43,737 nt of DNA from Candidatus Eiseniibacteriota bacterium (GTDB lineage: Bacteria > Eisenbacteria > RBG-16-71-46 > CAIMUX01 > WJJG01): positions 1 to 43,737 of the forward strand of contig JAZDGX010000129.1 in NCBI GenBank assembly GCA_043806645.1, given 5' to 3'. How positions within the stretch are numbered: the first letter of the stretch is position 1; each line of letters begins with the position of its first letter. A model generated the notes under the pieces. That model was not told the origin of the DNA. It did not search any database and worked only from the letters and a program-made list of their open reading frames with translations. A program made the translations under genes and the position numbers. Positions 1 through 43,737 of this stretch are shown here, in pieces.

Positions 1-2
1 GC

Positions 3-878
3 GAAGCCGAGCCCCCCGACCAGCCCCGCAAAACCGTCCGAGACGATGTCGCCGAACATGTTGCCGGCCACGATCACTCCGTAGTCCTCGGGGTTCTTCG
101 TCAGCCACATCATCTGAGCATCGATGTTGGTGTCCCAGACGGCGATGTCGGGGTAGTTCTTCTGCACCGTGCGTCCCATCTCGAGCATCATCCCCGAGGT
201 CTCGCGGATGACGTTGGGCTTCTCGCAGACGGTGACCGACTTGTATCCGAAGTCGCGCGCATGGCGGAAGGCCGCCTCGACGATCCGGCGGCATGCATTG
301 CGCGTGAAGATGCGGCAGGAAACGGCGAGATCCTCGGGCGGGACCTTCAGGTAGGGTTTGAACTGGGGATGGGTCGCGAGCGCCGCCCGCACCTGCTCGG
401 GTGGGTTGGTCCACTCGACTCCCGAGTACAACCCCTCGGTATTCTGCCGGTAGATGACTACATCCACCTTCGGCTCTTCGATCGCCCCGGCCCGGCCGCG
501 CCGGATGAAGTTGAGCGGGTTGCCGGGAAAGGACTGGCATGGGCGGATGCAGATATCCAGTCCGAAATACTGGCGCATCCCGACGATCGGGCTGCGATAG
601 GTATGGCCCCGGCCCTGGAGATCGGGATGCAGCTCCTTGGCCGCCGCGCCCTTGGGCTTGGAGGTGATCGCCCCGAAAAGACCGACGCGATGCTCTTCGA
701 GCAGCTTCAGCGTGCGCTCGGGAAGCGCATTGCCCTCGCTGCACCAGAATTCCCAGCCGATGTCGCCGTGCACGTAGTTCGCCTGGAACCCCGCCTTCTC
801 CAGCACGCGCAGCGCCTCCGGAAGCACCACCTTGCCGATCCCGTCTCCGGGCATGCTCACAATGGTCGTCTTGCTCAT
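3..878 (-). CDS. Isocitrate/isopropylmalate dehydrogenase family protein (3' end outside window)
   Basis: Not in ORF track; hand translation from ATG at 878 gives MSKTTIVSMPGDGIGKVVLPEAL...FGAITSKP, later NMFGDIVSDGFAGLVGGLG. AGGAG SD upstream; downstream of sucCD. Confidence 0.88.
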   Translation of the reverse strand, partial: MSKTTIVSMPGDGIGKVVLPEALRVLEKAGFQANYVHGDIGWEFWCSEGNALPERTLKLLEEHRVGLFGAITSKPKGAAAKELHPDLQGRGHTYRSPIVGMRQYFGLDICIRPCQSFPGNPLNFIRRGRAGAIEEPKVDVVIYRQNTEGLYSGVEWTNPPEQVRAALATHPQFKPYLKVPPEDLAVSCRIFTRNACRRIVEAAFRHARDFGYKSVTVCEKPNVIRETSGMMLEMGRTVQKNYPDIAVWDTNIDAQMMWLTKNPEDYGVIVAGNMFGDIVSDGFAGLVGGLGF

Positions 879-977
879 CGCCTGATCTCTCCTTCTGCTG
901 TCCGGAACCCCGTATTCAAGCCCCCACGGCGCATCGCCGTACCTCGATGCAGGCCGCACTCCCGCGGCGCAGCGGCC

Positions 978-1865
978 TCAGCGCAGGCCGCGCTCCCGCA
1001 GTGCCTGCTCCATCGCCAAGCCCATTCCGGCCGGGCTCTCCACCACCGTGACTCCCGCCGCCTCGAGGGCGGCGACCTTCTCGGCAGCCGTACCCTTCCC
1101 GCCGGCGATGATCGCCCCGGCATGTCCCATCCGTTTTCCGGGCGGGGCATTCTTGCCCGCGATATAGGCGACCACCGGCTTGTCGAACCCATTCTTGATC
1201 CAGGCGGCCGCCGTCTCTTCGGCCGTGCCGCCGATCTCGCCGATCATCAGCACGCCCTTCGTTTCGGGATCGCGCGCGTAGAGCGGCAGCAGATCGACGA
1301 AGTTCATCCCCACGACGGGGTCCCCGCCGATGCCGATGCAGGTCGACTGCCCGAGTCCCCGCTCGCTGCATTGGCGCACGCCCTCATAGGTCAGCGTGCC
1401 CGATCGCGAGATGATCCCTACCGGACCGGGCTGGTGGATGTAGCCGGGCATGATCCCGATCTTGCATTTCTCCGGCGAGATGATCCCCGGGCAGTTCGGC
1501 CCGATCAGGGTCGTGCCCCGGAACCGCGCCCGCAGCTCGGACTTGACGCGGACCATGTCGAGAGCGGGAATGCCCTCGGTGATCGCGACGATCACCCGCG
1601 CCCCCGCCTCGGCCGCCTCGAGAATCGCCTCCGCGGCCGCGGAAGCGGGAACGAAGACGACGGCGGCATTGAAATCGGTATCCCGGGCGGCCGCGGCCGC
1701 AGTGTCGAAGATGGGAATGCCGTTGTAGGTGGTGCCGCCCTTGCCGGGCCGCGTACCCGCCACGACCCGCGTGCCGTACTCGACCATGAGATCCGTGTAG
1801 AATTGCCCGACGCGTCCGAGGCCCTGGACGAGTAGGCGGGTGCCGCGATCGACCAGGATGCTCAT
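978..1865 (-). CDS. sucD: Succinyl-CoA synthetase alpha subunit
   Basis: [22 protein letters not shown] and the phospho-His motif RMGHAGA; 4-nt overlap with the sucC stop. Confidence 0.97.
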
Positions 1866-3034
1866 GCGCCCCTCCCTTGGGCCGCGGCCACGGCTTTCTC
1901 GGCGGCCGCGAGAAAACTCTCCGCCTCGATCAGGGCCAGCCCGCTCTCGCGCAGCATCCTCCGGCCGGCCTCCACATTCGTCCCCTCCAGGCGCACGATC
2001 AGCGGCACCTTGAGGTCAAGTTCGCGGAGGGCCTCGAGGATGCCGCTGGCGATCACATCGCAGCGCACGATGCCGCCGAAGATGTTGACCAGCACGGCGC
2101 GCACCCGCTCATCCGCGAGCACGAGCCGGAAGGCAGCAGTGACGCGCGAGGGATCCGCCGCACCCCCGACGTCGAGGAAGTTGGCCGGGGCCCCGCCGGC
2201 CAGGGTGATGATGTCGTTGGTCGCCATCGCCAGCCCGGCGCCGTTGACCATGCAGCCGATGTTCCCCGAGAGCGAGACGTAGGAAAAGCCGCAATCCGCC
2301 GCCTGCGCCTCGCGCGGATCCTCTTCGTCGCGATCGCGCAGCGCGCACAGCGATTCGTGACGGAAGAGGGCGTTGTCGTCGAGATTGCATTTGGCATCGA
2401 GCGCGATCACGCGCTGCGCGGCGGTAACGACCAGGGGATTGATCTCGATCAACGAACAATCCTGCTCGACATAGATGCGGGCGAGTGTCGTGAGGATCTC
2501 CGCAGCCTGGCCGGCCGCCGAGTGCCCGAGCTCGAGGCCCTGCACCAAGCGCCCGGCGGCCCCGCCGTCCAACCCCCGGCGCGGATCGAAATGCTCCTTG
2601 AGCAACGCCTCCGGCCGCTCGCGCGCGACTTCCTCGATCTCGACCCCGCCTTCGCGCGACGCCATGACCACCGGCCGCTCCGCGGCCCGATCGAGCACGA
2701 TGCCCACGTAGAGCTGTTGCTCGAACGGGCAGCCTTCCTCGATCAGCACCTTGCTCACGCGCACGCCGCCCGGCCCCGTCTGAGGCGTGATCAGAGGCCG
2801 CGACAGAATCTCTCCGGCCACCCGGCGGACCTCGGCCGGCGAATGCGCCAACCTGACGCCGCCCCCCTTCCCGCGCCCCCCGGCATGGACCTGCGCCTTG
2901 ACCGCGCACAACCCCCCGCCCAGTTCGACGGCGGCGCGCTCCGCCTCTTCCGCGCTCAGGGCCAGGATGCCTCGCGGGACGGCTATGCCATGGGCGTGCA
3001 GGAGATCCTTGGCCTGGTACTCATGGATTTTCAT
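1862..3034 (-). CDS. sucC: Succinyl-CoA synthetase beta subunit
   Basis: MKIHEYQAK start at 3034; [46 protein letters not shown]. Confidence 0.97.
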
Positions 3035-3302
3035 GGCGCAGATCCCTTCCTGGAGGTCCGGCACCGCCGACCGGGAGACCGCAGCGGGCGCGAAACCGGA
3101 AAGTCTATCAGGTGGGCAGAATATGGACAAGGCGAGGCTTGCTGGTCCGGCGTCCGTGTCGACTCTCGCTCGTCGGGCACAGGTGCGGTAAACGGACCGG
3201 CCTTCGACCGGGTGAGCCGGGCCTCCACGGGCCGAACTTGGTGCCCCTCAGCCAATAAGCCCGAGTTACCAGGCCATCGAGCGCCCGGACGGCCTGATAC
3301 CC

Positions 3303-3332
3303 TTGACACCGCTTTGCGCCGGGGAGCAGACT
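3303..3332 (+). promoter_or_regulatory. Candidate sigma70 promoter for the giant lipoprotein gene
   Basis: Perfect TTGACA at 3303-3308; weak -10 (CAGACT) 18 nt downstream; lies in the divergent intergenic region. Confidence 0.35.
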
Positions 3333-3572
3333 TGTTGTAGACGCCTCAACAGGGATTGTTTGGGATCACGGGTTCCGGAGAGGAGCCTCCTCGCGACGAC
3401 GGAAAGGGTCGTGTCATGAGCCGTCCAAAGGCTGATCCGCCCTCTCGAGGAACCGGCAAGATCGTTGCCCGTGAAGGGCTTGGGCCCGACGCACGGTTCT
3501 CAGTCTAGTTTCCGCAGCCGCCCCAGTTGCCACAAACGTGCGACTGCGGGCATGCAAACGGAGGATCCCAGA

Positions 3573-6500
3573 ATGACCCGCCCGCAACGGCTCCTCACGG
3601 TTCTGGTCGGAGTCGCGGTCGCTCTGAGCCTAACGACTTGCAGCGACGACGATTCGTCGTCCAACCCCACCTGCCACCTGATGGTCGTCTCCCCCAACGG
3701 GGGGGAGGTCCTTTCGGCCGGGCAGGCCTACTCCATCCAGTGGATGAGCGATGGCCCCTGTTCCGGCACCGTCGACATCGAGCTGATGAAGGATGGCGAG
3801 GTGCGCACGACAATCGCCGAGAACGCGCCCAATACCGGCTCGTACACCTGGCAATGCCAGGGCGGCGAGGGGGACGCGGGCTACTACCTCCGTCTCACCT
3901 TGAACGACGGCTCCAGCCGCAAGACCGACATGAGCGATGCGGGCTTCCGTATCTCGGCCGCCCCCGCTTCCTGCGCCATTACCGTCGCCGCCCCCATTGC
4001 CGGGGCGCGCTTCGTCCAGGGGCAGATCGTGCCCATCGCCTGGGAGGCCGGCGGGACCTGCGACGGCGCGGTCCGCATCGAGCTGCTGCACCTGGGCGCC
4101 TCCTGCACGGTCATCGCGGAGAGCACCGAGAACGACGGCGCCTTCGACTGGACCGCGGCGCGTTGCGTCACCGACTCGACCGGCTACGCCGTGCGCGTCA
4201 CGGACGTGGAGAGCGGCGCGACCGACTTCAGTTCCGGGACCTTTACCATCGGCAACGGCGAGGCGGGAACCTGCACGCTTCAGTTGACGCGGCCCAACGG
4301 CGGCGAGTCCTGGATCGAGGGCGCGCGCGTGCAGATCGAATGGGATCATGCGGGATCGGCCGGCCCCACGGTGTCTCTCGAACTGCTGCGCGACGGAGAG
4401 GTTTGCGCGGTGATCGCGGCGGCCACGGACAACGACGGCTCCTTCGAATGGACCGCCGCCCGCTGTGCGACGGCCTCCGCCGGGTACCATGTGCGCATCG
4501 CGGATCCCGCCTGCGGCGCCCGGGACCTGAGCGATGCCTCTTTCGCGATCCTGCCCGCCAGCCAGAATGAATGTCACCTCACCGTCACCCGGCCGTATGC
4601 CGGCGAGCAACTCGTCTCCGGTGAGACCTTCACCATTCTCTGGAATACCACGGAGGCCTGCGGCGACCAGGTGCGCATCGAGCTTTATCGCCTGGGCGCC
4701 CTGTGCCAAATCATCAGCGAGACGACCGCGAACGACGGCGCTTACGAGTGGGTCGTCGACGGGTGCGGCTCGGCCGACTGCGGCTACACGGTCCGCGTGA
4801 TCGATCTCGACAGCGGGTCCGCGGACGACAGCGATGGTCACGGCATCCAGACCGTCTGCGAGCTCGAGGTCCTCAGTCCCAACGGCGGCGAATCCTACTA
4901 CGTCGGGGAGCAGGTGCTGATCGCCTGGCAGGCGTCCGATTGCGCGTCGCAAGTGCGCATCGACTTGCTCCAGGACGGCCAGGTCTGCCGGACCCTGGTC
5001 ACGCACACCGCCAACGACGGCATGTTTGTCTGGACGCGGGCCGCGCAGTGCGACGGCCCGGACGGATACGTCATCCGCATCACCGACTTGGAGACGGGCA
5101 CCCTCGACGAGAGCGATGCCCCCTTCCGCATCATCACGCCCTGCAGCCTGCGGATCACTGCGCCTTCCGGAGGCAACACCTGGACCGTGGACGACATCCT
5201 CTCCATTGAATGGGTGCTCGCCGGCGACGCGTGCGGCGATCTCGCGCTCATCGAGCTGCTGCGCGGCGACGAAGTCTGCATGGTGATCACTCCGGAAACG
5301 CTCAACGACGGCCAGTTCGACTGGGCCGTCGCGCAGTGTCTCGACTTCACCAACGGCTACGTCATCCGCGTGACCGACATCACGAGCGGCGCCTCCGACG
5401 AAACCGACGGGATGCTCGATATCTTCTACTTCCCGCCCGAAACATGCGAGATCGCGCTGCTCGCCCCGACTGCCGGAGCAGAGCTGTGCGCGGGCCGGCC
5501 GATCGACATTCGGTGGTCATTCAACGATTTCTGCGGCTCGCAGGTGATGATCGAGCTGTTGCAGGGCGCGACGGTCTGCGCGACCGTGGCCCCCACGACC
5601 GCTAACGACGGCGTCTTCTCCTGGACGCCCGCGCCGTGCGGCGACCAGACGGAAGGATATCGCTTGCGCATCACCGATCTGGGCACGGAGATCGTCGCGG
5701 AGAGCGCAGCCGATTTCGCCATTCTGCCGGGCTGCGCCCTCAGCCTGCAGGCGCCTTCCGGCGGTTCCTTCTGCGCCGGAACGAGCGTGCCGATCGAGTG
5801 GACCGCGACCCCTTGCTGCGGCGATCAGGTTCGCCTGGAACTCCTCCTGGACGGCGTGGTCTGCAGCACGATCGCCGCCGCCACGGACAACGACGGCAGC
5901 CATCCGTGGACCGCCGAACCCTGCGGGGAGGCCGACGGCGGCTATGCCATCCGCGTGACCGACCTGGACACGGGGGCGACGGCCGCCAGCGCGGTCGAGT
6001 TCGACATTCAACAGGCCTGCGCCATCGCGGTCACCTCCCCGACCGGCGTGGAGATCCTGTGCGCGGGGGCCGATGAGCTCCCCATCAGCTGGACGACCGT
6101 GGACTGCTGCGGCGCGACGGCCAAGATCGAGCTGCTTCTGAACGGCACTGTCTGCGCGGTGATCGCGGCCACGACGGAAAACGACGGCAGCTTCCCCTGG
6201 CCGGTCGAGCAGTGCGCTGCGGCGACCGACGGCTACACCATCCGGGTGACCGATCTCGTCAGCGGCGCCTCCGGCGAGAACCCGCTCGCCTTCGCCATCG
6301 AAGCGCCCTGCCGGATCGACCTCACCGTTCCCAACGGCGGCCAGGATCTGTGCACCGGCGATCCGCTGGAGATTCTCTGGTCGAGTTCATCCTGCTGCGG
6401 CGCCACGGTCAAGATCGAGCTCGTCCATGACGGCGGCGTCTGCGAGACCATCGCCGCCGCGGCCGACAACAATGGTTCGCTCACCTGGATCCCGGTCCAG

Positions 6501-9500
6501 TGCGCCGGAGAGGCGGATGGGTATCGCATCCGCGTGACCGATCTCACGACGGGCGCGGCCGACGAAAGCGCTCTCGATTTCTCCATCCATCCCGCCTGCG
6601 AGATCACGCTGCTCGAGCCCGACGGCGACGAGCCGCTGTGCGCGGGCACGCCGATCGACATCCTGTGGACCCCCTCGACCTGCTGCGGTGACCAGGTCTC
6701 GATCGAGCTCGTCCATGGCGGCACGGCCTGCCTGACGATCGCCGCCGCCACGGCAAACGATGGCCGCCATGAATGGATGCCCGAGCCCTGCGCGGGCGTG
6801 ACGGGCGACTATCGCATCCGCGTGACCGATTTGGTGACGGGAGCCACCGACGAGAGCGACGCGCTCTTCGACATCGAACCCGGCTGCCAGCTCACGGTCA
6901 CCGCGCCCCCGGCCGGGCTGGTCGTGTGCGAGGGCACGCCGATCGACATCCGCTGGACGCCGACGACCTGCTGCGGCGAGCTGGTGAAGATCCAGCTGAT
7001 CTGCAACGGGGTCATGCGCTCGACCATCGCGGCGGAAACCGCCAACGACGGCGCGTTCACCTGGAACGCCGACCAGGCGGGCAACGACTCGAGCGGCTAC
7101 ACGATCCGCGTCACCGACCTCGAGAGCGACGTCGCGGGCGAAAGCCCCTTCTCGTTCACCATCCACGCCGGCTGCGCCGTCGAGCTCTTCTCGCCGCGCA
7201 ACGGAGACCTTTTCTGCATCGGCGACCCGGTGGCGATCGTCTGGGATCCCGGCTCGCCCTGCTGCGGCGACCTGGTGCGCATCCAGCTCTATCGCTACGG
7301 AAATCTGGTGAGCACGCTCGCCGCCTCTACCGAGAACGACGGCGCCTACACCTGGCCGAGCGCCCAGCAGCACAATGGCCTGCCGCACGGCTACGCCATC
7401 ATGGTCACCAACCTGGCGACCGGCGCGGCCAACGGCATCGATTGGGCCTTCTCGATCGGCGGCGGGGATGTGAGCGTCTCCTACCCCAACGGCGGCGAGA
7501 CGATCTGCAGCGGTCTGCCGGTGACGATGCGCTGGAATCGCTCCAGCTGTTATGGACCGACGGTCAAGATCGAGCTGCTGCACGACGGGACGGTCTGCCG
7601 CACGCTCGCGGCCTCGACGGGCAACGGCGGCACCTTCCACTGGATCGCCGAGCAGTGCGGCTCCTTCGAGGAAGGCTACACGGTGCGCATCACCGATCTC
7701 GAAAGCGGTTCGGTCGATGTGAGCGACGGACCCTTCGTCATCCATCCGCCATGCGACCTCTCGATCAGCCGTCCCCAGGCGGGGGACATCTACTGCGTGG
7801 GAGATCCGGTGCTCATCCGTTGGGATGCCTCGCCTTGCTGCGGCGACGACATCCGCCTCGACCTCGTCCGCAACGGTTCGCCCTGTCTGTTGATCGCCGA
7901 ACTCGACGGCGGGCCGTCGCGCAGCTATGAGTACATCTGGACCGCCGCGCAATGCGCCGGCCAGTCCGCGGGCTACAAGGTCCGGGTGACCGATCTCGAC
8001 AGCGGGCTGTACGCCGAGACCGGCGGCACCTTCACCATCAACCCCGCGTGCGTGATCACGATCACGAGCCCCAACAACGGGGAGGTTCTCACCGCCGGCG
8101 AGAGCGCGCCGATCGCTTGGGACTTCGGCTACTGCTGCGGCGAAACGGCATCGATCGAGTTGCTGCTGGACGGTGTCGTTTGTCTCGTCATCACCGCCGC
8201 GACGCCCAACGACGGCAGCTTCCCCTGGATCGCCGAGCAGTGCGGAGCGGCCATCGAGGGCTACGAGATCCGCGTGACCGACCTCGAGACGGGCGCCTGG
8301 GACTTGACCGACGTCGGCTTCCGCATCGAACCGGCCTGTGAAGTGCTGGTCACGGCGCCGGCCTCCGGCGAGTACTGCCCGGACGACCCGGTGGGGATCG
8401 TCTGGACGGCGGAGGGTTGCGGAGCAGACGTCAAGATCGAGCTGCTGTTGGACGATGCGGTCTGCGCGACGATCGCGGCCGCGACGGCCAACGACGGGGC
8501 CCATGCCTGGCCGGCGGCGGCGTGCGGCGAGGCGACCGGGCCCTACCGCGTCCGCGTGACCGACCTGGAGACGGGGATCGCGGCCGAGAGCCCCGCCGGC
8601 TTCGTCATCCATACTCCCTGCGACGTGCGGGTCGTGTGGCCCAGCAGGGCGGAGCTGCTCTGCACGGGCCGCGAATACCAGTTGCTCTGGAACGCCTCGC
8701 CCTGCTGCGGCGAGTTCGTGAGGCTCGACCTGTACCGCTTGGGCGAGCCCTGCGTCGAAATCGCCGCTTCCACTGCCAACGACGGCGCCCATCCCTGGAC
8801 CGCAGCCATGTGCGCACCCGAGCCTTGGGAAGACATCGAGCCTTGGGGCGCGACCGGCGGCTACCAGCTGCGGGTGACCGATCTCACGACGGGCGCCTAT
8901 GACGAGAGCAACATCGCGTTCAAGGTCCTGCCCACCTGCGAGGTCACCGTGCTGGGACCCAACGGCGGCGAGGTATTCACCGTCGGCGAGTCGATTCCCA
9001 TCGTCTGGGAATCCTCGGAGTGCCATGAGCACGGCTACTGCTGCGGGGAGCTGGCCAAGATCGAGCTGTTGCGCGCGGGCAGCGTGTGCGCCGTGCTGGC
9101 CGAATCCACACCCAACGACGGCTCCTTCGCGTGGCCCGCCGCTCAATGCGACGGCCAAAGCAACTCCTACATGGTCCGGGTCACCGATCTGGAGACCGGC
9201 GCCACCGACAGAAGCAACCGCTCCTTCGACATCGTCACCCCCTGCCTGCCCGTGGTCCTGTCGCCCAACGGCGGCGAATCTCTGTGCGTGGGCGAGAACG
9301 TCACGCTCGACTGGGAGACCAGCGGCGACTGTTCCGGTAACGTTCGTCTCGACCTGGTCCGTGACGGAAGCCCCTGCCGGCTGATCGCGGCCACGACCGC
9401 CGACGACGGCTCGCACACTTGGAGGGCGGCCATGTGCAGCGCGGAAACCGAGGGCTACCGCCTGCGGGTCACGGATCTCGGCAGCGGCGACTACGATGAG

Positions 9501-10736
9501 AGCGATGCGACCTTCGCGATCCAGCCCCGCTGCGCTATCGGGGTGCAGGAACCGACCAATGGAGCTTCCTACCGCGACAACGACGAGATCACGATCTCCT
9601 GGACCCGCTCGGCCTGCTGCGGCGAGATCGTGCGGATCGATTTGGCCTTCGACGGCACGCTGTGCGAGGTGATCGACAAGACCACACCCAACGACGGATC
9701 CTACAGTTGGACGGTCCACCCGTGCGGGACGCAGCGTGGTCTCTATCAGATCCGCGTGACCGATCCGGCCAGCGGAGCCTTCGGCGACAGCTACGGCGGC
9801 TTCGACATCCTCCCCGCCTGTGCGCTGGAGATGACGGCCCCGGCCGGCGGTGAAAACTACTGCACCGGCGTGAGCGTCCCGATCCGCTGGACGGCGGATC
9901 CCGGCTGCGGTGGATCGGTGCGGATCGAACTGCTCGCGGGCGGTTTGTATTGCGCGACGATCAGTGAAGCGACCACCAACGACGGAGCCTTCGACTGGCC
10001 GGCCGCGCCCTGCGGCGCAGATCCCGGCAGTCTCGCGATCCGGGTGACGGACATCGAGACGGGAGTCAGCGCGGTCTCGAGCGGCGCCTTCGCCGTCGGT
10101 CCCGCCTGCCTGCTCGCAGTGCACGATCCCGAACATGCCGGCGGCGCAGAGGGACTCTCCTTCTGCCAGGGCGAACCGGTTCTCATCACCTGGGACTCGT
10201 CCGCCTGCTGCGGCAGTAGCTCCATGGCGATCGACCTGGTTCTCGCGGGCGGCGTCTGCCATCCGATCACCGACGACACTCCCAATGACGGCAGCTACAC
10301 CTGGACCGCATGGCGGTGCGGCGACGTCGAAGACGGATACCGCATTCGCGTAACGGATCTCGGCACCGGCACCAGTGCGACAAACGACACCGACTTCAGC
10401 ATTCGGCCTCCCTGCGCTCTGGATGTCTCCTACCCCGACGGCGGTGAAAGCATCGTCAACGGCAGTTGGATCGCGATCACCTGGGACACCACGGCCTGCT
10501 GCGGCGATCACGTCGAGCTGGAGCTGCTGCGCGACGGGGAATCCTGCGGCCAGATTGAAGCTTCGACCGATAACGACGGGACCCATGCGTGGCTGGCCGC
10601 GCAGTGCGACAGCCACGAGACAGGGTATCAAGTACGTATCATCGATCTCTCGACGTCGAACTCCAATGTGAGTGACGCGACGTTCGCGATCAGTGCAACG
10701 GGGCCGCGGACGACCGGGACCCAGGCCTCCCGTTGA
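3573..10736 (+). CDS. Giant surface lipoprotein (~2387 aa) with 24 tandem Cys-rich Ig-like repeats (Kre9/Knh1-N-like, 'PNGGE...NDG.F.W' type)
   Basis: GGAGGA SD before ATG 3573; basic N-terminus, hydrophobic helix and lipobox-like LTT-C (Cys23, 3639-3641); 24 repeats of ~96 aa with consensus C..V.sPnGGe....G....I.W....(C)CG..V.IeLl..G..C..Ia..T.NDG.f.W....C......Y.iRVTDl.tG..d.S...F.I. Confidence 0.88.
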   Translation: MTRPQRLLTVLVGVAVALSLTTCSDDDSSSNPTCHLMVVSPNGGEVLSAGQAYSIQWMSDGPCSGTVDIELMKDGEVRTTIAENAPNTGSYTWQCQGGEGDAGYYLRLTLNDGSSRKTDMSDAGFRISAAPASCAITVAAPIAGARFVQGQIVPIAWEAGGTCDGAVRIELLHLGASCTVIAESTENDGAFDWTAARCVTDSTGYAVRVTDVESGATDFSSGTFTIGNGEAGTCTLQLTRPNGGESWIEGARVQIEWDHAGSAGPTVSLELLRDGEVCAVIAAATDNDGSFEWTAARCATASAGYHVRIADPACGARDLSDASFAILPASQNECHLTVTRPYAGEQLVSGETFTILWNTTEACGDQVRIELYRLGALCQIISETTANDGAYEWVVDGCGSADCGYTVRVIDLDSGSADDSDGHGIQTVCELEVLSPNGGESYYVGEQVLIAWQASDCASQVRIDLLQDGQVCRTLVTHTANDGMFVWTRAAQCDGPDGYVIRITDLETGTLDESDAPFRIITPCSLRITAPSGGNTWTVDDILSIEWVLAGDACGDLALIELLRGDEVCMVITPETLNDGQFDWAVAQCLDFTNGYVIRVTDITSGASDETDGMLDIFYFPPETCEIALLAPTAGAELCAGRPIDIRWSFNDFCGSQVMIELLQGATVCATVAPTTANDGVFSWTPAPCGDQTEGYRLRITDLGTEIVAESAADFAILPGCALSLQAPSGGSFCAGTSVPIEWTATPCCGDQVRLELLLDGVVCSTIAAATDNDGSHPWTAEPCGEADGGYAIRVTDLDTGATAASAVEFDIQQACAIAVTSPTGVEILCAGADELPISWTTVDCCGATAKIELLLNGTVCAVIAATTENDGSFPWPVEQCAAATDGYTIRVTDLVSGASGENPLAFAIEAPCRIDLTVPNGGQDLCTGDPLEILWSSSSCCGATVKIELVHDGGVCETIAAAADNNGSLTWIPVQCAGEADGYRIRVTDLTTGAADESALDFSIHPACEITLLEPDGDEPLCAGTPIDILWTPSTCCGDQVSIELVHGGTACLTIAAATANDGRHEWMPEPCAGVTGDYRIRVTDLVTGATDESDALFDIEPGCQLTVTAPPAGLVVCEGTPIDIRWTPTTCCGELVKIQLICNGVMRSTIAAETANDGAFTWNADQAGNDSSGYTIRVTDLESDVAGESPFSFTIHAGCAVELFSPRNGDLFCIGDPVAIVWDPGSPCCGDLVRIQLYRYGNLVSTLAASTENDGAYTWPSAQQHNGLPHGYAIMVTNLATGAANGIDWAFSIGGGDVSVSYPNGGETICSGLPVTMRWNRSSCYGPTVKIELLHDGTVCRTLAASTGNGGTFHWIAEQCGSFEEGYTVRITDLESGSVDVSDGPFVIHPPCDLSISRPQAGDIYCVGDPVLIRWDASPCCGDDIRLDLVRNGSPCLLIAELDGGPSRSYEYIWTAAQCAGQSAGYKVRVTDLDSGLYAETGGTFTINPACVITITSPNNGEVLTAGESAPIAWDFGYCCGETASIELLLDGVVCLVITAATPNDGSFPWIAEQCGAAIEGYEIRVTDLETGAWDLTDVGFRIEPACEVLVTAPASGEYCPDDPVGIVWTAEGCGADVKIELLLDDAVCATIAAATANDGAHAWPAAACGEATGPYRVRVTDLETGIAAESPAGFVIHTPCDVRVVWPSRAELLCTGREYQLLWNASPCCGEFVRLDLYRLGEPCVEIAASTANDGAHPWTAAMCAPEPWEDIEPWGATGGYQLRVTDLTTGAYDESNIAFKVLPTCEVTVLGPNGGEVFTVGESIPIVWESSECHEHGYCCGELAKIELLRAGSVCAVLAESTPNDGSFAWPAAQCDGQSNSYMVRVTDLETGATDRSNRSFDIVTPCLPVVLSPNGGESLCVGENVTLDWETSGDCSGNVRLDLVRDGSPCRLIAATTADDGSHTWRAAMCSAETEGYRLRVTDLGSGDYDESDATFAIQPRCAIGVQEPTNGASYRDNDEITISWTRSACCGEIVRIDLAFDGTLCEVIDKTTPNDGSYSWTVHPCGTQRGLYQIRVTDPASGAFGDSYGGFDILPACALEMTAPAGGENYCTGVSVPIRWTADPGCGGSVRIELLAGGLYCATISEATTNDGAFDWPAAPCGADPGSLAIRVTDIETGVSAVSSGAFAVGPACLLAVHDPEHAGGAEGLSFCQGEPVLITWDSSACCGSSSMAIDLVLAGGVCHPITDDTPNDGSYTWTAWRCGDVEDGYRIRVTDLGTGTSATNDTDFSIRPPCALDVSYPDGGESIVNGSWIAITWDTTACCGDHVELELLRDGESCGQIEASTDNDGTHAWLAAQCDSHETGYQVRIIDLSTSNSNVSDATFAISATGPRTTGTQASR

Positions 10737-10761
10737 TGACCGATTCCGAGGATTGAACCCC

Positions 10762-10793
10762 GGGGGGCGGACCCGACGGTCCGCCCCCTCTTT
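10762..10793 (+). terminator. Probable intrinsic terminator
   Basis: GGGGGCGGACC-cgac-GGTCCGCCCCC stem-loop followed by TCTTT, just after the lipoprotein stop. Confidence 0.65.
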
Positions 10794-10874
10794 GCAGCCG
10801 CGCGGCTCGATCCGGAAGGCAAAGGCGCGCGGGCGACCCCGAAAAGGCAGTCCGCGAACGGTCCTCAAGCGCGC

Positions 10875-10880
10875 TATAAT
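10875..10880 (+). promoter_or_regulatory. Candidate -10 box for the S8 protease gene
   Basis: Perfect TATAAT in GC-rich DNA ~65 nt before the start; no clear -35. Confidence 0.4.
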
Positions 10881-10943
10881 TGCGGCAAGACCGCTTCCGG
10901 GGCACGTCGCCCGAGGCCACCATCATCGAAGGAGTTGCCGCGG

Positions 10944-13112
10944 ATGATGTTCGTTGATCGGATCCGGCGACGCGATCGGATCGTCTTGCCTCTGGCGAGG
11001 TTCCTCCTGGCGTCGCTTTTCTCGTTCGGTGCCTGCGCGCTCTCTCCGGCCGCGGCGGCGCCGTACTGGGTCTTCTTCCGCGACCGCGGCCCCGCTCCGG
11101 CGCCGACCCTCGAGATCGCGCGGGCCCTGCCCCAGGAGGTCTGGGCCAGGCGCGCCAGGGCCGCGGGGGAATCCTCGGTGCTTCCCAACCGGCACGATCT
11201 TCCCCCCTGGCAGCCCTATGTCGATCAGGTGGCGCGGTTCGGGAGACTGCGGCATTGCAGCCGCTGGCTGAACGCGGTCAGCGCGGATCTGGACGACGAT
11301 CCGGACCTCCTCGCCGCGCTGCGGGCGCTGCCCTGCGTGCGGGAGATCCGTCCCGTGGCGGTCGCCCGCCCGGCCTCCTTGGGCCCCGACGTCGACGCGG
11401 CGGGACTGCCCCTCGAGGTCGTCCTCGATCCCCGCCGCGAACTCCGGCGCGCCGCGGCCGAGGTGCAATACGGCGCCCTCCCTTACGGCCAGTCCCAGGG
11501 ACAGCTCGAGGAAATCGGCATCCCGCCCCTACACCTCCTGGGGTACTCGGGCAACCGCGTGCGGCTCATGATGATCGACACCGGATTCCGCAAGGATCAT
11601 CAGGCCTTTCTCTCGTCCGATCTGTTGAACGAGTGGGACTTCGTCTTCGAGGACGGCAACGTGCAGAACGAGCCGGGCGATCTCGAGTTCCAGCACAGCC
11701 ACGGCACCGCCACCTGGGCCTCCGCTGCGGGATACGCCCCGGGGATTCTGATCGGACCCGCCTACGGCGCTTCGTTCCTGCTCGCCAAGACCGAGGACAT
11801 CGGCGTTGAGGTGCGCGCGGAAGAGGACAACTATGTCGCCGCCCTGGAATGGGCCGACCTGCAGGGAGCGGCCGTCACGAGCGCCAGCCTGAGCTACCTC
11901 TGCTTCGACGACGACTTCTGCTATGAGCTTGCCGACAAGAACGGCGACACCGCGGTCATCTCGATCGCCATCGACATCGCCGCTTCCCGCGGCATCCTGT
12001 GCATCAATTCCCAGGGCAACTATGGATGCGCCCTCGGCAGTCTGGGCACGCCCGCCGACGCGGACAGCGTCATCGCGGTGGGGGCCGTCGATAGCGTCAA
12101 CCAGATCGCCACCTTCTCGGCCTGCGGACCCACATTCGACAATCGTCTGAAACCGGAGGTCGTCGCGCGGGGGGTGCGCACGCGCACTGCTTCGGCGATC
12201 GAGGTGGACACCTACGGCTACGGCAGCGGCACTTCCTTCTCGGCCCCCTTGGTTGCCGGAGCGGCGGCCGTGCTCCTGGAGGCGCACCCCGAATGGAGCC
12301 CCATGGAGCTGCGCGCGGCGCTCATGGCGACCGCCGATCGAGCAACCCTGCCGGATTCCCAGTATGGCTGGGGCAGGATCGACGCCGCCCTGGCGCTCGA
12401 ACATGCGCCGGTGCTCTATCCCCGCCCCTTCTCGCTCTGCGCGCCCGCCGACAGCGAGATCACCGCCCTCTACACACCCTCCTTCGCCTGGCGCGAAAGC
12501 ACCGACCCCGACCAGGGCGATCCGCTGCTGTATCATCTGTGGATCGAGGATCTCGCCGATCCGCAAGTGCAATGGAGCGCGGCGACCGGTGACTCCAGCC
12601 TGACGCTGCCGTTCGCCCTGCCTCCCGATCGCGCCTACCGTTGGTGGGTGACCGCCGACGACTTGGAGGGACACCGTCGCTTTTCGCGGGAGGAACGCGT
12701 GCTCTTCGTGCAGCCGGATCCTTCTTCCGTCGATGGGGGGAGCGGCAGCGGGGAAGGCGGGCGGGCCGAATCGGGCTCAGGCCGTTTCGGGATGAAGCTG
12801 GCCTGTGCGCCCAATCCTTTCCGCGCCGTGCTGCACTTCCGCGTGGCCGTCCCGCCCTCTGCCATGTCTGCGAGCAATGTCCGCGAGGCCGGCCCTGTCC
12901 CCGAGTGGCATATCTACGACCCCCTGGGCCGCTCCATCGCCGGCGGATCGGCCGTACACGACAACGAGGGCTTCGGTGCTCACTGGGACGGTCGAACCGA
13001 CGCGGGCGTCCCGGTTCGCCCCGGCGTCTACTACTTGGAGGTCCGCCTCGCCCACCGCGTCTTCAGGGAGACCATCGTTCGTCTGCCCGATGATTCGTCC
13101 GGCGGCCGATGA
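10944..13112 (+). CDS. Secreted subtilisin-like S8 serine protease with FN3-like and C-terminal FlgD-Ig/T9SS-CTD-like domain
   Basis: Signal peptide; triad motifs MIDTG, HSHGT, SGTSFSAPLVAG; C-terminal PNPF...IYDPLGR...WDGRTDAG.PV.PGVYY; AAGGAG SD 9 nt before ATG 10944. Confidence 0.92.
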   Translation: MMFVDRIRRRDRIVLPLARFLLASLFSFGACALSPAAAAPYWVFFRDRGPAPAPTLEIARALPQEVWARRARAAGESSVLPNRHDLPPWQPYVDQVARFGRLRHCSRWLNAVSADLDDDPDLLAALRALPCVREIRPVAVARPASLGPDVDAAGLPLEVVLDPRRELRRAAAEVQYGALPYGQSQGQLEEIGIPPLHLLGYSGNRVRLMMIDTGFRKDHQAFLSSDLLNEWDFVFEDGNVQNEPGDLEFQHSHGTATWASAAGYAPGILIGPAYGASFLLAKTEDIGVEVRAEEDNYVAALEWADLQGAAVTSASLSYLCFDDDFCYELADKNGDTAVISIAIDIAASRGILCINSQGNYGCALGSLGTPADADSVIAVGAVDSVNQIATFSACGPTFDNRLKPEVVARGVRTRTASAIEVDTYGYGSGTSFSAPLVAGAAAVLLEAHPEWSPMELRAALMATADRATLPDSQYGWGRIDAALALEHAPVLYPRPFSLCAPADSEITALYTPSFAWRESTDPDQGDPLLYHLWIEDLADPQVQWSAATGDSSLTLPFALPPDRAYRWWVTADDLEGHRRFSREERVLFVQPDPSSVDGGSGSGEGGRAESGSGRFGMKLACAPNPFRAVLHFRVAVPPSAMSASNVREAGPVPEWHIYDPLGRSIAGGSAVHDNEGFGAHWDGRTDAGVPVRPGVYYLEVRLAHRVFRETIVRLPDDSSGGR

Positions 13113-13186
13113 GGAGACGATTCCGCGTCGGCCTTGCCTGAGGCGCAGGTCCCACTGAAGCGGCTGGATTCGCTCCCGGTGCCCCG

Positions 13187-14650
13187 TCAGGCCGCCGGCG
13201 GCCGCTTTCTGGCCGCCTCGGGGATCGCCTTCCAGATGCGGATCGCCAGCAACGTCCCGATCACCGCGAAGGGCAGCAGGAAGAGCGGCCACAGCGACCA
13301 GCCTCGACCGGCCGCTTCCTTCGCCCCCGGATGAACGGTCGTCAGATACCCGCCGAAGCTCCACCCCTTGTCGCTCTCGGTGAGAAAGCCCAGGCAGATC
13401 GACTGCAACCCGGTGCCGAGGTAGACCATCCCGTCGATCAGACCGACCGCCGTCCCGACATTCTTGCGCCCGCCGAAGTCCATCGAGGCCGTGCCCGAGA
13501 GCATGCCGTGCGTGCCGATCACGCAGTAGGAGATCACGAACACGCAGGCTCCGAGCACCCAGGGATTGGGGATGGCGAAGGCCATGACCACCGCGACCAG
13601 GAACATCAGCGCGTAGAGCATGCCCGCCACCGGGCCGCGGCGCGAGCCGAAAACCCGGTCGGAGATCCACCCCGCGGTCATCCCGCCCGTGGCCCCCGCG
13701 ACGAAGAGGATCGCGCCCCAATTCTTGGTGACGAAGAAGGTGCTGTAGTAGCCGAGGTCCTTCGCCAGAATCGGATACCAGTGCATGATCGCCTGGCGCA
13801 GCACGCCGGTGCAGAACTCGATCGCCGCGATCGTGAGCACGATCGGATTGGTCAAGATGCGCTTCAAGACCACCCTGGTGGGATCGGGCTTGTCATCCTC
13901 GCCGCTCGAGGCATCGCCGGTCTCGATGTCAGCCAGCCCGGCCTTGCTCGGCCGATCCTGGACGATCAGGTAATCGAGGATGACGAACACGAGCAGGAGC
14001 ATGCCCGGGATCCAGAAGACCCAGTAGGGAGGCGAGATCACGGTGCTGCCGTCGGGAAGCGTCGTCTTGTGCAGCCAGTTGACGATGGATTGGCCGACCT
14101 GGAAGGCGAAGAAAACCCCGGCCGAGATCAGGATCCCGAAGATCCCGCCGAACATGCCGCGCTCGCGCACATGGAACCAATGGCTGTTCACCTTGACGAT
14201 CGAGACCGCACCGAAGCTCTGGAAGTACATGTTGATCGCGTAGAGGATCGAGAAGATGAGCGCGATGTGAGTCTTGGGTTGGGTGTAGGTGAAAAGCCCC
14301 ATCAGGCCATTGGCCACCGCCGCTCCGCTGGCCGAGATCAGCATCGCCGCCCGGCCGCCGATCCGGTCGGTCAGCGGACCGTTGATCACGAAGGCAAACG
14401 CATAGACGACCGTACCGATTCCGAAGATCGTGCCGAAGTCGGATTTCGTCATCACATCGCCCAGCGCGATCTTGGCGATGGTCAGGTTGTAGCGGCCCAT
14501 GTAGAGCAGGGCATAGGTGACCCCCAGCGGGACCCAGTTCAGGATCCTCCGGCGCATGTAGTCGCTCGAATGGCCCATGGGATTGCCGGATGCTCGCGTG
14601 AACAGGGCGACCACGACGACGATGGCGAGCAGGACGATCAAATCCGCCAC
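13187..14650 (-). CDS. MFS transporter, GlpT/UhpC-like organophosphate antiporter family
   Basis: About 12 hydrophobic segments; YMGRYN, GPLTDRIGGR, HWFHVRERG and GWISDRVFGSRR motifs typical of the GlpT family. Confidence 0.8.
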   Translation of the reverse strand: MADLIVLLAIVVVVALFTRASGNPMGHSSDYMRRRILNWVPLGVTYALLYMGRYNLTIAKIALGDVMTKSDFGTIFGIGTVVYAFAFVINGPLTDRIGGRAAMLISASGAAVANGLMGLFTYTQPKTHIALIFSILYAINMYFQSFGAVSIVKVNSHWFHVRERGMFGGIFGILISAGVFFAFQVGQSIVNWLHKTTLPDGSTVISPPYWVFWIPGMLLLVFVILDYLIVQDRPSKAGLADIETGDASSGEDDKPDPTRVVLKRILTNPIVLTIAAIEFCTGVLRQAIMHWYPILAKDLGYYSTFFVTKNWGAILFVAGATGGMTAGWISDRVFGSRRGPVAGMLYALMFLVAVVMAFAIPNPWVLGACVFVISYCVIGTHGMLSGTASMDFGGRKNVGTAVGLIDGMVYLGTGLQSICLGFLTESDKGWSFGGYLTTVHPGAKEAAGRGWSLWPLFLLPFAVIGTLLAIRIWKAIPEAARKRPPAA

Positions 14651-14698
14651 GACCGACTCCTTCCGCTGAAGGTTGTGGATCAGCCCCTGGATTCGGGA

Positions 14699-15457
14699 TC
14701 AGCGCGCGCGCCGCTGCCCTAGTTTCCAGAGCCGGGCGCAGACCTCTTCCAGATGCGCCCCCAGGACCTCGGGCCGGTCGGTTTTCTCCGGTATGTTCTC
14801 GAAAACCGCGTAGGGCACGCGATGCCCCTTCACCAGCAGATACTCCGGATCCGCCGCCGAGAACTCATTCCACTCGGACTCCTTGTAGAGGAACTCCATC
14901 TTCTTGTCCTCGAGCGAGTGCTCGAGAATGCTGTCGGGCTTATCGGGGTTGCGCCGCCGGCGGTTCTTGCGCAGCGATTCCTCCCATGGAACGTGGATGT
15001 AGATCGTGTTGGCCTTATCGAGCACGTCGTCCGAGAGGAAGCGGTAGGCCTGCGCGAAGCCGCCGTGCTGCGTGCCGCGGGCGAACTCGAAAATCGCCGT
15101 CCGCCGGTCATGATAATCGGGCACGTCGCGCAGCCGCTTGGCATAGAAAAGGTTCAGCTTCTCGATCAGGAAATTCCAGAAGAACGGGTCCTTGAAGACA
15201 TAGCCCGGATAGGAGCGGCCCTCGTACTCGAAGGTGGTGTTGGAGATCAGCCGCGGCTTGCCGTGCCGCTCATAGATGTCGTCGTCCTCGAAACGCTCCC
15301 AGAGGATCGGAAAATCGTCAAACTCCTCGAAGTCCCCGACATGAAAGCGCGCGGCCCGCTCCGCCAGGGGAATCTTCTTTAGGTAGTCGAGGATCTCCGA
15401 CTTTCCGGCCGCGGGACGCCCATTCAGGATGATGATCGGGAAGATCTCCATGCTCAT
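14699..15457 (-). CDS. Uncharacterised P-loop NTPase (nucleotide-kinase-like)
   Basis: N-terminal IIILNGRPAAGKS Walker A; AAAGGA SD before ATG 15457; directly upstream of the MFS gene. Confidence 0.7.
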   Translation of the reverse strand: MSMEIFPIIILNGRPAAGKSEILDYLKKIPLAERAARFHVGDFEEFDDFPILWERFEDDDIYERHGKPRLISNTTFEYEGRSYPGYVFKDPFFWNFLIEKLNLFYAKRLRDVPDYHDRRTAIFEFARGTQHGGFAQAYRFLSDDVLDKANTIYIHVPWEESLRKNRRRRNPDKPDSILEHSLEDKKMEFLYKESEWNEFSAADPEYLLVKGHRVPYAVFENIPEKTDRPEVLGAHLEEVCARLWKLGQRRAR

Positions 15458-15682
15458 GCCGCATCCTTTCGCGCATGCCCCCCCGGCCCTGGGCGGCCCG
15501 GGCGCCTGCCGTCGGCGCGCCGCCGCGCCGGCTCCGACCTGCGTTCTCACTCCATTGACGCGCAAGCGGGGTCGCCGACGTTCGCAGAAGCCGACAACGA
15601 ATTCGCATTCTAGATGCGACCGCGCGGGAATGGCAACCGCAAAGCCCGGCCCCCGGCGCAGGCGCGGGGACGGGGATCGCTT

Positions 15683-16057
15683 TCACCCGCGCTCGCGCTT
15701 GTCGCGCACGAACGCGTTCAACAGTGCGGAGATGATCGACAGCACGATCGTCGCCAGCACGGCCCACCCGAATCCCGACACCTGGAAGGCCGGGACGACC
15801 GCGGCGGTCAACCACAGCAGCAGGCCGTTGAGGATGAGGATGAAAAGCCCCAGCGTCACGATGGTCAGCGGCAGCGTCAGGAAGATGAGGACGGGCCGGA
15901 CGACGGCGTTGAGAGCGCCCAGCACCAGGGCCGCGGCGCCCAAGGCCAGCATGTCGGCCATCGCGTTTCCGCCGGCCAGCCGAATGCCCGGCATGAGCGC
16001 CGTCGTGAAGCCAAGAGCGAAAAACGTGACGATGAAGCGCGTGAAGAAACCGGACAT
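15683..16057 (-). CDS. 4-TM membrane protein, YvlD / phage holin-like family
   Basis: LNAVVRPVLIFLTLPLTIVTLGLFILILNGLLLWL signature. Confidence 0.85.
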   Translation of the reverse strand: MSGFFTRFIVTFFALGFTTALMPGIRLAGGNAMADMLALGAAALVLGALNAVVRPVLIFLTLPLTIVTLGLFILILNGLLLWLTAAVVPAFQVSGFGWAVLATIVLSIISALLNAFVRDKRERG

Positions 16058-16401
16058 TCGCTTCCTTTCCCGGGGTGCCGTCGCCCCGCAACACTACCCT
16101 TCCGGGACAGCGCCCGCCGCCTGGGCTGCAGCGCCTGCATCCGCCGCGCCACCCCGCAGCCGCGACAACCGGATCGCACCACCGCCGGCCCGGACGTCAG
16201 GGTACTCCAGAAGCCCCGGCATGGCTCGCCCGAAATGCGCCCGGGATGCGCGTGGCGCAACGAGTCGGGCGACCGGGACTTGCCTCGCGTAACTCAAGGG
16301 CCGGCCGATCATTACGGAGGATCGACGGAACCCCGCCGCCTCAACGCGGTATGGACTCGGGGAGACCGTCCGCCTATGATCGGCGCATGCGGAGAACGAA
16401 C

Positions 16402-17991
16402 ATGAATAGAGCCGGTGGAGCGATCCGCCTCCCACACCAGTGGGCAACGATCGGCATGGTCCCCCTGGCGGCGCTGATGCTCCTCTCCGGCGTGCACTGC
16501 GTCGGGCGCGAGCGGGCCCCGCGCCCGAACATCCTGTGGATCCTGTGGGACACCGTGCGCGCCGATCACCTTAGCCTCTACGGCTATGAGCGGTCCACGA
16601 CCCCCTTCCTCGACACGTGGGCGCACGATGCGCGGGTCTACGACGATTGCCTCTCAGCGGCCAATTACACCGTTCCCTCTCACGCCTCATTCTTCACCGG
16701 TCTGCTCACCTCGCAGCATGGCGCGAGCAACGACCACCTCTACCTCGACGAGGATCTGACCACGATCGCCGAACTCCTCAGCGGGGCCGGCTACCAGACC
16801 TTCCTCTACTCCGCCAACCCCAATATCTCGGCCGAAGAGAACTTCGACCAGGGCTTTCTCACCGTCGAGCATCCCTGGAGCGAGAAGCACCTGCGCTCCG
16901 CGATGGAGATTCTGCGCGACAAGGTCCAGCCCGAAGATCATTCAAGCGGGCTGCCGGAGAAGATCCGCCAGGGGCGCGTCGGCAAGTGGGACATCAAGGC
17001 GAGCGGGCAGCTGGCCGAGCAAGCCCTGCGCGATTGGCTGCGCCTGCGCCGTCCCGCCCAGCCGTACTTCGCCTTCTTGAACTACATGGAAGCCCATCGT
17101 CCCTACATACCTCCCCGGGAGTACCGCGCGCGGCTGATGACTCCGTCCCAGGTCGCCCTTTCCTATCAGATCGACCGTTCCTGGGCCTCGCAATGGAGCT
17201 ACACCTTCGGGAGGGCCGACTACAGCGACGAGGAGATCGCCGTCACCGCGGCGACCTACGACGCCGCTCTCGCCGAACTCGACGATCTGCTGCGCAGCCT
17301 GCTGACCTCGCTCGAGGCCGACGGACAACTGGAGAACACGATCGTCGTCGTGACCAGCGACCATGGCGAACATCTGGGCGATCATCACATGCTCGGACAC
17401 CAGCACTCCCTCTACAACGCGCTGATCCACGTCCCGCTCGTGATCCGCTACCCGCAGCGGATCGCTCCGGGCCGGGAGCCGGGGCCGGTCATGAACTACG
17501 ACCTCTTCCCCACCCTGCTCGAGCTGGCCGGCGTCGAGCCTCCGGATGCCGGGGGCGGAGCGGTCAGCCTGCTCGCCCCCCTGGCGGAGCGCCGCAGAAT
17601 CAGCGAAGGCCTGGGCGTCTTCCGCGATCCCTTCGCGGCGGTCCAGCAGATGCATCCCGACTGGGATCCGCGGCCGTGGGATCGGGAGCTGCGAGCGTTG
17701 ATCGAGGGCCGGGACAAGTTCATCTGGTCATCGAACGGCGGCCACGAGCTCTATGACTATCGCGATGACCCGCGCGAGGAGCGCGATCGAGCGGCGGGTG
17801 AGACCGATGTGGTGGCACGGTTGGCCCAGACCCTCGACGGCGCCATCGCCGCTCTCGAGCGCCGCGCCCCCGCCGATGCGGCTCCCGAAATGCCGCCCGC
17901 GCACCGCGAGCGCCTGCGCTCGCTCGGCTACATCGACGTTTCCGCAAAACCAGACACGGGCGCGGGCAAACAGACTTCGGGCGGGGAATAG
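16402..17991 (+). CDS. Exported sulfatase-fold hydrolase/transferase
   Basis: PNILWILWDTVRADH, YTVPSHASFFTG, NYMEAH, TSDHGE, C-terminal LRSLGY; start placed at ATG 16402 after GGAGA. Confidence 0.85.
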   Translation: MNRAGGAIRLPHQWATIGMVPLAALMLLSGVHCVGRERAPRPNILWILWDTVRADHLSLYGYERSTTPFLDTWAHDARVYDDCLSAANYTVPSHASFFTGLLTSQHGASNDHLYLDEDLTTIAELLSGAGYQTFLYSANPNISAEENFDQGFLTVEHPWSEKHLRSAMEILRDKVQPEDHSSGLPEKIRQGRVGKWDIKASGQLAEQALRDWLRLRRPAQPYFAFLNYMEAHRPYIPPREYRARLMTPSQVALSYQIDRSWASQWSYTFGRADYSDEEIAVTAATYDAALAELDDLLRSLLTSLEADGQLENTIVVVTSDHGEHLGDHHMLGHQHSLYNALIHVPLVIRYPQRIAPGREPGPVMNYDLFPTLLELAGVEPPDAGGGAVSLLAPLAERRRISEGLGVFRDPFAAVQQMHPDWDPRPWDRELRALIEGRDKFIWSSNGGHELYDYRDDPREERDRAAGETDVVARLAQTLDGAIAALERRAPADAAPEMPPAHRERLRSLGYIDVSAKPDTGAGKQTSGGE

Positions 17992-17996
17992 AGAGC

Positions 17997-19547
17997 ATGA
18001 CGAAAAAGAGGCAAACGCAGGCCGGCGCGGAGGGCCGCCATTGCGGCGGCCCTCCCCCGACGGGAGCATCGGGTAGCGGGACTCACTCCTCAGCCGGCCG
18101 CCCCGGCGCACGACGGAGACTCTGGCGTTCGTGGTGGGCCATTCCCGCGGCCTTCCTGCTGCTCATCCTCGTCGTCCTCGCGTTGCGCCCCTGGAATCGC
18201 GGGACCGCACCCGCCCCGCCGGGCGGCCCGGCGCTCGGCGCGCTGCCGCTCGGCGCGCTGCCGCCCGGCACACCGATTCTCTTCATCACGATCGACACGC
18301 TGCGTGAAGATCATCTGAGCCGCAGCGGCTACCCGCGCGAGACCACGCCCTTCCTCGACCGCCTGGCCGGGGAGGGCATCTACTTCGCGCGCTGCTTTTC
18401 GCAGTGTTCCTGGACCTTGCCGTCGATGTTGACCCTGATTTCTTCGCTTTCTCCGCCGGTCTTCGGCATCCGCGACGGGATCGCCCCGATTCCGCGCGAA
18501 GGGGAGGAAACCCAGCCCGAGAATCCCCACATGCAGATGGAGATCTTCGCCCAGGCGCATGTCACGCTGGCCGAAGCGTTGCGCGCGCACGGCTACCGTA
18601 CGATCGGGGTTTCGACCAACGGACACCTGATCGAGCGCCAGGGATTCACCCAGGGATTCGATTCGTTCAATGAAACCGACTGCATGTGGGGCAAGGCCGA
18701 CTGTGCGCTGGCGCGCGCGCTCGAGGTCGTCGACGCCCAGCCTCTCGACTCGCTTTTCCTGTGGGTCCATCTCTTCGATCCCCACTTCGATCAATACGGC
18801 CGCCCACCGGTCTACCTGCCGGCCCCGGGCTACGAGACGCTGTTCGGCAAGGTCGACGCGCGCGATCAGGCGGCCTCCGTCATCGCCGACTATGACCGCA
18901 AGATTCGTTACACCGACGATCAACTGCGCGCCTTTTGCGGCGCGCTCGAGCAACGGGGCCTGCTCGACCGCTTTCTGATCGTCATCGCCGCGGACCATGG
19001 AGAGGAATTCAACGAGAAGGGACGGTGGGGACATTCGAAGTCTCTCACCAACACGCTGATCCATGTGCCATTGATCGTGCGCTTGCCGGAGAAGCAGGCG
19101 GGAGGACGGGTGGTCGCGGATGTCGTGCGCAATCTCGATGTAATGCCGACGATCCTCGATCTCGTGGGCGCTCCCATTCCCTCGGGCGTCGAGGGCGTGA
19201 GCCTGCGTCCCGCCCTCGAGGGCCGGAGCCTGCCCCCGCTGACGGTCTACGCGGAGACCAGGCGTACGGGTCTCTTCATGATCGCCCTCATCGATCCCGC
19301 GCTGGATCGCAAGGTCGTCATGGACTTCCGCACGCAGTCGCTCGAGCTGTACGCGTTCACGGAAGATGTGCGCGAAGGCACGAACCTGGCGGGCGGCCGG
19401 GCGCAAGAGGCGCGGCAACTGGCCGAACGCCTGAAGGGCTTCGCCCAGGAAATGGAGCAGCGCGCGATCATCGAAACGGCCCCGGGAACCCTCTCGGAGG
19501 AGGAGCGCGAGCGGCTGCGCAGCCTCGGATACCTGGGGGGCGGCTGA
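17997..19547 (+). CDS. Membrane-anchored sulfatase-fold hydrolase/transferase
   Basis: N-terminal TM helix; ITIDTLREDH, WTLPSM, HLFDPH, ADHGEEF...WGH, C-terminal LRSLGY. Confidence 0.85.
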   Translation: MTKKRQTQAGAEGRHCGGPPPTGASGSGTHSSAGRPGARRRLWRSWWAIPAAFLLLILVVLALRPWNRGTAPAPPGGPALGALPLGALPPGTPILFITIDTLREDHLSRSGYPRETTPFLDRLAGEGIYFARCFSQCSWTLPSMLTLISSLSPPVFGIRDGIAPIPREGEETQPENPHMQMEIFAQAHVTLAEALRAHGYRTIGVSTNGHLIERQGFTQGFDSFNETDCMWGKADCALARALEVVDAQPLDSLFLWVHLFDPHFDQYGRPPVYLPAPGYETLFGKVDARDQAASVIADYDRKIRYTDDQLRAFCGALEQRGLLDRFLIVIAADHGEEFNEKGRWGHSKSLTNTLIHVPLIVRLPEKQAGGRVVADVVRNLDVMPTILDLVGAPIPSGVEGVSLRPALEGRSLPPLTVYAETRRTGLFMIALIDPALDRKVVMDFRTQSLELYAFTEDVREGTNLAGGRAQEARQLAERLKGFAQEMEQRAIIETAPGTLSEEERERLRSLGYLGGG

Positions 19548-21250
19548 TGCAGGCGCCCGCACATCCGCCGGCCGGGCCCGTCGGGGCGCACGCGCATGCG
19601 CCCGGCGCTGCGTCGCCCGTTCCCGCCGCCTTACGAAATCGCCACGCCTGGATCGCCGTCGTGCTGATCGCCGTCGCCGCCGCGGTGCTGGCTCTGCGCG
19701 CCGCAGGCTACGGCCTGCTCGGCTGGGACACCTACCCTCTCATCCTCACCAGTCGCATCGCCACGGTGGGAGATCTCGCACGCATCTTCACGGAACGTCT
19801 GATGCAGGGTCTCTATCCCAGCGAGTTCTATCGCCCGCTCGTCAATCTGACGATCGCCTTCGATCACGCCGTGTGGGGATTGCGACCGGCCGGCTATCAT
19901 CTGACGACCGTGATCCTCTTCGCCGCCTGCGCCGCCGCGCTCTATCGTCTGATGGCGCGCCTGGCGGGCCGGGGTGCACGCATCGCCCCGCTGGCCGGCC
20001 TGCTCTTCTTCCTGCTCCATCCGAGCCATGTCGAGGTCATTCCGGTCGTGGCCCGGCACGCGGAGCTCCTGAGCGGACTCTTCATGGCCCTGGCGCTTTC
20101 CGCTCACCTCGCCCCGCGCCGCCTGCGCGACCGCGGACTGCCGTGGCTGCCGGCGCTCCTCGCCTTGCCGGCCTATCTGGCGAAGGAGAGCGCGTACATC
20201 CTGCCTGCGCTCGCCTTCCTCACCATCCTGCTCTATGCGCCCACCGACGCTCCCCGCACGGGACTCACCCCCCGGCTGCGCCCGGCGGCGCGGGCCCTGA
20301 TTCCGCATGCGATCGCGTTGGCGATCGCCTTGCTGGCGCGCTTCGCGGTGTTGGGCCATTGGGGAGGCCATACCACGACGGGCCTGACCGGCGCGCTCGG
20401 TCGTTTCCCGTCCTATTTCGGGGCGATGATGAAGTGGGTGCTGCTGCCCCAGGAAACCATGCAACGCTCGGGCACGGCGATCGCGCTGCTGCTGCTCCTT
20501 GCGGCGGGATTGACGGCGACTCTGCTGCTGGCCGCGTCACGCCACGCGGCGCCGGCGGGCGGGCCGCGCGCGCATGCTCCACTCATCACACCTCTCGCGG
20601 CCGGCGCGGTCCATCCCCTGCGCATGGCCTCGCTCGGCGCAGCGTGGCTATTCCTGATCGGAATCGTCTATGCGGTCGCGGCCGAGATGTCGCCCTGGTA
20701 CATGTTCCTGCCGGCCATGGGCCTGGCGATGCTCTGCGGCGGTCTCGGCGAGGCACTCGTGCGCGCGGCCCGTCCCGCTCCCGCGGGAGCGGGACGTCAC
20801 ACCGACCGTGCGCGCGTGACTCACGCGGCCGGCTTGCGCTCGCTCGCGGGGCGGGGAATCGCCGCGGGGACGTTCTTGCTGCTGGTCCTGCTGCTTCTCG
20901 GACAGGCCCGTTTCTCGCCGCTCGTCTATCCATACTACGAGTGGCGCGAAGCGACCCGGGTTGGCGAGCAGTTTCTCGACCAGATCCGAATCCAGTTGGC
21001 GGAGAGTCCTCCGGGAACCGTACTGGAGGGCCCACCCGTACCCACCTGGGTCCTGCCGGCAGCCGAACGGGCCGGGCGGCCCCGCGTCTACGGGGCCGCG
21101 ATCTTCGCGGAGTACACGCTGCAGGCCTGGAGCGGGTTGGTCTTCCCGGATCGCAACATCCTGGTCAAAGTGGCGCCGGAGGCATCGCATGCTCAGGCCG
21201 GTCGGGATCAGGTGCTCCTGGTCCTGACGCGCCGCCTCCCCGGTTTCTGA
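19547..21250 (+). CDS. Polytopic membrane protein, GT-C glycosyltransferase-like (PMT/TMTC-like)
   Basis: ATG overlaps upstream stop (TGATG); D after first TM, FYRPL, GYHL, LHPSHVE, AKES motifs; about 11-12 TM segments. Confidence 0.7.
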   Translation: MQAPAHPPAGPVGAHAHAPGAASPVPAALRNRHAWIAVVLIAVAAAVLALRAAGYGLLGWDTYPLILTSRIATVGDLARIFTERLMQGLYPSEFYRPLVNLTIAFDHAVWGLRPAGYHLTTVILFAACAAALYRLMARLAGRGARIAPLAGLLFFLLHPSHVEVIPVVARHAELLSGLFMALALSAHLAPRRLRDRGLPWLPALLALPAYLAKESAYILPALAFLTILLYAPTDAPRTGLTPRLRPAARALIPHAIALAIALLARFAVLGHWGGHTTTGLTGALGRFPSYFGAMMKWVLLPQETMQRSGTAIALLLLLAAGLTATLLLAASRHAAPAGGPRAHAPLITPLAAGAVHPLRMASLGAAWLFLIGIVYAVAAEMSPWYMFLPAMGLAMLCGGLGEALVRAARPAPAGAGRHTDRARVTHAAGLRSLAGRGIAAGTFLLLVLLLLGQARFSPLVYPYYEWREATRVGEQFLDQIRIQLAESPPGTVLEGPPVPTWVLPAAERAGRPRVYGAAIFAEYTLQAWSGLVFPDRNILVKVAPEASHAQAGRDQVLLVLTRRLPGF

Positions 21251-21335
21251 GACGAGGCGTGGGGGTAGAATCACGCACCGGTTTCGTCGGTGCCCCCGGC
21301 CGCGACCGGGGCGCGGAGCAAGAAGGAGTGCGCGC

Positions 21336-23306
21336 TTGGCAAGTTCGCGAGGTCCGCTTTTCATCGCGGGGATCGCCCTGCTCCTGATCGCCACGGGCGC
21401 TTCCTTGCTGCTCGCTCTTGAACACCTGGGAGCGCTCAGCCTCCCCGGATGCGGCCAGGACAGTCCCTGCGCCCGCGCCGCGGCCAGCGCCTGGGGCCGC
21501 GTTCCGGGGCTCGGATGGCCGACCGCCTTCCTCGGTCTCGCCTACTTCGCCGGAGCCCTGTTCACCTGGATCGCCGCCCGGGGACGCGCCGTGGGTCCGT
21601 GGCGCATGATCGTGCGCTTGGGCGCCCTCATCTCCGCCGGCTTCCTGCTGGTGCTGCTCTTCAAGGGCTACGCCTGCAACTACTGCCTGGCCGCCCACCT
21701 CGCCAACTTCGGTTTCCTCTTCATCGTCGAGCGCGCCGCTCGTCTCGCGCGCACCCGCGGCGCTTGGCTGCATCCGTTGGCCCCCGTCGTGAGCCTGGCC
21801 CTCGTCTTCGTGATCGTGTCGGCCGTCCTCGCCTTGCTGGAGGTGCGGGAGAAGGCGGCCGTCGCGCAACGGCAGGAAAGCGAGCGGACGGAATCGACGG
21901 CCGAGATCATCGCAGCCACGCTGGCCGCCGGTCAGAACGCGACCGACTCGGGTGAAGATCCGGAAGCGGGCGCGGTGGGCGCCGGCGAGGTGGGTGCCGG
22001 CGCGGATGGAGTGTCCGGCGATGAGACCTCCCCCACCGGCGCACCGGCCTCCGACCCGGGCCTCGCGGGCGGCATCCAGCCCCCCTGGAAGGGGGCCTTC
22101 ACCGGCCGCTATCGCCTGGGTCCCGAAAAGGCCGCCGTGCGCATCGTCATCTACACCGACTATCAATGCCGCGATTGCGCCCGCATCGAGCAGGAGATCG
22201 AACGGCTGCTCGCTTCCCGCGAGAAGGTGTCCTTGTCGGTCAAGCAGTTCCCCATGTGCAGGGACTGCAATCCCAACGCCGAACGCACGCTTCACCCCAA
22301 CGCCTGCTGGGCCGCCCGCGCGGCGGAGGCCGCCGGCATTCTGCGCGGCAGCGAAGGCTTCTTCCAGATGCACCGCTGGCTCTTCTCGGTCGGAGGGTCC
22401 TTCGACCGCAACAGCCTCCAGACCAGGCTGGCCGAGTGGAACTACGATCCCACGGAATTCGCCGCGCTCATGAACGGCACGCGGGTGCTGGATCTCATCC
22501 ACGCCGATGTCGAAGAAGGCATGTGGCTCGGACTGCACTACACGCCGATGGTCTTCGTCAACGGCGTCGAGATGAAGGGCATCTTCTCCCCGAACGCGAT
22601 CACCCGCACGGTCGAGGAGGTCCTGCTGCGCAGCCCTCAGCCGCTCACCGCATCCGTCGATCAGCCGCCCCCGGCCCTGCAGAAGTACGTGGACGATTGG
22701 TGGCAACAGCCGCGGCGGGACCTGCGCGACGACGGCGCGGCCTGGACTCTGGGGCCGACGGAGGCGCCCATCGAGGTCGTCGTGTGGGGCGATTATCAGG
22801 AGCCGAACACGGCGCAGGCGGACCAGGCCCTGCGCGAACGCGTGGGACAGCGCGGAAACATGCGCTACACCTTCAGGCACTTCCCCGTGCAGCGCGACTG
22901 CAATCCCATCGCCGAGGTCGACCGGCACCCGCAGGCGTGTGCGGCTTCCCGGGCGGCGGAGGCCGCGGGACGTCTGGGAGGAAACGAGGCCTATTGGCGG
23001 ATGCACGCGTGGCTTTTCGAGAACCGCGAGCGGTTCTCGGAAGCCGCGGTCTTGGCCGCCGCGCGCGAGATGGGGTTGGATGAGCAGGCTTTTCAACGGA
23101 CGCTCGCCGATCCCGAACTCACGCAAGCGATCCGCGAGGACTGCCTGGCGACCCGCTCACTCGGTCTCACGGCGGTCCCCTCGATCTTCGTCAACGGCCG
23201 CTTCCTGCCCCGCTGGAAACTGGCGGGGGCCAGTCCTCTGGATCTCATCCTCGAGCGGGCGGCCGCGGAATCGGGCACTCCCGGCGCCGCCGGCGGGCGA
23301 CCCTGA
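21336..23306 (+). CDS. VKOR family protein fused to two DsbA-like thioredoxin domains
   Basis: TTG start after AAGGAG; VKOR loop cysteines (GC.....C), S.WG motif and CNYC; DsbA domain 1 DYQCRDC...YTP; domain 2 DYQEPNT...AVP. Confidence 0.88.
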   Translation: MASSRGPLFIAGIALLLIATGASLLLALEHLGALSLPGCGQDSPCARAAASAWGRVPGLGWPTAFLGLAYFAGALFTWIAARGRAVGPWRMIVRLGALISAGFLLVLLFKGYACNYCLAAHLANFGFLFIVERAARLARTRGAWLHPLAPVVSLALVFVIVSAVLALLEVREKAAVAQRQESERTESTAEIIAATLAAGQNATDSGEDPEAGAVGAGEVGAGADGVSGDETSPTGAPASDPGLAGGIQPPWKGAFTGRYRLGPEKAAVRIVIYTDYQCRDCARIEQEIERLLASREKVSLSVKQFPMCRDCNPNAERTLHPNACWAARAAEAAGILRGSEGFFQMHRWLFSVGGSFDRNSLQTRLAEWNYDPTEFAALMNGTRVLDLIHADVEEGMWLGLHYTPMVFVNGVEMKGIFSPNAITRTVEEVLLRSPQPLTASVDQPPPALQKYVDDWWQQPRRDLRDDGAAWTLGPTEAPIEVVVWGDYQEPNTAQADQALRERVGQRGNMRYTFRHFPVQRDCNPIAEVDRHPQACAASRAAEAAGRLGGNEAYWRMHAWLFENRERFSEAAVLAAAREMGLDEQAFQRTLADPELTQAIREDCLATRSLGLTAVPSIFVNGRFLPRWKLAGASPLDLILERAAAESGTPGAAGGRP

Positions 23307-23489
23307 GCGGCGCGCGAGAGACCGGCTCCGCCCGAGCGGCGCGAGGGGTCCGGGTTGAAGCGCCCCGCGCGCGGACCCCAGGTGGCCCTTGACTGAGGCG
23401 CCGCCTGCGCCGCACCATCCGCACGTCCTGACCGCCGGGCAATGGGCGGCCGGCCGGGCCGACCGCTTTCGAATACCATCGAGGTCACC

Positions 23490-24983
23490 ATGGCAGACAC
23501 CCCGATTCGGACGCGTATCGCGCCCTCGCCGACGGGCGATCCTCACGTAGGCACCGCCTACCAGGCGCTCTTCAATCTCGCCTTCGCCAAGGGACGGGGG
23601 GGGAGCTTCATCCTGCGCATCGAGGACACCGACCAGCAGCGCTCGACGAAGGAATCCGAGACGGCGATTCTGGAATCGCTGCATTGGCTCGGCCTTTCCT
23701 GGGACGAAGGTCCCGATGTCGGCGGTCCCCATGCGCCGTATCGCCAGAGTGAGCGTCTCCAGATCTACCACGAGCACGCCCGGCGCCTGCTCGCTGACGG
23801 CCATGCCTACCGCTGCTTCTGCACGCGGGAACGTCTCGAGGAGATGCGCCGTCGCCAGGGCGCCGACACCGGGTACGATCGCCACTGCCGCGACATCCCG
23901 GCCGGGGAGGCCGAGCGCCGAGCCAACGCAGGGGAAACCCATGTCGTGCGCATGAAGATCCCGCGCGAGGGCACCTGCGTCATGCACGACCTCTTGCGGG
24001 GGGAAATCCGCAAGGACTGGGCATCGGTGGACGATCAGGTGATCCTGAAGTCGGACGGGTTCCCGACCTATCACCTGGCGGTCGTCGTCGACGATCATCT
24101 CATGGGCATCACGCATGTGATCCGCGGCGAGGAGTGGATCAACTCCGTCCCCAAGCACGTGCAGCTCTACGAGTATTTCGGTTGGGAGCTGCCCGTCTTC
24201 TGCCACCTGCCGCTGCTGCGCAACCGGGACCGCTCGAAGCTCTCCAAACGCAAGAATCCGACTTCGATCAACTACTACCGGAGGGCCGGGTATCTGCCCG
24301 AGGCGCTCCTCAACTTCCTCGGCATGATGGGCTGGCTGATGCCCAACGGCGAAGAGAAGTTCTCGCTGGCGGACATGCAGGCCAACCTGCAGTTGGAGAG
24401 AATCTCGCTGGGCGGACCGATCTTCGACGTCGACAAACTGCGCTGGTTGAACGGCCGCTACATCCGCGAGAACTACAGCCCCGAGACGCTGCTGGAGAAG
24501 CTGCGCGCATGGGGGTTGAATGAGACGACCTTCTCCCGGGTCGTGCCCCTCGTCCAGCCGCGGCTGGAGACGTTGGCCGACTGGGGCTATTTGGCGGCCG
24601 CCTTCTTCGCCGACGAGGTCCCGCTCCCCGTCGAAGATCTGAAAATGAAGGGACGCACCGCGGAAGATGTGGCAGGCATCCTGCAGCTCGTCGCCTGGCG
24701 GCTCGAGGCGCAGCGGACCTTCGTCGCGGCCGCGCTCGACGAGCTCTTCCGCGAGACGGCCGAGAAGCTCGATATCAAGCTCAAGGAATTCACGCGCCCC
24801 TTCTATGTGGCCTTGAGCGGGCGGCAGGCCTGGACACCGCTGTTCGACTCGATGGAAATTTTGGGATCGGACATGACGCGCGTACGCCTGCGGCGCGCGA
24901 TCGAGGCGCTGGGCGGCCTCTCCGGAAAACAGCGCAAGGAGCTGGAGGCCCGCTACGCGGCTCTTTTCGGCCCGCGGGACTGA
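23490..24983 (+). CDS. gltX: Glutamate--tRNA ligase
   Basis: [14 protein letters not shown] (HIGH), [28 protein letters not shown]. Confidence 0.96.
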
Positions 24984-25039
24984 TCATCCCCGGCGGGGCG
25001 GGTCGAGCCGCCCGCAACCGGCGAACGCGAGGAGGCAAG

Positions 25040-26839
<1,800 letters not shown>

Positions 26840-27067
26840 ACTCATCCACAGACCGGATCTGGCCCGGGCATCGCCGCCCAGCGGGGTTTGCGCAGAGGTC
26901 TCTTTGTACTCGATTGCCAAGAAATACGTTACGAGCACGACACTGGCGACCTGGGTCGCCGGACCCTGCGCCGCGGGTCGTGCCCTGCGACGGGGCGGCC
27001 ACATTCGCGATCGTTCCTCAGGCTCGATAGGCTCGATCTATTTTGGTGTATCGGTTCGGGAATCCGG

Positions 27068-27073
27068 TATAAT
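27068..27073 (+). promoter_or_regulatory. Candidate -10 box
   Basis: Perfect TATAAT in a lower-GC intergenic stretch, directly before a long imperfect hairpin. Confidence 0.5.
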
Positions 27074-27079
27074 GGAGTC

Positions 27080-27225
27080 ATAAACCCAGTGGGCCATGGC
27101 GAATTGCCCCGGATCCCCGTCCGCTCCCCGAGCTGGCAGGGGCTCCAAGTCAGGAATTTAGGCATCCTGGGAAACCGACGGCCCCCCTTGCGGTATAGGG
27201 AGACGGGATCGGGAACTTCATTGGT
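27080..27225 (+). ncRNA. Candidate structured non-coding RNA (long imperfect hairpin, possibly 6S-like)
   Basis: Nested complementarity: CCAGTG/CATTGG, CCCGGATCCCCGTC..CTCCC/GGGAGACGGGATCGGG, GCAGGGG/CCCCTTGC, CAGGA/TCCTG; starts just after TATAAT. Family not confirmed. Confidence 0.4.
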
Positions 27226-27294
27226 AGACATAGGCGACTTTGCTATTGAGCACGACCTGCGGACCCCCGATCCCGGTTTGTTGCTCAATCGGCA

Positions 27295-28005
27295 ATGAGG
27301 TGCAAGGTGGACGTTTTTGCAGACTGTCTCAAGAAGGGACGCTTGAAGCAGGTCGAGCCCGACATCGAAGGGGCCGCCCGGGAGCTCGAGACCTGCAAGG
27401 GCGAACTTGAGCGGGCGCGGCAGGCGTATGGCCAGGGTCGCTGGGAGGATGTGATCACCCAGGCCTATTTCGCGATGCATCGTTGCGCCCGGGCGGCGAT
27501 CAACTCTCGCGGCTACCGTGATACCAATCTCTACGGACTTCTGGCGGGCATCGACAAGCTATTCGTCGAGCCTGGACAGCTTCCTCAGGGCACCGCCAAG
27601 CGAATAAGCGAGGCCAAGGACATCAAGGACTCGGTATACAACGGCGGGCGGGCCGGGGGCCGGGAAGCGAAGAACATGCTCATTCTCGCCCTCGAGTTGG
27701 CCAAGTCCGTCTTCGGATTGCTCAAACTCCCGGGCTTCGACTCCGAGGCCATTGACACCAATCTTCCCGAACGCGTCGATCCACAGCGCGGACGCCCCGC
27801 CCGGTCGGAGGACTCCCCGCGCGCGGAAGGGCCTCCACACGGGGAAAGCTATCCCCGCAGCACGGAGGGCAGCCTCTCTCGCGACCGCTACCCCAACGGG
27901 GACTATATCCGGCGTCCCCGCTCCGGCCCCGGAGGCTCTTCATCCTGGCGGAGCTCCGGAGACGACAATCCGCGGTGGCGTTCAGGGAATCGGGCCGCCC
28001 GCTAG
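27295..28005 (+). CDS. HEPN-domain protein with disordered C-terminal tail
   Basis: ELERARQAY...WEDVITQAYFAMHRCARAAI...G pattern of HEPN helices; last ~85 aa are low-complexity R/P/S/G. Confidence 0.65.
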   Translation: MRCKVDVFADCLKKGRLKQVEPDIEGAARELETCKGELERARQAYGQGRWEDVITQAYFAMHRCARAAINSRGYRDTNLYGLLAGIDKLFVEPGQLPQGTAKRISEAKDIKDSVYNGGRAGGREAKNMLILALELAKSVFGLLKLPGFDSEAIDTNLPERVDPQRGRPARSEDSPRAEGPPHGESYPRSTEGSLSRDRYPNGDYIRRPRSGPGGSSSWRSSGDDNPRWRSGNRAAR

Positions 28006-28020
28006 CACGATCGCGACCCG

Positions 28021-28150
28021 GTCGCCGGAATCGGCCTGCGGCCCGCTAGCGCGATCCCGGCCCGGCCGCCGGAATCGGCCTGCCGCCCGTCCTCAAGCCA
28101 TGGAATCGGATTCTGCCGTCCGGTGTCCGCTTGCCGGAATCAGCCTGCCG
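28021..28150. repeat. Degenerate direct repeats GCCGGAATCRGCCTGC
   Basis: Copies at about 28024, 28068 and 28134; the last overlaps the EamA stop codon. Confidence 0.6.
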
Positions 28151-29018
28151 TGCGCTTCTGGATGATGATGCCCGCAATGATGAGCGCCAACCCGGCCACG
28201 GATGATGCGTAGATCTCTTCGCCCACGACATAGTGCAACAGCACCAGCGACACGAACGGCGAGAGAAAGACCAGATTCGACACCTGGGCCGTCGTGCGCG
28301 AGAAACCGAGCGCCTTCAGCCAGACCACAAACGTGATTCCCATCTCGAAGAAGCCGACGTAGGCGCCGGCGGCAAGTCCCGTCGCGTCCGGCCAGCGGGC
28401 TTCGCCCGTCAAGAGCGCATAGCCGAGCACGAAGACGAACCCGCAGGCGCAGCAGAGAAACAGCTTGGCCGTCTCATCGCGCCGGTCCCGCATGTTGAAG
28501 ATCCAGAAGAGCGCCCAGAGGATCGAACTGCCCAGCGCCAGGGAAACGCCCACGGGATCGGTGAACTGCAGCGCGAGGATCCTGCCCCGAGTCGAAATCA
28601 CGAGCACGCCGGCTAGGCTGATCAGAATCGCCAACAGGCTGGCCGGCCGGATCCGTTGCCTCAGGAGCGGGACGGAGAGCAACGCCAGCGCGAGGGCCCA
28701 CGTGTAGTTGAGCGGTTGCGCTTCCTGCCCGGGCAGCAGGGCGTAGGCCTTGAACAGCACGAGATAGTAGAGAAACGGATTGAGCAATCCGAGCAGGGCC
28801 GAGCGAAGATAGTCGCGGGCCGAATAGGTCGAGAAGAGGAAGAAGCGCCGCTGCAGGGCGAGCACACCCCCGAGAATCAGCGCCGAGGCGGCAGAGGAGT
28901 ACAACAGCAGCCGCACCGGACTGAGGCTGCGCAGAGACAGCTCGAACGCCGAGGCAACCGTGGACCAGAAGAGCACCGCAAGCAGCGCGTACGCGTAGGC
29001 CCTCGTCTGCCGGTCCAT
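28140..29018 (-). CDS. EamA/DMT family transporter
   Basis: About 10 TM helices in two repeats; FWSTVASAF, NPFLYYLVLFKAY, AQPLNYTW, FLSPFVS; start at MDRQTRAY. Confidence 0.9.
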   Translation of the reverse strand: MDRQTRAYAYALLAVLFWSTVASAFELSLRSLSPVRLLLYSSAASALILGGVLALQRRFFLFSTYSARDYLRSALLGLLNPFLYYLVLFKAYALLPGQEAQPLNYTWALALALLSVPLLRQRIRPASLLAILISLAGVLVISTRGRILALQFTDPVGVSLALGSSILWALFWIFNMRDRRDETAKLFLCCACGFVFVLGYALLTGEARWPDATGLAAGAYVGFFEMGITFVVWLKALGFSRTTAQVSNLVFLSPFVSLVLLHYVVGEEIYASSVAGLALIIAGIIIQKRTAG

Positions 29019-29243
29019 GCGGCAATCATGCCCGAGACGACGGACCCCCGCAAGGCCCTCGCCCGTCGCCTCGCTCCATTCGTCTCGTACTACTCGCCAC
29101 GCTCTCCTTGCCACGTTCTCCTCGCCTCGCCCCCCCCTCGCCGCACACCGGCCAGCCACACAACAAGGGCCGGGAGGAAAATCTCCCGGCTCTACGATTG
29201 ACATTCTCCGCGCGTCTTTGTGATGCCGCGGATACCGTGGCTC

Positions 29244-29963
29244 TTACTTCTCCGCCTTGGGCGGCTTCGGCGGCTTCCAATGCTCCCAGACCTTCCCCGT
29301 CAGCGAGGGCGCGGGTGTAAGGGCCGTCTGTCCCGGATACCATCCGGACGGTGTGACCTCACCGGTCTTGCGGTGATGCTGGAATGCCTGGAGCTGGCGG
29401 ATCAGCTCGGCCACGTTTCTCCCCACGGGAGGCGTGAGAATCTCGATGGCCTGGACGATACCGTCGGGGTCGATCAGGAATCGTCCCCGCACGTTCACCC
29501 CGGCTCCCTCGTCGTAGACGCCGTAGATGCGGCCGACCTTCCCGCCCGCGTCCGACAGCATCGGGAAGGGCACCCCGCCCTCGATCATCTTCGACAGCTC
29601 GTGTTCCTGCCACACCTTGTGAACGAAGTGACTATCGACGCTGGTGGCGAGGATCTCGGCGCCCAGCGCCTTGATCTCCTGATACCTGGCGGCAACTGCC
29701 GTCAGTTCGGTGGGTCAGACGAAGGTGAAATCACCGGGGTAGAAGCAAAGCACCAGCCACTTGCCCTTGTAGTCGGACAGCTTCACGACCCCGAAGGTGC
29801 CGTCGACGAATGCGTTGACCTGGAAATCGGGAGCTGGCTTGCCAACCTGAACGGCCATCCTGACCTCCTTCTCCTCTCGGTTTTCCCGCACGGACTCCGC
29901 CGCCGGCTCTTCACCGAGCGGCCCTTCCGCCGGTTTCACGCACGAGATTTTCCCTTCTGCCAT
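29244..29963 (-). CDS. prxU: Selenocysteine-containing AhpC/Prx1-type peroxiredoxin (Sec at TGA 29715-29717); alternative start at 29858
   Basis: ORFs 29715..29975 and 29244..29615 are one frame: [47 protein letters not shown]...[10 protein letters not shown]...GRNVAE. TGA sits at the peroxidatic Cys of the FTFVCPTE motif. Confidence 0.93.
29694..29707 (-). promoter_or_regulatory. Putative bacterial SECIS hairpin
   Basis: mRNA reads UGA-CCCACCG-AACUG-ACGG-CAGUU: 5-bp stem with a G-containing tetraloop 7 nt after the UGA. Confidence 0.65.
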
Positions 29964-30069
29964 CCTGCCTCCCATTTCGGGATCGGGACCACTGCGCCCG
30001 GCTACCAGCCCCCGGCCGCAGTCCCTCTCCGCGGATTACTCCCCATTCACGGCCTTCCGACGCCGGAGA

Positions 30070-30166
30070 CTCATCGCCTCTCGCCACGGAAGGCACCTCA
30101 TCGCACCTCGCCGCGGAAGGCACCTCATCGCCTCTCGCCGCGGAAGACACCTCATCGCCTCTCGCC
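30070..30166. repeat. 27-bp tandem repeat, about 3.6 copies
   Basis: CTCATCGCCTCTCGCCRCGGAAGRCAC units at 30070, 30097, 30124, partial at 30151; last copy is the 3' end and stop of the YgeY-like gene. Confidence 0.9.
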
Positions 30167-31390
30167 ATAGACCGCCGGAAAGCTCGCATAGAATGCAGCC
30201 GCCTTCACTAGATGATCGATCGGACACGATTCATCCGGTGCGTGCGCCTGCTCTTCAAAACCGGGTCCGAACCCGACACACGGAATGCCGTGCAGACCGC
30301 AAATCGCGACGCCATTGGTCGAGAAGATCCAGCGTTCCTCCCCGGCGTCCTCCCGGGCGCCGCCGAGGATCGCCGCGCGGGTCTCATGCGCGGCCCGCAC
30401 CGCAGGGTGGTCGCGCTTCACGATCCAGGCGGGAAAGACAGCATCGGTCGGATAGACCTTGCCCGTATACGCCGCCCGGGCATATCGCTTGACCCCGATG
30501 CGGATCGAGTTCTCGCGCGCGTCCGGAAGCTGGGTCACGGCGCTGCGAATCGCGCTCATCACCGACTCCCGCGTCTCGCCCCAGGTGAGGCGGCGGTCCA
30601 CATGCGCGCGGGCCACGTCGGGAATCGCGCACAGGCTCGGGCCCCGGCCGATGAAGTGGGTCACGGCCATGCTGCCCGGTCCGAGAAACGGATCGGCGGG
30701 CAGGTCGGGGGCCAAGCGTTCGATGGTCTTGACGATCTCCGCCATGCGGTAGATCGCGTTCCTCCCCCGCTCGGGAGCCGAAGCGTGCGCGGAGCGCCCC
30801 AGGACTTCGATCTCGATTTCCATGCGCCCGCGCTGTCCGCGATAGACGCGGCAGGCGGTGGGTTCGGTGAGCACGCAGACCTCCGGCTGCAGATGTTCCT
30901 CTCGGATCAAGTGCTGCCAGCAGAGGCCGTCGCAATCTTCTTCCATGACCGTTCCGGTCACGAACAGCGAGAATTCCCCCTCCAGATGCAGTTCCTTCAA
31001 GATGCGGCCGGCGAAGACGAGCGCCGCCATGCCCCCCTTCTGGTCGGCCGCCCCACGCCCCCACACGCGGCCGTCCGCGACCCTGCCCTCGTGGGGATCG
31101 AAGCTCCAATCATCGCGATTGCCGACATCGACGGTGTCGACATGCGCGTCCATGGCGATGCAGATGGGACCGTGGCCCACGCGGCCGATCACGCTGCCCA
31201 GTCCATCGACGCGCACCTCGTCGAAATGGAACCCTTCCATGGCGGCGCGAATGCGACCGATGACGCGCTCTTCCTGGCAACTGAGAGAGGGAATGCGGAT
31301 CAATTCAGCCAGGAATTCCGCCAGTTCATCCCGGTAGAGTTCGGCCCGCTCGAGAACCCGATCGTAGATGCCCCTGTCCATTCCCGTCAT
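30152..31390 (-). CDS. ygeY: YgeY-family M20 metallohydrolase (selenium-metabolism-linked)
   Basis: DAHVDTV, GRGAADQKGG, VMEEDCDGLCWQ, LTEPT, YRGQRGRMEI, FSTNGV, GFGPG.EEQAHAPDE. Start 31390 or 31381; the longer ORF N-terminus looks spurious. Confidence 0.88.
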   Translation of the reverse strand: MTGMDRGIYDRVLERAELYRDELAEFLAELIRIPSLSCQEERVIGRIRAAMEGFHFDEVRVDGLGSVIGRVGHGPICIAMDAHVDTVDVGNRDDWSFDPHEGRVADGRVWGRGAADQKGGMAALVFAGRILKELHLEGEFSLFVTGTVMEEDCDGLCWQHLIREEHLQPEVCVLTEPTACRVYRGQRGRMEIEIEVLGRSAHASAPERGRNAIYRMAEIVKTIERLAPDLPADPFLGPGSMAVTHFIGRGPSLCAIPDVARAHVDRRLTWGETRESVMSAIRSAVTQLPDARENSIRIGVKRYARAAYTGKVYPTDAVFPAWIVKRDHPAVRAAHETRAAILGGAREDAGEERWIFSTNGVAICGLHGIPCVGFGPGFEEQAHAPDESCPIDHLVKAAAFYASFPAVYGERR

Positions 31391-31611
31391 CCCCGCTTCC
31401 ATTGGACCTTGCGACGCTTCGAACCCGCGACCTGCGGAGCCCTCCGGTCTTCCTTCCAATCTCAACCTCTCCATCCTGCGATTCGGCCCTGCGAGCTCAC
31501 CCTCCACGCTCAGCCTCCAGCCGCGGGCCGGAGAAGCTGCCCGCCCTCGACCTCGTCGGACGCGCGGGCAAGCCGCTCCCATGTGCCAATCTACCATATC
31601 GCTATTCCCGT

Positions 31612-31708
31612 GGCGCTTCCCGCGCGTGGGCGCGAGGGAAGTCTCCTTCCTCAGCGCCTGGACCTCGGCGCGCGGGGGCGCTTCCCGCCCGTGGGCGCGA
31701 GGGAAGTC
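31612..31708. repeat. Two 32-bp direct repeats, each a hairpin
   Basis: GGCGCTTCCCGCSCGTGGGCGCGAGGGAAGTC at 31612-31643 and 31677-31708, one mismatch; internal CTTCCC/GGGAAG stem. Confidence 0.8.
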
Positions 31709-31838
31709 GCCCCGCTGGCGTGTGCCCCTCTCGATCGGCTTTGCCTGGCGACCCGCGCTCCTAGGCGACGATGGAATGTCATGTTCGAGAAAATACTTCA
31801 CAATAGAGAGTAATCGCGATTCTGACGGGACTTTCTTC

Positions 31839-31869
31839 TTGACATGATTTCTGTCGGAGTCGATAACTT
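31839..31869 (+). promoter_or_regulatory. Candidate sigma70 promoter of the microcompartment operon
   Basis: TTGACA at 31839-31844 and GATAAC/TAACTT 17-19 nt downstream in an AT-enriched patch. Confidence 0.55.
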
Positions 31870-31921
31870 CCGTTTGGAAAGCATCGCCAGCCGGGCCATC
31901 TCTCGTCAAGGGGAGCGAAGA

Positions 31922-32269
31922 TTGGAATTCGACGAAAACCTGACCTCCTCTGCCCGGCTGTCGATTCTCGCGTGTCTGGTTCCGGGAGCTCCCGTGTCAT
32001 TTACGGAACTGAAGAAAAAATCAGGACTTGCAGATGGTAACCTCCATGTGCAGTGCAGGAAGCTGGAGCAGGCCGGGTACATCGAGGCCATCCGCGGACA
32101 ACGGGGGCGACGCTCTTGGACTCGATTCCGGATTTCCGAGCTCGGCTTGGCCTCCATCAGACTTCATGTACGAAAGCTCAGGACCATCCTCGAGACCGAA
32201 TCCGGAACGATCGCTCCCTCGCCCAAGCCCAAAGGGAAGCAGGATGAATCTCAAGTCTGGTCGAGATAA
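31922..32269 (+). CDS. Winged-helix transcriptional regulator (HTH_34 / MarR-ArsR-like)
   Basis: RLSILACL...VSFTELKKKSGLADGNLHVQCRKLEQAGYI...TRFRISELG; TTG start after AAGGGGAG. Confidence 0.82.
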   Translation: MEFDENLTSSARLSILACLVPGAPVSFTELKKKSGLADGNLHVQCRKLEQAGYIEAIRGQRGRRSWTRFRISELGLASIRLHVRKLRTILETESGTIAPSPKPKGKQDESQVWSR

Positions 32270-32311
32270 ACAGTTATCGAGCGACGACCCCGTCGATCCG
32301 GAGAGGGGATC

Positions 32312-33755
32312 ATGAAGATCGCGTTGGGCTCTGACCATGGCGGTTTTGCCCTGAAACAGCAACTTCTCGCCCACCTTCGGTCTCAGGGCCACGAGGTCCT
32401 TGACGTCGGGACTTCATCCTCCGAAGCAACCGACTATCCCATCTTTGCCGAGAAGGTCGCCCGCCAGGTGGCGGACAAGAAGTCCCAGCGGGGCATCATG
32501 ATCGATGGGGCGGGGATTGGATCGGCGATAGTGGCCAACAAGATCCCCGGGGTTCGTGCAGCCTTGGCCTACGACATCTCCTCCGCCGTCAACAGCCGGG
32601 AGCACAACGATGCGAACGTCCTCACGTTGGGCGCGGGCCTGATCGGGCCCGTCCTGGCGCGGCAGATCGTGGAGGCGTGGCTGTCTGCCAACTGCAAAGA
32701 AGACAGACACTTGCGAAGGGTGGCCTTGATTTCAGAGATCGAACGGGGGGGCCGGGGCTCCTCGCCCACCCCGACTTCGGCGGCAGCCGGAGGCTCGGTC
32801 GTCGGAGGCTCCGTCGCCGGAAGCCCGCCGCTCGCGATTTCCAGCGAGGACATGGAAAGAATCGCCCGCCAGCTCGAGGTCCTGCTGTCCGACTCCCCCG
32901 TGTCCGGACCCCTGCAACCATCCTCCCAAGCCACGCCGGTGACCGGGGCTCTCGAGGGCCTGACGCTCACCCGGCCTCTCTGGCCGACCGTGTCGACCAG
33001 CCCCGGAACCGCACGTCGGTTCATCGAGCTCGGGGTCGGGCGCTTCTCGGTCCCCGGCCCGCGGCCCGGCCCGATCCCGGAGGACATCGCCAGCTACATC
33101 GACCACACCCTGCTCAAACCCGACGCGACCCGCGGGCAGATCGTCCGCCTCTGCGGCGAAGCGCGCGAACATCACTTCGCGGCGGTCTGCGTCAATCCCC
33201 TTTGGGCCGCCCTCGCCGCCGACGAATTGAAGGGCTCGGGGGTGATCGCCTGCGCCGTGGTGGGCTTTCCTTTGGGCGCGACCTATCCGGAGGCCAAGTC
33301 CATGGAGGCCCGCCGCGCAATCCGCGGGGGCGCCCGCGAAATCGACATGGTCATCAACATCGGGGCGCTCAAGGACGGCGATGACGAAGGGGTTCTGTCC
33401 GATATCCGTGCAGTGGTCGAGGCATGCCGCGACGGCAGCGCGCGCTGCAAGGTGATCCTCGAGACCGCATTGTTGACCGACGACGAGAAGCGACGTGCAT
33501 GCCGTTTGGCCCGGCGCGCGCGGGCCCACTTCGTCAAGACGTCGACCGGATTCGGGCCCGGCGGGGCGACCGCGGACGACGTCGCACTGATGGCGGCCGA
33601 GGTGCGGCCCGCGGGCATGGAGGTCAAGGCCTCGGGGGGGCATCCGTTCCTATCCCGATGCCCAGCGCATGATCGAGGCGGGCGCGACGAGGATCGGCGC
33701 CAGCGCAGGGGTCGCGATCGTAGCGGAGGCACGGGCCGCGATGCCCGTGGGCTAG
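32312..33755 (+). CDS. deoC: RpiB-like isomerase / deoxyribose-phosphate aldolase (DeoC) fusion, with one extra G in the G7 run at 33634-33640
   Basis: N-terminal [28 protein letters not shown] (RpiB); [42 protein letters not shown] (DeoC). Removing one G restores [26 protein letters not shown]...TAG 33755. Confidence 0.9.
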
Positions 33756-33821
33756 CGGGTATCGGGCTCGGCCGCTGCGCCGCGGCGGCAAGTCAGAGGA
33801 GATCGAGCGAGGAGAAGGTCG

Positions 33822-34460
33822 ATGGCCGAATTGCGAGCCTATGTGTTTCTCGACAGCCTCCAGCCCCAGTTCGCCTCCTTTCAGGCGACCGTCTCCCAGG
33901 GCTTTCTCCCCAAGGAGCGCGAGGCCAGCCTGTTCGTCGAGGTGTCTCCGGGGATCGAGATCAACCGCATTACCGATGTCGCGTTGAAGTCGACGCGCGT
34001 CACTCCCGGCATGCAGATCGTCGAGCGGCTTTACGGAATGCTCGAGATCCACTCCCCCAGCCAGGCGGACATCCGCCAGGCCGGACGCGCGATCCTGGGC
34101 GAAATGGGCGTGCGCGAAGAGGACCGACTCAAGCCGCGCGTGCTCTCGAATCAGATCGTGCGCCATCTGGACGATCACCAGACGCAGCTGATCAACCGGA
34201 TGCGCCACGGCAACATGATCCTCGCCGGGCAGACGCTCTTCATTCTGGAATGCGAGCCGGCCGCCTATGCCGCGCTGGCGGCCAACGAGGCCGAGAAGGC
34301 GGCCGAGATCAACATCCTCGAGGTTCGCTCATTCGGGAGCTTCGGGCGCGTCTATCTGGGCGGCGAGGATCGCGACATCGACGTTGCCGCGCCGGCCGCC
34401 GTCAAGGCGATCGAGGGGCTGAGCGGACGCGTCCTGGAACACAAACCCGCAAGGCAGTGA
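33822..34460 (+). CDS. BMC shell trimer, double-layer permuted type (BMC-Tdp, CcmP/CsoS1D-like)
   Basis: [52 protein letters not shown]. Confidence 0.92.
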
Positions 34461-34620
34461 GCCCCCCCGGGGGCGCGGGCGGGAGGCGACAGGGAAGTCG
34501 CCCTCGCCCGCACTGTGGAACAGGCGGAGCAGTGGCAACGGGGTGCACGCCCCGGCAGGGGCGGGCGAAGGCCGCAGGGCCGTTCGCCGAAGTGATATCC
34601 AACCAAAGGAGCAGGGATCC

Positions 34621-34917
34621 ATGGCAGAAGCTCTGGGCATGATCGAATGCCGCTGCTTTCCGGCGATGGTGGAAGCGGCGGACGCAATGGTCAAGGCAGC
34701 CAAAGTGGAACTGGTGAGCTATGAGAAGACCGGCGGGGGCTACACGACCGCCATCATCCGCGGCGATGTCGCCGCAGTGAAGGCGGCGTGCGACGCGGGC
34801 CAGACCGCCGGCGCGCGCGTCGGAGAACTGGTCGCCGTGCACATCATCGCGCGCCCGCACGCCAACGTCGACCTGGTGATTCCGCTCGGCCGCCAAGCCG
34901 AACCGGCGAAGAAGTAG
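34621..34917 (+). CDS. BMC shell hexamer (BMC-H, EutM/PduA-like)
   Basis: ALGMIE...[11 protein letters not shown]...[10 protein letters not shown]...HIIARPH; AAAGGAG upstream. Confidence 0.96.
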
Positions 34918-34925
34918 GCCGCAGG

Positions 34926-34971
34926 CGATCCGCGGGTCGCGTCGAGGGCCGTGCCGGCGGCCCGCGGATCG
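34926..34971 (+). other. Intra-operonic stem-loop after BMC-H
   Basis: CGATCCGCGGGTCGC ... GCGGCCCGCGGATCG, 15-bp stem with one G-U pair, no U-tract. Confidence 0.65.
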
Positions 34972-34997
34972 GGCCATGAGAATTCGGAGGACGGCGC

Positions 34998-35297
34998 ATG
35001 AATCTCGCGAGGGTTCTGGGCACGGTCGTCTCTACCCGCAAGGAGACCAGCCTCGAAGGGCTGAAGTTTCTTCTGCTCGGTCAAGTCGATCCGGAGCGCG
35101 CGCTGACCGGCACCACCCTGGTCGCGGCCGACGCGGTCGGGGCCGGCGTCGGCGAATACGTGCTCTACGCCACCGGCAGTTCGGCGCGACAGACGAAGCT
35201 CACCGATCAACGGCCGTGCGATGCGGTGGTGATGGCGATCGTCGACACCTGGGAGATCGGCGGGCTGGAGCTCTACAAGAAGGGTCGCGATGATTGA
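34998..35297 (+). CDS. BMC vertex pentamer (BMC-P, EutN/CcmL)
   Basis: ARVLGTVVSTRK...VAADAVGAGVGEYVL..GSSAR...DAVVMAIVD. Confidence 0.95.
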   Translation: MNLARVLGTVVSTRKETSLEGLKFLLLGQVDPERALTGTTLVAADAVGAGVGEYVLYATGSSARQTKLTDQRPCDAVVMAIVDTWEIGGLELYKKGRDD

Positions 35298-35346
35298 CCG
35301 TCGGGATGCCGCGCCGCAGGCGGCGCGGCGAGGGCGATGATCACTC

Positions 35347-36852
35347 ATGAGTAGACTGACGGACGAACAGATCGGCCAGATTGCGGGGATCCTCGCCTCG
35401 CGTGCGGGCGCGCGGGGCGTGGCTTTCGCCCCCACCGCCACCCTGGGCGAAGCCGAGGCCGCCCCGTCCCCGCCTCACTCCATCCCGCCGCATCCGCCCT
35501 CCCCCACCCCGTCCCCGGCCCAAAGCGCGCCGGGCGTTTACGCCGACGTGGGGGCCGCCGTCTCTGCCGCGCGGCTCGCGTTCCTGAGACTGAGTCGGGA
35601 GAAGCTCGAGTTGCGCGAGCGCATCATCTCTGCGATGCGCACGCTGCTGCTGCAGGAGGCGGAGGCCCTCGCGCGCCTGGCCCACGAGGAGACCGGCTAC
35701 GGCCGCTATGAGGACAAGATCATCAAGAACCGCGTGGTCACCGGCAAGACCCCCGGCCTCGAGGATCTCCGTCCGGAGGCGGTGAGCGGCGATCGTGGCT
35801 TGACCCTGGTCGAGCCGGCCCCCTACGGCGTGATCGGCGCCATCACGCCGGTCACGAATCCCTCGAGCACGGTGATCAACAACGCGATCGGCATGCTGGC
35901 CGCGGGCAACAGCGTCGTCTTCAACTGCCACCCCAGCGCGAGGCGGGTCGGCTGCCGCACCGTAGAAGTGATCAATGAGGCGGTCATGTCGGCCGGCGGG
36001 CCGGCCGATCTGGCCGTGGCGATCGCCGAGCCCACGATCGCTTCCGCGCAGGCGCTGATGAAGCATCCCGACGTGCGCCTGCTCGTCGTGACGGGAGGGG
36101 CCGGCGTGGTCGCGCAAGCCATGGCGAGCGGCAAGCGCGCGATCTGCGCCGGGCCGGGCAATCCGCCCGTGGTGGTCGACGAAAGCGCCGACCTGGACCG
36201 GGCGGGCCGGGACATCGTGCTGGGCGCCTCGTTCGACAACAACATCATTTGCGTCGACGAGAAGGAAGTCTTCGTCGTCGCCTCCGTCGCCGACGCGCTG
36301 CTCGATTCGCTCGTGCGCCACGGCGCCTATCGTCTCGACCCCGCGCGCCTGCCGCAGTTGGAGCGCGTGATCTTCGAGAGCCTGCGGGGACCGCGCGAAC
36401 CGGGACAGATCAACAAGGAGCTGATCGGCAAGAACGCCGAGGTGATCCTGGCCCGGCTCGGATTGAGCGCCCGTCCCGAGACGCGGCTGGTCGTGGTCGA
36501 GGTGCCTCCCGAGCACCCGCTCGTATGGACCGAACAGATGATGCCCGTGCTGCCCATCGTGCGGGCACCGGATGCCGAGCGGGCGATCGACATGGCCATC
36601 GCCGCCGAACGGGGCATGCGCCACACCGCCGCGATGCATTCGCGCAATCTCGACCATCTGAGCCGCATGGCGCGCGAGATCGACTGCTCGATCTTCATCA
36701 AGAACGGTCCGTGCTACGCCGGCCTCGGGGCCGGGGGCGAGGGGCATAGCAGCTTCACCATCGCCAGCCCCACCGGCGAGGGGCTGACCGGCCCGCGCAG
36801 CTTCAGCCGCCTGCGGCGCTGCGTGCTCGTCGATCATTTCCGTATCGTATGA
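35347..36852 (+). CDS. CoA-acylating aldehyde dehydrogenase (EutE/PduP-like) with N-terminal encapsulation peptide
   Basis: PYGVIGAITPVTNP, VTGG, AGPGNPP, catalytic SFDNNIIC..EKE, FTIASPTGEG; N-terminal amphipathic helix LTDEQIGQIAGIL followed by a Pro-rich linker. Confidence 0.93.
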   Translation: MSRLTDEQIGQIAGILASRAGARGVAFAPTATLGEAEAAPSPPHSIPPHPPSPTPSPAQSAPGVYADVGAAVSAARLAFLRLSREKLELRERIISAMRTLLLQEAEALARLAHEETGYGRYEDKIIKNRVVTGKTPGLEDLRPEAVSGDRGLTLVEPAPYGVIGAITPVTNPSSTVINNAIGMLAAGNSVVFNCHPSARRVGCRTVEVINEAVMSAGGPADLAVAIAEPTIASAQALMKHPDVRLLVVTGGAGVVAQAMASGKRAICAGPGNPPVVVDESADLDRAGRDIVLGASFDNNIICVDEKEVFVVASVADALLDSLVRHGAYRLDPARLPQLERVIFESLRGPREPGQINKELIGKNAEVILARLGLSARPETRLVVVEVPPEHPLVWTEQMMPVLPIVRAPDAERAIDMAIAAERGMRHTAAMHSRNLDHLSRMAREIDCSIFIKNGPCYAGLGAGGEGHSSFTIASPTGEGLTGPRSFSRLRRCVLVDHFRIV

Positions 36853-36875
36853 ACCGATCCGGGGGCAAGGACGCC

Positions 36876-37514
36876 ATGGCACATCCCGCGCTGGCCCTGC
36901 TCGAGTTCGAGAGTGTGGCGATCGGCATCCTGGCGGCCGATGCGATCGTCAAGCGCGCCCCCATCGCGCTCCTGAAGACCGGCACGATCCATCCTGGTCA
37001 CTATCTGGTCCTGTTGGCCGGGTCGGTCGCGTCCGTGACCGAGTCGTACCGGGCGGGCCTGGACGCAGGCGGCGCGTTCCTGCTCGACCAGGTGCTGCTT
37101 CCCGACGTCCATCCCGAGGTGCACGATGGATGCCTCGGCGCGCGGCGCCCGCTCGAGAGCGACGCCCTCGGCGTGCTCGAAACGCGCAGCGTCGCGAGCC
37201 TCCTGCGCTCCGCCGACGCGGCGGTCAAGGGCGCGCAGGTGCACATCGCGGAGATCCGCCTTGCCGACGGCCTGGGCGGACGCGCCTTCGTGCTCTTCGA
37301 TGGACCGGTGGCCGATGTACAGACCGCCCTCGAGATCGGTGCCTCGCGCATCCCCGACGATCGCTTGCTCACCTGCGCAATCCTCCCCCGGTTGGACGGC
37401 GCGGTGCGCATGGCGCTCAACGAAGGGACCCGCTTCGCCGCCTGCGCGCCGCTCGAGCCGACCGGAGCGGAAGCCGACGAAAGCCTGGGCCTCGGCGAGG
37501 AGCCGGCCTGGTAG
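36876..37514 (+). CDS. BMC shell trimer, single-layer type (BMC-Ts, PduT-like)
   Basis: Two BMC domains (ALALLEFESVAIGILAADAIVK; ALGVLETRSVASLLRSADAAVK...GLGGRA); alternative coupled start at 36849. Confidence 0.9.
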   Translation: MAHPALALLEFESVAIGILAADAIVKRAPIALLKTGTIHPGHYLVLLAGSVASVTESYRAGLDAGGAFLLDQVLLPDVHPEVHDGCLGARRPLESDALGVLETRSVASLLRSADAAVKGAQVHIAEIRLADGLGGRAFVLFDGPVADVQTALEIGASRIPDDRLLTCAILPRLDGAVRMALNEGTRFAACAPLEPTGAEADESLGLGEEPAW

Positions 37515-37626
37515 AGCAGGGCCCGCCCCGCGCGCGGGCGGGCGGGGCGGAGTGAGTCCATCGCGCAAGCGCGGGCGGGAAGCGAAGGAAGTTGCTCGAA
37601 CGCAAGGACGGGAGGCGGATCGAACG

Positions 37627-37938
37627 ATGAAGATCGGACGCGTCATCGGCACACTGGTCCCTTGCGTCGTCTATGACGGCCTGGCGGGCGTGCCACTGCT
37701 GTGGGTGCAGCCGCTCGCGCCCGGGGGAGAAGCGCGGGGCCGGCCCATCGTCTGCGCCGATTCGACCCGCATGGCGGGGCCGGGCGAGTGGATCTACTAC
37801 GAAAGCAGCCGCGAGGCCGCGCTGGCCCTCGAACCCTGGTTCGTTCCGGTCGACGATGCCATCGTGGGCATCATCGACGGTGTCAACCTGGAAGAAGAGA
37901 CACCGGACCGGACGGAGCAGCACGGAAGACATTCGTAG
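37627..37938 (+). CDS. BMC vertex pentamer (BMC-P) no. 2
   Basis: MKIGRVIGTLV...LLWVQPL...AGPGEWI...SREAA...VDDAIVGIID; GGAGG SD. Confidence 0.9.
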   Translation: MKIGRVIGTLVPCVVYDGLAGVPLLWVQPLAPGGEARGRPIVCADSTRMAGPGEWIYYESSREAALALEPWFVPVDDAIVGIIDGVNLEEETPDRTEQHGRHS

Positions 37939-37970
37939 CACGGGAGACATTCGTAGCACGGGAGACATGC
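37918..37970. repeat. 18-bp tandem repeat x3
   Basis: AGCACGGRAGACATTCGT units spanning the BMC-P2 stop; the last copy supplies the GGGAG SD of BMC-P3. Confidence 0.85.
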
Positions 37971-37971
37971 A

Positions 37972-38343
37972 ATGATCATCGGCCGCGTGACGGGATCGCT
38001 CTACTCGACGATCAATCATCCGATCCTCGATTACCGCAAGCTGCTCGTTGTGGAGAAGCTGGCACCGGACGGCACGCCGCTCGATGACTATCTCGTCGCC
38101 ATCGATACCGTCGACGCGGGCGTCGGCCAGATCGTGCTCATGATCGATGAGGGCAACTCGGCCCGGCAGGTGCTTGCCGCTCCCAACGCTCCCACGCGCT
38201 CGATCATCGTCGGGATCATCGATGCCATCGACATACCGGACGCGGACCCGGCGCGCCGCACGCCCCGCGCGGGCGGACCGGCAGGGACCGGACTGGGTCC
38301 CGCCCGGCCCAAGGCCGGCCGGTCCGGGAAATCGCCGTCATGA
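37972..38343 (+). CDS. BMC vertex pentamer (BMC-P) no. 3
   Basis: MIIGRVTGSLYST...VAIDTVDAGVGQIVL..EGNSARQ...IIVGIID, then a Pro/Gly/Arg tail. Confidence 0.92.
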   Translation: MIIGRVTGSLYSTINHPILDYRKLLVVEKLAPDGTPLDDYLVAIDTVDAGVGQIVLMIDEGNSARQVLAAPNAPTRSIIVGIIDAIDIPDADPARRTPRAGGPAGTGLGPARPKAGRSGKSPS

Positions 38344-39029
38344 TGGCGGAGTTTCTCATCCGCCGCAGCGTCGTCGAGGCGGGGCACCGCTTGTACGCCT
38401 GCGGTCTGGTGGCCGCGACGGACGGCAACATCAGCGCGCGCCTGCCCGGCCGCCGCCTGCTGGTCACGCCGGCAGGCTCCTGTCTGGGAGAGTTATGCGC
38501 GGAGGATCTGATCGTCGTCACCGACCTGTCCCTCTCCGGCAGGCCACCCTCCGATCACCTGCCCGCTCGGCGGCGGCCGACGAGCGAGCTGCCCCTGCAT
38601 CTGGCGGCGTATGCAGAGCGACCCGACATCGCCGCGCTCGTGCATGCCCATCCCCTCACGGTGACCGCGTTCACCGTGGCCGGCCTCACCCTGGATCTGC
38701 CCGTCCTCCCCGAGGTCCTGCTCTCCCTTGGACCGATTGCCACCGCGCCTTACGCCACCCCCTCGACCGGCGAAGGCGCCCGCGTCATCCGCGGGATCAT
38801 CGGCGCCCATGATGTGATCGTGCTCGATCGCCATGGCGCGATCGCGGTGGGCACAGATGCCATTGATGCCTGCCGCAAGATGGAGAAGCTTGAACAGGCG
38901 GCCCGCATTCTCTTGAACGCGCATCAGCTGGGCCGAGTACAAACGCTTCCGGAAGCCGAGGTCGAGCGCCTGAATGCCATGCGGCTCCGTTGCTTCCAGA
39001 CCGCCCCCCCGACCGCGACCCCGCGCTAG
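38340..39029 (+). CDS. Class II aldolase/adducin family protein (FucA-like)
   Basis: TDGNISAR, VTPAG, PTSE..LH, Zn ligands VHAHP and RHG. Confidence 0.92.
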   Translation: MMAEFLIRRSVVEAGHRLYACGLVAATDGNISARLPGRRLLVTPAGSCLGELCAEDLIVVTDLSLSGRPPSDHLPARRRPTSELPLHLAAYAERPDIAALVHAHPLTVTAFTVAGLTLDLPVLPEVLLSLGPIATAPYATPSTGEGARVIRGIIGAHDVIVLDRHGAIAVGTDAIDACRKMEKLEQAARILLNAHQLGRVQTLPEAEVERLNAMRLRCFQTAPPTATPR

Positions 39030-39052
39030 ATGCTCCCCATCCCACTGCCCGG

Positions 39053-39081
39053 TTGAAACGATCGCACTTTGCCGTTATACT
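39053..39081 (+). promoter_or_regulatory. Sigma70-type promoter
   Basis: TTGAAA-17 nt-TATACT, marking a new transcription unit after the BMC operon. Confidence 0.75.
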
Positions 39082-39164
39082 TCTCTGGCTTGCATCACTT
39101 GGACACCCGGGGACGACATCTCTCCTGGCGGATTTGCAGCGCCCGGAGACTCGAGGGAGGCACC

Positions 39165-40142
39165 ATGGTTCCCTGGGACAAGGCCGGAGGCGTGCGACTG
39201 CCTTCCGTTCTTGCCCTTGTCGCTTGGTCAATCGCCGGTGGCATGTTCCTCAGCCCGGCGAAGGCCAACCTTGCGCCTCCGGCTCCTCAAGAAGGCATCC
39301 TCTTTCACGTACAGCCCGTCAGTGCCGACTTCTGCTCGCAGCAGGCGATTTGGGAATGCTCGCAGCTGCGCCAGTTCACCCCGGAGAAGGGACGGCTCGA
39401 ATTCGATCTCTTTGTTTATACAAAACGTGACGAAGCGAATCTCTCGCTTGGCGAATTGAACCTGCCGTTGAGCTGGCCCGCGGACTGGGAGCTGATCAGC
39501 TGGGAGTGCTGCAAGGGTGGCCAGGGAGAATTGACTCCGCACCGCGACATGGCCGAGCTGAGCATCCGCTGGCCCGAGCGACCCGTCTTCGAGGGACGTT
39601 TGATGCTCGCCGCGCGATTCATCCTGGAAGCACCCGACTGCGGCTGGTTCGGCGTGAACGGATTGGCGAGCGGACCGGTCCTGAGGCTCGGGCGGATGGA
39701 AGGCGACCTGGAAGTCTGGTGGGCCCTGCCCGGATGGGCCCAGGCCGGCGTCGAGTGCAGCCATTGTCACGTACCGTGCGACCTCCTCCTCCCCTGCCGG
39801 CCGGAGTTGTCGCCCGCGGTGCTCGAACTCCAGGCGCTGAGTGGGACCGAAACCAGCGGATGGATCCACGTCAACAGCGGCCGGCGATGCTCACCCCAGT
39901 TCACGACCGATGCGGAGTGGCTGACGCTCGATGTCGGCGCGCCGGTCAGTGCCGATGATGGGGTGCACCTGGATGTCGTCGTCCGAGCGAATGCGCGCGG
40001 ATTGGCCGAGGGAACCTACGAGTCGTGGATCCACGGCACCGATGACTGCGTCGAATGCGTGCGCGTCATCTTCTCCGTGTTTCCGCCTCCCCCTTCCGGA
40101 GTGGAAACCAGTTGGGGCTCCGTGAAGTCGCTTTTCCGCTAG
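39165..40142 (+). CDS. Secreted Cys-rich hypothetical protein with Ig-like domain and C-terminal 'TSWGSVKSLFR' motif
   Basis: GGAGG SD before ATG 39165; signal-peptide-like N-terminus ending AKA; multiple Cys; ends PPPPSGVETSWGSVKSLFR. Confidence 0.75.
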   Translation: MVPWDKAGGVRLPSVLALVAWSIAGGMFLSPAKANLAPPAPQEGILFHVQPVSADFCSQQAIWECSQLRQFTPEKGRLEFDLFVYTKRDEANLSLGELNLPLSWPADWELISWECCKGGQGELTPHRDMAELSIRWPERPVFEGRLMLAARFILEAPDCGWFGVNGLASGPVLRLGRMEGDLEVWWALPGWAQAGVECSHCHVPCDLLLPCRPELSPAVLELQALSGTETSGWIHVNSGRRCSPQFTTDAEWLTLDVGAPVSADDGVHLDVVVRANARGLAEGTYESWIHGTDDCVECVRVIFSVFPPPPSGVETSWGSVKSLFR

Positions 40143-40162
40143 ACCTCTCCACGCCGGGAGTC

Positions 40163-40305
40163 CAACCTTGGACTTGACCCTTGGTCGCGGACCGTGGGCG
40201 CGACTCGTGGATGCGGACCCTGGACGCGACTCTCGGATGCGGACCCTGGACGCGACCCTTGAACGCGGACCTTGAATGCGAACCTTGAACGCGACCCTTG
40301 AACGA
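40163..40305. repeat. Degenerate 13-bp tandem array, 11 units
   Basis: Units such as GACCCTTGAACGC, GGACCCTGGACGC and GACTCTCGGATGC in exact 13-nt register. Confidence 0.85.
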
Positions 40306-40325
40306 GGACAGCTCGGAGATCCGTG

Positions 40326-41075
40326 ATGAGCTTCTTCTCCCGGACCAGGCGCCTGCGTGCTGCACATGTCGCGACCGGCGCCTTGCTCACCCTCTGCGCG
40401 GCGGCAGCCGGGATCCGCGCGCAAGACGATCCCCCGGGCCCCGCCGCGGCGGGAGCGCTCGCTGCCTTTCCACTCGAGTTCGATTCCGAGGCGATCCACC
40501 TGCGCGTGGTCGGGGATTCGGTCGAAGTGGACGGCACCTACTGGCTGGTATGCCACGCCGCCGCAGGCACGACTCATCTAGTCTATCCTTTCCCGGCGGA
40601 TCCGCGCATGGGTGGCGCACGCGCGGTGCGCATGGAGGTCCGCGCGCCGGCCGGGCCGTGGATCCCGCTCGAGCACGACATGCTGCCCAACGGCGCCGCC
40701 TGCCGCTTCCAGGTCCCCCTGCTGGCGGTCGATACGCTGGAGTTCCACGCGGTGTACCGTCAGGCGCTGCTCGAGAATTATGCGCGCTACATCGTCACGA
40801 CGACGCGGGCCTGGGGCAAGCCGCTGCGACGGGCGCTGTTCACGATCACCTTGCCGCCGGGAGCGGAAATCCTGAAGGCGAGCTATGCGTTCACGCCGGC
40901 CGAAGCGGAGGCGTGCGCCGCGAATGCGGGAGGCCGCGCGCCGGCCGGGTCGGCAGCGTCCGCCGCCCGTACCGCCGCGCCAGAGCCGGAGCAGGCCCCC
41001 GGCTCGCGATGCTATTCATTCCAGGCCCGGATGTTCTGGCCCGCCGAGGACATCCTCGTGGAATGGAGTCAATAG
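40326..41075 (+). CDS. Exported hypothetical protein
   Basis: Signal-like N-terminus; [26 protein letters not shown] motifs; 7-nt convergent overlap with ahcY. Confidence 0.65.
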
Positions 41076-42520
41076 CGGTAGTGCTCGGGCTTGTACGGTC
41101 CCTGCACCGGTAGGCCGATGTACTTGGCTTGCTGCTCGGTCATCGTGGTCAGCTTCGCGCCAAGATGGTCGAGGTGCAGGCGCGCCACCCGTTCATCCAG
41201 CTCCTTGGGCAACACGTAGACCTTGCGCTGCAACGTGCCCGCCTTGGCCGTCAGCTCCAGTTGGGCGAGCACCTGATTGCAGAAACTGTTGCTCATCACG
41301 AAGCTGGGATGTCCCGTGGCACAGCCCAGGTTGAGCAGGCGCCCCTCGGCGAGCACCAGCACGCTGTGGCCGTCGGCGAAGGTCCACCGATCGTACTGCG
41401 GCTTGATGTTCGTCTTGCGGATGCCGGGCGACCCCGCCAGCCCGGCCATGTCGATCTCATTGTCGAAATGGCCGATGTTGCCGATGATCGCCTGGTCCTT
41501 CATGCGCTCCATGTGGGCCACGGTGATGACATGGTAGTTGCCGCTGGCGGTGATGAAGACGTCGGCGGTCTCGACGACATCCTCCAGGCGCAGCACGGCG
41601 AAGCCCTCCATCAGCGCCTGCAACGCGCAGATCGGATCGATTTCGGTGACGATTACCCGCGCGCCCTGGCCGCGCAGCGCCTGAGCGCAGCCCTTGCCGA
41701 CGTCGCCATAGCCGCAGACCACGCACACCTTGCCCGCCAACATGACGTCGGTGGCGCGGTTCAACCCGTCGATGACCGAATGTCGGCAGCCGTAGATGTT
41801 GTCGAACTTGCTCTTGGTCACGCTGTTGTTCACGTTGATCGCAGGAATCAAGAGTCCGCCCTCGCGCTCCATCTGATACAGGCGGTTGACCCCGGTGGTC
41901 GTTTCCTCGCTCGCGCCCCGGCACTCCTCGGCCATCCGCCGCCAGCGTTCGGGGGTCGCGCGATAAATCGCCTTCAGCGAACGCAGCAGTGCGGCGTAAT
42001 CTTCATGCGCGGCCCCGTCCGCCTCCGGCACGCGGCCTGCCTGCTCGAATTCCCAGCCTTTGTGCAGCATCAGCGTGGCGTCCCCGCCGTCGTCGACGAT
42101 CTGGTGCGGTCCCTGGCCGGAACCGAAATCGAGCGCCCGGTCCACGCACCACCAGTACTCGTCCAGGGTCTCCCCCTTCCAGGCGAAGACGGGAATGCCC
42201 CGCGGCGCCGCGGGCGTACCCTCCGGGCCCACCACCACCGCCGCCGCCGCATGATCCTGGGTCGAGAAGATATTGCAGGAGGACCAGCGCACCTCGGCGC
42301 CCAGGTCCGCCAGGGTCTCGATCAGCACCGCGGTCTGGACGGTCATGTGCAACGAGCCCGAGACACGCACCCCGGCCAGGGGGCGGCGTGCGGCATGCTC
42401 GGCGCGCACGGCCATCAATCCCGGCATCTCATGCTCGGCCAGTGCGATCTCCTTGCGGCCCCAGGCGGCCAAGGCGAGGTCGGCGACTTTGTATTGAAGC
42501 TGATGGGTAGCAGTGGACAT
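41069..42520 (-). CDS. ahcY: S-adenosylhomocysteine hydrolase
   Basis: [75 protein letters not shown]. Confidence 0.98.
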
Positions 42521-42577
42521 CCAGTCTTCCTTTCCGTGGTCTTCCCCGTGCCTGAATCTCGGCTGCCCGCGGATCAC

Positions 42578-42663
42578 CGGCCGGTGGATCGTGCGCCATC
42601 GGTCCGGCCCGCGGCCGGCGGATCGTGTCCCGTAGCCCTCCCTACCCGCGGCCGGCGGATTGT
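42578..42663. repeat. Three 15-16-bp direct repeats with unique 18-21-nt spacers
   Basis: CGGCCGGYGGATYGT at 42578, 42612 and 42649. Confidence 0.65.
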
Positions 42664-42676
42664 ACTCCGCGGCCCC

Positions 42677-43735
42677 CTAACCCGCAACCCGCGCGGAACC
42701 GCGCGGACCCGCGTGCGCGGACCCGCGGCGTTCGAGAATGCGCCGGTCGATGTCGAGGATCCGCGCCTGGTGGGCCAGCCAGTACTCCGGATCGCGTTGC
42801 CGGTTGAGCTGCTCGACCGTCTTTCCCTGCTGCTCGACCCAGGTGTAGTACTTGAGATTGGCCCAGCAGTCGCGGGCGTGCTGTGTGCCCTCGCGAATGT
42901 AGTCCAGCCCCTGCCGGTGATAGATCGCCTCCAGCCGCGCCGCCGCCGTGGACTCGTCCAGCGGGCCGAAGTGCTCGCGCATCTGCGCCAGGACCGAATG
43001 GTAGCGATCGAGCGCATCGGTGGCGATCGTGAAGATCACGTCGCCCCGGCCGAAGCGGTAGAACTTCGCCGTCTTGATCGCGCCCAGGATGTTGCAGATC
43101 GAGGAAATGCCGAAGAGCGTGGCCATCCGCTCGATGACCGCAGCGGAAATCCCCGCCCGGGCGAGCGCCTTCCAGCCCGGCGGCTCGGCCAGCACCTGCA
43201 GCCCCCGCTTGCTGTCCCATTCATCGATGCACATCAAGGCATCCATGGTGTCGGTGTTGTGGATCCAGGTGACATGTTTGTCGCCGATCCCCTGGATGTC
43301 GTGGCCGCCGTAGCCGTTCGCGTACAGAGTGGGACACTGCACCGGCTCGAGCCCCACGATGCGCGCAGCGGGTACATGCTGGCGCAGCAGATCCCCCGCG
43401 GCGATCGTCCCGCCCGATCCCATGGCCGAGACAAACCCCGCCAGCCGGCGCGCCACGCCGCGCGAGCGCAGATCCGCGAAGACCTCGAGCAGCGTGTGGC
43501 CCGTGACGTGGTAGTGGAAGCGGTAGTTGCCGAACTCCGCGAACTGGTTAACGACCACGGTGTGAGGCTGGCGACCGAGCTCGTTGGCCTTGTCGAAGAT
43601 CTCCTTGACGTTGCTTTCGCAGCCCGGGGTCTTGATGTACTCGGAACCATAGTAATGGATGAGATCGAAGCGTTCCTGGCTCATCAGCTCGGGCAGCAGC
43701 ACCAGGCAGTCGTAGTTCATGCGCGGTCCGACGTA
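42677..43735 (-). CDS. Fold-type II PLP-dependent enzyme (cysteine synthase/threonine dehydratase-like; 5' end outside window)
   Basis: PE.MS.ER, TPGCESNVKEI, NQF..N...HY..TG, PLP-phosphate loop MGSGGT, IQGIG, GISS; frame stays open to the window edge. Confidence 0.85.
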   Translation of the reverse strand, partial: YVGPRMNYDCLVLLPELMSQERFDLIHYYGSEYIKTPGCESNVKEIFDKANELGRQPHTVVVNQFAEFGNYRFHYHVTGHTLLEVFADLRSRGVARRLAGFVSAMGSGGTIAAGDLLRQHVPAARIVGLEPVQCPTLYANGYGGHDIQGIGDKHVTWIHNTDTMDALMCIDEWDSKRGLQVLAEPPGWKALARAGISAAVIERMATLFGISSICNILGAIKTAKFYRFGRGDVIFTIATDALDRYHSVLAQMREHFGPLDESTAAARLEAIYHRQGLDYIREGTQHARDCWANLKYYTWVEQQGKTVEQLNRQRDPEYWLAHQARILDIDRRILERRGSAHAGPRGSARVAG

Positions 43736-43737
43736 GG

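What the first reader, a model, noticed from the sequence alone, without database searches (positions are those of the whole stretch)
3672..10695. Inter-domain disulfide 'staples' encoded across 24 Ig-like repeats of a giant lipoprotein
Seen by hand alignment: a Cys just after the 'GGE' turn of repeat n predicts the first Cys of the 'CC' doublet in repeat n+1, not in the same repeat. All 14 repeats with it (7-15, 17, 18, 20, 22, 23) are followed by a repeat with that extra Cys; all 9 without it (1-6, 16, 19, 21) are followed by a repeat lacking it; repeat 24 lacks it as expected for the last unit (23/23 junctions). Repeat 14 is an internal control: it lost its N-terminal Cys and the second Cys of the doublet together (GGD...SSCYG) but kept the first. 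The G..C / W...C pair is also lost together in repeat 13. Inference: two intra-domain disulfides per repeat plus a covalent link locking neighbours, giving rigid blocks (7-16, 17-19, 20-21, 22-24) with hinges on a flexible lipid-anchored base (1-6). I know of no described bacterial surface protein built this way.
Basis: partly seen in the sequence, partly recalled or inferred. Interest (0 to 1): 0.88.

Follow-up and report, generated by a model that had tools for sequence, protein, structure and literature searches.

The report
Disulfide-stapled giant repeat lipoprotein
A 2,387-residue lipoprotein of an uncultured bacterium (closest relatives: Candidatus Eisenbacteria) is a chain of 24 Ig-like repeats whose cysteine pattern, also found in dozens of relatives, indicates that neighbouring repeats are tied together by disulfide bonds, a way of bracing a bacterial surface fibre that I could not find described.

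Summary
The ORF at 3573..10736 (+) has a lipoprotein-type N-terminus and 24 Kre9_KNH Ig-like repeats (3672..10700). A Cys after the GGE turn (profile column 15) of repeat n matches an extra Cys (column 29, first of 'CC') in repeat n+1 at 23 of 23 junctions. Within the same repeat the match is only 16 of 24.

The rule holds outside this protein. In 44 informative homologues, 430 of 444 junctions obey it, against 384 of 488 for same-repeat pairing. A scan of all Cys columns ranks col15(n)-col29(n+1) first, phi 0.96, above the two intradomain pairs. A tree-based test of independent pairs agrees. 'Orphan' cysteines are usually compensated by a linker, tail or upstream Cys.

The best reading is serial inter-repeat disulfides added to two intradomain ones. 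A VKOR-DsbA fusion gene lies in the same window.

Not shown: no model coordinates were available, so no S-S distance was measured. Pairing within the four-Cys junction cluster is unresolved. 'Rigid blocks and hinges' remains an inference. I found no precedent in bacteria.

The parts
3573..10736 (+). Gene for the giant repeat lipoprotein (2387 aa plus stop)
   Evidence: Open frame. ATG at 3573 preceded by GGAGGA. Identical to database protein P0002, 2387 aa, found on a 43,737-base contig. Pfam Kre9_KNH E 4e-126 and Big_7 E 3.8e-74.
3573..3641 (+). Signal peptide ending in the lipobox-like L-T-T-C (Cys23 of P0002)
   Evidence: Sequence. A Cys at the end of the hydrophobic stretch is present in the N-termini printed for most of the 30 homologues, for example LATC, VTTC, LANC, FLSC, LLSC. 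Three peptidase-fused ones and one with no signal peptide in the printed stretch lack it. LspA and Lgt genes are in the same genome. T at position -1 is outside the classical [AGS] rule (recalled).
3642..3671 (+). Acidic stretch S-D-D-D-S-S-S-N-P-T directly after the lipid-attachment Cys
   Evidence: Matches the CS(D/E)2 lipoprotein export signal defined for Bacteroides SusG (PMC6222051, passages read). Acidic residues after the Cys recur in the homologues. Function here is inferred.
3672..5444 (+). Repeats 1-6: no column-15 or column-29 Cys, so the junctions are unstapled. Repeats 1, 2, 3 and 6 have 6-7-residue linkers
5445..8336 (+). Repeats 7-16: nine consecutive junctions with col15(n)/col29(n+1) Cys pairs. 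Repeats 12 and 13 lack the col45/col65 pair. Repeat 14 lacks the col1/col30 pair
8337..9242 (+). Repeats 17-19: two stapled junctions. Repeat 19 carries a C-H-E-H-G-Y insert in the B-C loop
9243..9818 (+). Repeats 20-21: one stapled junction
9819..10700 (+). Repeats 22-24: two stapled junctions. Repeat 24 has no column-15 Cys
10701..10733 (+). Short C-terminal tail (GPRTTGTQASR) with no further domain
21336..23306 (+). Context, not part of the gene: VKOR fused to two thioredoxin/DsbA-like domains (disulfide-forming machinery)
   Evidence: Pfam VKOR E 3.2e-8, Thioredoxin_4 E 1.7e-23, DSBA E 2.6e-22.

Best explanation
The gene encodes a lipid-anchored, probably surface-exposed fibre of 24 Ig-like (Kre9_KNH) domains. 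It is oxidatively folded outside the cytoplasm.

Each canonical domain has two internal disulfides. One joins column 1 (start of strand A) to column 30 (B-C loop). The other joins column 45 to column 65.

At 14 of the 23 junctions a third bond crosses the domain boundary. The Cys at the end of strand A' of repeat n (column 15) lies at the pole where the chain leaves the domain. It bonds to the extra Cys in the B-C loop of repeat n+1 (column 29), at the pole where the chain enters.

In runs of stapled junctions this gives a continuous covalent path: S-S, then the 14-residue column 15-29 segment, then S-S again. That path bypasses most of each beta-sandwich. The blocks 7-16, 17-19, 20-21 and 22-24 should therefore resist bending, stretching, unfolding and proteolysis better than the unstapled base (repeats 1-6, four of which have long linkers).

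What is shown: the Cys pattern, its replication, the Ig-like fold and the strand positions. What is inferred: that the bond exists, which Cys is its exact partner, and the mechanical consequence.
For: (1) In this protein, 23 of 23 junctions fit A(n)=B(n+1), against 16 of 24 for the same repeat.

(2) Replication with the own protein excluded, 44 informative homologues: col15(n) versus col29(n+1) gives 253 both, 8 A only, 6 B only and 177 neither, which is 430 of 444 concordant. Shift 0 gives 384 of 488, shift -1 gives 342 of 444, and shift +2 gives 314 of 400.

(3) An unbiased scan of every Cys-bearing column pair over 739 junctions of 69 Cys-type homologues puts col15(n)-col29(n+1) first at phi 0.961. 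It ranks ahead of col1-col30 (0.870) and col45-col65 (0.761). It stays first (0.939) in the set of representatives at 50% identity or less, 358 junctions.

(4) There are 25 distinct staple architectures in 40 proteins, including strictly alternating A.A.A../.B.B.B. in peptidase-C25 fusions. At junctions where the two models disagree, the next-repeat model wins 57 to 12 by column 29, or 60 to 9 by counting an extra loop Cys. The own pattern is excluded.

(5) Phylogenetic control: on a FastTree of 762 junction units with the Cys columns removed, 9 independent well-supported pairs differ in A(n). B(n+1) goes the same way in 8.2, the other way in 0.0 and does not differ in 0.8 (means over 200 pairings), median p 0.008. 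The same-repeat control gives 5.7/1.1/2.1, p 0.125. Parsimony needs 50 changes of A and 52 of B.

(6) Parity: 718 of 762 junction clusters (A(n-1) + col1 + loop Cys) have an even count. With intradomain pairing only, every block would carry an unpaired Cys at each end.

(7) Fifteen junctions, which I group into about 6 lineages or positions, keep only A(n-1) and one loop Cys after losing column 1. In 12 of the 15 the survivor reads C-x-G, which places it at column 29.

(8) Orphans are compensated locally. In 7 of 8 proteins whose last repeat has A, a tail Cys follows at the column-1' position. In 9 of 9 proteins whose first repeat has B, a Cys lies 5 residues upstream of column 1. The three printed exception proteins, of four that share the orphan-A junction (P0039 was not printed), have a linker Cys: dCsvC, aCgC, sCeC. 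Two single-repeat lipoprotein-like ORFs in the same genome have A plus a C-terminal 'DCG' tail.

(9) Fold: the AF2 model of repeats 8-9 has pLDDT 96.7 and pTM 0.82. Cys14 ends strand A' (E12-14), just before the turn into strand B. The CC doublet lies in the loop between strands B and C. Since column 1 co-varies with column 30, that loop sits at the N-terminal pole, so column 15 sits at the opposite, exit pole (inference).

(10) All 14 stapled junctions have 2-3-residue linkers.

(11) Oxidative folding capacity: a VKOR-DsbA fusion is encoded 10.6 kb downstream.
Against: No S-S distance or bond was measured. Structure prediction gives no coordinates and none were found in /data.

Fourteen of 444 homologue junctions break the rule by column 29. 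Some are register artefacts, but P0032 and P0043 keep true orphans.

In this protein about four Cys (repeats 1, 4, 12, 19) lack an obvious partner, so not every Cys need be bonded.

Terminal caps show that column 15 can reach a Cys at column 1'. The partner inside the four-Cys cluster (col15, col1', col29', col30') is therefore not fixed by covariation.

The proposed bonds are non-consecutive in sequence and would need folding-driven oxidation or an isomerase. None was looked for beyond the VKOR-DsbA gene.

The redox state of the habitat is unknown.

AF2 pTM for an unstapled pair (repeats 16-17) is only slightly lower, 0.76 versus 0.82. That is one comparison with the same shallow alignment.
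Confidence: 0.72

Rival explanations
1. Linker cap rather than a true inter-domain staple. Column 15 of repeat n bonds to the Cys at column 1 of repeat n+1, which is effectively the end of the linker. The CC doublet of n+1 then forms a vicinal disulfide, or column 29 takes over another role. This would pin the linker to domain n but brace the junction much less.
For: Where no next repeat exists, column 15 is accompanied by a single Cys at exactly the column-1' position. This holds in 7 of 8 terminal repeats and in 2 single-repeat ORFs of the same genome. Linker Cys 2-4 residues before column 1' substitute in P0028, P0036 and P0032.
Against: It would require a strained vicinal disulfide at 245 junctions. 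It would also require rewiring the ancestral col1-col30 pair, which stands alone in 353 junctions. Fifteen junctions keep column 15 plus column 29 after losing column 1 and column 30 together, the usual signature of the clean loss of one pair.
Confidence: 0.12
2. The four cysteines at a junction (col15 of n; col1, col29 and col30 of n+1) form a Cys4 metal site (Zn, Fe or Cu) that glues the domains together, rather than two disulfides.
For: Four Cys cluster at 245 junctions and include a CC doublet. Repeat 19 adds a conserved Cys/His-rich insert next to the doublet.
Against: The unit that is gained and lost is a pair, not a quartet. Col1-col30 occurs alone in 353 junctions. Column 15 plus column 29 occurs alone in 15. 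Column 15 plus a tail Cys occurs alone in 7 terminal repeats and 2 single-repeat proteins. The protein is exported, and a VKOR-DsbA oxidase gene is in the window.
Confidence: 0.07
3. The bonds are intermolecular. Column 15 of repeat n in one molecule bonds column 29 of repeat n+1 in a neighbouring molecule staggered by one repeat, cross-linking the fibres into bundles or a sheet.
For: It would give the same n to n+1 covariation. Disulfide-linked fibres between separate subunits exist in Bacillus endospore appendages (bioRxiv 10.1101/2020.08.21.260141, title and start of abstract seen in the listing).
Against: The compensating Cys in linkers, C-terminal tails and single-repeat proteins are local and intramolecular in nature. 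The two columns lie at the abutting poles of consecutive domains joined by 2-3 residues. A fixed one-repeat stagger between molecules anchored by the same N-terminal lipid has no support.
Confidence: 0.04
4. There is no bond. The pattern reflects shared ancestry or multi-repeat duplication, and the cysteines are free or irrelevant.
For: Repeats and homologues are related, so raw counts overstate independence. The tree of junction units is poorly resolved, with only 9 well-supported independent pairs.
Against: Column 15 of n and column 29 of n+1 cannot lie in one 96-residue duplication unit. There are 25 architectures with different block boundaries. The independent-pairs test favours n+1 over the same repeat. 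Repeats are only 38-54% identical to repeat 8, yet the rule is perfect here.
Confidence: 0.03

Closest known systems
Kre9/KNH-like N-terminal Ig-like domain (Pfam PF10342) repeat proteins, including Cys-free giant relatives with T9SS sorting domains
   Same: The same domain family. The same tandem, head-to-tail array with short linkers. 22,778 proteins match the repeat profile at E<=1e-3.
   Different: In the more distant relatives listed (P0048 onward) the conserved Cys columns are almost all empty. Closer ones carry only the one or two intradomain pairs (for example P0007, P0013, P0016, P0017). The inter-repeat column 15/29 pair was seen in 40 of the 222 proteins with repeat-profile matches, this protein included. 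All six staple-bearing ones that carry an organism name are from Candidatus Eisenbacteria.
Isopeptide- and ester-bond cross-linked Ig-like domains of Gram-positive pilins and adhesins (CnaA/CnaB, Spy0128, Cpe0147)
   Same: Covalent cross-links placed in tandem Ig-like domains of a surface fibre to resist force and proteases. This function is recalled. The general statement is in the abstract start of PMC12617251, seen in the listing. The weak best PDB sequence hit is the Cna B-repeat region 1d2p, E 1.5e-4.
   Different: Those bonds are autocatalytic Lys-Asn/Asp or Thr-Gln links inside one domain. Here the chemistry is Cys-Cys, needs an oxidase, and the distinctive bond crosses the domain boundary. 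No isopeptide triad was looked for.
Siglec ectodomains (MAG, CD33): disulfide between Ig1 and Ig2
   Same: A disulfide between two consecutive Ig-like domains with no flexible linker. The authors say it helps explain the limited inter-domain flexibility (PMC5150538, passages read).
   Different: Eukaryotic. It is a single junction per protein, and the Cys positions and Ig sets differ. It is not a serial, block-wise pattern over up to 13 consecutive junctions.
Bacillus endospore appendages (Ena), 'disulfide-linked pili'
   Same: A bacterial fibre whose consecutive units are joined by disulfides (bioRxiv 10.1101/2020.08.21.260141, title and abstract start in the listing).
   Different: The units are separate subunits of a Gram-positive spore fibre, not domains of one polypeptide. 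The fold and assembly are unrelated.
Ca2+-rigidified giant repeat adhesins (MpIBP region II, SiiE)
   Different: Stiffening is by Ca2+ bound at the linkers, is reversible by chelation, and is uniform along the array. Here it would be covalent, redox-sensitive and patterned into blocks.
Bacteroidota surface-exposed lipoproteins with the lipoprotein export signal
   Same: The N-terminal Cys is followed by S-D-D-D, matching CS(D/E)2 (PMC6222051, passages read).
   Different: The organism is not a Bacteroidota member. The export machinery and surface exposure were not tested.

Membership tests
Kre9_KNH Ig-like domain (PF10342) | Significant match to the Pfam profile above the gathering score | tested here: met
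   E 4e-126, 412.6 bits against a cut-off of 24.6, 10 stretches. In the genome search, 10 of the 13 matches inside this gene are over the cut-off.
Kre9_KNH Ig-like domain (PF10342) | Ig-like beta-sandwich fold | tested here: met
   AF2 models with pLDDT 96.7 and 96.6, all-beta with about nine strand segments per repeat. Foldseek hits are tandem FN3/Ig modules: 3pdd E 1.6e-9, NCAM, GhpA.
Bacterial lipoprotein | Signal peptide ending in a lipobox with an invariant Cys | tested here: inconclusive
   The N-terminus MTRPQRLLTVLVGVAVALSLTTC has a charged n-region, a hydrophobic core and a Cys. A Cys at this position appears in the N-termini printed for most of the 30 homologues. Thr at position -1 is outside the classical [AGS] rule (recalled). 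No dedicated predictor was available.
Bacterial lipoprotein | Lgt and LspA present in the genome | tested here: met
   PF01790 E 9.2e-54 and PF01252 E 7.4e-36 in the own genome.
Surface lipoprotein with export signal (Bacteroidota LES) | Cys followed by S and at least two acidic residues, CS(D/E)2 | tested here: met
   C-S-D-D-D, against the motif in PMC6222051.
Surface lipoprotein with export signal (Bacteroidota LES) | Demonstrated surface exposure dependent on the motif | not testable with these tools
   Needs proteinase K shaving or labelling of cells. The organism is uncultured.
Disulfide-bonded extracytoplasmic protein | Paired gain and loss of Cys columns | tested here: met
   phi 0.870 for col1-col30, 0.761 for col45-col65 and 0.961 for col15(n)-col29(n+1). 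Junction-cluster parity is even in 718 of 762.
Disulfide-bonded extracytoplasmic protein | S-gamma to S-gamma distance of about 2 A, or a mass-spectrometric link | not testable with these tools
   No coordinates are returned by structure prediction.
Disulfide-bonded extracytoplasmic protein | Oxidase present | tested here: met
   VKOR plus DsbA/thioredoxin fusion ORF at 21336..23306.
Isopeptide/ester cross-linked adhesin domains (CnaB-like) | Lys-Asn/Asp plus catalytic Glu/Asp triad, or Thr-Gln ester site | not tested
   Only a weak sequence match to the Cna B repeats, E 1.5e-4 with no stretch passing the threshold on its own. Not filed as a member.

The most novel reading that the evidence does not exclude
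Serial inter-domain disulfides form a continuous covalent load path along the fibre: S-S, then the 14-residue column 15-29 segment, then S-S again. Stapled blocks would then be practically inextensible and protease-proof. Evolution would set stiffness block by block by adding or deleting Cys pairs at single junctions, as in 10-repeat rods here, stapled pairs in peptidase-C25 fusions, and caps on single domains. This would be a disulfide-based, redox-switchable counterpart of isopeptide-locked Gram-positive pili, arising in a diderm candidate phylum, with a cross-link topology (between domains, not within) not described for bacterial surface proteins.
Probability: 0.4. Interest if true: 0.82.

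Novelty: new variant of a known kind. Interest (0 to 1): 0.68.

Why it matters
Long bacterial surface fibres made of Ig-like repeats must stay extended and survive force and proteases. The known solutions are Ca2+ at the linkers, cooperative interfaces, and intradomain isopeptide or ester bonds.

A covalent bond between consecutive domains, used serially and in conserved block patterns, would be a further design principle. It makes a testable prediction: stiffness and extensibility should change on reduction, junction by junction.

It is also a clean natural example of residue covariation across a repeat boundary. That is useful for interpreting tandem-repeat proteins, where standard coupling analysis collapses all repeats onto one another. 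The stapled two-repeat unit could serve as a rigid, genetically encoded rod module. Finally, it gives a first functional handle on the abundant giant 'hypothetical proteins' of Candidatus Eisenbacteria.

Tried and rejected
(1) S-S distances. Structure prediction returned only confidence values and DSSP strings, and no model file appeared in /data.

(2) Complex prediction with repeat 8 and repeat 9 as separate chains. The verdict was 'no answer' with score 0.00 and the controls were not run. This is neither for nor against.

(3) AF2 of an unstapled pair (repeats 16-17) against a stapled pair (8-9). pTM was 0.76 against 0.82 with equal pLDDT. One comparison on a 23-row alignment made from the protein's own repeat pairs is too small to count.

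(4) PDB by sequence. There is no close relative. The best hit is the Cna B-repeat region at E 1.5e-4. PDB by fold gives generic tandem Ig/FN3 hits with TM 0.44 or less for the two-domain model, so no template exists for the junction.

(6) Literature. 'interdomain disulfide' + Ig-like + tandem + bacterial gave 3 antibody-engineering papers. 'inter-domain disulfide' + adhesin + repeats gave 0. 'interdomain disulfide' + surface protein + bacteria + rigid gave 1 antibody paper. Kre9 + Ig-like + disulfide + crystal structure gave 0. A 6-term OR-style search was swamped by pilin and S-layer papers. 'inter-domain disulfide' + Ig-like gave 5 papers, of which MAG and CD33 are eukaryotic precedents and HdaB is an engineered artefact. 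Of the 81 papers mentioning Eisenbacteria, the 15 listed were ecological or genomic surveys and none was about this protein family. Supplements were not consulted.

(7) The idea that the repeat boundary is misplaced, so that the pair is really intradomain, was rejected. The two columns are 110 residues apart, and col1-col30 couple within the repeat as delimited.
Full report
WHAT IS THERE. The finding lies in one long ORF, window 3465..10736 (+). The public gene call for the same sequence (P0002, 2387 aa, a single-member cluster on a 43,737-base contig) starts at the ATG at 3573, which is preceded by GGAGGA. The N-terminus is MTRPQRLLTVLVGVAVALSLTTC followed by SDDDSSSNPT. Then come 24 repeats of 94-106 residues (nt 3672..10700) and an 11-residue tail. 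Pfam assigns the repeats to Kre9_KNH (PF10342, E 4e-126), with a secondary Big_7 match. Repeats are 38-54% identical to repeat 8, so the array is old and unlikely to be an assembly artefact.

The genome is a 2.96-Mb, 258-contig, 87%-complete assembly. The closest homologues (58-61% identity) and all six staple-bearing homologues that carry an organism name are labelled Candidatus Eisenbacteria.

THE OBSERVATION. I aligned the repeats and built a 96-column HMM from them. Conserved Cys columns are 1 (start of the repeat), 30, 45 and 65. Optional ones are 15 ('A', after the GGE turn) and 29 ('B', first of the CC doublet). A is present in repeats 7-15, 17, 18, 20, 22 and 23. B is present in 8-16, 18, 19, 21, 23 and 24.

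A(n)=B(n+1) holds at 23 of 23 junctions. Other shifts give 15-16 matches of 21-24. Repeat 14 has lost columns 1 and 30 but keeps 29. Repeat 3 lacks column 30 and has a Cys near column 80. The mature chain has 120 Cys, about four of which have no obvious partner.

A single-repeat duplication unit cannot contain both column 15 of n and column 29 of n+1, which are 110 residues apart. Duplication history alone therefore does not produce the rule.

REPLICATION ELSEWHERE. A word-indexed search with repeats 7-14 and an exhaustive profile search with the repeat alignment (22,778 proteins at E<=1e-3, best 150 returned) gave 221 other proteins, which I cut into repeats with the HMM.

- In the 44 that are informative (at least one A or extra loop Cys, at least two column-1 Cys), col15(n) versus col29(n+1) is concordant at 430 of 444 junctions (253/8/6/177). 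Shift 0 gives 384 of 488, shift -1 gives 342 of 444, and shift +2 gives 314 of 400.
- Scanning every pair of Cys-bearing columns, within a repeat and across a junction, over 739 junctions of 69 Cys-type homologues puts col15(n)-col29(n+1) first (phi 0.961). It ranks above col70-col92 (0.903, an optional pair in some relatives), col1-col30 (0.870) and col45-col65 (0.761). It stays first in the subset at 50% identity or less (0.939, 358 junctions).
- Forty proteins show 25 different A patterns. These include 13-junction runs, blocks like those here, and strict alternation (A.A.A.. with .B.B.B.) in proteins that also carry a Peptidase_C25 domain.
- At junctions where the next-repeat and same-repeat models disagree, the score is 57 to 12 by column 29, or 60 to 9 counting an extra loop Cys. 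The own pattern is excluded.
- On a FastTree of 762 junction units built without the Cys columns, 9 independent, well-supported pairs differ in A(n). B(n+1) follows in 8.2, opposes in 0.0 and does not differ in 0.8 on average (median p 0.008). The same-repeat control gives 5.7/1.1/2.1 (p 0.125). Parsimony needs about 50 changes of each trait. The tree is weakly resolved, so this is supportive rather than decisive.

THE EXCEPTIONS ARE INFORMATIVE. Several of the 14 misfits are register artefacts, where a single loop Cys is aligned to column 29 (P0045, P0108).

- P0028, P0036, P0039 and P0032 share a junction with A but no B. In the three that I printed, a Cys sits in the linker 2-4 residues before column 1'.
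- In 7 of 8 proteins whose last repeat has A, the chain ends with a short tail that begins with a Cys at the column-1' position. In 9 of 9 proteins whose first repeat has B, the preceding non-repeat domain ends with a Cys five residues upstream of column 1. Both sets come from only two or three lineages each.
- Two lipoprotein-like ORFs elsewhere in this genome carry a single copy of the repeat, with A and a C-terminal 'DCG' tail.
- The junction cluster (A(n-1) + col1 + loop Cys) has an even count in 718 of 762 cases.
- Fifteen junctions, which I group into about six lineages or positions, retain just A(n-1) and one loop Cys. In 12 of the 15 it reads C-x-G, placing it at column 29.
- True orphans remain in P0032 and P0043.

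Taken together, these variants place column 15 of n, the linker, column 1' and column 29' in the same small region.

STRUCTURE. AF2 on repeats 8-9, with an alignment of the protein's own 23 adjacent pairs, gave pLDDT 96.7 and pTM 0.82. Strands fall at residues 3-7 (A), 12-14 (A', ending at Cys14), 18-25 (B), 32-39, 42-52, 56-60, 71-77, 83-85 and 90-93. The CC doublet lies in the B-C loop. Foldseek finds tandem FN3/Ig modules (CbhA 3pdd, NCAM, the Aureispira grappling-hook protein GhpA), but with TM 0.44 or less for the pair.

Column 1 couples with column 30, so the B-C loop lies at the entry pole. Strands A and A' run away from that pole, so column 15 lies at the exit pole, next to the 2-3-residue linker. 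Column 15 of n and column 29 of n+1 therefore sit on abutting poles.

This is topology, not a measured distance. The unstapled pair 16-17 folds equally well, with pTM 0.76. The difference is in the expected direction but is too small, and from a single comparison.

HOW IT MOST LIKELY WORKS. The protein is exported and lipid-modified at Cys23. A Cys after the hydrophobic stretch appears in the N-termini printed for most of the 30 homologues, and Lgt and LspA are present in the genome. Thr at position -1 is atypical (recalled). C-S-D-D-D matches the CS(D/E)2 surface-export signal of Bacteroides lipoproteins (PMC6222051, passages read), so surface display is plausible but inferred. A VKOR fused to two DsbA/thioredoxin domains is encoded at 21336..23306, so oxidative folding is available.

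I propose up to 60 disulfides: two per canonical domain plus 14 across junctions. Repeats 1-6 are unstapled, and four of them have 6-7-residue Pro/Ala/Ser/Gly/Glu-rich linkers. All 14 stapled junctions have 2-3-residue linkers.

In a run of staples the covalent path S-S, column 15-29, S-S bypasses the rest of each sandwich. Tension would be carried by strand B and the disulfides, and domains could not unfold under load. This mechanical point follows from the connectivity alone and is untested.

'Hinges' at 16/17, 19/20 and 21/22 are less certain, because their linkers are as short as the stapled ones. The block pattern of the first 19 repeats is identical in the orthologues P0004 and P0005. 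P0003 differs by one repeat and ends in a Cys cap. That suggests the pattern is under selection.

In paralogues the same arrays carry beta-helix/NosD, Pmp-repeat or peptidase-C25 domains (precomputed Pfam), so the array acts as a stalk. This protein has no head domain. An S8 subtilase gene follows 198 nt downstream of the stop codon, and whether it is functionally linked is unknown.

RIVALS. These are the linker-cap pairing (col15-col1' with a vicinal CC bond), a Cys4 metal site, intermolecular staggered bonds, and mere ancestry. All are listed with evidence in their own section. The main argument against the first three is that pairs, not quartets, are the unit of gain and loss (353 + 15 + caps), and that the compensating Cys are local.

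COMPARISON AND NOVELTY. The domain family is known and very common. Covalent or Ca2+ bracing of tandem Ig-like surface proteins is known (isopeptide and ester bonds, Ca2+ linkers; recalled). A single Ig1-Ig2 disulfide is documented in siglecs such as MAG (PMC5150538). Disulfide-linked fibres of separate subunits are documented in Bacillus Enas (listing).

My searches found no bacterial protein with serial disulfides between consecutive domains of one chain, and no paper on this protein family among the 15 of 81 Eisenbacteria papers that were listed. The library lacks most subscription journals, and supplements were closed, so absence is not proven. I rate it a new variant of a known kind.

Noticed in passing
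window 21336-23306 (+): A 656-aa ORF fusing a VKOR domain (aa 13-130) to a Thioredoxin_4 domain and a DsbA-like domain. This is a self-contained disulfide-forming enzyme encoded 10.6 kb from a protein with 120 exported cysteines.
   Followed up: partly
window 10935-13112 (+): A subtilase (Peptidase_S8, E 1.2e-38) lies directly downstream on the same strand. Its last ~80 residues look to me like a T9SS/FlgD-type C-terminal sorting domain (recalled resemblance, not tested).
   Followed up: partly
window 8937-9242 (repeat 19); also P0004 and P0005 repeat 19: There is a six-residue insert with an extra Cys and His residues just before the CC doublet: ECHEHGYCC here, CQAHGICC and CQDHGTCC in the orthologues. 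It gives that repeat an odd Cys count. A possible metal site or alternative partner; unexplained.
   Followed up: no
window repeats 1, 3, 4 and 12 (3672-3971, 4272-4856, 6885-7172): Irregular cysteines. Repeat 1 has a col~62 Cys but no col45 partner. Repeat 3 lacks col30 and has a Cys near col80 in the F-G loop, possibly a substitute partner for col1. Repeat 4 has an extra Cys at col70. Repeat 12 has one at col40.
   Followed up: partly
own genome G000: contig C190 (- strand, open frame of 436 aa) and C93 (+ strand, open frame of 339 aa): Two smaller lipoprotein-like ORFs (hydrophobic N-terminus ending in GLLGCSE / LVSGCSE) carry an unrelated N-terminal part and a single copy of the repeat. 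Each has the col15 Cys and a C-terminal D-C-G tail.
   Followed up: partly
homologues P0046, P0047, P0057, P0058, P0193: The staple pattern is strictly alternating (A.A.A.. / .B.B.B.), so the repeats are stapled in twos. The first four also carry a Peptidase_C25 (gingipain-family) domain by precomputed Pfam.
   Followed up: partly
homologues P0008, P0020, P0024, P0025, P0034, P0037, P0041, P0042, P0100: A ~320-residue N-terminal non-repeat domain ends in C-x-[FY]-x-x-C. Its first Cys apparently partners the col29 Cys of the first repeat, so the staple can also join the array to a different domain.
   Followed up: partly
window 16075-17991 and 17997-19547 (+): Two adjacent sulfatase genes (PF00884, E 1.8e-49 and 3.9e-39).
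   Followed up: no
window 23442-24983 and 25040-26839 (+): Two adjacent class-I Glu/Gln-type aminoacyl-tRNA synthetase genes with different anticodon-binding domains, probably GluRS and GlnRS.
   Followed up: no
window 3-3130 (-): Isocitrate/isopropylmalate dehydrogenase and succinyl-CoA synthetase alpha and beta genes lie on the opposite strand, divergent from the giant gene. The long + strand ORFs 261-1835 and 1877-3340 have no Pfam match and are probably shadows of these genes.
   Followed up: partly

Follow-up and report, generated by a model that had tools for sequence, protein, structure and literature searches.

The interval from 29244 to 29963 of the window (the whole 43,737-nucleotide stretch of DNA that was analysed) very probably constitutes one intact gene for a PrxU-type peroxiredoxin, in which an in-frame UGA at the peroxidatic residue is decoded as selenocysteine (Sec) by way of a hairpin lying directly downstream. 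The PrxU family has been known since 2001 and is represented by a curated model, and the selenocysteine call made in the original prediction is both correct and ordinary. Two reviews, PMC9312934 and PMC13188914, count a Sec peroxiredoxin with a TxxU motif among the bacterial selenoproteins that have been shown by experiment, and both refer to Sohling et al. (2001; Biol Chem 382:979). The features of the gene on which the following interpretation draws, all on the minus strand, are these:

29968..29973, minus strand: Shine-Dalgarno-like GGGAGG, 4 nt ahead of ATG 29963
29244..29963, minus strand: prxU, long form, 239 codons plus TAA with Sec as residue 83, from its translation, NF040737 and Pfam
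29940..29942, minus strand: TGC encoding Cys8 on the N-terminal arm, which is Cys in each of the 70 long-form sequences aligned in A2
29864..29870, minus strand: internal Shine-Dalgarno AAGGAGG, 5 nt ahead of the internal ATG
29856..29858, minus strand: internal ATG (Met36), from which a short form of 204 residues might start
29745..29747, minus strand: TGC, Cys73, ten residues ahead of Sec (L-C-F-Y-P-G-D), invariant in A2
29715..29717, minus strand: TGA, very probably encoding selenocysteine (Sec83) at the peroxidatic site in P76-x-x-x-T80-x-x-U83; TGA in 102 of 102 orthologues
29686..29705, minus strand: SECIS hairpin CUGACGGC-AGUU-GCCGCCAG, 8 pairs with A·C at 29702/29689, from covariation
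29352..29354, minus strand: ACA, Thr204 (G-E-V-T-P-S-G-W), at the C-terminal resolving Cys site of typical 2-Cys peroxiredoxins
29169..29190, minus strand: terminator-like hairpin, 8 pairs of which 7 are G-C, with a T-rich tail, 54 nt past the stop; a consensus match only

Within the gene the TGA at 29717-29715 occupies the position of the peroxidatic Cys of peroxiredoxins, in the minus-strand codons TTC ACC TTC GTC TGA CCC ACC GAA, or F-T-F-V-[TGA]-P-T-E. Reading through it leaves the frame open from ATG 29963 to the TAA at 29246-29244, a span of 239 codons. The original prediction had described exactly this, a peroxiredoxin with an in-frame TGA for the Cys of FTFVCPTE and a frame continuing intact beyond it, and the boundaries it proposed, 29244-29963, coincide with the stop codon and with the best-supported start. 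That start, ATG 29963, agrees with the family pattern in lying 6-7 residues ahead of the arm Cys, and a GGAG, GAGG or AGGA word is found at -18 to -4 in 86 of the 95 orthologues with such a start. The splitting of the gene by standard gene calling was likewise borne out, as the ORF list under table 11 cuts prxU into a fragment of 86 aa that ends at the TGA (29715..29975) and one of 123 aa (29244..29615).

Family membership is set by the protein read through the TGA, for which Cys was put in for Sec in profile searches. On NF040737 (peroxi_PrxU), an NCBIfam equivalog whose cut-off is 270 bits, the product scores 369.5 bits, with the match covering profile positions 2-231 of 233, N-terminal arm included; the same model scores 363.5 bits in a six-frame search. 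The AhpC equivalog TIGR03137 gives 182.6 bits, under its cut-off of 272, and Pfam returns AhpC-TSA (132.5 bits) and 1-cysPrx_C (34.8 bits). An AF2 model built from an alignment of 70 sequences has a mean pLDDT of 88.3, and the closest PDB structures to it are human Prx2, Prx3 and Prx4, with TM-scores of 0.89-0.92 (normalised to target), an rmsd of 2.2-2.7 Å and 40-44% identity. A sequence search of solved structures agrees with the fold match and aligns G-E-V-T-P-S-G-W to G-E-V-C-P-A-G-W of PDB 4fh8. The partners of the peroxidatic residue, P76, T80 and R159, are invariant in alignment A2, which comprises the window sequence, 16 relatives and 53 of 120 listed database matches picked by length. 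The modelled fold is of the Prx1/AhpC type, with P76, T80, U83 and R159 as its predicted catalytic set.

The TGA occupies the peroxidatic codon in each of the 102 orthologues examined, spread over many phyla (the window gene, the loci of 21 relatives and the best 80 of 578 relatives). Among the host genome and 60 relatives, a PrxU match over the cut-off occurs in 20 of the 61 genomes, each of these 20 with exactly one in-frame TGA, and placement of the TGA at the same codon was established in 21 relatives' loci. A one-genome-per-species scan recovered 578 relatives among 600 matched stretches, and of the best 80 of these 578 all 80 have TGA in this place, though the query had Cys there. Represented among the 80 are Nitrospiraceae, Desulfobacterales, Syntrophorhabdus, Anaerolineae, Acidobacteriota, Planctomycetes, Clostridia and other groups. 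The protein downstream of the TGA is conserved as well, at 53-70% identity over 70 sequences. Elsewhere in the host genome TGA is the commonest stop, ending 1323 of the 2086 open frames that reach 400 codons or more, and 5 of 17 orthologous prxU genes themselves end in TGA; the selA, selB, selD and Fdh-like matches of the host genome contain no internal stop. Because TGA is a common terminator and long conserved genes lack it internally, it is an ordinary stop in this genome that is recoded only locally.

The hairpin that follows the UGA provides further evidence. The original prediction had placed a stem-loop 7 nt past the TGA; the hairpin itself was confirmed, and covaries across orthologues, but its 5' end lies 9 nt past the UGA. 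Its tip GU (29696-29695) sits between an A:U pair. In this sequence of 67% GC the folding energy is unremarkable, with z = -0.54 and 56 of 200 shuffles folding as well, and the case for the hairpin therefore rests on conservation and covariation across orthologues and not on stability. For 101 genes (98 distinct sequences) we aligned a 45-nt segment from the TGA onwards and scored a stem of columns 13-20 with 25-32, plus the loop-closing pair 21-24, against 500 shuffles and against slid partners. Over the 98 distinct sequences 85.7% of cells are paired, compared with 69.4% in shuffles, and 159 cells are altered on both sides, compared with 60.2, with none of the 500 shuffles reaching either value. 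Covariation scores 0.439, where shuffles give 0.141 (0/500 reach the observed value) and slid controls at most 0.147. The control slid by -3 still has a high pairing of 71.4%, since the stem consists of successive GCN codons, yet its covariation is only 0.096.

Individual columns illustrate this exchange of pair types. Pair 15-30 occurs as GC in 56 sequences, UA in 18, CG in 11 and AU in 5; pair 16-29 as UA in 46 and GC in 40, being unpaired in only 8 of 98; and pair 18-27 as GC in 66, AU in 19, CG in 9 and UA in 3. The loop-closing pair 21-24, GC in 56 and AU in 40, is paired in 99% of sequences, and of the tip letters the U is invariant and the G is present in at least 90%. As drawn from this alignment, the conserved element is a stem of about 7 pairs capped by R-GU-Y. 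We take this cap to be the form of the fdhF-type SECIS, whose GU is presumably read by SelB, and the position and GU tip of the prxU hairpin to be those expected of a bacterial SECIS such as the E. coli fdhF and Moorella elements. A comparable hairpin sequence after the Cys codon is absent from the 7 listed Cys-type Prx paralogues. Comparison of 29550-29850 with Rfam, allowing E values up to 10, returned no bacterial SECIS family, only the chance matches F6, snoR9 and PhotoRC-I.

The hairpin of the window departs from that of most orthologues. In the window and its two nearest relatives, L040 of the same genus and L038 of the same family, ACG (Thr) stands where most have GCG, which produces an A·C mismatch at pair 16-29. 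All three share the AGUU loop and three extra lower pairs, and in L038 these extra pairs carry a compensatory change from CUG/CAG to UUG/CAA. Since the mismatch is common to the two nearest relatives it looks typical of the lineage, and it could weaken SelB binding.

The genome, a 258-contig assembly that is 87% complete with 1.6% contamination, encodes the apparatus that such decoding requires. Selenocysteine tRNA is found on C157, where ARAGORN reports SeC with anticodon tca and RF01852 scores 69.6 bits (cut-off 47), while selA on C249 scores 494.4 bits (cut-off 267.9), selB on C224 321.3 bits (cut-off 242.25; its open frame also contains a second, C-terminal match) and selD on C237 405.7 bits (cut-off 125). 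The presence of selA, selB, selC and selD had been predicted from the window, and all four are in the genome above curated cut-offs, on contigs apart from the window that are linked to prxU by binning only, which leaves room for a binning error.

Several other readings of the TGA have to be weighed against this evidence. A nonsense change of TGC or TGT to TGA might have ended an ordinary peroxiredoxin and left the two ORFs as remnants, an account that accommodates the split frame under table 11 and the unexceptional stability of the hairpin. We consider such a pseudogene extremely unlikely, as the TGA stands at the identical codon in all orthologues across many phyla, the protein past it is conserved, the hairpin covaries and the full Sec machinery is encoded in the genome. 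A functional gene whose UGA is not Sec, with the codon ending translation or being decoded as Cys or Trp by a near-cognate tRNA, and with some other role for the hairpin, would be compatible with the A·C mismatch in the window stem, and the Sec reading of the prxU UGA is itself sequence-based. Against this stand the hairpin position and GU tip, which we presume to fit a bacterial SECIS, the conservation of the hairpin only in TGA forms, and the presence of tRNA-Sec, SelA, SelB and SelD. The family is moreover an experimentally shown selenoprotein according to PMC9312934 and PMC13188914, and we regard a non-Sec UGA as very unlikely.

An error of sequencing or assembly, or a genome-wide reassignment of TGA (code 4 or 25), would be in line with the W that many JGI metagenome proteins show at the site, and is of negligible probability. 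In 101 other genomes this codon is likewise TGA, the prevalence of TGA as a terminator of long open frames and its absence from the interior of long conserved genes speak against reassignment, and in metagenome contigs of three runs from separate studies (X1-X3) no alternative letter reaches a share of 10% at 29715-29717, with few of these contigs bridging the site by 31 nt on both sides. The best-matching DNA sequencing run contained 0.29 of the sampled words of the stretch, and among the listed sequencing runs there were no RNA runs containing it. The reading that we retain is thus a selenoprotein gene of the PrxU family.

Decoding of prxU would proceed by the known bacterial mechanism, in which SelB carrying Sec-tRNA(Sec) would bind the hairpin 9 nt past the UGA through its GU tip, and the bound complex would deliver Sec at the UGA in place of termination. 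By analogy with other peroxiredoxins, the Sec83 selenolate would then reduce peroxide to water or alcohol and become a selenenic acid, which would in turn be reduced by thiols and ultimately by thioredoxin; the genome holds at least four thioredoxin genes, with 4 matches above 58 bits. Ordinary gene callers cut prxU in two or use the wrong code, with the consequence that counts for uncultured bacteria understate both their antioxidant capacity and their use of selenium. At NCBI, entries of the family bear the name PrxU or thioredoxin-dependent peroxiredoxin. In JGI metagenomes many of its proteins, from short contigs and named AhpC, have W at the Sec position, as if genes had been called under a code in which TGA is Trp.

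The arrangement of cysteines in PrxU bears on how the oxidised selenium would be recycled. The C-terminal resolving Cys of typical 2-Cys peroxiredoxins is replaced by Thr204, a position that is nearly invariant in A2 and that holds Thr in 72 and Cys in 3 of the best 80 of 578 relatives. Because this Cys is absent, the first resolving thiol is most likely Cys8, Cys73 or thioredoxin itself. Cys73 is Cys in 80 of 80 of the same best relatives, and ordinary Prx paralogues have F, L or M there. The arm Cys lies 27-42 residues ahead of the Prx domain in 96 of the 102 orthologues, at 32-34 residues in 73 of these 96, and is encoded by TGC in 54 genes and by TGT in 42. The linker varies in sequence and contains no in-frame stops, whereas its other two frames contain 170 and 100. 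This lack of in-frame stops and the use of both TGC and TGT indicate that the arm is translated and under selection. The AF2 model places it without confidence (block means of pLDDT over residues 1-40 of 52, 67, 53 and 70).

Six of the 102 genes are arm-less, namely L025 (cut by a contig end), L040 of the same genus, L042, L066, and L043 and L044, which belong to a divergent group. The prxU of L040 has the TGA and the same A·C/AGUU SECIS variant, with no arm motif upstream in any frame, and the arm is dispensable at least in this same-genus genome.

A second candidate start lies at the beginning of the domain. An ATG is found there in 93 of 96 genes, and a Shine-Dalgarno-like word precedes it in 88 of 93 orthologues, compared with a background of 13.7% of codon positions inside the Prx domain; AT-rich loci also retain AAGGAGG at the internal start. 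Counted from this ATG, Sec is residue 48. The founding member of the family, which Sohling et al. in 2001 are said to have described from Eubacterium (Peptoclostridium) acidaminophilum, has reportedly been published as a protein of about 203 residues with Sec47. The window gene probably yields the long form with its arm from ATG 29963, and a short form from ATG 29858 may also be made, as the conserved internal ribosome-binding site suggests. A joint reading of arm and internal start, which we offer tentatively and consider doubtful, is that the resolving thiol has moved to the arm Cys, with formation of a Cys8-Sec83 selenenylsulfide, and that arm-bearing and arm-less subunits arise from one ORF and possibly enter a mixed oligomer. 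The arm would in that event be a tether of nearly fixed length (32-34 residues) and free sequence. Together, the Cys arm and the internal start could explain the recycling of a selenium peroxiredoxin that lacks the usual resolving Cys. In the papers found by our literature searches, whose scope left outside subscription journals and Sohling et al. 2001, we found no description of the Cys arm or of the internal start, and searches of the same scope found none of Thr in place of the C-terminal resolving Cys.

Comparison with known systems places the window gene squarely within PrxU (NF040737). It passes the curated model, has Sec in the peroxidatic TxxU motif and a SECIS directly downstream, and shows no family-defining difference; relative to PrxU orthologues, its SECIS has the A·C mismatch and an AGUU loop where GGUC is commoner. 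Typical 2-Cys peroxiredoxins (Prx1/AhpC; human Prx2, 7kj1 and 1qmv; Prx4, 3tkq; AcePrx-1, 4fh8) share with it the fold, the Pro/Thr/Arg set and the 1-cysPrx_C region, whereas the window protein has Sec for the peroxidatic Cys, E-V-T-P for E-V-C-P, Cys for Phe at -10 and Gly for Leu at -6, adds an N-terminal arm with an invariant Cys, and does not reach the AhpC equivalog cut-off. We take the SECIS elements of E. coli fdhF and Moorella thermoacetica fdhA to resemble that of prxU in being hairpins just 3' of the UGA in coding sequence, and fdhF-type elements presumably share with it an apical loop, GGUC or AGUU, that exposes GU; unlike what we assume for the fdhF type, the prxU hairpin has no bulged U. 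A further difference from the fdhF type is that the prxU stem consists of the Ala, Ser, Val and Glu codons of the conserved helix after the active site, and constraints on protein and RNA therefore overlap there.

A second candidate selenoprotein was found in the genome at C203:4700-6500 (L142), with a TGA at contig positions 5471-5473 on the plus strand. Its product has a Thioredoxin_2 domain (PF13098, 34.6 bits, cut-off 27), a hydrophobic N-terminus and C-terminal TPR repeats, and reads N-U-S-P-C at the thioredoxin CxxC site, with an 8-pair hairpin bearing a CGUGC loop 14 nt past the UGA. It fits the known UxxC thiol:disulfide interchange type of selenoprotein listed in PMC9312934. Searches of the host genome with Fdh-alpha, CMD and Rdx gave no further TGA-bearing matches. 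A crude genome-wide screen for TGA followed by a hairpin with a 4-nt R-GU-Y loop and flanked by open frames on both sides gave 58 candidates, of which the 5 inspected looked like noise or real stops, and its loop filter missed the C203 candidate, whose loop has 5 nt. Taken together, prxU, the full Sec machinery and this second candidate mark the genome as that of a selenium user.

The selA gene is divided over two contig ends, C218:5594-5980 (profile 1-114) and C249:8704-9897 (profile 51-449), and these contigs probably adjoin. The selD gene is the C-terminal part of one 825-codon ORF (L018, C237 1056-3533, minus strand) whose N-terminal part is a class-V aminotransferase domain, NifS- or selenocysteine-lyase-like, the domains being Aminotran_5 (254.4 bits, residues 78-437), AIRS (519-626) and AIRS_C (639-815).

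In the gene context of the window, no redox-partner gene was found adjoining prxU. An EamA-type transporter gene and an M20 peptidase gene flank it, one on each side and both on the minus strand, with gltX, glnS, an rpiB-deoC fusion and an aldehyde dehydrogenase gene near by. Including the terminator-like hairpin, the region contains 2 sites of this kind, where shuffled sequence would be expected to give 0.8. Just upstream of prxU, at window positions 30070-30167, a 27-nt tandem repeat (3.6 copies, 90% matches) copies the final codons and TGA stop of the M20 peptidase gene, and its unit is unique in the genome. On the other side, the longest ORF of the EamA transporter gene (window 28140-29204, minus strand) begins within the prxU terminator hairpin; the EamA match begins only at residue 69, and the real start of this gene therefore probably lies further downstream.
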